Below, one piece after another: positions 1-64,000 of a DNA stretch of 64,000 nucleotides. The translations under genes were made by a program, and so were the position numbers. The notes under the pieces were generated by a model that ran no database searches, had not been told where the DNA came from, and worked only from the letters and a program-made list of their open reading frames with translations. Each line of letters starts with the position of its first letter. The stretch's first letter is position 1. Source of the stretch: Macrostomum hystrix (Eukaryota > Animalia > Platyhelminthes); assembly GCA_950097015.1 (NCBI GenBank), contig CATNEN010000001.1, positions 20,956,001 through 21,020,000 of the forward strand. The letters run 5' to 3'.

Positions 1-75
1 TCTAATGGTGCAGCCGAGCGAGCCGTCCAGACTATTAAGAAGGCCTTGCAGGCATGGACCCAGCGTCTAACACAT
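1..75 (+). pseudogene. Gypsy-type integrase core fragment, interrupted by the CACTA insertion at 76
   Basis: Frame 1 reads SNGAAERAVQTIKKALQAWTQRLTH (integrase SNGxAER motif). It rejoins in frame to GSFVSFLQKVLLHHRN...TPAELVLGRRLR at 12203 once the AT duplication is removed. Confidence 0.85.
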
Positions 76-440
76 CCCGCCTGGATAGCCGATCCGGTTG
101 TCGTCCGGCCGTCGTCCGCATTGGTCCGCGTTTGGTGGTCGATTCCGGACAAATGCACCTTTTCGTCCGGTATTCATCCGGTTTAAGCTGCCGGACAAAG
201 TAGCGGGCCAGTTTCCGGATCAGAGCCGGACAAAGTGGTGATTTTTTTACTCAATTGGTCCAGTTTAGTCCGGAATTATATCCGCTTGTTTACCCGGACA
301 AAAACCGGATGAAGCGTCGGATGACTTTACGGATGACTAGCCGGATGAATTGTCACTGTCGTCCGGAAAGTCATCCGTATTTTAATCCGGGCTGTCGCCC
401 GCCTAACAACCGGACGAAGAGCGGACATGTTTCCGGGTGA
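76..440. repeat. Left subterminal TCCGG/CCGGA repeat field of element 1
   Basis: Dense direct and inverted TCCGG motifs, as expected for CACTA subterminal repeats; mirrored at 11840-12200. Confidence 0.75.
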
Positions 441-445
441 TAGTG

Positions 446-1365
446 GATATATATATACACAGAAGACTCACGGTCTTCTTCCTTCACACACAGGCAGGCA
501 TATATACACAGAAGACTCACCGTCTTCTTCCTTCACACACAGGCAGGCATATATACACAGAAGACTCACCATCTTCTTCCTTCACACACAGGCATATATA
601 TATATACACAGAAGACTCACGGTCTTCTTCCTTCACACACAGGCAGGCATATATACACAGAAGACTCACGGTCTTCTTCCTTCACACGCAGGCAGGCATA
701 TATATACACAGAAGACTCACGGTCTTCTTCCTTCACACACAGGCAGGCATATATATACACAGAAGACTCACGGTCTTTTTCCCTCACACACAGGCAGGCA
801 TATATATACACAGAAGACTCACGGTCTTCTTCCTTCACACACAGGCAGGCATATATACACAGAAGACTCACCGTCTTCTTCCTTCACACACAGGCAGGCA
901 TATATACACAGAAGACTCACGGTCTTTTTCCCTCACACACAGGCAGGCATATATATACACAGAAGACTCACGGTCTTCTTCCTTCACACACAGGCAGGCA
1001 TATATACACAGAAGACTCACCGTCTTCTTCCTTCACACACAGGCAGGCATATATACACAGAAGACTCACGGTCTTCTTCCTTCACACACAGGCAGGCATA
1101 TATATACACAGAAGACTCACGGTCTTTTTCCCTCACACACAGGCAGGTATATATATACACAGAAGACTCACGGTCTTCTTCCTTCACACACAGGCAGGCA
1201 TATATACACAGAAGACTCACCGTCTTCTTCCTTCACACACAGGCAGGCATATATATACACAGAAAACTCACGGTCTTTTTACCTCACACACAGGCAGGCA
1301 TATATAAACAGAAGACTCAAGGTCTTCTTCCTTCACACACAGGCACATATATACACAGAAGACAC
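446..1365. repeat. 49/51-bp tandem satellite, ~18 copies
   Basis: Unit GTCTTCTTCCTTCACACACAGGCAGGCATATATACACAGAAGACTCACG with a variable (TA)n tract. Confidence 0.95.
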
Positions 1366-1557
1366 AAGCAGCCATTGTTGACTTGCAGAATGTGTGAGTT
1401 GCAGAATTAACAAATAAAAAATGATGTCAGCAGAACAAATGCTATGTGTTTTATCGTTTATCAAATGCTAAGTTTTGTTGCACATAAACTATTTAAAAAT
1501 ATGATAATGAGCAGGCTAGTTTGAACACAATGATTACAAAAGTTAGTCCATGCTCCG

Positions 1558-2711
1558 TGTAATAAAATGAATGTCCTAGCTGGAGCGAGAGGAATTTAAA
1601 GCTAGCGACTATTCACTATTCACCGGGGTCGGTGTCCTACCAATCGTTTCAATAGCAGCAGGGAATCTGAAATTAAATAGCGTTAGAGTACTAGGGTAGC
1701 AAGCGAAGCGGAATAGGAAATGTCGTCCTCCGGCCCGGCGAAACTCCCAATGAAAAAAGGAATAACACAGTGTGAACACAAGACTCGAATAATTTGATTA
1801 GAAGTGATTTGATCAGCTGTGACTAAGATTACAGATACGAATAGGAATTACTTTGAATATCGTTTACTTGACTTAAAAGTTATACTGACAGAATAGATGT
1901 TCGCACAGAAATAAATTATAGCGCGCTCACAGTGAGAAGCAAGTCTGGCCTAACAATTTGGATATAACAATTTTACCTAACTGGCCTAATCCGCGCCCTA
2001 CTCTTCCCGAGAGGCTCCGGTTGTCTCTGCTTTCAGCGCTGCCCCGACAAATCCTATCGGTTGGCACTCCTTCTGCCGGACGGCGGAGTCTCCGAAGAGA
2101 GCACGTACTGACTTCGACAACCAGCGCCTATCTAGACCACCCTTGTCAGCGGCGCACTCTCAAGACGCGTAGCGCCGAAAGCTACCTAACTGAACAAGCG
2201 GAGCGTGGTCGGGCGGGGAAGGACAAAACAAGTGGACTAAATTTGCTGGCGCGTGCTTCTCACAGTGTGAGGCGAATTGCCGATAGCGATAATTTGCACG
2301 TGCTTCTCACAGTGTGAGGCGGATTGCAGAAAAAGATAATTTTGGACTACAAAAACACGCTTCGTTATATAGAGTCATTTCGACCCCAAACTAGGTCGAT
2401 CGGCGAGGTGGATGCCTGGCTGTAGCTTGAGCCGAGGTGACAAATCACAGTAGACTTGCGACCGCCGTTCTGAGCCCCGGGGTTGCTTCTTGCCGAGGGT
2501 AGACAGGTAGTGAGGCCAGGTCGCTCGCTGATTGGCCGGGACCGTAGCCCAGGGGTAGCGCTCGCGGGGTGGTGGGCGTCCGTTCCCCCAGCTGGTCCGG
2601 CCCGGCTTGGCGTGGGTGACTCTTAGCAAAAAACACACGCGTCTAAAAATAGATAATTAAGCACTGAAAAATAACACGGGGAGATAGAAGTACAAACAAG
2701 CTGACACTACA
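1558..2711. mobile_element. Probable solo LTR (1154 bp)
   Basis: TGTAAT...ACTACA ends, flanked by 5-bp direct repeat CTCCG (1553-1557, 2712-2716); no convincing ORF. Confidence 0.55.
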
Positions 2712-2831
2712 CTCCGCATAAAAATAAACTAACCACAACTGCAGCCGCTTTTGCAGATCACACTGAAAAGTGGTATAATGATTTAGCTCGTAGTATGCAC
2801 AGCGAGATACAGCTTTAACCATTCAAAGGCT

Positions 2832-3313
2832 TCATGTGATTGGAAGGCAGTGTGATGTTAAGTCTTTGATTTGTAGACCCTGATAAAGCTGATAAAGTTT
2901 GAAGGTCTGGAACTGCTGTTGCTGCAGTTGCTGATTCTGCTGCAGTTGAACTTGTTGCTTGGTCGTCAATCCAAATAGTCCGATCGGCGCCGGTTGTGGC
3001 AGCAAAGGTTGCCTTGCAGAGGCCGCGGGCCTTGGCAGCACAGGAGCGCTAAGACGCTTTCCTAATGCAGGATTGCCGGTTGCGGCAGCAGGCTGCCATT
3101 TTTTATAGGCGCCGCATCCGCCACCGTATCGATACCCTTTCCTTTTGCGGTGCTTACTGGATTTCTTCGAAGACGGCGGCTTCTCTTTGCGCATCATGGC
3201 AACGATGTTTTGGCCAGCCGGCTTCACAAGAGAGCGCACGCACTGCATTGTTCCGTTCGGGTGCAGCAAGAAAATTTTCAGGGGGGGGAATTCCCCCCGC
3301 TTTGGTAGTTCTA
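2832..3313 (-). CDS. Unknown cargo exon (K/R-rich, then P- and Q-rich) inside element 1
   Basis: 145-aa ORF extends in frame upstream (ELPKRGEFPPLKIF) to a CTAATTAACAG branch/acceptor at about 3314-3324 on the minus strand. Confidence 0.4.
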
Positions 3314-4599
3314 CTGTTAATTAGCTATCTGGCATGTAAAAGTGGCAATAACAGAAAAATTTGCAACTGAAATCGAGGCTGATCAATGCAAGTATTCATC
3401 AGAACTATACAGACAATAGTAACTGACGCAAAGCGTGAAAAAGATAGTGACAGTTTAAAAAATGAATAAAATCATTAGCAAAAGTATCCCGATTTGCTGC
3501 AGAGTCGGTGATTCCATATATGGCAACGTGTATATATGTGCCTGTGTGTGATGGACCCGACAGAAGACAACAGAACACATATATACGCATGGCACCAATC
3601 AAGCTTTGAGAAATATTGCAAGACTTGATGGCCGTCCACGGCTAATGGGCACAGTGGCAGATTATGAAGTCTGCCAGAATTTGAAAATCCAAGCAACTGG
3701 GCAAAGCTGTGAATGAATGCATGCGAGACGAAGCAACTATTGATTGAGTGCATGCCCAAGAGTAATATAGTAATAGTAATATAATCCAGAGATGCAACTG
3801 ATTTGATTTATCGCTGTAATACATATAGAAATGTAAAGATATGTATGGGACGATATATAAAAGACATAAATATATATAAAGATACACGTACAGATATGAA
3901 GATAAAAAGTCATACACAGATATAATTTATACTAGCCGAGAAAGGCCATTCTCTAAGCATGACTTAAGTACCTCCTTGCTCTTAGACACAAGCAGCCATT
4001 GTTGACTAGTTCTAAGCGCCGAATTGCCATATACCAGCAGGCGCGCTCCAGACCAGAGTTGACAGCTAGCAGTTTGTCGATGAACCCAAGACTGCGGCCG
4101 CACACGCTAATAAGTTTGAGCAAGTCGACACTGAAACGACTATGGTCACGGGTGAGCTTGCTTGCCGGAGCCAATCAAGCTGAAAGCACGCACACAAGTT
4201 CACACAGACATTCTTCTTCTGTGTATATAGATGCCTGTGTGTGAAGGAAGAAAACCTTTGAGGCTGAGATCTTAAAGAGGGTACATTGAGACATATCAGA
4301 GACTGCTATGTCTCATCGATGTTGTTCGATGCCTTCGCATCTTTTGCATGTGTGCAACACATTAGATAGTACAGTATGTTAGATAGGGATCATAGAGGTC
4401 TTCGAAACAGCGGGTATTGTTCGACAAAATTGGTCTCGTCCGAGTTGTTACTGCAATGCAGAAATGCAGAAACATGTCGTCCATTCTATACGTGGATAGA
4501 TGAATAGGTCACACAGCACATAGTGCTATAGTGAATATGCGCATCTAGACATCATAAACCAACCCAATCTCTTTCAGTACTGCACGACTCGCAAACTGT

Positions 4600-7424
4600 A
4601 TGGACAATTCAGATTTACCGCCGCGGTTACAGCGGAGGCAGTACATGCGAGAGTACATGCGGCAGCGTGCGTTGGCCAATTCAATTAGTCGACAAGACGG
4701 TTCGCGATCACCTCTGCGTCCAACCGCAGGAACTTCTGCAGATGTCGACTCCGGCGAAGTCCAGTCCGGCGGCGCAGGCACCAGTGGGACTGCTGCAGTC
4801 GTCGCAGCTGCAAGCGGATCCGCCTCTACACCTACAGTATCTCGATCTCGAGATGAGCAGTCTGTATACCTGCCTATAGACAATCCAGAGTCCGACGACG
4901 GTGGCGCACAGGCCGATGGCCGCAATGGGGACCCGGTGTCGAGCTCTGACAGCACTTCGGACGGGGATTCTTCCTCTAGTGGTGAGTCCCAGTCAGAGAG
5001 TTGGCTTATCGCGGATTGTGGATCCGTCCCAATGGCTCATGTTTGATACTTTTGCGTTACCTGCACGTTGCACTCACACTGTCCACCGAACACATGCGCA
5101 CTACGCACACCACACACAATATATTCCTCCCAGGTTCGCAGTCTGATGACGGCCAGAGCACAGACTCCGACAACGACGAGGACGTCCCGGGGTTTCCAGG
5201 AGTGAATTGGCACGACGCTCTGGCCGTTTCGCTCGGAGAGGCGATTTGTGAGGTCAGCTCCTGCGCGAGGGAACTGAACCTGACAGTTAGCGGGACGACA
5301 AGGCTGCTTTCACTACTGCACAGGCTAGTACCCGACAACCGCCTTCCTCAGCACGGACGAACATTGCGTGAATCTTTGAAGAAGAGGGGAACAATCTCGG
5401 GGTCGTCAACATGTTACACTGTCTGCAACGACTGTTATCTACATTCCGAGCAGCGCTGCGATCCAGGAAACGCTAATTGTGCGCACTGTACGTCGGAAAA
5501 TGTGGCCAACTTCTGGTTATTCGACATACCTGCGCAGATCCGAACATTCGTTGAATCTCGCGGTGTTCTACAGAGCGTAACATTTCCGATTGAACGGCTT
5601 GCACTGGACGAAGAGAATCTGCACTTTGCCAAAAGCAAACTGTACAAGTCGTTTCTCGAGAACATCGAACCCGAGACTCGGAGCGACCTTACATACACCA
5701 TCTGTGCAGACGGATTTCCTCTTTTCTGCACTAGCAATGTCGAGGTGTGCCCCGTCTATCTGAGTATTAACGAAGTGCACGAGCGGCTGAAGCTCCGATT
5801 CGTGATGAAGTGTGGCGTGTGGGCCGGCAAGAAAAAGGTCCATGCCGCCGCCTTTCTGCCAATCGTCGTAAATGCACTGAATACTCTGCGCTTCGATGGT
5901 GTACAGTATATCGACAGCCTCGGGGTTCAGCGTCGATTGCATCTGCATCCGCTAATGGCGCTGTTCGACGCTCCAGCGAGAGCGGACGCTCTGTGCATGA
6001 AGCGTTTCTCGGCTATCTACGGATGCGAGAAGTGCTACATCCGGACATCATTGCATCCATCAGGCCATGGACGAGTCTACGGCGTCGGGGTTACTGACGC
6101 GATGCTTAATCAGGCCAGACGTCTAGGATGCGTTCAGACTGTAGTGCGGTCGACCAGCGACACTCACACTCTCGCTGAGCAGCACGCACAGCAGGGTGGC
6201 GACATTCGGACTGACGTCCTCGGTGTCCGTGGCCTGTCACCGCTGTCTCGACTGCACGGGTTTGACTTTGTCTGCGGCTGTCCACCGTGTTTCCTGCACC
6301 AGTTGTGCTCCGGCCTGGTACGCAATATTTTGCTCCAGCTGTTCCTCGTGCGTCATGAAAAACCGGATCGAGGCGCCACAAATTGTCCGGACCTGCACGC
6401 GCGGCTGAGCCACATCGACCAGCGTCTTCGGCGCATTCGCGTTCCTCGCACTGTTCAGCGTCACACTGTCAGGCTTCTCAAGGACATCAGACACATGCGC
6501 GGCCACGAATACGCAATGTGGTTGTTGGCGTTCGCGCCTTTCGTCCTTGATGACTTCCTGCCAGAGGAACACTACTGGCACATTTTAATCCTCTCCACGT
6601 GCATCTTCTGGATGTCCTTAGAAGGTGCGCCGCGTGCCGAATTGCGCCACGTTGAAATCGGGCTGAGACACTTTCACGCGAACTTGTCGCGCCTTTATTC
6701 GCTGCGATTTCTGTCATACAACGCCCATCAAGTCTGCTGCCACATGCTGCCGTATGCCATACTGGCAGGTCCTCTGAACCGTCAATCCGCCGGGCTGTTT
6801 GAATCGATGCATACCAGACTGCGTCGCCAGATTCACGGGTCCCGCCGCACGGATGTGGAGATTGTCGGAGCCGTTGAGCGCGAGCTGGCGGTCATGCAGG
6901 CTGAGGAGCTTCTCCGCGACAACGACCAGCAGACACGCGCGCGGCACAGAACGACATGCATGCGCGCGGCGTCTGGCATTCTACTACGGCGTCCTAACAA
7001 CATGGCCCATGGCTGGCGTTCGGCGTCTCTCCCGTCAGGGTTGTATTTCGAGGAGTATCTACCGGAGATTGAGACGCGGGCGTCATCTGCCTTTGTAGCC
7101 ATTGCCGGAAGCCAGCCGACGAGCTTTCAGTTCGGCCGCGTTCTAGCAATCGAGTGCGACAACGATGAGGTGTATGTCAACCTTCACATCCTACCCGTAC
7201 AGGACGCTGTCGTGGACCCACTGGAGGCCTTGTGTGCCGTACATGCCAACTCGGAGAACCGAGGTGCCAGATTTGCGCACATCCGAGGCCTCTTAGTCAA
7301 TCCATTCGGTCCGTTACCACATGAGCGCACCGTTCGAGTTCACGCCACCGCCATCGTTGGGTCGTGCGTCGTTTCGGACACAAAAATATGCGTTATGCCA
7401 CACCCGCAGATCGGCTTCCAGTAG
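4600..7424 (+). CDS. CMC/EnSpm-type DDE transposase, 2 exons (4600-4981, 5134-7424)
   Basis: CxxC zinc motifs; ADGFPLF (D1); FDAPARA...YGCEKC (D2 plus C2C); YNAHQVCCH; SAGLFES (E). Phase-1 intron G|GTGAGT...CCCAG|GT joins the 4600 and 5001 ORFs in frame. Confidence 0.88.
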
Positions 7425-7492
7425 CTTATTATTCAGGATCGTATTAATTAGCTGTTGCTTCTGTTTAATCATCACCGCATCAATAGTACGAG

Positions 7493-7566
7493 TATAAGTA
7501 TAAGTATCGTATAAGTATAAGTATCGTATAAGTATAAGTATAAGTATAAGGCTCGTATAAGTATAA
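7493..7566. repeat. (TAAGTA)n microsatellite
   Basis: Direct reading of the sequence. Confidence 0.85.
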
Positions 7567-8130
7567 TATCAATGGAATTGAAAATATCGGTCCCTGAAAG
7601 TAGTGTAAAATTCTCATTTCAAGCACATAATTCCCTCTATAATATTGTGGCGACAGTCGCTTTTTTTGCATGTCGGACGATTTTGTTTCATCGATGATTC
7701 TTGTGTCGCGCTCTCAACTCTTTAGCTAATTTAGAGGCAAATTTGGAATATGTTTCCTCTCAGCTTGTAATCCCCCAATACTCGGGTATATAATTGAAGA
7801 CGTCAGCTGCACTGAAATTGTTCCACTAATTTCATTATCATAAAAAATATTTCGTTTCGCAAACATTACACATGAGGCAGTATATAATTTCATGATCACT
7901 TTAATTATTATTGATACTGCACGACTGTTGCAGTACTATTTCATACCTTACCGGTTTCCATATTACTGCATGTTTGGTTTACTTACGTATGTGTATAACT
8001 GATTAGTTAGAAATACAATTGCATTTCCCGCTGCACTGTAACTATGTATACGTTTTTCCTCTTTTCTGCAGCCCTCGTGTACATGCACTAAAGGGTTGCA
8101 AACGGTTGTTCAAGTAATTGCTTAGCACGT

Positions 8131-8547
8131 ATGAGTACAAAGGGTTCCACCGCCTTACACTGCAGCTACATGTCCCGGCGCACGGGTCAATTTTCCGGGA
8201 CTCCAGACTGGTCCTTGATTTTGGACGGACTTATCGGCGAAGGGGTTGATGAGCTACTAGGAGATTCCGTAGATTCGGAGGTCGAGTCGGACGACACACA
8301 TACTACTCTAGGCTCACCCGCCGCCCAGGTAGATTCGGATGTACGGGTCGAGTCGGACGACACACATACTACTCTAGGCTCACCGGTCGCCCATGTCCAG
8401 CAGTTGGACAGTCAGGCCTGGGACGAAGATGCAGTTGCGCAGGAGGAGATCCAGGAATTAGTCCTGTCGCCCTCAGAGCTCCGCCGTCCGACGCCAGTCG
8501 CTAGCAGTACGCAAGTTGACGCAAGTACGCAATCAGTACGCTGCTGA
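8131..8547 (+). CDS. Acidic low-complexity ORF; possible N-terminal part of the CtIP-like cargo (one frame offset from it)
   Basis: Internal duplication gives VESDDTHTTLGSP twice; STQ motifs; overlaps the 8516 ORF in the next frame. Confidence 0.4.
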   Translation: MSTKGSTALHCSYMSRRTGQFSGTPDWSLILDGLIGEGVDELLGDSVDSEVESDDTHTTLGSPAAQVDSDVRVESDDTHTTLGSPVAHVQQLDSQAWDEDAVAQEEIQELVLSPSELRRPTPVASSTQVDASTQSVRC

Positions 8548-8788
8548 CTACAATAGGCTTCCGGACGAGCCGCCGCCTACGTTCGACTCACGCCGGCGGT
8601 ATGACAGGCAGCGCCTTCCTGCGCAAACTTGCCCAGACTGTGAAGCCTGGTACGCCAACCTGCCCGCCGAAGTTCGCGACCAGCGCCTGCAGCGCCATGG
8701 GCGCCATCGGCATCGTCCGATTATCCAGGCGCCAAACTTTTTTCCATCGACATGCCCCCCAGTCCGCCACCACTTCCGGTGGAGCTGA
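8516..8788 (+). CDS. CtIP/Sae2/Ctp1 C-terminal (SAE2)-like domain
   Basis: RRRYDRQRLPAQTCPDCEAWYANLPAEVRDQRLQRHGRHRHR...NFFPST aligns colinearly with the recalled CtIP sequence [42 protein letters not shown]...NFWEVGFPST (CxxC and RHR motifs). Confidence 0.75.
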   Translation: MTQVRNQYAADYNRLPDEPPPTFDSRRRYDRQRLPAQTCPDCEAWYANLPAEVRDQRLQRHGRHRHRPIIQAPNFFPSTCPPVRHHFRWS

Positions 8789-9434
8789 TGAGAGTAGGCA
8801 GGCGCCGTATGCGGCCCCTTCGCGGCCTTGCTCCCTATGATGCGCCGAAACCTAAGTCTGCAAAGAAGGATTGAATTGCTTTGGTAATTTAATTTCCCCA
8901 CCATGGTCGCGCCATGGTCGCCCCATGGGGACTAGTTGAAATAGGGATGGGGATAGGGATAGGATAGGGATAGGGATAGAAATATTTCCCCACATGTGGG
9001 TACAGGTGAAATCGTTTTTTAGAAGAACTGCTGCGCAACTCTTGTTCATATGCTGTTTCATCCTTCCACACTTTTTCTACATGTGTTGACGATTTCTGTT
9101 TTAGTTAAATTTTTAGTTTTTAGTTTTTGTTTAAACTTTTTGGTAATGCTATGCGGGTTGCTTGCTGAAGTGCAATGGCGTCGAGGTTGCTGAAGTGCAA
9201 ACACATATAATTATATGTGCTATAAAACGACCGGCGCTTTTTTGGCTTTGTGATATCCGTCAGTCTTGTTTGTTATTTCATTCCGTCCCGCTGCTAACTC
9301 CTTACGAACCCGTTGTACATAACCAAGTACTCAGTCACCTATAGTGCTCGAGGATCAGAGACGATGACTCCTGTACAGGTCTCGCGGAAATGCCAACCTC
9401 ACCTCATTTTCCAGCGTGCACGAGAACTGCCATC

Positions 9435-9608
9435 ATGGGCCGCACGTGTCGCGACGCTTCGGATAAAGAAAGACGTAAAGAGGCAAAAGAAACACATGCA
9501 ACAATAAAGAAAATAGTTTCTAAGAAAATAGTATCAGTACCATCCAGTGTCGCCAAGGTGTCGGCTCGGGCTACGGAAACCGATTCGGGTGCCAACGTCC
9601 CGACTGGA

Positions 9609-9646
<38 letters not shown>

Positions 9647-11368
9647 AGCTGTGGCAGATGCGGGTTTAAATCCGCCAGGTGGATTAGGCGTCGCTAATCC
9701 GACTGCCATCGATAGAGAATCCGAAGAAGTTCCGATTCCGCGGCATCGACTCGCCGCTGAAGGAGATAGCGAAGCTGAAATGGTGCCGTTTAATGCCGAA
9801 GCCAAGGCCCGGTTTTTTGTATTTCAGTATACCGACTTCCATCAGCGAACAAAGGTAGTGTCAACAGACGCCTGCTTGATGTCCACCAGTGCCATCATTT
9901 CGCGTCGGTCGGATGTGCAGCTGCCTCTAAACACCGGCGCCGTAGTCGCTGTCGTGACAGCTCGGAGCAAGCGTAGCACGGCCCGGCGCTATCTGGGCAC
10001 ACTAATAAAGGGCCCATTCGACAAGAAAAGCGAGGCTGCTGGTGCTGCCAGCTTGACTAACGTCCACGCGGCACCCGCCGAGCTGCCGCGGTCCTGCAGC
10101 TCCTGTCGCGGTCTCATGCTTGAGCTCCAAAGGGAGAAGGCCTTGACCGAATCCCTGCGTAAGTTTCTGATTAAGTTACTCATGGGGCCGTCAGATCGAT
10201 CTGCATTGTCGTATTCTGCATGCATCTAGATTCATCAACTGACGCATTCCGTCCACATATATAAGCAGAAGCAAACCATAAGTTAGCTGATTGACCTGTC
10301 AATCCTTCCAATTCAAATACATACGCAGGTGGCGAACTTAAGCTCCTCCGTACTTCTGAGACCAACCTGCTGGCACAGAACCACACGCTCCTGCACAAGA
10401 CGAGTGTGCAGGCCAAAATGGAGCGGAAGCTGGTCATGCAGGTCGAGCAGGCCGAAGCGCGCAACAATGGCCTACTGCGTAATGTCGAGACCGCCAACGC
10501 GCTGCTCGCCAGGGCGTCAAATTGCCTTTTGTCGGCCGCAAGTGCAACCACTTCAGGTGCTGCTGCAGCTGCATCACATGTGCGCCCCGATGATACCTTT
10601 GGTGACGCTGTTTCTAGCGCGCACTCCTCTGCCGACGAGTCTGCTGACGATGACGCATTTGGCGACCAGGCAACCTTCTCCGCTGATCGCAACCTGTCTG
10701 TTGCCGAAACGCGCGCGTTAATCCGCGCATGTGACGCGGAGCAAGGGACCGCCACTAGCTCTGCTACCGGCGGACTGGTCGCCCTTTCCGACAGCCAGAA
10801 GTTTTTTCATGTTCCTTTGCGACTCCGGTCTGAACTTGAAGACCGACACAAAGAATATAAGAAGGCGATGGAAGATCAGCAGGCGGTCGACCTAGACGCA
10901 GTTGCCATGCGGCACTTTACGCGCTTGGCGCTACTGCGTGCTGTCTTTAGGGCTGTCTTTACGTCGCAAGAATTGGCGAACTCATCCCTGTCAGGCCGAA
11001 GATTTGCTGGGTACGTTTCGGCGCCGGCGAACCCGGCCAAAGTTGCTGTCGCGAGGCAGTGGCTGCAGAACGCCGAGGTGCCAATTTACCGCAACGAACT
11101 GCATCGCGCATTCACTCGGTGCGGCGAGACGGCGAGATTGCAGCTGGGACTGCCGAAGCGCAGCCGACCCAAGCGTTCGACTGCGGCCCGCACACCTGGC
11201 CAGTCATCTCGCTCGAAGGCTACCACCTCTGCAGAACATGTTCTGCGCATAATTACCGAACAGACTGAGGAGTCTCATAACACTGGGACGCAGTTTAATC
11301 TCAACGCAGGCGACTTGGACGGCGACAGTCGTCCAAGTGACTTGTTGCTGGAGATGCTGAACGATTGA
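9435..11368 (+). CDS. Transposon accessory protein with coiled coil and BEN-like domain, 2 exons (9435-10158, 10329-11368)
   Basis: Phase-1 intron C|GTAAGT...CGCAG|GT joins the 9390 and 10406 ORFs in frame. LLRAVFRAVFTSQELANSSLSG matches the BEN domain signature. Poly-Ala is encoded by (GCC)n. Confidence 0.7.
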
Positions 11369-12200
11369 TGATTGTGGCCATTTGAGGATATTGGAGCAGG
11401 GTGGTTCTGGCCATTTGAGGATAGGGGTAAGGGGATTGTGGCCAGTGTGACTTTATGCACCAACTTTTTGTATTTCGTGATTTGAGAGGTGATTGTAGTC
11501 AGTGTGACTTTTTGCACCTACTATATTAGCATTTTGTGAGATGTGTCGAGTCGATGATGTGATGATGCTGAATGTTCGTAAAATACAAAGTAATTCTTGC
11601 CGGTTTAAGCCCCTGCTTTGGGTGTTCGTGCAGCATTACTACAAGCAGCTTCAGCTGTGCCACTTGGAAACAAAAAATGTTACTGGAAACCAGTCGTGAA
11701 TATGTCTTTGTAAAGCTTCTTTTCTATTTAAAACATCTCAACACAAATGTCTTTGGATTTCGCGTCTGCATTTAAAGGCCTCGCCATGAATTAAAGTCAG
11801 CGTGACTTTCATCAGTGTACTAAGTATGTACTTCCGCTTTCCATCCGGATGTTCTCCCGGATTTTCGTCCGGATCACGTGAATCTCTCTTTGCCCGGTTT
11901 TCGTCCGCTTTTTGATCCGGGTAGTCATCCGGTTTACGCGTCTGATGCAGTCGTCCGGTTTTGTCCGGAAAATAACCCGCCATGTGGTCCGGTTAGTTCT
12001 GGATGAAATTCCGAACAAGTTTTCGGATGACAGTCCGTATTTCAACCGGACCAATCGGCGTTTTTCCAGACATTTTGGTCCGATTTTAAACTTTTGCTCC
12101 GGTTTTTTTCGGACGAATCAAATGGGAAAAATACATTACAACCCCGGATGACACCCGGACGTGTATACGGACAAACTGCCGGACCACTTATCCAGGCGGG

Positions 12201-12616
12201 ATGGCAGCTTTGTCTCTTTTTTGCAGAAGGTTCTGCTACATCATCGCAATTCTTCAACTTCACGCGGACGAACACCTGCCGAGCTCGTGCTAGGACGGCG
12301 ACTTCGAATTCCGGTGGTCTCCACCTTCCAGCAGGGCGACCCGGTGCAGTTCAAGGCCAACGGCGACACCACCAGCTGTCGAGCTGAGTTCCTGATGTCG
12401 CAGGGGCGCAACACCTCCTGGCTACTGACGGGCGCCAAACTACAACTGGCCTCAAACAATCAATTCGGCCCGCTGGCTCCTGCCTCTGAGACCGATGAGG
12501 AAGAAGAGGCAGTTCACCAAAAACCACAAGCTAATATGCCTGAGGTTCCCCCAGAGATCGCTCCGACAAGAAGAAGCACTAGGGTGAGGAATCCCCCAAA
12601 TCGCTTTGTGCCGTAG
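12201..12616 (+). pseudogene. Gypsy-type integrase C-terminal part
   Basis: TPAELVLGRRLR, FQQGDPV, and terminal RRSTRVRNPPNRF, typical of Gypsy integrase tails; followed by a purine tract at about 12728-12738. Confidence 0.85.
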
Positions 12617-14019
12617 GCTCAGACTGAGTAAATCATGATCGCGTCATTTCACTGACTTTGCGAAGTCTACTAACTAGTTATTAAAGTTTGTTTGTTTGAC
12701 TGGACGTTATCCATCGTCTCCCTTTGCAGATGGGGACATGTGGTAGTGGCTGCTAGCTAGAGCTAGCGTTGTTGCACCTTTACCCAATCTTATCCTTGTG
12801 ATATCTACCCGCCTGGACATTTGGTCCGGAGTTTATCCGCCCTTTGTCCGGATTGGTCCGGATTTGGGGTATTTTCCGGATAAAAGTTGGATCTAGCAGG
12901 TTTTCGTCCGGATTTCATCCGGTTGGCACTTACGGACGAAAGTCCGGAGAAAATTCCGGACGAAATCCGGAAGAAGACGTGCTATTCTGGTAAATTTTGT
13001 GTCACTTTCATCCGGTCGATTCTCCGGACTATATCCAGATGAAACAGGATCAATTTCCGGAAATATCCGGACAAACTGTGTGTTCATCCGTATTTTGATC
13101 CGGTTTTTGTTCCGCCGCTTCTTCCGGCAAATTTCCGGACGAAAGCCGGCAGTTTTTCCGGATAAATGCAGTTCAAATGTGTAATAATGTATGATACCTT
13201 TACTTGAATGTACAGTACTGTTTGTGTGCTTTAGTGTTTTTTGAAGAAAAATATATGGTCCAAGAAAAATAGCAGCTTGTTTCCGTGTTCAATACTTCTT
13301 TCGCTTGCCTCTGCCGGTTCATTTGGGCCTGATATAGGAACATAGAGCTGCGTAGAATAGAAATAGAAAATAGAAATATAAAGGAAATAGAAAATGGCAT
13401 GAGACATCGTCGTAGATGAAATGATATAGTCAGCACATTGCAACAATAGAACAATGCAGAAATGGCAAAGATTTTTAATATATAATTGAATATATATATA
13501 TTGAATAACACCCATGAATATGAATATGAAAAGTACAGTCTTGATTGTCGTACATGTCTTCTATCTTAATGAAGTCTATATCAAAAAATTCCTTTTCATT
13601 TGCTTTGCCGTACCATAGTCAATCGTATCCATTCGGCGACAATGGACAACGGTGACGACGACGATGCCGCTATGAACCGCCGCATTTACATGCGACGGTA
13701 CATGAAGAAGCGCAGGGCGGTAGCTAACGCGTCAGGCCTGGACACCAGACCACGGTCTCCATCACCTACAGGTCATATCAACGCCGCGCCTGACACTTTT
13801 GCAAGTAGCCCTGCCATATGTGCGAGTCGCGCTGCCACCTTTGCAAGTGGCGCTGCCACTGACGATGCTGCTCCGACTGGCGCTGCCGCTGGTCCAAGTT
13901 GTCCTGGTGGCGAACCCGAAGCATATTCGGTTGCAGATAGTAGCGACGATGAGTCGGATGATCAGTCTGACGTTAGTGGTGAGTGACCGACATAATGAGC
14001 TAAACATTATTTCTGTTTA

Positions 14020-14500
14020 GCTTCTTCCTTCACACACAGGCAGGCATATATACACAGAAGACTCAAGGTCTTCTTCCTTCAAACACAGGCAGGCATATAT
14101 ACACAGAAGACTCAAGGTCTTCTTCCTTCAAACACAGGCAGGCATATATATACACAGAAGACTCAAGGTCTTCTTCCTTCACACACAAGGCAGGCATATA
14201 TATACACAGAAGACTCAAGGTCTTCTTCCTTCAAACACAGGCAGGCATATATATACACAGAAGACTCAAGGTCTTCTTCCTTCAAACACAGGCAGGCATA
14301 TATATACACAGAGGACTCAAGGTCTTCTTCCTTCACACACAGGCAGGCATATATACGCAGAAGACTCAAGGTCTTCTTCCTTCAAACACAGGCAGGCATA
14401 TATATACACAGAGGACTCAAGGTCTTCTTCCTTCACACACAGGCAGGCATATATACGCAGAAGACTCAAGGTCTTCTTCCTTCACACACAGGCATATATA
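14020..14500. repeat. 49/51-bp satellite, ~9-10 copies, same family as 446-1365
   Basis: Unit ...AGAAGACTCAAGGTCTTCTTCCTTCA(C/A)ACACAGGCAGGCATATA...; lies in the transposase intron. Confidence 0.95.
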
Positions 14501-14708
14501 TATATAGTAGATGACTTGCTTGCCGCAGCCAATAAAGCTGAAAGCACGCACACAAGATCACACAGAAATTCTTCTTCTGTGTACATAGACGCCTGTGTGT
14601 GAAGGAAGAAGACCTTTGAGGCTGAGATCTTAAAGAGGGTACATTGAGACATATCAGAGACTGCATATGTATACGTCTTCTTCCTTCACACACTTCCTTC
14701 GCAGTCCT

Positions 14709-15360
14709 GCAATCACGCATGGCACCAATCAAGCTTTGATAAATATTCCAAGACTTGATGGCCAATAATGGCACATCACGTCAACTTCTACCACTCGCTC
14801 ACTCATGCAATCACGCATGGCACCAAGCAAGATTTGATAAATATTCCAAGACTTGATGGCCAATAATGGCACGTCACGGATCAACTTCTACCACTCGCTC
14901 ACTCATGCAATCACGCATGGCACCAAGCAAGATTTGATAAATATTCCAAGACTTGATGGCCAATAATGGCACGTCACGGATCAACTTCTACCACTCGCTC
15001 ACTCATGCAATCACGCATGGCACCAAGCAAGATTTGATAAATATTGCAAGACTTGATGGCCAATAATGGCACGTCACGGATCAACTTCTACCACTCGCTC
15101 ACTCATGCAATCACGCATGGCACCAAGCAAGATTTGATAAATATTGCAAGACTTGATGGCCAATAATGGCACGTCACGGATCAACTTCTACCACTCGCTC
15201 ACTCATGCAATCACGCATGGCACCAAGCAAGATTTGATAAATATTGCAAGACTTGATGGCCAATAATGGCACGTCACGGATCAACTTCTACCACTCGCTC
15301 ACTCATGCAATCACGCATGGCACCAAGCAAGATTTGATTAATATTGCAAGACTTGATGGC
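14709..15360. repeat. 100-bp tandem repeat, ~6.5 copies
   Basis: GCAATCACGCATGGCACC recurs at 14807, 14907, 15007, 15107, 15207 and 15307. Confidence 0.95.
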
Positions 15361-18300
15361 TCAAGTCTCAAGACTCGAGGTCTTCTTCCTTCACACACAG
15401 GCAGGCATATATAGTAGATGGCTTCCTTGCCGCAGCCAATAAAGCTGAAAGCACGCACACAAGATCACACAGAAATTCTTCTTCTGTATATATAGACGCC
15501 TGTGTGTGAAGGAAGAAGACCTTTGAGGCTAAGATCTTAAAGAGGGTACATTGAGACATCCGAGTATCAGAGACTGCAGACATGAATGAATTTTTTGCAC
15601 CAATAGTGGACAGCAATATTGCACTTGCAGCCATTGTTGACTAGTTCTAAGCGCTGAATTGCCATATACCAGCAGGCGCGCTCTAGACCAGAGTTGACAG
15701 CTAGCAGTTTGTCGATGAGGCCAAGACTGCGGCCGCACGCCGCACATGCAAACCTTACATGTACGTACTCATTCCATGCGCTTTACACTTAATGACGCTT
15801 AAATATGTCTCTTACGAATTGCATTAAATTCCCAGACGATCAATCGTCCTTCGGAGAAGCAACCGATCACCCAGACGACGGTGATGACGATCCGGTGCCC
15901 AGAACAATCATGGCAGTTGACTGGCACGATGCTTTGCCAGTGACACTCGGAGAAGCCATTAGTGAGGTCAGTTCCTGTGCCCGGGACTTGAATGTCTCAC
16001 TGGGCGGCCTGACAAGGATCCTCGCTCTGCTTCACAAACTGGTGCCAGGGAATCGTCTTCCTAAGCACGGAAAAACTCTCCGATCGCAACTGGCGGCAGT
16101 GGGAACTATCTCGAAAACATCTAAGTCTCACACAGTCTGCAGCAACTGCTTTATGAGCACGCCAGTCCCATGTAACCCAATCAATGCCACTTGTGGGCAT
16201 TGTGGGTCAACAGAAGTCGCCAACTTCTGGTTGTTCGACATTCCAGCTCAGGTGCGGACAGTTTTGGAGTCTCGCAAGTTTCTAGACAACGTTGTGTGGC
16301 CGGCGGACCTTGTCATGGACGAAGAGAAACGTTTTTTACCAACAGCGAGCTCTATTCGTCTTTCCTAGAGAACATAGATGCAACAACTCGCAGCGATCTG
16401 TCCTACACTTTGTGCGAAGACGGATTTGCTCTATGCAGCACGAGCGGAGTCGAAGTGTGTCCGGTCTATTTGAGCGTTAACGAGGTGCATGACCGATTGA
16501 AACTGCGCTTCGTGTTCAAGTGCGGCGTTTGGGCCGGCAAGAAGAAGGTGAGCGCTTGCGCATTTCTGCCCATTGTGGTCGGTGCGCTCAACGACCTTCG
16601 CTTCAATGGTGTAGAGTATTTGTCGCGGGATGGTGAGCAGCGGACCCTGCGGTTACATCCTCTGATGGCCATTTTCGACGCACCTGCCAGAGCAGATGCC
16701 CTCTGTTTGAAGCGCTTTTCCGCAATCTACGGATGTGAGAAGTGCTACATCCGGACAGCACTGCATCCTTCCGGCTATGGTCGCGTCTACGGCGTTTCCA
16801 TAACCGATGCCATGCTGAATGAAGCACGACGTCATGGATGCGTACAGACGGTCGTTCGTTGTGCAACCGACACGCGCTCACTAGCGGATCGACACGCCCA
16901 GCAGGGCGGAGACTTCAAAACTGACATTCTAGGCGTTCGGGGTTTGTCGCCACTCTCTGGCCTGTATGGCTTTGATTTTATGCGAGGCTGTCCGCCCTGC
17001 TATCTTCATCAGCTCTGCTCTGGTTTAGTTCGGAGTTTGCTTTTCCAGTTCTTCTTGCCCCGTCACGAGAAGCCGGACCGCGCCGACACCAATTGTCCTG
17101 ACCTGAGCGGGCGGATCAGCAACATCGATCAGCTTCTGCGGAGTGTTCGTCTGCCGCGCAGTGTTCAACGCCATACTGTCCGGTCCATCAAGGACATCAG
17201 GCACCTGCGTGGTCATGAAGCAGAGATGTGGCTAATGGTTTTTGGACCATTTGTGCTCGACGAGTTTCTTGGTGACGAGCACTATTGGCACTTCCTGATC
17301 CTGTCGGCAAGTGTCTTCTGGATGTCGATGGACGGCGCGCCGAAATCCGAGCTGCGACATGTAGAGGTTTCACTGAGACACTTTCATGCAAACCTGTCGC
17401 GTTTGTACTCTCTGCGGAAGCTGTCCTATAACTCGCATCAGGTGTGCTGTCACATGCTGACCTACGCAATTCTCGGTGGTCCTTTGCATCGGCAGTCTGC
17501 GGGTCTATTTGAGTCAATGCACACCAGGCTGCGGCAATAAATTCACGGCTCTCGCCGCACAGACGTTGAACTCGTAGGGGCCGTTGAGCGGGAGTTAGCA
17601 ATCATGCAAGCGGAGTACACGTTGCAGGACAATGCGGAACATCTGGAAGCACGTGCAGGACGAAAGACAGTCTGCTTGCGCACTGCTTCAAAAATTGTTC
17701 TCCGGCGCCCAACGTCTATGGCTCAGGGCTGGCGCTCGGCGTTACTCATCTCTGGACTTTATGTAGAGGTGTTTGCTCCGGACGATGAGGACGCAGATTT
17801 CCACAGAAGTACATCTGCCTTCGTTGCCATTCGTGGGAGTGATTCCACGAACTTCCGATTTTGTCGTGTCGAAGCCATACAGCACAACAACGCAGTGGTG
17901 ACCGTTAGACTGCGAGTCCTGCCTGTTCTGGAGCCAGAAATGGATCCTCTAGAGTTGTTGTGTGCTGTTCCGACCACATCTGAGAACCGGGGTTGTCGGT
18001 ACTCGCATGTCCGTCGCCTCCTGGTGGATCCATTCGGCGACCTTAGCAGTGAACCCGCCTGGACGGTGCGCACCGCGGAAATTCTTGGCTCGTGTGTAGT
18101 TTCAACCGACAGAATTGCCCTGATGCCGCATCCACAACTTGGCTTTGCTTAGACACTGCTTTGAAAAATTACTACAACTTTCTCTTTCTCCTGTGCTTTT
18201 CAACGTTAGCATTGGGGGTGGGGGGAAGCCGCGGGGGGCAGGGGTGGGCAGCGTACACAAACGCCAGTTAGCGTAGCCTGCGCAAACTAGTCACAGTTTC

Positions 18301-18441
18301 TTTAGGTATAGCAAGCAGTAGCATTATAGCATTAATTCATAAGTCTGTTCAGTATACATGCCTAGGTAGCATAAGTCTGTTAATTGTTAATTGATTAGTT
18401 CAGCACCAATAATTAGTTTCCACTGCGTAGCTCCGCAAGCA

Positions 18442-18969
18442 ATGTCAAATAACCGCATGCTCAATCCTCGATGGCTCTCCAAGTCGCCAGAGAATATCGA
18501 AGAAGTGAGAGAACTGCTAAGTCATGCTGTCCCTTACCAGCCCCGGCCGCCCACACCATTCCAACTGGAGTGCAAGCAACAGTGCGCTGACATGCAGGAC
18601 GCAATGAGGCGAGAGGGGCAGTTTTTTCGCGACTTGGCTTCGCGTCCACCAGTCAGCGACTCAACAGTGGCTGGTGGGCCTTGGTTATCGAAAGCCATGA
18701 AACCGAACATAAACAGAGGGTTCCCCCTGTTTCCGGCTGGTCAGCCGACTTCGCCTCCTGAGCCGACGGCAACTCAGGAATGAAATCCTCCTTTTAAGCC
18801 GGCTGACGGTGAGGTTGCGGATGGGGAGCAGGAGTCCGCGGTGAAGGCCGAGTTGCGAGACAAATGCGCAGCAGCGCTGATGCGGGCGGAGATGGCCCTC
18901 AGGGAAGCAGACCAATACCTGAAGGAATTGTACGAGCACAGCCGCCCGCCATCGCCCGTGTTCGAATAG
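18442..18969 (+). pseudogene. Unknown cargo ORF of element 2 (~175 codons, one internal TGA at 18781)
   Basis: The frame continues past the stop as NPPFKPADGE...ELRDKCAAALMRAEMALREADQYLKELYEHSRPPSPVFE. Confidence 0.45.
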
Positions 18970-20334
18970 ATTAAGCTGGAATTAATTCACAGAAGACATA
19001 ATAGGCTACCGCGGTAATAGGCTACCGCTACTACATAATAGGGTGCAGTTGAGCGCCAGAATTCAGTTGGCTGGGTGCAGTTGAGCGATGGTTAGATTGC
19101 ATGAGCATTTCCTTGTTTGTGGACCAAGAATCGTTAGTTTGGTTGTTTCTAAAATAACTCTAGACTGGTGGTATTTAGTGTTCGACTCGCGACTCCCCGG
19201 GGGCCGCACCTAGGGGCCGCACCTAGAGTACGCGGGCCCGTGCTGGCCTGCGTCAGGGCGCGAGTGTCCGCACGGGACCCTAAGTCTGGGGCGTCAGGAC
19301 GCACCCAAGTGGCCGGCACACGCGTAGGGACGCTGTGATGTCGATCACCTTCAGCAGGGCGTCGGGACGCACGAGCTGGCGTCTAAGTACAGCGGGTGTA
19401 CAGTACAGGGTGACCCTTGGCTGACTACCTGGTCTAGTCCCCCCTCCTTAGTCGGCGTCAGGACACACGGACGGTCCCAGCTACAGCCCACCCGAAATGA
19501 AGGAGACAAGGCAGTGACTTACTTCACTTATCACTCGCGCGGGCAGTCAATTTCGTGCAGCTGACTTCTGTCTGTGGCTGGCTGACCGGTTGGTTAGTGT
19601 TTATTGTTTTGCTCGTGGGGGAGGGGTTATTGAAACGGTAGTCAGGCGTTGTGGAGCGAGAACACGCGCGGGGCAGCCACCCCACTACCCCAGCCCAGCT
19701 ACCCACCGGCCAATCACGGCGCAGCTGGGGGAGGAGCAGTCTGGGGTGAGGGCCACACAGGGCAGCCCAGCCAACCAGCGCTTGTTCTGCTTCCCTATAA
19801 TTTTTTTCTCAAGAAAAAAATTTTTTTTTCTTAGCTACTAAATTTCCATTATAAGTTGCAACTTTAACAACGAATTTTCACTGTTATATGGCCACGACTG
19901 GATAAAATACTTAAATAAACTACTTAAATAAAGCTACTTAGAAGGAGCTTACCGCGATTGTTGTGTGTCGTGTAGCTTTTTGTCGGAATGTTTGGGTTAT
20001 TTCTGGAAATAATTTCTACAAAAGCTTTTCGCACTTGATAACTTTTCTTTACGAAACCACGAAATTTCTAGTTAACCATTGTTTCTTTATAAAGAAACTA
20101 GCTTTTTTTGCCCGTTGTTTTTGGGGCAGAAATTTAAAGCAAAGCAGTAAGCAATTCACGTCTCTGTATTAACTTTATAGTGAAGGTCAACATTTATTTA
20201 TTTACTGCATTAATGAAAAGTGAAGAGTTTGTTTAAGGGCGTTTTAAGTAAAAAATAAGTGAAAAGTTTGTCCAAACAGCCCCCTCTTGATTACTTCTGT
20301 AGAAACATGTCTCTTAGCCACTCCTCTATACAGT

Positions 20335-20583
20335 CAGTGGCAGATCCAGGAATTTTGTTTTGGGGCGGTCTGTCAGGGGAGCGCCATGAGAATCACAGAG
20401 GGGGTGCCAGCGGCCGAAAAAGGGCACCAGGAGCCAAGAAAGGGCGCCAGCGGCTGAAAAACGGGAGCCAGCGGCTGAAAAAGGGGCGCCAGCGGCCGAA
20501 AAGCGATGGTGGGGGCATCTTATTCCCATGATTAAAATTTAGGGGGGGCGACTGCCCCCCCGCCCCCCCTAAATCTGCCTCTG
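20335..20583. mobile_element. hAT-type MITE
   Basis: Imperfect TIRs CAGTGGCAGATCCAGG and CCTAAATCTGCCTCTG; 8-bp TSD TATACAGT (20327-20334, 20584-20591). Confidence 0.85.
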
Positions 20584-21359
20584 TATACAGTATGCATGTA
20601 CACGCGTACGCGTATTCATAAGGAAAATAGCCATGGCATAACAATAACAATGTCAAAGAAACAAAATTAAACTGTTTCAGAGTTCAGAGTTAGACAGGTC
20701 AAGGTCAATTCGTGACTACTTTTCTATTTTATTGCTTGCGAGTGCAATAGGCTACTCAAATTCCCGAAAAATCATTTCCTTCCTGCTCAAAAGTGCAAAA
20801 AACTGCTCAAAAATCGTCAAAAAATCACTCAATTCGACATATCGTCGCCCCACTTTGTCAGATTTTCTCCAAATTTGATCCACTTACACTTTACATGTTT
20901 TCCAACAATGCTATCAATTTTGAACATCTCTACTCAATCCAGAGCAAAGCTGCATCATCTCAAAGTGAGTCACTTTTTGTTTTCCGAGGACAGCCACCCC
21001 AACTCCCCTCCGCCACTCTGCGGGCCAAATTTTATTACAGCCACCCCCTCCCTTCCCCGGGCGCCGAAGCCCCAGACTGTACATTGTATTTCAAGCCGTG
21101 AATGTACACAGCCCAAACCCCTAGACTGTCTACTGGCCCCCAAGCAGCACTGAGACTGAGTGCGGTGATTGCGGTGGCGTCCCAGTGCGCAGGGCTCTCC
21201 GGTCGATATTACTCTCCAGCCAGCCTGGGATAGAAGAAAGAGAGAGGCTGGCGTACAGTGCTTTGCTAAAATATACAGAGGCTTAGCCTCTCCCACTGAA
21301 GAGAAGAGAAAGATTTTTTAACACAGGTCCCCTGTCTTTCGGACTACTTCTAACTTTCT

Positions 21360-21836
21360 TTGGAGTATCCTGTTGAGTTTCTGAACTCTCTAGATCCTCC
21401 TGGAACTCCATCGCACAACTTGCAGCTGAAAGTTGGGGCACCAATTATGCTCCTCCGCAACCTGAATGCGCCAAGGCTGTGTAACGGCACCAGACTGATA
21501 GTCAGGCGGCTCTTCCCACACGTGATTGAGGCCACGATAATGACTGGATCTGGCAGAGGAGAGTCTGTGTTCGTTCCCCGGATTCCAATTATCCCCACGG
21601 ACCTGCCATTTCAGTTCAAGCGACTGCAGTTCCCTGTGAGAGTGTGCTTTGCGATGACTATTAACAAGGCTCAGGGACAGTCGCTGAAGGTGGCTGGCAT
21701 CAACCTGGAGACTCCTTGCTTCTCGCATGGGCAGCTTTATGTCGCCTGCTCCCGTGTTGGAACTCTAGCTGGCCTATTCATTTTCGCACCAAGGGGAAGA
21801 ACGAAGAATGTGGTGTATCCCCAGGCCTTGAGGTGA
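21360..21836 (+). pseudogene. Helitron PIF1-type helicase C-terminal fragment
   Basis: YPVEFLNSL...[13 protein letters not shown]...LCNGTRL...[19 protein letters not shown]...[13 protein letters not shown]...TKNVVY. Confidence 0.9.
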
Positions 21837-21953
21837 TAGGTATGTGCAAAGTTTGGTGCGATTTGGTTGAGCGGTTTCGGCGTCTATAAAGACAAAAGGT
21901 TGCACACAGACAGACAGACAAACAGACAGAGTTTTCACTTTTATATATATAGA
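21837..21953 (-). mobile_element. Helitron-like 5' terminus
   Basis: Minus strand reads A|TCTATATATATAAAAGTGAAAACTCTGTCTG(TCTG)n...ACCAAACTTTGCAC, resembling invertebrate Helitron 5' ends. Confidence 0.55.
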
Positions 21954-22001
21954 TAAAATGTATACATGCAAACTTTCAGCAAGCGAACTTTCGAACATTA
22001 A

Positions 22002-22610
22002 ATGGCTCCGTCTAAAAAGTCGGTTGAATCCGTCCGCTCTGGTCAAGACAAAGAAAAAAAGGAGAAAGTCATGAAGGAGAAAGTCATGAAGGAGAAAGTC
22101 ATGAAGGAGAAAGTCATGAAGGAGAAAGTCATGAAGGAGAAAGTCATGAAGGAAGCGGACCTTCAAACTGCGAAGGAACATCCAGCGGAAGTAATTACGG
22201 CGGAAAACGTGAGGTCGACGCTGTTGGACGTGCAGGCATCCACCCAGGCAAAGTCTCCTGCTGCTGCTGCTGCTGCAGCATCATCTGACGACGCGGTCTT
22301 GCTCGCTGACCCCGGGGCTCATGATATGCTTCCGTTCAAAGCAGAGTTTCCCGGGAGGTACTTTTGTCGACAACCGTACCGACATAGTGTGTACAGACAG
22401 TTCGAAAACATACGCCTGTCATTACATCGCGCCGGCGAGATTCGCCCCGCCCTGGCTGCGGCCAGCGTTCCCCATCCGACAGGTGGTACGTCGGCCGTCA
22501 CCGCGGCTAGTGCCACCGTTACTGACATGTCGGACCTGCTGGGGCATGACTCCGAAGACATGCTGATGCGCGTCCTGCAGACGAGTATAGCCAACCCAGG
22601 TAGTGAGTAG
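22002..22610 (+). pseudogene. Shortened homolog of the element 1 accessory (BEN) gene, with a (KEKVM)6 repeat
   Basis: MLPFKAEFPGRYF resembles MVPFNAEAKARFF of the 9435 gene; K-rich N-terminus and poly-Ala are shared; 15-bp tandem at about 22060-22152. Confidence 0.5.
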
Positions 22611-22999
22611 CTGGTGGACTGTTAGTAAGTATTAGTAAGTAGTTAGTAAGAGTGCATGAGCAGTTATTTCTTTGCATGGGACCCTATATTTGTTTGGAAC
22701 TCTAGCTTGGTTTAATGTGCTATTAAGGCGAAAAGCCTTTTGTTTACGAAGTTGGAGTGGCAGCGAAGTTAGTGTGCTGCATGACACGTATATTTATATT
22801 TACAGAAAACGCGAGAGCGAGATAGAGGGGCCTAGGGAGGTGCGAAATGGTGGCGTGACTTCTCACACCCGGCTTAGCGAGCCGGCTGGCTGGGTGCACC
22901 AACCCCCACCTCAACTAGACTGAGGTTGAGGGGTTTGGGTGCGGCTGCACTGTTGCTGGCCGGCCGCGTGTTGACTGTCCGCCACACTATGTACTTTCG

Positions 23000-24040
23000 C
23001 GCCTGTTTGGTGCTATATTCGGTGCAGTTGAGCGCCAGAAATCAGTTGGCTGGGTTTAGTGAGGGCCAGATATCAGGTGGCTGGGTTTAGTGAGGGCCAG
23101 AAATCAGTTGGCTGGTTGCAGTTAAGCGCCAGAATTCAGTTGGCTGGGTGCAGTTGAGCGGCAGACTTTCTTTTTTTTTTCTTAGCAAACTTTATTACTT
23201 TTTATGCAATTAAAATTGTACTCATGACTGCATATCTGCAGATAACATATAATATGCCATATTTACGCCACTTTTCGGCAAACACGTTCTTTTCCATATA
23301 TATAGAAGACAGTCGACTTATATGCCTGTTTGGTGATATATTTGGTGCATTTGAACGCCAGAATTCAGTTGGCTGGGTGCAGTTGAGCGCCAGACTTTTT
23401 TATCAACAAACTTTATTACTTTTTATGCTATTTAAAACGTACTCATGACTGCATATCTGCAGATAACATATAATATGCCATATTTACGCCACTTTTTGGC
23501 AAACACGTTCATTTCCATATATACATATAAGACACTCGACTTATATGCCTGTTTGGTGCTATATTTGGTGCAGTTGAGCGCCAGAATTCAGTTGGCTGGG
23601 TTTATTGAGGGCCAGAAATCAGGTGGCTGGGTTTAGTGATGGCCAGAAATCAGTTGGCTGGGTTTAGTGATGGCCAGAAATCAGTTGGCTGGGTTTAGTG
23701 ATGGCCAGAAATCAGTTGGCTGGGTGCAGTTGAGCGATGGTTAGATTGCATGAGCATTTCGTTGTTTGTGGAATAAGAATCGTTTGTTTGGTTAACCAAA
23801 CAATTGTTTCGTTTTGTTGTTTTATGGTTGACCGGTCGCTACAAAATTGTTCTGCTTCCCTATTTTTATGCTTCTTATTTTACGCAAATTTGTTTTCTTA
23901 GCAAACTTTATTACTTTTTATGCAATTTAAAATATACTCAAGACTGCATATCTGCAGATAACATATAATATGTCATATTTATGCCACTTTTCGGCAAACA
24001 CGTTCTTTTCCATATATATATAGAAGACAGTCGACTTATG
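23000..24040. repeat. Compound repeat: ~30-bp units (CCAGAAATCAGTTGGCTGGG...) nested in ~220-bp units; partial copy at 19040-19144
   Basis: Direct sequence comparison. Confidence 0.85.
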
Positions 24041-24599
24041 TTTTATTGGTTGCTAATTACAACAGGGCTGTCTTTTATGGCTTCATCCAGCATGATCCGA
24101 AAAAATATCCGTATTTTCGTCCGGTTTGCTCGCCAGGTTACTTCATCCAGTATGATCCGAAAAAATATCCGTATTTTCGTCCGGTTTGCTCGCCAGGTTA
24201 CTTCATCCGGTATGATCCGAAAACATGTCCGTATTTTTGTCCGGAGTTCATCCGGGTGAGCGCCGGACAACTTTCCGGAAGAATCCGGGAACCGGTTCCG
24301 AATGAAGGGCCTTTTTCTGCTCTTTTTTTCACGTTTTCGTCCGGAATGTTAACTCTTCTGCCGGATTCATCCGGCATTTTAAACGGCAAAAATACATTGC
24401 GTGCCGGACGAAAATACGGAAGAGACTTCGGACGAAATACCGGACCAAATGTCCAGGCGGGTATGGCAGCAACCAGCTATACGTTCCTAAGCTTTCGTTC
24501 TCAGCCTCTCACTTATGTTATAAGTTCTCTGCCTGAATAAACGCTATGCTACTCGAACATTAACGCCAAAGTGCTGACAGCTACGTTCAAACTACGACA

Positions 24600-26095
24600 G
24601 CAAGGTCGCTAAAGATCTGGTATCTCCCAGGAACGTGAAAAACTTCAAAATGAATGCGATACTTGAGAGCAATTAGAATAGCTGTACGCGTCAGCGCCTG
24701 AATGACTGGGGGCTTGGCAGAGCCCTTGCGCAGCATCCCTGCAACAGACGAATTGTCGGTATAGAAAACAACGTGACAGTTGGCCAAACGCTCGCTGAAC
24801 AGGATGATAAAAACCAAAGGCATCGCGCACTCCAAATAGTTTATATGCAGGCCTTGCAACGCGCCAGAAAAATCAGCAGCCCAGTCAACGAACATCCAGT
24901 CATTCTCTGCTCCATCCGAGATCACTGCAGCGCCACCTGTCAGGCAGGCGTCTGTCTCGACGACCAACCACTTGGCGAACTGCGGCCGCAGCTCGATTCC
25001 GTGCATCCAATTGGTCGCTGATCTCCAGAAACGCAACTGCTCCTCCAGTGGGCCTTCGACGCGCATTTTGTGATGAGGCAAAGTCAAGCTGTTGGTCAAG
25101 TTAATGAAGCTACGAAGTAAAGATCTACCAGCGCGGGCGACCTTGCAATACCAACCAATTTTGCCACAAAGCTTCTGCAGTTGCCTCTTATTGAGTCGCT
25201 TGCTGGCAGCTGCGGCATCCAGCAGGCTCTGTAAAGACTCGAGCTTCTCCTGCGGGAGAGTTAGTCGGCCGGCAGCCGTGTCGATGTGGATGCCGAGAAA
25301 AACCATAGACTGACTGGGTGGAGACACTTTCTCCCAGTTGATAGAAAAACCCAGGCGACGCAGAAGACTCAGGAGGGTATTGTAGGCCTCCTGGCAGGCA
25401 TCGAGGGTGCTGGCGGCAACGGCGAAATCGTCGAGGTAGTTGCAGATGACGTGATAACCACGGCGAATCATCATGCGCTTGACCGCTTCGGAGAGTCGGT
25501 GAAACACATTGATGCTGGCAGCGAACCCGAAGCCAAGACAGGTGTCCACGAGGTACCGGGACTCGCTCTCACCGCTGAAAGTCCATCGTAGACCCGTGCT
25601 CTGGTAGGCGTTAGCGCTGACTGGACAGGAGCGGTAGGCCTTGGCGAGGTCAACTTTAGCCATAAACCAGCCTGGTTTCAGCTTCTTGGTGAAAGAACTA
25701 ACGGTTGAAAAGCGAAGCTTCTTATCTTGCTTGAAGTACTCGTTGATGCTCCGGCCGCGGGGCAGGCTGGCGTCATGGATCAGGCGAAGACCGTCAGATG
25801 ACTTGGCCACGGCACCCAGCGGGCTGATGATGCGCGGCCTGTCTTCGACTAGCATGTACCTGCTGTTTTTCAGCTCATCCAAGATCATCTTCTCGACTTG
25901 CTCGCGATTTTCAGGACAGGTAGCGGATCTGTGATTATCTTCGCTAGCAGTTTGAATACCAGTCAGATTAGTTATTTCAAAGCCATCACGGAGACCCTTC
26001 AAAATGAAGTCGGCATCGGGATCGGATTGCAGCTCTTCTTCCCAAACAGCCAGCTTGTTGTGAAGGCCGGAGCAGAGCAGAGCGGCTTCAGACAT
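24600..26095 (-). CDS. DIRS/Ngaro-type (tyrosine-recombinase retroelement) RT-RNase H, cut at its C-terminus by the Gypsy insertion
   Basis: RLIHDAS, MAKVDLAKAYR, NYLDDF, FLGIHIDT, ETDAC, HINYLE, YTDNSSV; HVPGRYQIFSDLA abuts the LTR end at 24599. Confidence 0.88.
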
Positions 26096-26114
26096 TGCTT
26101 GAGGAGTTAAAAGG

Positions 26115-27120
26115 CTAAAAACAGGGAGCTGGGCCAGCTCGTTGGCGGTCCCCGATGGCGAGGGCCGCCCGCTGGCCGCCCCAATTAGTTTTTTGCAGGA
26201 TCTTGGCTAGTGCCTGACTCGTGGGCACTGGCCGGGTGGTTGCCCTTGCAGATTCGGCAGATGTGCTGGAAATGGCAGGCCTTGTGGAAGCACTTGTTGG
26301 CATTGAAATTGTTGCAGACTGCCGGCTTGGTTGAGTCTGATGAGATTTTACCTTTTGGAAACGCGATTCGTTGGTGTTGTCTGGTGCTAGCAGGTGCCTG
26401 GCCAGCAGCTGGAATGACTCGTTCGCCCATGGAAAGCTACTGTGCTGGTTGATGCGGTAGCTCTCGTCAAAGCGCATGATCTTGGCGGTTCCGAAGCCAG
26501 ACTCCGCCAGTTCGCTGATCTGGATGTTGTACTTCAGGTATTGCCTCAGTTCTGACACGTCCGGCCGGCCATCGGCACCCACTGTAACAAGCTGTCCTCT
26601 GTTCAGCATGCAGTCCAACACCTTCGCATTTCCAATAATCCACTGAGCCAGATTGATATTATCAGCGCATACAGACTTGTTGCCTTTAAACACCAAATCA
26701 CCTGAGCGACTGTGCAAAACGGTGTTCTCAGACGATCCTTCTCTGCTGAGGAAATCTGACACCAGCAGCGGCTTGGACGTCTTCGACCAGGGCTCCTGCG
26801 CCTGCGCATAATCTCCTTAATCACCATGCGTTAGAATAGTGTGGAGGTTATGTCGCCACTCACCAGAGCTATCTCCAGCGGGCTGCGGGGCGGCCGGGAG
26901 GGATCTGAGCTCGGCGCGCAGTGCAGCTTCCTCACGCTTCAGCTGCAGCAGTCGGATGCGCTGCTCCGTCGCTCGGATCTCCGCCTCCATGGCCTCATTG
27001 TCAGGTCCAATCGCTGCAGGGGGCCCGGCCGCGTTGCCGTTGGTCTCGCCGGATGTCCGAAGCAGTTCGTCGATCTGCGCCTGAAGGCTGGCTGCGTTGC
27101 TGGAGGCGCCCTAGTCATTT
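26115..27120 (-). pseudogene. DIRS-type gag, disrupted
   Basis: Coiled coil, KPLLVSDFL, and a C-terminal CNNFN...C....C.FQHICRICKGNH zinc finger; one stop at 26818-26820 and a frameshift near 26350. Confidence 0.75.
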
Positions 27121-28239
27121 TGCAGTGACAGAATGCGTTTGATTTTGCCGCTCTTATTGCCACGGGCGCGGTCTTGGGCACTGCAGCCAAGTGACTCCAA
27201 GTGTAGCTGATTGAACAGCTTTTTAAGTTCTGTCAGGATCAGGAGAGCCTTGGCAACGAGCATAAGAGATCCCTGAATTTTATTAACGCTAATTTAAATG
27301 GGTACAAACTAATTCACAGTTACTGTCAGGTCACTTCCGAGACTTTTAACATATGTAGGACAGTGTTTATGCACCATATGCACTGACCTACACACGGTCC
27401 TTCTCTTACTCTCTCCAATGTGCCGTTCAAACCTGAGCCCGAAAATAATGTACACTTTGGCCCTCCAATATTAAGTAATAACAGCTCACGCACTCTAAAC
27501 TTCAATACAATAAATATCGATGCTAAAGCCTCTGACTGGGTTTCATTCAGCTTGCAAATATCGCGGCCTTGACTTTACTACACTGTACATAAAATATATA
27601 AATTCACGTTAACGAATTCATATAGGCGATAATAATTATTTTATTTTTATAACAAGCATAGCATTGTTTATTTTCTTAACTATTAACTAATTGCACTCTG
27701 TATAGCTCTCCATTTTGGCCATTCTTGTTTTCTTGCTACAATCGCTGCATGCATATTACTTTTCGTTGCGATATAAAAGTTGCGTTTATCCACGTCTTAA
27801 GCTGTATAAAGTATATTCGACGAGTAAATAATCCGTCTCTCAGTAAAAAATCATTTTACTGCTTTCAAAACGTCTGAATTAAACTTTTTTCTATAGCAAA
27901 CTGCACAGATGCTTAGGCATCAAGAACAGCAAAGATCTGTCAGTTAACAGTGAGTTAGTCAATCAATCATGCTTTTATTTATCTCAGATGGCAGCACAAG
28001 CTCCAGTACATTCAGATCAAGAATCTTGCCTTTCCTTGACCTGCTTGATAGGGGTATGGTGGGTAAGAGAGTTGTCGGTTAGCTTGTTGATTTTAGATTA
28101 AATAGCACTATCTGAAATTAAACCTATCTTATTTGGGTCAGTTCTTCAGTATGTGCGACAATACAGCATATCTGAATGCTGCACATGGCTGTTCAGTCCA
28201 TGGACTGAGGGATGCCACACCCACCATCAGTTCCCCTTG

Positions 28240-28630
28240 CTAATACATGTATTAGTACCCATTTTACAGCTGGGTTGTAGCCCGTCCGTTAGAGCGTCGG
28301 ACTCATGACTTGAAAGTCGGGGGTTCGATTCCTGACTCCTGTTACAATTTGTCTCTAATCAAGGCACTTGATGGTGGGCGTGGCCTCCCCCCGGTCCATA
28401 GACTGTATAGCCGCACACAGTCTTCAGATGCAACACGAAATAGCTGCAGCTGTGCTGTCGGCTGCACATCTGGCCCAATCGGACAGGTGTAGCCAATTAT
28501 TGTATTATTGCTATTTTTATAGCTGGGTGAGCTGAAGCAACTCAGTTGAGTGCCTTGCTAAAGGGCATAAATAGCACCAGTAGAGTTGGGAATCAAACCC
28601 CCAACCCTAAAGTTTAGAGTCTGATGCTTG
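28240..28630. mobile_element. Nested tRNA-derived SINEs (plus-strand head at 28272-28340 inside a minus-strand copy)
   Basis: A box TAGCCCGTCCGTTAGAGCG and B box GGTTCGATTCC; flanks match the SINE body at 33310-33440. Confidence 0.65.
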
Positions 28631-29593
28631 AAGAATTTGAGAACTGCAACTTGTGATAATACATATTTAATAACATACATAACATATAGCTAAATATTTT
28701 AGCTAGCAACATCAAAGTCAATAATTCGTATTAATTGCCACAGATAACAAGAGAATATGGTTCTTTAAGAAAAAAAATTTAAAGCTGAAATTGTTTCATT
28801 CTGCTTTCCAGCTTCTGCCATGTCACCTGCTAAATCGCCTACTAAACGATCCCATGTGAATGTGACACATAGAAGCAGGAGTCATAGTGGTAGGCCTCAA
28901 AAACAGCCACAGCGATTCATGGACCGCGGAAGTTCTGATAGGCTAACCTTATTCACGTTTTTCATTTGACGAACGAAGACATATTGTTCATTTGAGCTAC
29001 GCAGCTGTCATTCATAGACGAAACACTGCGCACAAATCCAAGAAATATGAAATTTTTTGTCGACTACCCACTAAAGCTACACGATGGCCTTTTTGAAGCT
29101 GACCAGTTCACCGCGGAGATTGCAGAGGAAGATCAGAGGTGCTCCATGCTGCAGGGGCTTGAAGAGCCTGCGCCTTAGTCGAGCACGAACAGCCACACAA
29201 GTTAGTCGGCCAGGTGGTTGAAATTGGATCGCTACTTGTTCCATGGAGGCACTGACTCGCAAGATCGAGAAAATGATGTTAGAGCAGAGCGCTAAGCAGG
29301 ACCGTACAATGCGTGCAATCTAGTCCAAAGTGACAGCCATCCAACGTTTCATGTCGCCTGATAAACCAACGTGCAAGGATTTCGAATATTGCAACATTTG
29401 TTGCTAATTATGATTGCCAGATAAGCTGTCTGCGCTTTTCCATTTGAATCCAAACGTCTTTCTTCGGAAGTACGTGACTGGCAAGTACGGAAATTCGTAT
29501 CTGAGGGACCATGTGTTCGATGCCAACGCTGCTAAGACCAAGCGCATCGCTGCATCTGACAAGGTGAACTAAAGCAGCTACTAACTGGCTGCT

Positions 29594-29794
29594 ATGACAT
29601 ACACCCGAGCAAGTTTTCTAGCACTTGGGCGCGCTAGGGATAGTCTGAATAGGGCTGGAAGGGAGAAACTAAACTTTCACATGTTGCAGCATATTGCACA
29701 GCAGTATGGAGATACAGGCCGAATTTACCACACTTCGATGTTCTGTTTTGAGAACAGCTTCTCACTGTTTAAACAGTTTATGCTGGCCAAATAA
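29594..29794 (+). pseudogene. Relic of a third EnSpm-type transposase
   Basis: NFHMLQH...G....SMFCFEN matches the H-x3-H and catalytic Glu region of CMC transposases. Confidence 0.6.
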
Positions 29795-30786
29795 TACGAA
29801 AACACACGAATCTGCCTATCCTACATGCTCACCTAACGACTGTCTCGCAATCATCCGCTAAAGTTCGAGCAGCCTTTTCGCATATTGAGTTGTCATCGTC
29901 GTCACACTCGACTCGTATTCTATCTGAAGACACAGCTATCTGACACGTCAAGGCGCTGCATTCTGAATCGTACGACCAGTTTCCAGCAGCAGCTGCGTTC
30001 TTCTTTCTGATGGCAAATTTGGCTTCGTTCAGGCGTTCCGCCATCCATCAACTGCTACAAAAAAATTGCCAGACTGGTGAAGAAAACAATATGCTATATG
30101 CTCATATGATGTGAGCTGCACATGTGCGACGTTCAATTATTATGTGATCGACTCTGGTTCTGCAGATTACAGAACTGTTGCCCTTAGTGATATTTCGTTC
30201 AGGTGCTCGTTAATGCCTGTCTCCTCATCTGCGGAGTCCAATCTCCTATTTCACGTATGCATGCCATTTGATTGAATTCGATGAATTCAGTTAAATAATC
30301 TTCCAGTCTTGCAGAAGCCACCTGCTCAAAGCGTGCCAATTTATCTACCTGCCCCAAATTTTTGCAGAAGGCACCCGCTCAACGCGTGTCAATTAGTATA
30401 CTTTTGTGCTGTGATTTGCTTCTTTTACTCATCCAAATAAACAAAAAATACAACAAAATAATTTTTTAACTTATTGTTGGCTATATTGCTATGTGCGCCT
30501 GGCTCCCTCTCACTAATTTGTTCGTGCCTCACATGTGTGTCTTATACTTTTTATTGTACGTGTCTACCTTGCTGATCGCGGATTGCTAATATCGATATAT
30601 ATACATCGTAGCTCAATACCATCGTCAAACCAACACTTACATTTACCGTTAATTTTTTGTATCTATTACTTACAGTTATGTACGTTTTTAGTGCCTTACT
30701 AGCAAGTTTTGCACCTTCGCGGAGCAGAAATATTTTTAATTCGTCTAGTATATACTTTTTAGCAGCAGTATTTTCAGCTTTTTTAA

Positions 30787-31090
30787 AGTTGACAATGATC
30801 CCTCAGTTGACAATGATCCCGCATTTGAAAATGATCTCCCAGCCAGTTGACAATGATCTCCCAGTTGACAATGATCGCCCAGTTGACAATGATCCCCGAT
30901 TTCACAATGATCTCCCAGTTGACAACGATCGCCCAGTTGACAATGATCTCCCAGTTAATGATGATCATCCAGTTGACAACGATCCCCCAGATGACAATGA
31001 TCCCCCAGTTGACAATGATCCCCCAGTTAATCACCCAGTTGACAATGATCCCCCATTTGACAATGATGTCCCAGTTGACAATGATCGCCT
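30787..31090. repeat. 18-bp minisatellite (CCCAGTTGACAATGATC), ~16 copies
   Basis: Direct reading of the sequence. Confidence 0.9.
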
Positions 31091-33309
31091 GGGGATCAGA
31101 TAACAATAGATTATAGATAATCTATTAGATAGATTTAGTATATAAGATCGTTGAATTGAATTCTGCTATGCACATTTTACAAATTCAACTCAAACACAAA
31201 CACACACACACACACGGGTGAGAAAAGCTGTAATGTAATCGATTTACAAATTCGAACTGACTGTCTCGCCAGTAGGTTGACACAGCTATGTACATTTGAC
31301 ACAGTGAAATTCTTATCAATGTACTCACTTTTAACAAAACTAGCCCTGATGCAATCATTAAAGTTGTGTGACGTTGTCACTTTCTGCAAGAGCCCCTATG
31401 AAGTTTAAATTTTTGTGGTACTAAATTGGGCCGTTTAACAAATGTAATTACGCTGTCACCAACTTTGCAATTCCGTGCATTTCTTAGATTGTTACTGTAA
31501 GTAAACGCCAACGCACATCGCGCTATCCCTAAACTTATCTCGCAGTTGCATTAGTGTCAATCCCCAGCCAATGAGCGTGCGAGCTCTGGCTGGCGAGAAT
31601 TATCGATCGCCCTGTTTTTCAGACTGTCTAGCTTATTTAACTAGGGCCCCTGAGCCCACACGCGCTCCACTGTCCTTTTCCGCTCGCGTCACTGCATTTG
31701 TCCCGGCCACTGTTACTTTCACCTGTCGTGTTCCCTACCACTTACACTGCCGCTACCTTTTCACTGTCACTATTTGTGCTGCCTTAATGCGGCCGCTACT
31801 GGATACTTCTTTGCCTACTCTCGGCATCATAACTGTTTGTTCTCACCGAGCTCCTGCACCTGACTTTAATTACCTATATTGCTTGTCAAATGTTTGTCAA
31901 ATAAATAAAGAAATTAATAGTGCTACCGCTACACCGAGTTACGTTACACGATACGCTGGACTATAACTGGAAATCCTAAATCACCGACTTACTTGATTTG
32001 TCTTCTATATCGTCACAGTTGGCATTGGAATGCACGTTGACAAAACTGGCTCTGATTGAATGCATTAAAAATCCTATTTAAAAGAGTTTTTTGAATATTC
32101 AATCCCCTTAGCAATAAAGTTAAGCATAATAAAAATACCTGCATAATTGCACCCGTATATGCACGTTAGGCGGTATAGATCACGGCGAAAACCGCCTAAA
32201 AGGCGGTCCATATCATGCTATATGATATCGTAGCATGATATAGACCGCCTTTTTAACCGCATGAAGGCCTTTTACGGCACAAATTTGAACAGCCGTTTCT
32301 GCTTATTTTTTAGTTTACTAATTCAAAATATCGATTTTACTACTTTTTAGTAACAACAATTTTAGTGTCACTAGAAAAATATTTCAATGGCTTAGTAAAA
32401 GTGCTAACAGGTTATATAAATTTATGTAAGCCTAGGGCCTTGCTGTTTATTATTATTAATTTCGAAATCATTGAAATATTAGAAAGTCGCGTCATTATTG
32501 TATATTACATATTAGTCCATTAGAACTCGAGAACAATAAGACTAAAGTTTAAAAGCATGGCAGGAATAGGATGGCGCTGTTTGTAGCTAGGCCTATGCCC
32601 TAGTTTAAGATAGAAATAATCTAGTAAAGCTTAAAACCTATGCTAGCTGTATATTGAGCAGGCATAATAATTAGATAACGAGAGCGAGAGAAACTGGGCG
32701 GAGTAAACAAGAAAAGTGCGGAGAATGAAGGAGTGTATGCTTAATTATTTTTAAGTTCAAACTCTGATCAATTTAATCACCAAGCTCAACTACGCCACAG
32801 TAATGGTTGCCAAAATGTTGGGGGACGTTCCTGCAATGGTTCCCATTGTCGTGTAATACGATACTGGGTGCAAACTGGCTGGTCGGTTCAACGACACTCG
32901 GTTTTCATTCGCGATACCGGCGTTTCATACCTACGGGCACGTTCTGCGCTGTCAACTGACGTATGGAATTCGTTCGGTGCGAATTTCTAAATTACCTTGT
33001 TGACAGCATGAATTTTGACTGCATTACAAATATAAGTATGGAAGTTATATCCGCTGATTAATTATTTGCATTAATATATTTCTCCATAGAATATTGAATT
33101 GATATCTTATTGGGCCTTATTGTTCTCGTAACAAATATAGTTGCTAAAATTTCACGTGAAAAATGCGGCAAGCAATTTACGCTACACATTTTTTTTTTCA
33201 GCGACCTGGCTGAGTCACCGCTGAACAGTCGAAAAGAAGGCCGTGCAACAATTCGAAGCTGGCTTTGCTGCATTTCAAGCGCATCACAATGTGCACAGTG
33301 AGTCCTGAC

Positions 33310-33439
33310 TCATTCCCCATTTTGACAGCTGGGTGAACTGAAGCAAAGCAGAGTTACGTGTCTTGCTAAAGGATACAAATTGTAACCACCGACCTTCAAG
33401 TTTTGAGTCCGACGCTCTAACCACCAGGCTACAACCCCA
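33310..33439 (-). mobile_element. tRNA-derived SINE
   Basis: Minus strand GGGGTTGTAGCCTGGTGGTTAGAGCGTCGGACTC... followed by a CORE-like CCCAGCTGTCAAAATGGGG. Confidence 0.65.
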
Positions 33440-33490
33440 TCATTAAATATTAATAATATATTACATTAAATATCCGCTGTATCTCTATTA

Positions 33491-34146
33491 ATGACTCTTG
33501 AAGAATTCCTTCAAGAGACAGCCGATTGGAGGCAAGAGCTGATCAATGTGCTATCAGCGCGTGAGTCATCCTCGCCCAAGTCTGAGACTATCCGAAAACT
33601 ATTTGGCATTGCCTGCGAGCGGCAGTATCTACTCGAACATGCGGCAACAGAGCGTGGTCAGCGTATGAGCAGGCTACTTCGAGTGGCGACAGACAAGCTG
33701 CTCCGCAAGACAAATATAGTCTGTTCAATGTTTAACAACAAAAATCCAAGGGACCTACTTGATTGGAATGACTTAATTTCGACAGACGCCTCTGGCTTCG
33801 TGCAGCTTATAAATGGAGGCACTGTCGGTGTCGAGGTCCCAACTCACAAGGTGCAAGCCGTAAAAGTTCGCGATCTGTACCTTCGATGCTCGGAAGAATC
33901 GCGCCTGGTGACTTTAGAGGCAGTGTTTATAACTTTCTTTCTGCTGCCGTTCTAACCGTGACCTCAGAGTTGCAAGCCGCTCGAGATAGCAACAGCCCAC
34001 TCACTGCGGTATTATCTCTTCGGCTAAGTGGTATATTGCGCTTACGCCATGCTCATGAAGCCGCTTTCCCGTTTGGAGCAATGGCAGAGACACAACCGGA
34101 TTCTGAGTCGTCCGATTCTCATGACAGTGAATCGGACAATTCGTAA
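33491..34146 (+). CDS. Unknown ORF(s), probably transposon-derived
   Basis: 154-aa ORF plus an overlapping 86-aa ORF with an acidic tail; no motif recognised. Confidence 0.25.
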
Positions 34147-34802
34147 TCTGACAGTGAGGATGACGCCGAGTTTTCTTAACGATTCCATCATAATGGAGTC
34201 ATCTTCAGTAACAATTTTCTGCTGTCAAAATTTCTCCTGAGAAGCAGCTTGCTGTTTTGTTTATTGTTAATACTATTGAAACAAAACTTTTCAGCCACGA
34301 ATTTCTGCATTAATTTTTTTCCCAAGCTATGCACGACCCAACCTCTATAATCTCCGGAAAGCCGTCAGCACATCCCGCCACAAAGACATCTGTCTCTCGG
34401 CCAATGAGAGAGCGCCGTTTTCCTATCCCATCTCCCCATACTCCCCATCTGCTTCCCTATACGCCTTCAGACCCGTCTCCACAGTATATCGCGTTTTATC
34501 ATCATAATTTGAGCTGTGGAATGTTTCATTTTTCTTCTGGCTCTTCCTTAACATCCCTTCCCCAGCTTCCTCCAACCCTCATCGATTTTACGTGAGAATT
34601 CCGCGCATAGGTTTCTGGCACAGTGCCCAGTTAATAAATAAAGCCGAATGATTTGATGTACGGCTTTTTCCTATTTCTAAAGCACTTTGCTAATTGCTCA
34701 TCCTGCATTAATCACTACTGAGACAATTACTATTGTTAAACCAGACGATCACTCAGTCTGACCTTTCACTCAGGTCCAATCGAGTTATTATGTGCAAGCT
34801 GT

Positions 34803-37121
34803 TGAAATAGTTAGGGGTTTGCAATCCGATGGTCTGTCCTCGTGAAGGAAAGGAGTGTGGGGATGGCGATAGAGTCAGAAGTCGTACCGCAAAGTCTCGC
34901 GAGTTGTCGCGTAAAGAGGGATGAAGGGAGAGATGAAGGGAGAGACAGGATGCAGGGAGTGGTCCTCTCGGCCTCAGGCTGGCCAGTCCCACTCAACCCA
35001 TAGGCCACAGGCATGACTGCCGTGCCTACCCCAAGCAGTGCTCGAAACCGGCTAAAAGCCTAAATAGATGTCGGACTACCCGCAAGCGGATAGGACAGGC
35101 TAGGTAGCCTACTGTCATCAGTAGCATGTTCGTAACTGACTCCTAACCTTGGTAGCAGTGGTCGACTCGGCCTAGGCTCTTGTCTTAGAAATGCGGAAAG
35201 GCTATCGGCAAAGCGGAAAATGATCTAGGGTAGCGCCACCACCCAATGCGCCTGCGTTGCCACCGCAGACATTTGGGAACTTGGGTCCCCGGAGCTCGCA
35301 GCTCCTAGTTTGTCGCACAGATCTTAGACAAGCCGAAAAATAGAGCCTTCTGTAACTTCCGTTTTAGACTAGGGTGAAGACCCCAGAATGGATCGAGACA
35401 CGCCTCACCAGGGGGATTCCTGAATTTGCGCTACAGTGGTCTAGAAAGGTGGTACTCAGAACCTGAATGAGAAATCCATAGCCAGAATCCTACTCATGGG
35501 GTAGCAGACACATTCTGTACATTAGACTGCAGCCTACACATTAGATAACTAGCAATCCGAGTCTGTGTGAGTTGAGGAAAACAGAGGCAGGAGAGATTAA
35601 GCTGAACACTGGCTGAGTGATTATGCAAGCGCAAGATTAATTGAACATCACTCTCGTTCCCGTGGCCGCAGGTGCGAAAGGGGGACAGCGGGAAAACTCC
35701 ATTGGAAAGGGAGTTCGACACGTACCTTGAACCCACCCAAGAGGGAGAAGGAAAACCGGCCAAGGATTCCCCCAACCCCCTGGAAAGGAAATGCACATGC
35801 TACCCTCCGCATTTACTTACAAATCCCTAGCTCCATATTACTCTCATGCGCGCTTACAATTGCCTTCCCGCCGCAGCTTCCAGCTCGGCTGTGCCAGAGC
35901 CCATTCCCCTAATAGATTAGCCACTCATGGTAGAGGGCTGTCTAAGGTTAAAATAAAGAGAAAGTAATAGCATGGCGGAAGGATTTAAATTGTTATTAAA
36001 TTGGCCTAATGTTTGAATAATTGGCTAGTAATTACTGCTTTTATTAGGCTAGATAAATCCCTCGCCCAAGCCCGTAGCTTCCGCCTAGACTAAAGAAAGG
36101 TCCCTTAGGACTAACAATGGTAAGACCGCAGCGCGGGTTACTTAACTGATGTCGCTTCGGCCGCGTGCTGCAATCCCGTTGTTCTCGGGGGGAGAGGATG
36201 GGCAAAAGACAGCAAGGGCCGGGAAGGGAAAGATGCTGCGAGTCGGCAGGGGCCCACACGCTTGGAGCTCAAGGCTCAATTTAACGGCTCACCTAAAGAG
36301 GTGGCTCGCGCTCAGGGGGAATGGGGACAGGCAATGGGCCTGCGCTAACTGTGGAGCTATGAGCTCTAGGGTCTATGCCCTAAGTGGGTCCGGAAAGGTG
36401 CTCTGGGTCCGGTGGGAGTCCGGCCCGGCAAAAGTAAGTCCGGCAGGGAAGAAGGGGAAGAGCCGGTTGGAGAAAGGAGGTCCTAGAGGGAGCAGCGCAG
36501 CGCGCTTGCTTAAATAGGCCTTGCAGCACGCCAACCCCGACATCCATCAAAGCAACCCACATTCGCGCCCGCCTGTCAACGGGGAATCGAAGCGACGACA
36601 GGCCGCCCCAATTGCCCAATGAACCGGCGGCGGGAAACGACAGGTGCTCATCGAGAGCAGCCATCGGCAGACGGCCCACAATTGTTACTCCGACGGGACA
36701 ATGGAAGCGCGGGCGCCGACCTGCCTACAGTGACATTTACGAGAATCTACAAGGGGGAGATCATAAAGTCGAGCTGGGCTCGAATACTGTAAAGAAGAGG
36801 GGACATGAAGAATTTAATGATCACTCATAACGCGCGAGTGAGCCCCTATATCTGATCGCGGTTTGGAGGGGAATTATGACCTAAACTAGTTCATACAGTA
36901 ACATTATGGCCGCGATCAGTCATTCCTACGGGGAGTCTAGACACTCCGGAGAGAGAGGATTCGACAGCTACTTGATTCACCGCCGCCCCAAACCCGGCCC
37001 TAAGATTAATGATCTTGTTTTGCGGCCAGCTGCTATGTGGGTCGCGATTATTATTGCCTAAAAAATGAAAAATTCTGCTGGCTCACATTCCCACTCGATT
37101 CCCACAGCACACTCCACAACA
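34803..37121. mobile_element. Long solo LTR, copy A (2.3 kb)
   Basis: TG...CA ends; colinear over its full length with 38359-40666; flanks CTGT and GTGT (TSD with one mismatch). Confidence 0.65.
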
Positions 37122-38059
37122 GTGTTCATATGCCTTTTTACTATATTTTTTCTAGATGGAAGTCCCTCCAAACCTCGTCTCTACGTTTTATGCGTTTTGC
37201 CTGGTCCAAGTCGTTGAAAGCACCAAAAATTCCAAAAATATTTTAGCACGAAAAAATATTTTCGATATGGTCACATTTAGGAGTCTACTTTTTATATATG
37301 TCAGCATTTTTATATGAAACTATACACTTTTTCAAATACTAGCTGATGCATTTTTGCTTGTACAACATTTCTACAAGTCAAAACCCAGGTTAACAATAGA
37401 TTACGTTTAAATAAGAAAATTTAGGCGTTTTCTAGATATTCTATATTTTTTTACTGATCTGCCGAAAGGGAAATTCTAACTGTCGGAGATAATTCTGTCA
37501 AAGACGATAGTACTTGTAGTCACATAAAATGATAAATCTTGAGCAAAAAAGTCAACCAGTTAAGAACAGCAAGCCTAGCAAAACAGTCTGTAGCTAGTGT
37601 TGAAAACAAATGAATATGCTCAGTTTATAGTAGAAGAAACATCCAGCAGAGTTAGAAAGACAGGCAAGCAAGCAGAAGGGCATATAATAAAATGTATACA
37701 AGCATAACACATTGTAGATGTGAATAGTTACATACAACTGCTAAATTAGCGGCAAGGTAATACTTTGGTCAAAATGTCACACGATGCGCCTCTGTGCATA
37801 GAAACAAATGAAAGCTGCACTGGCAGTCTGGAGAACCAGTGTTAGGCAACGGGCAGTCAGAAAACTCAGAAGCACAATCGCCAATCTTGAAGGCAGCAAA
37901 GCAGGTCAACCTCTGCTTGATGTCGTCTGAAAAGCAGCTAGAGCACAACCTCATTGTGCCTGCTGGCGACCAAAAAACCAACACCTGCCACAAGCAACCA
38001 GCCAGTCACTTGGTGGATCAATTGGCCTCTAAAATACAGGCCAGGCCAGTACAGGCCAA

Positions 38060-41000
38060 TAAAATAGTAACACAAATCAGAAATGAAATATGGCACTTTC
38101 GCAGCCAAAAATTCAACACCCTATGTGAGAAAATTGCAGACCATAGTTTATACCCAAGCAACCCCAAATTCTGGAAAGACATAAAAATCATCATGGGCAC
38201 CAAAACCCAAATCACCCAATTCCCCTCTTACCTATCTTAACAAAACTGCAATCACTGATAAGGACAAAGCCAACTTGTTGGCTGAAGCCTTATCAGATAA
38301 AATGAAACCCGAACCCAGTCCAAACAACAGACTCAGAACTAAAATCGCAAAAACATATTGAAGTGAGTGGGTGTTTGCAAGCGCTGACCTGCACTCATGA
38401 AAATTAGATTCAGGGCGGGCGACAGAGTCGACTTAATGACCGCTTAGCTACACGCGAGATTTCGCAGAAAGAGAGATGAGATGAAGGGAGGTTCAGCGGA
38501 TGCAGGGAGTGGTCCTATCGGCCTCAGGCTGGCCAGTCCCACTCGTCCCATAGGCCACAGGCGTGACAGCCGTGCCTACCCCAAGCAATGCTCGAAACCG
38601 GCTAAAAGTCTAAGAAGAGGGTCGGACTGCCCGGAATCGGACAGGGCAGGGCTAACTAGTCTACTGCCATCAGTAGCATGTTCGTAACTGACTCCTAACC
38701 TTGGTAGCGGTGGTCGAAACGGCCCAGGCTCTTGTCACAGAAATGCGGAAAGGCTATTGGCAAAGCGGAAAATGATCTCAGGTAGCGCCACCACCCAATG
38801 CGCCTACGTTGCCACCGCAGACATTTGGGAACTTGGGTCCCCGGAGTACACAGCTCCTAGTTTATCACGCAGATCTAGACAAGCCGAAAAATAGGGCATT
38901 CTGCAACTTCCGTTTTAGACTGGGGTGAGAGCCCCAGAATGGATCGAGACACGCCTCAAAAGGGGATTCCTGAATTCGCGCTACAGGGGTCTAGAAAGGT
39001 GGTACTCAGAACTCGAATGAAAATCCATAGCCGGAATCCTACTCATGAAACATCAGGCACATTCTTTACATTAGACTGCAGCCTACACATTAGGTAACTA
39101 ACAAATCCGAATCTGTGTGAGATGAGGAAATCAGAGGCAGGAGAGATTAGACAGAACACTGGCTGAGTGGTTACGCAAGCGCAAGATTATTAGATCATCA
39201 CTCTCGCTCCCGTGGCGGCAGTCGCGAAAGGGGAAAAGGGGAAAACTCCATTGGAAAGGGAGTTCGAACGTACACCTTGAACCCGCCGGAGAGGAAGAAG
39301 GAAAGCCCGCCAAGGATTCCCCCGACCTCCTAGGAAGAAATGCACGTCCTACACTCCGCATTTTGCTCGCGAACCCCTAGCTCCTTATTACTCTTATGCG
39401 CGCTTACAGTTGCCTTCCTGCCGCAGCCTTCGGCTCGGCATCACCAGAACCCGCCCCCCTAGGCGATTAGCCACTCATGATAGAGGGCTGTCTAACGATA
39501 AAATAAAAGCGAAAGAGAGACATAGTAAAAGAGTTAAGTTGGTTTTAAAAGTAGCCCAATAAGTTAAAGGTGCTTTACATTAGACGGTTTATTAGGCTGA
39601 AAACTTCCCTAACTTCCCTCCCACTAAGTGCCGCCTAACTAAAAGTAAATTGTCCCTTAGGATTAACAATAACAAACCGCTGCACGGATTACTTAGCTGA
39701 ATCTCGTTTGGCCGCGTGCTGCAGTCCCGTTGTTCTCGGGGAGAAAGGATGGGCAAAACAGTAAGGCAGAGGAAGAAAACTTCTGCGAGTTGGCAGGGGC
39801 CAACACACTGGGAGCTCAGAGGCTCAATTTAGAGCTCACCTAAAGAGGTGGCTTGCGCTTAGGGAATGGGAGCAGGCAATTGGCCTGTACTATCTGCTCG
39901 GAGCTCAAGGCTCAAGGGTCTAAGCCCTACGTGGGTCCGGAATAGTGCTCTGGGTCCGGTGGGAGTCCGGCCCGGCAAGGAGATAGGTCCGGGAAAAGGA
40001 GAGGAAAGGTAGGTCTCCCGGAAAGGCTGTCCTAGGGACAGCGCAGCGCGCTTTCTTAAATAGTCCTGCAGCACGCCAACCCCGACATCCATCAAAAGCA
40101 ACCCACATTCGCGCCAGCCTGTCAACGGGGAATCGAAGCGGCGATGGCCGCCCCGATTACCCAATGAACCGACGGCGGGAAACGACAGATGTTCTGCTCG
40201 AACAGCCGTCGGCAGTCGGCCAATGATTGTTACTCCGCCAGGACAATGGGAAGCGCAGGCGCCGACCTGCCTACAGTGACATTTACGTGTATCTAAAGGA
40301 GGGAGGTCATAAAGTCGAGCTGGGCTCGAATACTGTAAAGAAGTGGGGACATGAAGAATTAATGATCACTCATAATGCCCGAGTGATTCCCAATATCTGA
40401 TCGCGGTTTGGAGGGGAATTATGACCTAAACTATTCATACAATAAAGCTGTGGCCGCGATCAGTCATTCCTACAGGGGTCTAGACAGATCCAGGGAGAGG
40501 GGATTCGACGGCTACTTAATTCACCGCCGCCCCAAAACCGGCCCTAAGATTAATGATCGTGTTTGCGGCCAGCTGCTATGAGGGTCGCAATTATTAGGTA
40601 CTTAAAAATTTGAAAAATTATGCTGGCTCACACTCCCACTCGATTCCCGCAGCACACTCCACATCAATATCACAAACCATCCAAACTTCAAGCCACTAAA
40701 CCATCTTGAAATCTCCAACATCAATGACTCCAATTATCTCACTACACCCATACAAATCGCCGATGTCACCTGGGAACTCGCCCACCTTAGGTCAGGAGGA
40801 GCCCAGGGTCCAGACAACATCCCTAATATAATACTCAAACGGGGCCTGAGCCCTACTGCAATAATTATTCTCACCAAAATCCTAGACACCTGCCTCTCCC
40901 TTGGTTACTTCCCCACCATATGGAAAAAAGCTCGTCTCACGATGCTACCCAAACCCGACAAACCCAAACATGACCCACTTAGCTACAGACCAATCAGTCT

Positions 41001-42177
41001 TACCTCTTGCCTAGGTAAGCTGTTTGAAAAAATCCTCAAGAAAAGACTCTGCAAATTTCTAGAAGAAAAAAATATTCTAGGACACAATCAATGCGCCTAA
41101 CGCGAAAAACACTGTGCATATGATAATCTCGCCAGACTAGCCCACGACATCTATGATGCCCGAAACAGAAACAGATCTACCATGGGTCTTCTTTGACATT
41201 GAAGGCGCCTTTGATAAAGTATGGCACGATGCCCTGAGGTATCGCCTACACAAAATCAGGATCCCCACACCCTTTGTCAGAATCCTATCAAACTACCTTG
41301 AAAACAGGCTAATCTCAGAAAGATTAAATAACGAATTCAGTGATGAATTCACTCCAGATGCAGGCGTCCCACAAGGTGGCGTCCTTAGCCCTGTCCTATT
41401 CCTCATCTTTGTAGCAACCATGCCTAGACCTAAAGACATTAGAGTCAGAACCAGCCAGTATGCAGATGACACTGTCATCTGGAGCCAATCAGGCAAAGCC
41501 CATCTGGCAGCCAAATTACTACAAGACTATATCAAAATCTTTCACAAATGGTTGAAAAAATACGGTATCAAAGTTAAAACACACAAAAGCAAAGCCATAG
41601 CCTTCAAACTCCTCACCACGGCTTTGGCCAACCCACTCCCATAACACTAGATAACACAATCATTCCCTACCACTCCAATGTCAAATTCCTTGGCATCCAG
41701 CTGGATACCAACCTCAACCTCAATGCCCAAATCAACAGTCGAATTAAACAATGTGAATCCCGCCTCCTACAACTATACAGGGTAGCACACTTAACAAACG
41801 CCACAAACAAATCCCTCACAAGAATTTACAGAGCCTACATTGAGAGCATAATAAGTTACGCAGCACCAATTCTGGTGTTGCTTAACAAAACCCAAATAAA
41901 CAGGCTACAAATAATCCAAAACCGAGCACTTAGAATGTGTCACGGGGCACCAAAAACATGTTGCACAAAATACTTACATAGAATCTCGAATATGGAGCCT
42001 GTGAAGACCAGACTTGAAAATCTGGCTTCTTCCTGGTTCCTAAAGGGAAAATTGAACAAAATACACGGTCTAGATATAGTACCACACATTAGCCTTCCCA
42101 TTGGCACAAACACCCCTCTCTTCACTAGGTTACACAAACTATGTCAAACCAAGGGCCTAATAAAACTTAACAACTAA
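38060..42177 (+). pseudogene. 5'-truncated, decayed Jockey-like LINE ORF2 (RT), related to 50682-62706
   Basis: YRPISLTSCLGK, FFDIEGAFDKVWH, GVPQGGVLSP, QYADD; multiple stops and frameshifts; interrupted by LTR copy B. Confidence 0.88.
38359..40666. mobile_element. Long solo LTR, copy B (2308 bp), inserted in the LINE
   Basis: TGAAGTG...CACATCA ends; 4-bp TSD ATAT (38355-38358, 40667-40670); LINE sequence resumes after it. Confidence 0.8.
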
Positions 42178-42567
42178 AAGACTAGCTGGCTCTGACTAGA
42201 ACCTCCCAAACTCAGACCCTGTAAAATATAAACCCATAATTAACCACTTCTGGCTTTGCTGAAAAAATCGGATGAAAATTAACATTGCCTGTCGCAACAC
42301 CTTAAGAACAAGAATTTAATGTAGAACTGTAATGTAAAACTTACCAGAAGCGATCAGACCGCTGTTGGGATGACATGCACTGAACAGAAAAATTATTTAA
42401 CTCTTTAATTCTTTAATTCTTAGAAGCGTAAATTTGCTAACTCTTTGTGCCCAGTCCTTGCGACGAAGATACGCTATTCAAATTAAACTAAGTCTAAGAT
42501 TCCTTAGCACTTCGAAGAATTCCTATCCCCTAAATCCCATACCCCCACGAGAGAAAACTTGTCAATC

Positions 42568-42698
42568 CTAGCCTGACTACCAGGTTGTGTCCACTGCGAA
42601 GACGCACCAGTGTTGAGGCCGGTAAAATCCTCTGAGTCTAGCGTTCCTGTCTTGGTTATTTTTCACCAATTGTGTGCCACGCTACCACAGGTACAACA
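42568..42698 (+). mobile_element. 3' part of an LTR related to 52992-53629
   Basis: CTAGCCTGACTACC...GCCACGCTACCACAGGTACAACA is shared with the Gypsy LTR. Confidence 0.8.
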
Positions 42699-42699
42699 G

Positions 42700-43415
42700 T
42701 TTCAATGGACAAACTGGTCACGCGTACCATAGAAACCCGTCAATTCCTCCACCCAGGAGTAAAAGACTTTGGGGTGCTAAAGTGTCGTTGCTGCAACAAA
42801 GCAGTTGAGACCGACATGCATGTTTTGAATGAGTGCGTCTTCACCAGACTATTCAAGTTTCGCCGGCACAATTTTATTGCGGACTACTTGGGCAAGGTCT
42901 TGGTGGAAAATGGTTGGGAAGTCTGGAGAGAAAAAACGGTGGTTAAAGACCTGGAACGGTTCAAGCCCGACCTGTTATGCAGGCGTGGCACCGACGCAGC
43001 GATCGTAGAGGTCACAATCCTCTACGAATCGAATGAGAATGTTTTACCATCACGAGAGCGGGATAAAGAAGCCAAATATGCAGGTTTGAAAGGCCCCGTT
43101 GCCAATGCGCTCGGAGTGAGAAGCGACGTGAAAGTCTATGGTAACGCGATCGGATCCCTCGGAACGATACGCGGTCCCAGCCTGAGGAAACTGGAACTGC
43201 TGGGCCTGAACGCCAGCAGAGTGGGAAATATCAGCATTGCAAATATCAGCGCTGAGAGGCTCGGCCGCCGTATGGCAGCAATTCCGCAGTTAAAGCTCAC
43301 CTGGGGGTACCGACTGTCACCCTTTATTTTTTGGCCTTTACGTCCCACTAGTGGAAACACTAGGCAAGATATGACAGATCTGTCCTCTCGACAGATATGA
43401 GCCTAGTTTAAAAAA
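42700..43415 (+). mobile_element. 3' end of an R2-clade non-LTR element: CCHC finger, restriction-like endonuclease and 3' UTR
   Basis: CRCC...ETDMHVLNEC, RHN, KPDL, IVEVT, KEAKY; short A-tract abutting 18S sequence. Confidence 0.88.
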
Positions 43416-43560
43416 TAAGGGAATTGACGGAAGTGCACCACCAGGAGTGGAGCCTGCGGCTTAAGTTGACTCAACACGCAAAAACTCACCCGGCTCGGAC
43501 ACTGTTAGGATTGACAGATTGAGAGCTGTTCCAGGGGAAGTATGGTTGCAAACCTGGAAC
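43416..43560 (+). rRNA. Two 18S rRNA fragments in permuted order (not a functional gene)
   Basis: 43416-43527 is GGAATTGACGGAAG..CACCACCAGGAGTGGAGCCTGCGGCTTAA..GGATTGACAGATTGAGAGCT. 43528-43560 is GTTCC.GGGGAAGTATGGTTGCAAA.CTG.AAC, which lies immediately upstream of the first block in native 18S. Confidence 0.9.
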
Positions 43561-45100
43561 CAAGACTGTCTCCCACGTTCGGAAGCATCCACGCGTCCAG
43601 CGGTAACGCGAAAATGTGTAGCATTCAAGAGGCGTCGCGGCTAACGCGAGCTCCAGCAATAGCCAGCCACTCCGGTTTCAACCGTGGGGGGGAGGTAACG
43701 GCCACACCGGCGAGGCACAACAAGCCACGAACTCTCCGACAGTAGAGAAAAGGCGAGTTCCGCAGGAAACCACTGTGGAGCGCTGCCGAAACCGGACTTC
43801 CGCAAGATATAGCATCACCAGCGATCCTGTGCCCTTTCTCTATCTAGGGCCTGCTCGCGTCATTTGCAGACGTCACTCAACCGCGGAATGCGCGAATGAG
43901 AAAGCGGCAAGGTACCACGCGCAGTCAATGCACAGTGGTGCTGAGCTGTTGATCAAATGCGCAAAGTGTCAAGACTTCAAAAGGCCGACCCTGAGAGCCC
44001 TAGTTTCACGTTGGGCCAAGTGCCAGATGAAGCAGCTAGGCGCGGCAAGGGAGACTGATGACACCACCGTCCAAGAGACACTAAGACGACTAACCCGTGC
44101 GCAACAGTTCAATCGAACGCAGACAGCAGTGAGACCACGCACTCGGACCACAAGTGCAAGCACTGTGAGCGTTGCTTTACAACTAAGACGGGTCTGGGGC
44201 TCCACGTGATGCGTAGCCATCCCAGTGAGCTAAACCACCTACAAGAGAAAAGAATGTTCAAGATCGAGGATGAGGAACTAATTGAAATCGCGAAAAGTGA
44301 ACTCGCGGCGCCGGCTGAGTGGGCAAGGCGGATGAATCAATATCTCGCCAGCTTTTTCCGTGCGCATACAGTCCATTGCATCGCCAACCTGCGGAAGCAG
44401 CAACGATACAAAAACACGATCTGTCAGCTGAAGAGGGACTGGAAGGCAACCCCCAGCCCGAAAGGGCGACAGGGAAGTCGCTCCAGGAGAGGAGAACCAC
44501 TGACGCCCGCTGATTCGCGAGCGGCCGGAGTAGAATACCACTCGCCACCGTCGGGAGCCCCGAGCAGCCCCAAGGAGGTGAACTGCTTGAGGCCGATGGA
44601 GCAAGTCTGACTCCACACGGCGGTGAGGCGTCAGTGCAAGTACTCAATGAGGATGACAGGGGGTCCAACGGCCGAGGGAGGCCGGACCTACCGTCAGGAT
44701 CCTGCGCGAAACCACCGGAACCCTCGGAGCCGCACGTAATCAAGCGACCAGTACTGTTGGAACCAGGAAGCTACCGCAAAGGCGGAGATTCATGCCTGGC
44801 TGGCAAGTTTGTGACTACTATGATGGACAGAGCGAAAGCAGTTGTTAAAGCCACGAAATAATACTGGAAAACCGCGATGAACAGCGCGACCCCTGGCAAG
44901 AGCTGAGCGAGGTGATTTGCCGTGAGTGGAGCACCGATGATGTTAGGGCAAAACGGACCGCACCTAAAAAAGCGGCACCGCCAGCCGGTCTGGAGCTCCC
45001 CGGAATAGCAACGATCGGAAGCGGGCGCGGTACGCAACAACTCAGTCTGCGTTGAGAAAAGACTTCGGAGGCACTGTCAAGACTATTATAGATGGTGACC
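43561..45100 (+). mobile_element. 5' portion of an R2-A-like element (three zinc fingers plus Myb-like domain), decayed and 3'-truncated
   Basis: Degenerate finger ending YHAQSMH; CAKC...WAKC; HKCKHCERCFTTKTGLGLHVMRSHP (about 44149-44223); Myb-like EELIEIAKSE...NQYL...LRKQQRYK; RKRARYATTQ...TIIDG pre-RT motif (about 45017-45097). Confidence 0.82.
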
Positions 45101-46843
45101 CTGGAGAGTCGTCAAAGAAAAGAGCGTCAAAATCAGCTGATTGCCGGCCTAGTGGCAGAGAAGACGGTGCAGTGCGACATCTACGGCGAGTGTCGCAACG
45201 ACAGAAATTTGCTGGCGAGCCACACACGCAACAACCACCCAGACGCAGCACGAGCTGCAAAGAAGCAGAAGCTGGCTGAGGCCAGAAGCAGAGTGCCGGC
45301 TAGACCAGCCGTGGCAGGGCACCCGTCGAAAGACGACGTTGAGGCACTCTGCGTTCTTGGCCAGCTCTCTCAGTGTGCGTAAGAAGCCGGCAACGGTACG
45401 TGAAATTCGGTGCTACCTGAAGCGGCTGATGCGTTCGTTCACTTGACATAGAGTCATTCACCTCACTGGTCATCGAAGACCAGCGCGACCGAATCAGTGC
45501 ATATTTGGACAATCTGTCATACTCGATGCTCAAGCAGAGCGTCTCTGCACTCGAAAAAAGTCGGCAACTTTCTGGTCACCCGAAGCTATCAGCAAGTGAT
45601 TGATGATGGGCTGCTGCAGCACTTAACATCGTACAGGCAGTCGACAAAAAATTGGACTGCTAGTTTTATGGGTCCCAAGGCGAAATATTGCGCGGACCTA
45701 ATGGACCGAAAGGAAGAGGAGCTCCTGAACGCGACAAAATTAAGGCCGTCTTCGAGATGAAGACCGCCGTACTGGAGAAGGCTAGGCGGACAAAATACCG
45801 GTGAGTTCTTATAATCTTTGAAATGTCACTTAGATTTTGAAGTGGCACCTTATCTTTGAAATGGCACTTAATCATGTGATTAAAAAATCTTGGCCTCAAC
45901 ATTGACACAGGACGGTGACATTCCTGGCCATCGGAATGTGCATTTGTTTCGGCGATGGAAACGCCAACCGGCAGGGCGTGGCCTCCGCCAGCAAAATTTG
46001 GGACGCACGCCGGTGGCTGAAGTCGCCGAATGAGCCTCTTAAAGTTAAAGAGCACAAGTCAAATGAGGGCCACGTGGGCAAGTGTAACACCGTGTGCTTA
46101 CTGAAATATTTTAAATTCGCCTCTGGTCCATCAATATCCAGCTTAATGAATATTCTTATTATCTTTACTTGTTGTCGTTGACAAAAGCCAATTGCACACG
46201 GCTATTTCTAAGAAATGAGGAGGCATAGGAAATCGACTATCTTTTCCTGATGTTGCACTCACTTTAGATCTTATGCTCTCAATCGGATTATATTTAGATG
46301 AACTTGGAATAAACAATCACAAAGATGAAAACTCACTGTAAAATTAACTGAGAGGTGTTTCCCAAACACAAATGGTTAATGGTTACTCACGGATCCTCTT
46401 GTTAGATCACAATCGGAGGAAGTATGGTCTCAAATTAAAGATTGGATAAGAATTCAAGGAATTCTAACTTCAATGAAATAAGTCTAGTTTCTGACTAAGG
46501 TGTAGTCTGAGTATTGTAGCTGGCCAGGGATAGCAATGGCTAGCAAAGAGAATGAGTGGATTATATCAACTGCGGCTGGCTTGCGTAAGAGGAATTCAGG
46601 GAGAAAAGGTTGGGGAAACACTTTCTCTCAGTGCAAGAACTTTAATATTACTTGACCAACGGCGGTCATTCGCCAGGATTTTCTAGGCGAATCCTAGGGC
46701 TCTTGCAAACGCATTTTTGCATAATAGGAAAACAGAGTATTTTTTGGTTTTTTATATAAGCGCATATAGGCGTGAATCGCATGGGTTAAATTGTAACACT
46801 TCATTGGCCCTTTTTTACAGAAGCGAAGGCCCTCCGAGCTTAA

Positions 46844-47173
46844 TGATGTGCTGAAGACTGCTGAGCAGCCTCCAGGCAATCCGTGAGTCAGGCTGTTCTA
46901 GGTCTGTGGGAAAGCTGGGGTGTAGGTAGTTTGTGGTTCCCGTGCACATTCACCTCCGCTCGCCACCCCCTTCGCTTTCTCTCTCTCGTTCCAGCTCTGT
47001 CTGCGCACTGAGTCACATTGCACACCATGGTGCAATCGCTTAAGTTCGGAAGAAGACTGGCAGAATAACGCTCAAATGCTCCTACTATAAGTAGGGCACA
47101 GTCCGACGAATCCTTGAGATGGTGTTAGTATCGTGGTAGCACTATTTCTTTATATTGATGGCACTTTTCTGTC
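46844..47173 (+). mobile_element. 5' half of an LTR related to 52992-53629
   Basis: TGATGTGCTG.AGACTGCTGAGCAGCCTCCAGGC... matches the Gypsy LTR for ~330 bp, then breaks. Confidence 0.85.
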
Positions 47174-48188
47174 TGAGATTTCTTCATGCCTTGCCGGATC
47201 CTTCCGAATTAGAGACCTAACGGTCAAGAAGAGCGGAAATATCCAGACAGAACCGCATCCAAGCCAGTGTGTCAAATTACTGGTGTGGTTTTAGGAGCCG
47301 CTCAGCTAGCTTTTTACCTCTCTAAGGGGTAAACCCTCATAGTCGACTAGGTTAGGTTAGTTCTCCTTCTCCTTGCCTCCTCTCTAAGAGGAAGCCCCTT
47401 TTTTCCTTCTCCCCTGCCTCCTCTCTAAGAGGAGGGCCTTCTCCCTTCTCCCCTTCCTGCTCCTCCTCCTCTCCCTGCTACCCTCTCTAAGAGGCTAGCC
47501 CCTGCCCCTTTCCTCTGCCCCTGTCCTCTGCTCCCTGCTACCCTCTTTAGAGGTTAGCCCCTGCTCCCGTCCCTGTTCCCGTCCTTTTTTGCTTCTCTTG
47601 TGCTTCTTTTATTTTTGCTTTATTACTTTTAGTTTTACTTTTAGTTTTATAGTTTTAAATTACTGTTTTACTATAGTTTTACTTTATTTATACTGTTTTA
47701 CTATAGTTTTACTTTATTTATACTGTTTTACTTTACTTACAGTTTTATAATTTAATTTAATTGCTCTCCTTTTATTGAATTTAACTGCGTTATACTACTT
47801 TTATCATCGTATTTGCATATTTACTACTTTTACTTAATTGCTTTATACTACTATTATCGTAATTGCATTATATCACTTTATTGAATTTAATTTGCACTTT
47901 TGATTGAATTTAATTCATTTAATTCATTTAATTCATTATTGTTTTCAGGTTTACAGGTTTTACTTTAATTTATACTACTTTTAATTGAATTTATACTACT
48001 TTTACATTTAATTGCTTAATTACTTTACAGGTTTTACTTTAATTGAATTTATACTACTTACATTTAATTGCATTACAATTTTACTATAATTTACTTACTT
48101 TACTACTCACTCTTCTCACTCATCTATCCCTCGGATCCGGCACCACACTCCACTTAGCTTAGCTGTTTATTAAATTAGTAATTAGAAA

Positions 48189-50613
48189 ATGTCGACAAAG
48201 CCAAAGAATCCAAAGGACCCCAAGCCAATCAAGCCGCCGCAGCCGCCACCAGTACAAACCAAGCGCAATCTCCGCCAATCAACCGACGCAGTCGCCCAAG
48301 CCGCAGCCACGGACAAGAAGCAGCGACGTCAGTCCGCAGCCCCAACGCCAGCCAGCAGCAACATCACCGAGGACACTGAGATGCTTTCTCCTCCCGCATC
48401 CAGTACATCCTCTCCCAACAACACCATCGTCCAAGTCCAAGTCCAAGCCCAAGTCCCAGCCCAAGTCCAAGCCCAAGACCAAGTCCCAGCCCAAGTCCAA
48501 GCCCAAGCCCAAGTCCAAGCCCAAGTCCAAGCCCAAGTCCAAGCCCAAGCCGACAAGCCAAGCCCGATCAGCAGTCCGAGCGACACCAATTCTGTATCGA
48601 CGGCGGCGAGTGCGCGCAACTCCACAGGTTCGACCTCTTCTACTTGCACTTCCACATCGTCCAAAAGCCTTGACTTGCTTGCCATCAATAGTCTTGGGTG
48701 CTACACCAAATTTCTTATTCTTGACACCTGTCCAGTCGACTTCTATCCGAACGCCTCCACCAATCTTGCCGATGACCTCCTCAAGACCATCCAGGACGAG
48801 ATTCTTCCTCTTGCCACAACGCACCGCTCTCAAGGTCGTCCGGAACCGAGACAAATTGTCTGGTACGGACCCTCTTATTCTTATTCCGGAGAAACCATCC
48901 AGGCTAACAACAACTCTCCTTAACGTCATGCAAGGAGAAACTCAGTCACTTTGCCAGCACTCCATCATCCAGGACGCCCGCGTCAAAGGCATGCGTGTAA
49001 ATCTTACCTTCCGAGTTACTTCTCCAGCCATCCAGGACATCAATGACTTCCAACAAGCTCCATCCAAGCCGTCCAATCCTCTTGACACTTCCGTCTACGA
49101 AATCGTCGAGGTTAGCGACAAGACCATCATCGAGGAAGATTCTTCTCCTTCTACTTCGCAACGACAAGGCAATTCTTCTGTCCATGACAGCCAATTTCCG
49201 GATCAGCCTCCTTCTTCTTCTCAGCCAAAAGGAAACTCCAAGGTCGCACCAGTGCTCTTTCTCCTTCCAAAATCGACTCTTGACGAGCTTAGGTTCGAGA
49301 GGTTCCTTAAGGACAACTTCCCGACAGTTCGCATCAAGTCCGTCCAACGCTGCTTCTACTCTTCTGGCTTCAAGGTCTTTGCTCTTGACTTTCAAGGTTA
49401 CCAGCATCTTACTTCTGACGAACTTAAGCATCCAACCATCGACGGCATCGAGGTAGAACGCCGCCTTCCCATCCGACGTGAGGACGCCCAGGTTAATTCC
49501 AGACGTCTTCCAGCCAACATCACGACTCCAAAAGCCTTGTCTTTCATCATCCGTCAGGTATCTCTTGCAACGGATCTTAAGGACCTTCTCTTGAGAATCC
49601 AGTCGGTCGAGCCCAACATCTCAGGCATTGTCCGGATTATCTCTTCTTCTTCCAACGAGCCAACTCAATTTGTCCGAGCCTTCACAACAGACTTAGGTAC
49701 GCAAGCCCGATGCATTTCCAAAGGCATCCACATCGGGTTCTTCCACTTCCGATGCGAAGCCAGCAGGTCACCTCCTCCACTAATGGCAACTCAGTGTGGT
49801 CACTGTCAGGCATTCGGCCACCATTCCAAACAATGTGATCGTCGACCAAGGTGCAGGGTCTGTGGGTCCGATCACCTAACGTCCGAGTGTGACAGCGTAG
49901 GCATCCCAGATTTCTACATCCGGTGCGCCAACTGCAAAGGTCCACACCAGTCCACCGACAAGGCATGTCCGGCAAGGCAGGCAGCCAACAACCGAGTCCA
50001 GGCATGGGCATCTAAAAATCTTCCTCGTCAAGTCCAACGTCCTCCTCCTCCGAGGAGTTACGCCGCAGCTCTAGCTCCTCCACAACAACGCCAGCAACGC
50101 CAAGCTATTCCTCCTCTCATGCAAATTCCAACACTGCCGAATAACGACTCCAGCGAGGACTTCCCTTCTCTTCCAAACTCTTTGGTACCAAGGCAACCTT
50201 TGGTAAACCAGGTCTCTTGCCTTCTCCAAAACGAGGCACTCGCCGCCGCCGCAGCAGCGCCGGTCGAGAACAACAACTACGAGCCGTCAAGGAACGCCCT
50301 GCTACCAACGCCGCCAAGATCTAGGCGTCCGGAACCAGTGACGACCCAGGTTCCGCCAACACCAGCAACCCCGGGCTACAGGCAGGCGCCGATTGGCCCG
50401 AAGGTCCACGCCCTGGAACTACTGCAAGCAGTCGCCTTCGCACTAGTCCACGCAGCATTCGCCAAGCCTGAGAATAAGACAGTGGCTGGACTCGTAGAGG
50501 CGTCCATCCAGCTGGTCCAATTAGCAACCGGGTGGCGGCCTCCGACCGTCTGGACGGCTCAACTATGCGATAATTTAAGTAAACTACAATCGTCTCTAGA
50601 TTCAGCTGTTTAA
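48189..50613 (+). CDS. LINE ORF1: low-complexity N-terminus, internally deleted AlkB-like domain and gag-like CCHC knuckles (frameshift at about 48920)
   Basis: PRQIVWYGPSYSYSG in the 48189 ORF; LNVMQGETQSLCQHSI...RVNLTFR in the 48610 ORF; QCGHCQAFGHHSKQC, CRVCGSDHLTSEC, CANCKGPH. Confidence 0.8.
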
Positions 50614-50681
50614 ATTCATTGATTATATGTTTGCAACCGAACCATCTGGGCTAGAACTGAAAACTAAGATAGAACTGGATA

Positions 50682-52991
50682 ATGATACTAGAGAGCCAAC
50701 CAATTCCAACAATACTGACACGAGCAGTGTTTCTCAAAAAGCAAAAACTAACCGTGAAAGGCAGTAGCACTAAATTTAATAATGAAGAACTAATCATCTT
50801 ACATTTAAACTGCAATAGCATCTGGAATAAAATCTGGGAACTTAGAGACTACATGAGAAATCATAACATTGATATAGCACTACTATCTGAGACAACTCTC
50901 AAGGAACCTGACAACGTCAATTTTCCCGGTTACTCAACCATCAGACTCGACACTCCTCACTGTAGACGTGGTCTACTCATTGCTCACCGCGAATTCATCA
51001 AAATCTGCACTGCCAGTGCACACTATGACGGCACCAACCATGAATACATCTCTATCACCATCGACACCAAGGGCAACGGCAACGGACTGCAACATCTCAC
51101 CATCTCACTCTTCTATAGGGTACCACTACCGGATACTCTCAACACCAGCATTCTTGATTCACTCCTCTCATCAACCCACAGCTTGATACTCGGTGACTTC
51201 AACTGTAGAATGGCTGCACTCCAGGGCGATAGCCCAGAAAACTATCCCGGAAAGCAACTTTATCAGTGGCTCATTGACTCTGATTCACCTCCCGTTCTTC
51301 TCAATGAACCAGGACAATACACACGTTACGCTAAAAGAGCTGAAAAACATCTGGGTAATGTGCTCGACCTAGGTATCTGCACAACAGACCTCGCACCATA
51401 CATCAGTCACTTTGAAGTAATAGACGACCTCAACAGTGACCACCTCCCTCAACTCGTCAAAATAGCAATCAAACCAAAGGACAAAAAACCACTAGGTACA
51501 CCTAAATGCTACAATAAAACAGACTGGGAAAAATTTCACATAGAACTAGAAGACAACATCACAACATTGTGGAACAACGACTTCAACGCGAGAACTACAA
51601 GCGAGATCGACGATGCCATCGACACCTTCACAGACGTCCTCAAACTCACCATCGACAAGGTAGTGCCTAACTACAACACCAGGGAAGAACTACCACAGAA
51701 CATCCTTCAACTCATCAGGAATAGACGTAGACTAAGGAAAATATATCACCAAACGAGGATAGACGAATTCCGAGTCTCAGCCAACGAGCTCGCATCTCAG
51801 ATAAGGAAGGAAATTCAACACTTCAGAGTAAAAAAATTCAACAGCCTCTGCACCAAAATTACACAAGCCAGTCTCAAATTCAACAACAATAAATTTTGGA
51901 GGGACATCCGAATTATAATGGGCACCAACAGGCAACCAACTAAATTTCCAAATCTAGTCTACAATAACACTACTGCCATCACGGATTATGATAAAGCTAA
52001 CCTACTAGCTAAGTCACTTAGCGACAAAATGAGGCCAGAAACAAGTACCTCTAGAAGATTCAACAACAAAGTGGCCTCCATCACCAGCAATAGCACCATC
52101 TTCCAACCACTAGAGAACCCAGACCCAAACCAACTCCAATCAGAGGAAACCAACACCTACCTCACTGAACCAATCCGAATAGCAGACGTCACCTGGGAAC
52201 TGGCCCACCTTAGGTCGGGAGGAGCCCCAGGCCCTGATGACATCCCCAACATCATCCTCAAAAAGGGCCTTAGTCCGTCATCAATCATAGTACTCACCAA
52301 AATTATGGACAACTGTCTCAAACTAGGCTATTTCCCAAAAGCCTGGAAAAGAGCCCATACCACAATGCTCCACAAACCAGATAAACCTAGAAAAGACCCG
52401 CTCAGCTACAGACCCATCAGCCTCACCTCCTGTATAGGAAGTGTTTGAGAAAATACTAAAAAAGAGACTGTACAAATTCACAGATGAAAATAACACACTT
52501 GGTCATAACCAATGTGCATACAGAGAGAAGCACTGCTCGTATGACAACTTAGCCAGACTAGTACATGACATAATGGAGGGAAAAACCAAAAATAGATCAA
52601 CCATCGGAGTGTTCTTTGATGTGGAAGGGGCCTTCGACAAAATCTGGCATGATGCACTGCGATATAGGCTCCACAAAATCAAACTGCCCATCAGATTAAC
52701 CAGGATCTTTTCCAACTACATGTCAGACCGTTAGATTGCTGTTAGAGTAAACGGTCAACTCAGTGACTACTTCACACCTGAGGCTGGTGTTCCTCAGGGG
52801 GGAGTGCTCAGCCCAATCCTCTTCCTCATTGTGGTTGCCACAATGCCCAAACCCAAAGACATCAGGGTCAGAGCCAGCCAATTTGCAGATGACACCTCGA
52901 TTTGGTGCCAATCACTAAAAGCCAGTGTAGCTGGCAAACTCATTCAGGACTTTATAGAAGACTACCAAAAATGGCTGAGCAAATATGGTAT
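50682..52991 (+). CDS. LINE ORF2, APE endonuclease and RT (frameshift at about 52440; continues at 62097)
   Basis: LNCNS, LSET, GDFN, SDH; YRPISLTSC; FDVEGAFDKIWH; PQG; QFADD. Confidence 0.9.
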
Positions 52992-53630
52992 TGATGTGCT
53001 GTAGACTGCTGAGCAGCCTCCAGGCAATCTGTGAGTCAGGCTGTTCTAGGTCTGTGGGAGGGCTAGGGTTGGTAGTTAGTGTTTCCCGTGCACTGTCACT
53101 TCCACTCGCCACCCCCCCTCCGCTCTCGTTCTCTCGTTCCAGCTCTGTCTGCGCACTGAGTCACATTGCACACCATGGTGCAATCGCTTAAGTTCGGAAG
53201 AAGACTGGCAGAACAACGCTCAAATGCTCCTACTATAAGTAGAGCACAGTCCGACGAATCCTTGAGATGGTGTTGTTATCATGGTACCACTATTTCTTTA
53301 TATTGAGAGCACGTTTCTGTCTTCTTTTCTTCTTGCTTTTTGAGCTTTCGGGATCTCAAACATCTGCTAACTTATTGAGAGGTTGGATCGTGTATTGCAT
53401 TTAGAAGCAAGGTACGCCGTCCAATTTCAGAGCAGAGTGCTAAGTTTCGGGAATCATAGATTGATTCAAATAGACTCCGAGGAAACAAGGTAATCTAGCC
53501 TGACTACCGGATTGCTCCACTGCTACGAAGCATTCAGTGTTGAGGCCGGTAAAATCTCCTCTCTGAGTCCAGTGTCCTGTCTTGGTCATTTTTACCAATT
53601 GTGTGTGCCACGCTACCACAGGTACAACAT

Positions 53631-53652
53631 TGGTGGCAGCGGTGGGATTCGA
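53631..53652 (+). promoter_or_regulatory. Primer binding site, tRNA-Leu
   Basis: TGGTGGCAGCGGTGGGATTCGA is the reverse complement of a tRNA-Leu 3' end (TCGAATCCCACCGCTGCCA-CCA). Confidence 0.85.
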
Positions 53653-53689
53653 GTTAGCCTTTTACTCATTCACTGCGGATACGAACGCC

Positions 53690-54808
53690 ATGTCCCAAGA
53701 GGAATTGGATTCTGAGAGGGAGGAGAGGCAGCAGGTAGCCCGGAGCAAGGAGTCTCGCGGTGGCTGTGCGCTGCAGGAAGCTCGGTCAAGATGGTATGAC
53801 CGCGGAAACGGCTGCGTCGGCGACGGCGAGGACAGCGAGAGCGACTTCGGCGGCGACGACGACCAGTCCGGCGGCGAGGGCGACCGAGGAGCGGCAGCGG
53901 CAGCAAGGCGACGACGACCGAGATTGGACGACAGGGCGACGGCTGACCTGGTGTACCGGATGCTCAACCTGATGGAAAAGCAGGTGGAACAACAACAAGG
54001 TAGGACGGCGAAGATTGCCAAGTTTTCTCGGGGTCAGGACGTACATCTGTGGGTGGAGGCGTTTGAAGCGTATTGCGCCCGGGCTGCGATTCGCAGTTCG
54101 GAGACACGCAAGGCCCTTCTACTCGACCACCTCGATGTACAGTGCCTGAATGCCGTCCTCAGGATGAAGCTGCCCGAAGAGCTCACGTATGCCCAGTTCA
54201 AGGAGCGTATTGTGGAGCGATTCGCGCCGCTGAGTAGCCCTGAGGAGTACCGAGACGAGTTCCGCAATCGCTATCAGAAGAAAGCGGAAACGCTTGATGA
54301 CTATGCTGATGCGTTGCAGGGACTCGGTGAGCAGGCCTACACCAACCTTCGCCAGAGAGACCTGGACTATGAGTTGGTCGACCAGTTCATTAAGGGAGTT
54401 CGGACTTCGGTTGAGAACCGCAAGCACCTGCTGCGGACTCGCCCTAGAACACTCCTGGAAGCTAGGCGAGAGTTGAAGCGCCTAGAGGTGGTCGACGAGG
54501 CAGTCCAGAGGGCGAAGGATGGGCCGGCTCGGATGGTGCACGGCGAGGATGAGGACCTGAATGCGCGGCCGCCACCGCAAGGTGTTACCGCTGCGCTGAA
54601 GGGACTCGAATCGCTGATGACCAAGATGGTCGAGGTCCAGGGTCAGCAGCTGCAGCATCAGCAGAAGATGCAGGAGATGCTGGTCCAGGCGCTCAGCCGA
54701 CCACAAGGAGCCGTGCAGCAGAAAGGACCGGCGCCGCCAAGAGGGACATGCTTTGGTTGCGGGAAGTTCGGACACCTGAGGCGTGATTGCCCGACGAGGC
54801 CACCTTAG
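53690..54808 (+). CDS. gag: Gag with CCHC knuckle
   Basis: Capsid-like region and CFGCGKFGHLRRDC. Confidence 0.9.
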   Translation: MSQEELDSEREERQQVARSKESRGGCALQEARSRWYDRGNGCVGDGEDSESDFGGDDDQSGGEGDRGAAAAARRRRPRLDDRATADLVYRMLNLMEKQVEQQQGRTAKIAKFSRGQDVHLWVEAFEAYCARAAIRSSETRKALLLDHLDVQCLNAVLRMKLPEELTYAQFKERIVERFAPLSSPEEYRDEFRNRYQKKAETLDDYADALQGLGEQAYTNLRQRDLDYELVDQFIKGVRTSVENRKHLLRTRPRTLLEARRELKRLEVVDEAVQRAKDGPARMVHGEDEDLNARPPPQGVTAALKGLESLMTKMVEVQGQQLQHQQKMQEMLVQALSRPQGAVQQKGPAPPRGTCFGCGKFGHLRRDCPTRPP

Positions 54809-57800
54809 CCGCGTTACGAGCACCACACTCGGGGGTACCCGAGAGAGCAACGGCAAGAGCCCAGGCAGCAGTCCGAGCTGCAGGCCCAAGGCACTCAGAC
54901 GTCGGGAAACGGGACGGCGAGGAGCACGGACGGCAGTGCCCCTCGCAGTCCAGTTCCTGGACGGGCCTGAGGGAGACTGAGGAGTCAGCTGGAGGAGAGG
55001 GTAGGGGCTCTCCTAGCACCAGCTTCCTCGAGCGTTGGTATGCCTCCAACGCTGACCCCTATGTGACGGCGATGGTTTCCAAGAAGACGGTGCCTTTTCT
55101 CCTAGACTCAGGGAGCAGGCGCTGTCTGATTGGAAGTGAGACGTGGGCATCTCTGCGGCATGTAGTGCCGCACGCTGTGCTGACAGGAGAGAGTGCCCTG
55201 TGCAACTTTGATGGTTCTCGATTGCCGGTTTTAGGGCGAGTCGCCTTTGAGGTCAGGCTCGGCGACTACGCTGTAGACGTCGAGTTCTGCGTGACGAAGG
55301 ACGAGCACGAGAACATCCTAGGAATTGATTTCATGCGCCAGCACACCCAGAAGATTGACTTTCCGAAGGGGATGCTGACCATGAAGTCAGGAACCAGAGT
55401 GCCGCTGAGGTTCACGAGGCGAGAGGCGAGGGCCAGTCGGGTTTACTCACTCGAGCAGACCACTGTGCCAGCGCGCTCTTCGATGCTCGTAGCGGTGAAG
55501 CTAGCGGGTGGCCGGACTGACTGTCACGGCACGCCGCTGCTTGTTGAGTCCTTGAGGTCAGGACTGAAGCCAGGGGCGTCTCAGGTCGAGATGGCCCCGA
55601 CATTGCTGACGATGGCTGACGGGACAGGGTGTGTTGAAGTCATCAATACCTCTTGCTTCCCGGCGGTTATTCGACGCAATGGTCTTGTAGGGCTAGCGAG
55701 GCCACTGAAGGCAGACGAACTGGAATATCTACCAGAGCTAGAGGAGACGCCGGTCAGGCAGGTTCAGGCAGAAGGGCTGGAGAGCGATGAGGCATGGCTA
55801 GAGGTGGAGATTTGTGAGAGGTTGACCGAGGAGCAGAGGCATCGGGTTAAGGAGATGTTGAGAGAGTGCCGCGAGGCATTCGCAATGCATCCCCTGGACC
55901 ATGGTGTCACTGACTTAGTCACTCATGAGATCATTGTGACAGATCCCACTCCAGTTCGCATTCCACCGAGGAGGATCCCGCCTCACTTGATGGAACAGTT
56001 GGACAAGATGCTGGATGAGATGTTGGCGAAAGGCATCATCAAGCCGACATTCTCCAGCTACAACACGCCTCTCCTGATTGTCCCTAAGAAAGACAAGACT
56101 ATCAGGATTGTCTTAGACTATCGCGAGTTGAATAGCCGCTGCCTGAAGCACGTCTATCCGCTGCCAGACATACAGCAGACCTTTGAGCATTTGAGAGGGG
56201 CGCAATACTATTCCGCCCTCGATCTTGCACAGGGTTTCTGGAAAATCCCGCTGAGAGAGCAGGATAGACACCTGACCGCGTTCTCGGTTCACCACAGAGG
56301 TCAGTTTGAGTTTACTGTGTTGCCGATGGGCATGACGGATTCGGCAGGGTCTTTTCAGCGCTGTATCAACAAGCTGCTGGAGGGGCTGACGCCAAAGGTA
56401 GCGTTGGGGTATATCGATGATATACTCGTCCACTCGCCTACCTTTGACGACCATTTGGAGCATCTGAGGATGATGCTGACTCGAATCCGTGAAGCCCAGT
56501 TCAAGCTGAAGCCGAAGAAGTGCCACCTGTTCAAGAGGGAGCTGCACTACTTAGGCCATGTGGTGACACCAGAAGGCATCCTGACGAACGAGGATAAGAT
56601 CGCCGAGCTCAGAGGCTGGCCGACACCTCGAAGCGCCAAAGAATTGCGCAGCTTCTTGGGGTTGGCACAGTATTACAAGAAGTTCGTCCGCAACTACTCA
56701 GGGATTGCAGCACCATTGCACGAGCTCACTAAGCGGGACATTACCAGCTTGAAGGGTCTGTGGAAGACAGAGCATGAGAGGGCCTTTCAGGGATTGAAGG
56801 ATGCGTTGTGCTCTACGGAGGTACTGGCGTACCCGGAGTACACCTCTGACCCGAAAGTAACTTTCATCCTGGACACAGATGCCTCTGATGACCGCATAGG
56901 GGCTTGTCTGAATCAGCTGCAGTCTGATGGAGTAGAAAGGCCTGTTGGCTACTACAGCCGGAAGCTGCGAGGGCCGGAGACCCGCTACACTACGACCCGC
57001 AAAGAATTGCTGGCAGTCGTAGATGCGATGCGGCATTTCCGGTACTTCCTGGTTGGCAAGAAGTTTGTCGTCCGGTCTGATCACAAGGCCCTGCTGTGGC
57101 TCATGCATCAGACTGAGGCGACAGGCATCTTGGGCCGTTGGGTTGAGAGAATGAGTGAGTTTGATTTCACCATTGTTCATCGTCCTGGAAAGTCTCACCA
57201 AAATGCTGACTCGATGTCGAGAAAGCCGGATAACCCGGTCAATTGTTCTTTTGGGGTGGTGACACCCCACAACCAGTTCGGTGCGAGTGCTTGCACCCGC
57301 CAATTTTCGAGTCAGCTGGAGGAGGGACAGGAAAGGGGCAATGAACAGGGTGAAATCACAGGAGCAGCAGAACCACTGCGAGCTGTGAAACCCAAGGCTC
57401 AGGAGGTCATGGACGGCCGATCAGGAAGTGGAGCAGCTGTGTCTGAAGGACTGGTGGAAGAGCCGGTCCTGGAGCCTGTCGAGGTGCGCCAAGACAGGGC
57501 GGTGCTGCAAGGGTGTCAGGATGACACGACCGCAGGCCAGCCTTTGAGGCGGGAAGCACCTGTCAACGGGGCTCCGCAGTCAGCTCGTTGCAGCCAGTTC
57601 TGCCTGCAGACTGTGGACGCCGCCGTGCAGACGGTAGCTACGGAAAGTAGCTGGAGCCAGGGAGCCACAAGGGAGGAGCACTGGGTGCGGGGCTGTGATG
57701 CCAAGGCACAGGTGCAAACTCAGGTGGTGGCGGAAGGCTCAGAGGTGAAGGAGAAGGTGCCCGCTCGTTGCAGCCAGTCCTGCCTGCAGGCGCCAGATCC

Positions 57801-60015
57801 GGAACCTCTGGTGTGTCCGGAGACAGAGGAGGAAGTGTCCGCTCGTTGCAGCCAGCCCTGCCTGCAGACACCGAATCCTGCTGTTGAGGAGTTCTCGGAA
57901 ACAGGGGAGAAGTCGCTGGCTCGTTGCAGCCAGTCCTGCCTGCGAGCGACTGATCCCGCTGTGTCAAGGTCCTCGGGTCAGGAGGATCAGCAGTTAGCTC
58001 GTTGCAGCCAGTCCTGCCTGCCGACTGTTGGTCTCTCCGTGGGACAGGGAGCAGAGGTGGAGGGGAGTTGTCAGACTCGTTGCGACCAGTCTCGCCTGTC
58101 AAGGACACCCCCTGCTGCCAGGGCTCCTGGGTCCAAGGACAAGGAGGACAAGGACAGTGGAGAGCTGCCTCCGGTAAGAGCAGTGGTGACAGAGTTCCTG
58201 AGGGTGCCGGTTAGCCAGGTCGAGTTGCTAGAAGCTCAGCACCAAGACCCAGCAATCCGATACCTGACGGAACTGAAGCTGTCAGGAAGGGACAAGCCCA
58301 GGTTCGATCAGCGACTCCAGATGCCGAAGGAGGTCAGAGACCTCCTGGGTGCATTTGAGGAGCTGGAGGTGCGCGACGGGTTGCTCGTCATAGACTTTGA
58401 TGACAACCGGCCGCCGCGACCAGTGCTACCGAAAGCGCTAGACTCGCGCGTCTTTGAGGCTTTGCATGATTCGCCCTTGGCGGGTCATCTCGGCCAGTCC
58501 AAGACGGTGCAGAGAGTGAGAGACAGGTTCTGGAGACCCGGTCTCTGGTCGGAGGCGACGGGGTATGTGGCACGTTGCAGGACATGCCTGGAGAGCAAGT
58601 CAAGGCGGAAGGAGATAGTCCCACCGCAGAGCTATCCAGTGTGTGAGGTTTTGGGAAGGGTGCACGCCGACGTAATCGGGCCTTTGTCTCAACCAAGTGC
58701 CCGAGGACATCGGTACATCCTCACCCTGTGTGATGCAACATCGAAGTACCCGTTTGCCTACCCGATGCGAAACCAGAAGACTAAAACCGTGATCAAACTG
58801 CTGCTGGATAGGTTCATTCCCGAGTACGGTGCACCAGCCTGGTTGCATACGGACCAGGGGACGAACTTTATGAGTGCAGAGTTTGAGGACTTCTGTAGGC
58901 TGTATGGCATCCGTCATACGCACACGTGTCCCTATAACCCGGCCAGCAATGGCCAGGTCGAAAATCTGAATCGCCAGATTAAGTCGGTGCTCACGTGCTT
59001 GTTGGAAAGGGATCACAGGGATTGGGACCTGATGCTGCCCGCGTGCTTAATCGCGTTGCGCACCAGTGTCCACCCTGTGACCGGGTACACGCCGTACTTC
59101 CTGGTCTTCGGACGGGAGTATCGGCTGCCCGTCGACAACACGTTGACAGCACTGGCCGAGTACGCAGACCTGCCAGATTATCTCCGACATTTCCAGGAGC
59201 GCATAGACCAGGCGGTCAATTGTGCCCGGGACAAGCTCGAGAGGTACCAGGTGCTGCGAGAAGAACACTATCAAGAAAGACCGCAGGCGAGACCACTCCG
59301 CCCAGGCCAGCTGGTCCTGCTCAACAACCCGGTGATCGAATCCGGCGAGATCAGCAAATTCCATCGGCCTAGACAATCGGTCTACGTAGTGCTTGAGTGT
59401 AAGGGCGAAACGGTGTACAAGATCAGGCGACACGGCAATACCAGGAAGGCCAGGAAGCAGGTGCTGGTAGTCCACCGGCGTAACCTGCTCCCGGTACCGG
59501 CCTCAATATGCGACAGGACGGAAGAGGCGAGCCCGGCACGGCGGAAGCTCGGAAGGCCACCCAAGGGTAGCCCTCCAGTAGCTGACGCGGCCGGTGAGCC
59601 TGCCGACAGCGACGACGACGACGACGACGACGAGATCGGCCTGTGGAGCGCTCGAAGGTGGCACCTGCGACCACGAGTTGTTTCCAGGTCGAATCTCCAC
59701 GAACCGGCCGGTCCAGAGATCTGCAACGAAGAAGAGGCGGGGGAGGCGTCTGGTGATGTGGTTGTCCTGCCGTCGGACAGTCCGTTGCCCTCTCCAACCC
59801 TGACCCCTATCCCATCCTCTGTGCACGGGGAAGTTGCAGAAAGTGTTAGGGCCGAAGGTGTAGGTGAGGCTGCTCAGATAGGTGAAGCTAGGGATCAGGA
59901 GCCGCAGCAGAGGCCGCAAAGAGTTAGGCGAGAGCCGGAAAGGCTGCAGGTCGATCCCAGGAGAAAATCCTATTTCGTCAGAATGATGCGCCGCCTACCT
60001 AAAATGTTTCAGTGA
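54787..60015 (+). CDS. pol: Pol (protease, RT, RNase H, integrase)
   Basis: LLDSGS; YIDD; DTDAS and ELLAVV; HDSPLAGH...CRTC; D-D-E core (HADV, TDQG, NGQVE). Confidence 0.95.
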   Translation: MPDEATLAALRAPHSGVPERATARAQAAVRAAGPRHSDVGKRDGEEHGRQCPSQSSSWTGLRETEESAGGEGRGSPSTSFLERWYASNADPYVTAMVSKKTVPFLLDSGSRRCLIGSETWASLRHVVPHAVLTGESALCNFDGSRLPVLGRVAFEVRLGDYAVDVEFCVTKDEHENILGIDFMRQHTQKIDFPKGMLTMKSGTRVPLRFTRREARASRVYSLEQTTVPARSSMLVAVKLAGGRTDCHGTPLLVESLRSGLKPGASQVEMAPTLLTMADGTGCVEVINTSCFPAVIRRNGLVGLARPLKADELEYLPELEETPVRQVQAEGLESDEAWLEVEICERLTEEQRHRVKEMLRECREAFAMHPLDHGVTDLVTHEIIVTDPTPVRIPPRRIPPHLMEQLDKMLDEMLAKGIIKPTFSSYNTPLLIVPKKDKTIRIVLDYRELNSRCLKHVYPLPDIQQTFEHLRGAQYYSALDLAQGFWKIPLREQDRHLTAFSVHHRGQFEFTVLPMGMTDSAGSFQRCINKLLEGLTPKVALGYIDDILVHSPTFDDHLEHLRMMLTRIREAQFKLKPKKCHLFKRELHYLGHVVTPEGILTNEDKIAELRGWPTPRSAKELRSFLGLAQYYKKFVRNYSGIAAPLHELTKRDITSLKGLWKTEHERAFQGLKDALCSTEVLAYPEYTSDPKVTFILDTDASDDRIGACLNQLQSDGVERPVGYYSRKLRGPETRYTTTRKELLAVVDAMRHFRYFLVGKKFVVRSDHKALLWLMHQTEATGILGRWVERMSEFDFTIVHRPGKSHQNADSMSRKPDNPVNCSFGVVTPHNQFGASACTRQFSSQLEEGQERGNEQGEITGAAEPLRAVKPKAQEVMDGRSGSGAAVSEGLVEEPVLEPVEVRQDRAVLQGCQDDTTAGQPLRREAPVNGAPQSARCSQFCLQTVDAAVQTVATESSWSQGATREEHWVRGCDAKAQVQTQVVAEGSEVKEKVPARCSQSCLQAPDPEPLVCPETEEEVSARCSQPCLQTPNPAVEEFSETGEKSLARCSQSCLRATDPAVSRSSGQEDQQLARCSQSCLPTVGLSVGQGAEVEGSCQTRCDQSRLSRTPPAARAPGSKDKEDKDSGELPPVRAVVTEFLRVPVSQVELLEAQHQDPAIRYLTELKLSGRDKPRFDQRLQMPKEVRDLLGAFEELEVRDGLLVIDFDDNRPPRPVLPKALDSRVFEALHDSPLAGHLGQSKTVQRVRDRFWRPGLWSEATGYVARCRTCLESKSRRKEIVPPQSYPVCEVLGRVHADVIGPLSQPSARGHRYILTLCDATSKYPFAYPMRNQKTKTVIKLLLDRFIPEYGAPAWLHTDQGTNFMSAEFEDFCRLYGIRHTHTCPYNPASNGQVENLNRQIKSVLTCLLERDHRDWDLMLPACLIALRTSVHPVTGYTPYFLVFGREYRLPVDNTLTALAEYADLPDYLRHFQERIDQAVNCARDKLERYQVLREEHYQERPQARPLRPGQLVLLNNPVIESGEISKFHRPRQSVYVVLECKGETVYKIRRHGNTRKARKQVLVVHRRNLLPVPASICDRTEEASPARRKLGRPPKGSPPVADAAGEPADSDDDDDDDEIGLWSARRWHLRPRVVSRSNLHEPAGPEICNEEEAGEASGDVVVLPSDSPLPSPTLTPIPSSVHGEVAESVRAEGVGEAAQIGEARDQEPQQRPQRVRREPERLQVDPRRKSYFVRMMRRLPKMFQ
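57583..58100 (+). repeat. In-frame periodic repeat in pol: 25-nt core, 78-bp period
   Basis: GCTCGTTGCAGCCAGTCCTGCCTGC at 57583, 57763, 57841, 57919 and 57997, with a degenerate copy at 58075. Confidence 0.9.
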
Positions 60016-60112
60016 TCTCCTGTCCGAATCCATCCGGAGAAGACACTCTAAAAAGAGATAATAAGAAACAAAACGGGAGACTAAGTCAAGGAAGATTTCC
60101 GGACACTGTAAA

Positions 60113-61024
60113 ATGAGTAATAAGGAGAATAACAACCCAGAGGAGCGGGTGCCCACGCGCCCACGACTAATGGGAATCGTAAGGAAGATTAGCGGGCCTA
60201 TGGAGGTAAGTGAACGAGTGAAGATCATTAGGCGTCAATTCGGTAATAGTGCGCCCTTCCCACTGGGTCAGCGCTCGCCGAGTTGGCACCAAAACTTTAT
60301 GCCATCACTCCCTCGATTGCAGCAGGCAGTAAAACGCCCTGCTGAAAACCCCGCTGGGCCAGGTTGCAAGAAGCGACAACATAGGGCCGTGCAGGCAGTG
60401 CCGGACACTGTCGAGGCAGCTGTGCAAGCGCGCCGGCCGGCACCTAGTAGCAGTAGAAGTAGCGGATCGGACGAGGCCCAAGTGGACCCGGAAGAAGATC
60501 TCTGGGTCGCACTACAAGATGGCATGCCATCCGACGACGAGGGGCTGTCGGACCCCGACTCGTCGGAGGACTTGGTAGAAGTTGAGGGCCCAGCCGCACC
60601 CCCAATGGTCAACCTGCCAGCGCCCCAGGGCTCTTCCTCAGGGGAAAGCCAAGAAGAAGATGAGGCAGCCAGGCCTAGGCGCCGTCGAGGAGGCGCGCAA
60701 CGTCGGCGCCAGAGGAGGGCTCTGTGGGGCCAGAGGGCACCTGCCCGAGAAGCGGCTGTCCAAGGGTTAGCAGAGTCCCTGGCGAGAGCTGCTCGTGGAA
60801 GTTTCGACGATGGATGGTCCGCCCAAGTGCAGCAGGGCTTCGCGGCTGAAGAGCGAGCCACCCGCCGCGAGATGGCCATGGAGGCTGCAACCAGGTCTGA
60901 AGGGCTGATCAGGGGTCCGGTGGAGCACCCACAATGGCTCCTGGCCCGATATGGGCAGGGGATTGTTAAACTCGTTGAGTCCTGGTGGCTACCGGAACCT
61001 CTGGTCCGCATGGCCCAACTATGA
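60113..61024 (+). CDS. Extra ORF3 of the Gypsy element, unknown function
   Basis: 303-aa ATG-initiated ORF between pol and the 3' LTR; acidic and Arg-rich blocks; no transmembrane segment. Confidence 0.65.
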   Translation: MSNKENNNPEERVPTRPRLMGIVRKISGPMEVSERVKIIRRQFGNSAPFPLGQRSPSWHQNFMPSLPRLQQAVKRPAENPAGPGCKKRQHRAVQAVPDTVEAAVQARRPAPSSSRSSGSDEAQVDPEEDLWVALQDGMPSDDEGLSDPDSSEDLVEVEGPAAPPMVNLPAPQGSSSGESQEEDEAARPRRRRGGAQRRRQRRALWGQRAPAREAAVQGLAESLARAARGSFDDGWSAQVQQGFAAEERATRREMAMEAATRSEGLIRGPVEHPQWLLARYGQGIVKLVESWWLPEPLVRMAQL

Positions 61025-62096
61025 AAGTAAGTGACAACAGTGAGGCGAGTCACGCCCGCCCGGTGTATGTAGCTACGGCTATATGTCAGGTGTTTCTTTT
61101 TAGTGTCATTATCCAGCTACGCGGGGTAGAAATTTTTATCTTTTGTAGCCCCATGCGCCTATGATCTTTTTAGTTACATCTGTTTCGCGTTGTTATTTAG
61201 TTTGTTTTTGTGCTAGTTTGGTGTGTTCCTTTCTTTTGTTTGTTTTAGTGCGAATTGTGCATGATTATTCTGTTTTTACGGTGTGAATTTTCTGGGTGCG
61301 CCAATGTCATGGTTTACGTAGTTTTCTTTTGTTTAAGTTTGGTGCGCCAGTATAGAAGACGGAAATAAAAAGGAAAAGTTGCTTACCTGTTTTTGGTTTA
61401 AGTGCGGCTGACGGCCAGCCGGTGTTGACCGTCATCCTTTAGCTGGAGGAGAATGATGTGCTGTAGACTGCTGAGCAGCCTCCAGGCAATCTGTGAGTCA
61501 GGCTGTTCTAGGTCTGTGGGAGGGCTAGGGTTGGTAGTTAGTGTTTCCCGTGCACTGTCACTTCCACTCGCCACCCCCCCCTCCGCTCTCGTTCTCTCGT
61601 TCCAGCTCTGTCTGCGCACTGAGTCACATTGCACACCATGGTGCAATCGCTTAAGTTCGGAAGAAGACTGGCAGAACAACGCTCAAATGCTCCTACTATA
61701 AGTAGAGCACAGTCCGACGAATCCTTGAGATGGTGTTGTTATCATGGTACCACTATTTCTTTATATTGAGAGCACGTTTCTGTCTTCTTTTCTTCTTGCT
61801 TTTTGAGCCTTCGGGATCTCAAACATCTGCTAACTTATTGAGAGGTTGGATCGTGTATTGCATTTAGAAGCAAGGTACGCCGTCCAATTTCAGAGCAGAG
61901 TGCTAAGTTTCGGGAATCATAGATTGATTCAAATAGACTCCGAGGAAACAAGGTAATCTAGCCTGACTACCGGATTGCTCCACTGCTACGAAGCATTCAG
62001 TGTTGAGGCCGGTAAAATCTCCTCTCTGAGTCCAGTGTCCTGTCTTGGTCATTTTTACCAATTGTGTGTGCCACGCTACCACAGGTACAACAGTAT

Positions 62097-62706
62097 CAAG
62101 GTCAACCCAAGCAAAAGTAAGGCCATCGCTTTCATCCACAAAACCAAAAACTTCGGTCAGCCCCCTCCCATCACCTTCAACGGCACCATCATCAACTATC
62201 ATCCCAGCGTCAAGTTCCTCGGAGTCACGCTGGACACTCAACTCATCTTCTCAGGACACTGCTTCAACATCCTAAGGACCTGCGACGCCCGCGTTCTGCA
62301 ACTTCTTCGAGTTGCTCAGCTCACCAAGGCCACCACCAGCTCACTCATCGCCATCTACAGAGCCTACATCGAAAGCATCATCACCTATGCCTCACCCATC
62401 CTCACCCTGCTTAGCAATCACTACGTGGGTAGACTGCAAATCATCCAGAATCGCGCACTGCGTCTCTGCCACGATGCACCCAAATATTGCAAAAATACTC
62501 TACTAAGAAAGCTCTCTAAAGTTGAACCAATTAGGACCAGAATTAATGACCTAGCCAGTAGGTGGTTCCTGCGAGCTAGCGCTAACAAAATTCATGGACT
62601 TGATAGCGTACCAGACATCTACCTAGCAAAAAGGACCAGAGTACCTCTGTTCCAACAACTAAAGTTAATCAGTGGTGAACTAGAAAAACAGAGAGGAAAC
62701 TCTTAA
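62097..62706 (+). CDS. LINE ORF2 C-terminus
   Basis: KYGI|KVNPSKSK is restored across the TSD; KFLGVTLD; LQIIQNRALR. Confidence 0.9.
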
Positions 62707-63163
62707 AAGCCCAGATGGTTCGCGAAAAATTAACTAAAGTCCAATGTAATGAACTAATGTAAAATGCATTACGTACTTCACTTACTTTGCTTACTTTGCT
62801 TACTTTGCTCACTTTGCCTAACTAATCACATGCAACTAGTAATTAATATTGACGGGGTTGACAATGAAACCAAAAGTAATAGAACAAAAAGCTGTGTCCC
62901 AGTTCTAGACAAATCTACCACACAAGTATGTCATGGTAATCTTGACTGTCATCATCAAACCGAGACGTGGGACGTTCCCTGCAGTTAGAATAATCTACCA
63001 CAGGTTACCAGTGAACCACAAACACTGGGCCAGTGAATACAAATTAATGTATATCGGCTTAACTTCGTCTCAGTGGTCATAGATGCCAATTAGTTATGCT
63101 AGTATTGGTTTTGACAATCAATATGAGAAAATGGACAATCAAAATAAAGACAGCCATAGATCT

Positions 63164-64000
63164 GCATGCAGCAGCTCAGCTCAGCTTCGCAGCAGCTGCG
63201 GCTTAGGCCATAGACTTTTGACGATCGAAATGAGAATTGGACAATCAAAATGGCAACGCTTGGTTAGTGTAGCGAGGCAGCACCATGAAGGAAAGAATAG
63301 AATGGACTTCACTTTTCACTTTTAATGCCAGTGGAAACCGCACGTAAGGCTTCGAGCAAAAGATTCATTCTGCCAGCCATCTCTACAGTTTGCTGGTGAT
63401 GGCACCACCTGTGAGTCCAGTTGACCGACGTCGGCTCATCGAGGCAATGAATCGAGGCACACCGGTCAAGGACGCAGCAATAATCCTTCAGCTGTCAAGT
63501 TCAACTGCTCATCGCATTGTGAGGCTGTACAGGAATGAGGGAAGGATGGACGTTATGCCTCGTGGAGGCCGAAAAGAAGCAAGGTGCAAGCACCTTGCAC
63601 CTTGCAAGGTGGATGAGGAGATTCGTGAATTTCTGGAAGCAGAGGTGAACCGCAACCCGTTCCTCACCCTGAGCGAGATGGCACAGCGGGTCAACAACCA
63701 TTTTCCCGACAAACTGGACATCTCGTACAGAACTGTGGACAGAATTCTACAGGGACTGCTGTGTTTCCATCTTTTTCCTGACTGTTAGAGGCTGTGTTGC
63801 CATTTCTGTTCTTGATTTCTCGTTTCTATTGTTAAATTTAAACTTTTTTTTAATTTATACATTTTAATGTTAAATTTTCGTTCAAATAAACGTGCATACT
63901 GCTCCCGTTGCCATTTTGATTGTCCAATTCTCATTTCGATCGTCAAAAGTCTGTGGCCTAAGCCGCAGCTGCTGCGAAGCTGTGCTGAGCTGCTGCATGC
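63164..64000 (+). mobile_element. Tc1/mariner-like deletion derivative; ORF 63390-63788 encodes only HTH domains
   Basis: 95-bp inverted repeat at 63164-63258 and 63906-64000 (runs off the window); paired-like HTH, PRGGR, and a second HTH (NPFLTLSEM); no DDE domain. Confidence 0.8.

Follow-up and report, generated by a model that had tools for sequence, protein, structure and literature searches.

Does a cut-and-paste transposon in the genome of the flatworm Macrostomum hystrix carry part of CtIP/Sae2/Ctp1, the cofactor required for the Mre11 endonuclease (bioRxiv 10.1101/2023.03.25.534200), and if so, what might the element gain from it? The question is raised by a stretch of 64,000 nucleotides (hereafter, the window; contig CATNEN010000001.1, positions 20,956,001 to 21,020,000), in which a preliminary description had placed a CtIP-like ORF between a transposase gene and further genes on the same strand. 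This arrangement holds. A transposase ORF of 807 aa lies upstream (5001-7424, +), and two further ORFs, here termed ORF3 (9390-10229, +) and ORF4 (10406-11368, +), lie downstream. The genes belong to a complete cut-and-paste transposon (element 1, 74-12202, +) of about 8.2 kb when a nested insertion is left out. Its left terminal inverted repeat (74-87, +) reads ATCCCGCCTGGATA or, in an alternative reading, a 2-bp AT duplication plus CCCGCCTGGATA, and its right repeat (12189-12202, -) is a perfect 14-bp inverted match to positions 74-87. The nested insertion (448-4315) consists of satellite with a period of about 50 bp together with other sequence, at a place where a sister element on contig 25 has just 182 bp. 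On either side of this insertion, window positions 74-447 and 4316-12202 are collinear with the sister element (G000:C25, L033+L039 9326-17515) at 93-98% identity; the two elements have the same ends, and their flanks are unrelated on both sides.

The CtIP-like gene of the window is broken. Three-frame reading and alignment with the closest copy, located on contig 25 (L002:991-1767), identify window positions 8131-8874 (+) as a single gene disrupted by two frame slips. The preliminary description had considered a 90-aa ORF at 8516-8788 (+), which does read CPDCEAWYANLPAEVRDQRL...GRHRHR as quoted there, and an overlapping acidic ORF with ESDDT repeats and STQ motifs in the next frame (8131-8547, +). 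The acidic ORF exists but is not a separate gene: in L002 the acidic and CtIP-like parts form one frame of 259 aa, and the acidic part of the window (8131-8518, +), with its ESDDTHTTLGSP repeats and STQ motifs, corresponds to the N-terminal half of the protein. The number of repeats in this part differs between the window copy and L002 in pairwise alignment. The first frame break is an 8-bp deletion between 8518 and 8519 (+), which falls inside a short tandem repeat and is private to the window copy, as judged from the same pairwise alignment. The core of the C-terminal domain follows at 8519-8745 (+) and includes the YNRLP box, CxxC (8630-8641), GRHRHR (8699-8716), and NFF. The second break, evident from three-frame reading and alignment, is a one-base slip at a T-run (8738-8745, +) and is common to the window and contig 25 copies. 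Past this slip, the neighboring frame reads IDMPPSPPPLPVELMRVGRRRMRPLRGL...KKD until a stop at 8872-8874, as in all intact relatives, and this third-frame tail (8746-8874, +; IDMPPSPPP...RRRMRPLRGL...) matches the tails of the intact copies and of the host CtIP. A profile search of the species' own genome likewise matched the window in three successive frames (8137-8535, 8453-8764, and 8731-8838). The window copy of the CtIP-tail gene is a pseudogene with two frame breaks. Because the string NFFPSTCPP was read in the wrong frame beyond the T-run slip, two likenesses proposed earlier, FPST as a CtIP-type motif and TC in place of the TQ at human T859, are coincidences.

The window ORFs, including 8516-8788, gave no match to Pfam SAE2 even at E<=1, nor any transposase or BEN match. 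The 90-aa ORF, too short and too diverged a query, likewise found no homolog when proteins were searched by word index. The earlier proposal that the segment is a true CtIP/Sae2 C-terminal domain is borne out through its relatives. The window copy joins the CtIP/Sae2 family through 43-99% identity to related copies, including some that are Pfam-positive: the Pfam SAE2 model (PF08573, cut-off 19.8 bits) is passed by L012 (23.3 bits), by the host gene L010 (21.6 bits), and by L023 (20.4 bits). When a profile built from 15 copies (A1) was searched against 1.84 billion representative proteins, it retrieved 237 proteins at E<=1e-3, headed by one protein of Macrostomum lignano and one metagenomic protein. 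Of the ten top matches that were scanned, nine carry Pfam SAE2 above its cut-off, two of them together with CtIP_N, and RBBP8 of Chanos chanos was matched at E 4e-15. Alignment of the family profile with an alignment of nine CtIPs by hhalign gave 98.8% (E 9e-17) over 114 columns and reached the C-terminus. Searches of PDB sequences with both profiles gave nothing meaningful. Taken together, the profile matches, the profile alignment, and the shared motifs indicate that homology of the domain to CtIP/Sae2 is more than chance.

The motifs in question are distributed over the whole domain. Across 15 divergent copies, C214, C217, G237, H239, and R240 are invariant, as are a W and an RL, and R238 is nearly so. 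Features shared with CtIP include the YNRLP box (FDR[VL]P in other animals), CxxC, W, RL, GRHR, and the RRRRPL tail. The distance between RHR and the FF/FW box equals that in vertebrate CtIP, and the position of P-x-[ST]-P is also conserved. Several lineages have an Asp three residues before the FF/FW box, a place at which the window lineage is two residues shorter. Between RHR and the FW box, where human CtIP has T847 as its CDK site and the yeast protein S267, no aligned copy shows an S/T-P, and a Pfam search for CtIP_N (PF10482) in ten copies gave no match. The preliminary description had noted both the missing TP at T847 and the lack of an N-terminal coiled coil; both points are supported, the second in that no CtIP_N coiled coil is recognizable.

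The origin of the gene can be approached through the CtIP of the host itself, which we located by way of a 481-aa M. lignano protein with an N-terminal coiled coil (P0153). This protein maps to one locus of at least three exons (C39:3400457-3402441, -; L010/L061) that has no transposon neighbors; the last exon is 82% identical, and the N-terminal exons of P0153 match nowhere else in the genome. Two other routes did not lead to the host gene: a six-frame genome scan with Pfam SAE2 found only transposon copies, and a genome scan with CtIP_N produced weak coiled-coil noise only. A query with a scallop CtIP tail revealed no canonical CtIP beyond the C39 locus. A maximum-likelihood tree of the domain unites the transposon copies with the two Macrostomum host sequences (100/98) in a clade that is nested within animal CtIPs and has a 315-aa metagenomic small CtIP (P0004) as its sister. 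This clade points to a CtIP of the Macrostomum lineage as the source of the cargo. Within it, the host branch is short and sits in an unresolved polytomy with the transposon lineages. Judged from the tree and from the host locus, it was the last exon of this host CtIP that gave rise to the CtIP-tail gene, through one or several captures.

The segment is not confined to the window. Six-frame searches of the genome gave 28-48 matches (28 in the first search, at 43-99% identity, the majority within open frames). Beside the single host CtIP, we count about 30 copies that are carried by transposons and fall into five or more divergent lineages. Intact copies, such as those at C24:5008131-5008979, C38:33672435-33673316, C1:16507970-16508845, C1:11078202-11078960, and C39:10581071-10581823, encode 150-395 aa and combine acidic S-x-T and TQ repeats with the complete Sae2/CtIP C-terminal domain. 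Dispersed copies in such number could in principle represent a host multigene family of small CtIP paralogs that merely lie near transposons, but the gene is found inside elements bounded by inverted repeats at unrelated sites, and 26 of the 28 non-host copies adjoin the C-terminus of a transposase upstream and/or ORF3 downstream within the stretches examined (the other two being one copy with its partner ORF just outside the fetched stretch and one small fragment), whereas the single multi-exon ortholog of M. lignano CtIP adjoins no transposon gene. A host multigene family is contradicted by this evidence and is extremely improbable. Among six relatives read at 20 kb, the order of transposase, CtIP-tail gene, ORF3, and ORF4 recurs on C24, C39, and C1, with transposases that are 36-59% identical to that of the window; one lineage (L018-L021) has a BEN-like ORF upstream of the CtIP-tail gene instead.

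Whether the gene does anything for the element is a separate matter. The preliminary description had allowed that it might be a passively captured fragment, that is, a host exon without function for the transposon and subject to neutral decay. The window copy and its sister are indeed frame-broken, and a related element in the window (element 2, 12806-24463, with 23-bp inverted ends), whose transposase is 70% identical to that of element 1, has no CtIP-tail gene, so that some relatives, at least, can do without the cargo. For the family as a whole, however, the pattern of substitution argues against decay: between lineages, pS is 0.64-0.93 (saturated) and pN is 0.18-0.48, as in the comparison of L011 with L021 (0.860 at synonymous and 0.177 at non-synonymous sites). 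Roughly two thirds of the copies are open, most of those listed have no stop within the match, the motifs described above are invariant, and both the position and the start context of the gene are conserved across lineages whose transposases have diverged to 36-59% identity. Since protein change has been limited while synonymous sites reached saturation, the family is not passive debris, and these rates indicate that it is maintained by purifying selection. Passive capture thus describes the present state of the window copy and is very improbable for the family. DNA transposons are known to capture host genes, as in Pack-MULEs, the fragment capture of plant CACTA elements, and the RPA-like genes of Helitrons. 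The uptake of a host exon into a DNA transposon resembles these cases; the cargo described here differs from them in comprising a complete domain, apparently under purifying selection, in several divergent transposon lineages rather than a decaying fragment.

The N-terminal part of the cargo protein also retains features of the host exon. The last exon of the host gene has one DDEGSET and one SPVF motif. In transposon lineages, DDEGSET(Q) has been amplified in tandem (six units in L011 and four each in L017 and L025), and the window lineage has ESDDTHTT units in its place. Acidic S-x-T motifs are the means by which Ctp1 and MDC1 dock on the FHA domain of Nbs1. SPVF, which we take to be the BRCA1-BRCT-binding phospho-motif of CtIP, occurs in the form SP[VTI]F in 37 of 86 long CtIP-type proteins (1 when the sequences are shuffled), near residue 326 in a vertebrate-type sequence, and is retained in six transposon copies of one lineage group (L011, L021, and L022-L025). 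Lineages bearing this motif start with MDHWTHAAxCxxC...EEN..LRAE..RLR, and alignment of this N-terminus with the end of CtIP_N by hhalign was not significant (3.7% probability, 16 columns). A predicted dimer of two copies of the type-A N-terminus scored 0.07, a value that counts neither way.

Along the entire C-terminal domain, some 110 aa in length, the cargo is homologous to CtIP/RBBP8-Ctp1-Sae2, and it shares SPVF and acidic S-x-T motifs with the host protein. It differs in being transposon-borne, in its copy number of about 30, in consisting of the last-exon part only, in lacking CtIP_N and the S/T-P at the T847 position, and in the tandem amplification of the acidic motif. Fission yeast Ctp1 is a naturally small CtIP of about 300 aa, which docks on the FHA domain of Nbs1 through SXT motifs of CK2 type and has CxxC and RHR in its C-terminal region. 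The cargo is similar to it in size and layout, with acidic S-x-T motifs followed by the Sae2-like domain, whereas Ctp1 is a single host gene with a tetramerizing N-terminal coiled coil, a counterpart of which was not detected in the cargo.

The start contexts of the cargo genes suggest how they may be expressed. In seven of nine lineages, the end of a [T/C]TNCAG motif precedes the first ATG by 2-23 nt (P about 2e-6, taking account of the density of the motif in these loci). In the window, a splice-acceptor-like CTGCAG at 8066-8071 (+) lies 59 nt before the ATG of the gene and fits the [T/C]TNCAG consensus of M. lignano (PMC8629364). In that species, [T/C]TNCAG is the top-enriched motif at spliced-leader trans-splice sites, 30% of genes are trans-spliced and 15% belong to operons, and ATG forms the end of the 35-nt leader (PMC8629364). 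The M. hystrix genome contains the 3' part of this leader, together with a GT donor, in at least 20 exact copies. In the C24 lineage (L022-L024), there is no ATG before the conserved N-terminus and the acceptor is in frame, so the ATG of the leader could start translation. Acceptor-like motifs also precede other genes of the element: TTTCAG stands 22 nt before the transposase ATG, and TTCCAG ends at 9414, before an ORF3 ATG at 9435. Contigs from four public runs of the same organism, whose kind (RNA or DNA) is unrecorded, are collinear with the element and have no joints. These start contexts suggest that transposons of flatworms make use of spliced-leader trans-splicing, by which one transcript would yield the products of several genes.

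We hypothesize that the CtIP-tail protein engages the host Mre11-Rad50-Nbs1 (MRN) complex at breaks made by the element and thereby promotes clipping, resection, and restoration of the donor copy, a reading that we rate at a probability of about one in two. The protein would be made from an operon-like transposon transcript, in which the acceptor directly before the start codon probably serves spliced-leader trans-splicing. At transposase-made breaks, it would engage MRN by placing its Sae2-like domain on Rad50, and its phosphorylated S-x-T repeats might contact Nbs1. Having no CDK site, it would act without cell-cycle licensing. Hairpin-capped or transposase-blocked ends would be opened or clipped and then resected, after which the donor gap would be repaired from a homologous copy and the element retained. 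The formation of hairpins by the element 1 transposase is an assumption of this scheme. In yeast, excision of Ac/Ds leaves hairpin-capped donor ends, and no repair products are obtained without Mre11 or Sae2 (PMC3299998). The Sae2-like region has been modelled on the S-region of RAD50, and a C-terminal peptide of Ctp1 suffices to stimulate Mre11 (bioRxiv 10.1101/2023.03.25.534200).

Several observations weigh against such an activating role. The window copy is disrupted at two places, one of which recurs in the sole close relative; neither CtIP_N nor a tetramerization domain was detected in the cargo, and no S/T-P stands at the T847 position. Tetramerization is important for CtIP function. Furthermore, element 2 manages without the cargo, and distances in the transposase C-terminus and in the cargo are uncorrelated (Mantel r 0.095, p 0.32). 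Copy L023, for instance, has a transposase like that of the window and a cargo nearest to L021. The missing correlation suggests an exchange of modules between elements, repeated capture, or saturation.

Some of the same observations would fit a protein that inhibits. A dominant-negative CtIP tail might occupy the Rad50 and/or Nbs1 site without productive activation, shielding excised ends or hairpins from clipping by MRN and damping resection and checkpoint signaling during transposition. Neither an N-terminal oligomerization domain nor the CDK site that licenses CtIP was detected, the complex could be titrated by the several S-x-T and TQ motifs of Nbs1 type, and inhibitors, among them the MIN and iDDR motifs, are known to exploit the Rad50 site (bioRxiv 10.1101/2023.03.25.534200). 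The full activating region is nevertheless conserved, with its RHR motif, FF/FW box, and basic tail, and since the Ctp1 C-terminal peptide alone stimulates Mre11, the missing N-terminus does not imply inhibition. We regard a decoy as somewhat unlikely. It is also conceivable, with a still lower probability, that the CxxC/RHR domain only binds or bridges DNA, such as transposon or donor ends, independently of MRN. In CtIP, the RHR motif takes part in the binding and bridging of DNA (PMC11317151), and RHR is invariant in this family. CtIP requires its tetramer for bridging, however, and no tetramerization domain was detected in the cargo, which makes a purely bridging role quite improbable; the BEN-like coiled-coil protein of the element is a more evident candidate for binding the ends. 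With the decoy and pure DNA-bridging as its main rivals, we favor activation of MRN as the role of the cargo. In its fullest form, this would mean that intact copies are working, cell-cycle-independent mini-CtIPs, expressed as trans-spliced operon cistrons, which recruit and activate the host Mre11 complex at breaks of the element and make it effectively replicative by forcing homologous repair at the donor site; that combination of claims we consider doubtful and offer tentatively.

There is a bacterial precedent for the concept, if not for the means. Transposon-encoded TnpB/IscB nucleases bias the repair of double-strand breaks so that the element is retained (PMC10055086), and the cargo would similarly be a second transposon gene that steers donor-site repair in favor of the element. 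TnpB/IscB, however, are bacterial RNA-guided nucleases, whereas the cargo is a candidate cofactor of a host nuclease with a hypothetical effect. The choice of host repair pathway at excision breaks decides whether a cut-and-paste element is lost or regained at the donor site, and a transposon that keeps an Mre11-activating domain under selection would be a natural experiment in pathway choice. We found no paper reporting a CtIP/Sae2 cargo in a mobile element; if the proposed role is true, the element would become the first known case among eukaryotes of a transposon that supplies an end-resection cofactor of its own. The cargo would, moreover, be a minimal CtIP tail lacking the CDK site, with activity or inhibition open to direct test, and would offer a handle on the control of resection by transposons.

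The transposase of element 1 appears to be encoded in two exons (4600-4981 and 5200-7424, +), the second of which is DDE-type and CMC-like in its ESM Atlas likeness and invariant motifs. The exons are joined in frame by a GTGAG donor at 4982 together with a TTCCAG acceptor whose last base is 5199, and the C39 relative has an uninterrupted transposase ORF of 999 aa, from which we infer a putative intron at 4982-5199. Pfam gave no match at E<=1 for four transposases, and homolog searches returned only two proteins, both without Pfam labels; a transposase designated P0001 is 46% identical. The nearest ESM Atlas clusters carry PF02992 (Transposase_21) or DUF1258 (score 0.97-0.98; 224 of 256 features shared). 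The order DGF...PVYLS...DAPA...GCxxC is invariant across six transposase relatives and presumably corresponds to that of the CMC superfamily. The ESM Atlas features and this motif order point to CMC as the probable superfamily, a lead and not a proof of membership, and the earlier label of "CACTA-like" is only partly borne out: Pfam gives no transposase match, and the ends are not those of CACTA elements. Instead of CACTA or CAC, element 1 has (AT)CCCGCCTGGATA at its ends, and element 2 has (A)CCCGCCTGGACATTTGGTCCGG. When the ends are taken to begin at CCCGCC, the flanks are AT/AT in the window, AT/AT in the contig 25 copy, and TA/TA in element 2. These three insertions would be compatible with a Mirage-like duplication of 2 bp, and AT could also be part of the repeat.

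Maize En/Spm, a CMC element, produces its TnpD transposase and its TnpA accessory protein from one spliced transcription unit. Element 1 resembles it as a cut-and-paste element in which accessory genes follow a large DDE transposase on the same strand and acceptors stand just before the downstream ORFs. It differs in that its ends are not CACTA, its putative flank duplication is of 2 bp, one of its accessory genes is derived from a repair factor, and it probably uses spliced-leader trans-splicing rather than alternative cis-splicing. Of the other accessory genes, ORF4 encodes a coiled-coil protein with a weakly BEN-like C-terminus and is conserved in the C24, C39, and C1b elements. The preliminary description had called it a BEN gene; two relatives give BEN (PF10523) matches of 13.9 and 16.5 bits, both below the cut-off of 23.2 bits, and the window ORF has no match. 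ORF3 has no Pfam match either and is likewise a conserved accessory gene, with counterparts at the same position that are 49-53% identical in the C24 and C39 elements and 31% identical in C1b.

Two lineages of the CtIP-tail gene, the transposon-borne gene derived from the last exon of host CtIP, depart from the others in gene order or in translation start. In the copies on M. hystrix contigs C3 (L018, 7696114-7696578), C26 (L019, 1365230-1365694) and C38 (L020, 24314384-24314848), the 157-aa frames are identical in all three, and a 450-aa BEN-like ORF lies upstream of the CtIP-tail gene rather than downstream. These copies seem to belong to a lineage that amplified recently and has its genes in a different order. 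The second lineage (L022, C31:3396615-3397463; L023, C24:5008131-5008979; L024, C7:13230342-13231148) carries AAG at the start-codon position, where other lineages have ATG. Because a TTTCAG acceptor lies in frame 18 nt upstream of the AAG site, the ATG that terminates the trans-spliced leader could serve as the start codon for these copies.

Spliced-leader RNA genes are present in the M. hystrix assembly as two sets of arrays. The first, on contigs C15, C17 and C42, has a spacing of ~11.6 kb and contains an exact match to the 3' part of the M. lignano leader followed by GT, while the second is a large array (C39, 12.667-12.743 Mb; period ~927 bp) of a variant leader ending in ACTCTCTTTTTTGCATG and likewise followed by GT. 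Leader copies without a following GT occur singly, scattered across the genome, and may be retrocopies of trans-spliced mRNAs.

P0004, a metagenomic protein of 315 aa from a 1.6-kb contig, has a strong SAE2 domain (37.6 bits), an N-terminal coiled coil and several TQ motifs. It is a naturally small CtIP, and it is the closest outgroup of the Macrostomum CtIP clade.

The window holds a second element related to element 1, the CMC-like transposon with the CtIP-tail gene. Element 2 (12806-24463) has 23-bp inverted ends, ACCCGCCTGGACATTTGGTCCGG, with TA/TA flanks, and its transposase (13600-18152), split by a satellite insertion, is ~70% identical to that of element 1. The CtIP-tail gene is absent from element 2 (12806-24463), with an unrelated 130-aa ORF at the equivalent position (18391-18783) and, farther along, a nested helicase-like fragment (21360-21836). 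Short GTCCGG/GTCCGC-type motifs crowd the subterminal regions of both elements (74-160 and 12120-12202; 12808-12860) and are candidate binding sites for an accessory protein. An ORF at 12161-12616 adjoins the right end of element 1 (neighbouring segment 12203-12616), and its sequence is similar to the C-terminal region of a retroelement integrase; an older retrotransposon may have been the target into which element 1 inserted. One satellite with a period of ~50 bp has inserted within both window elements (427-1410, 14021-14504) and also lies next to a third element of this contig (L035, 7165-7569).
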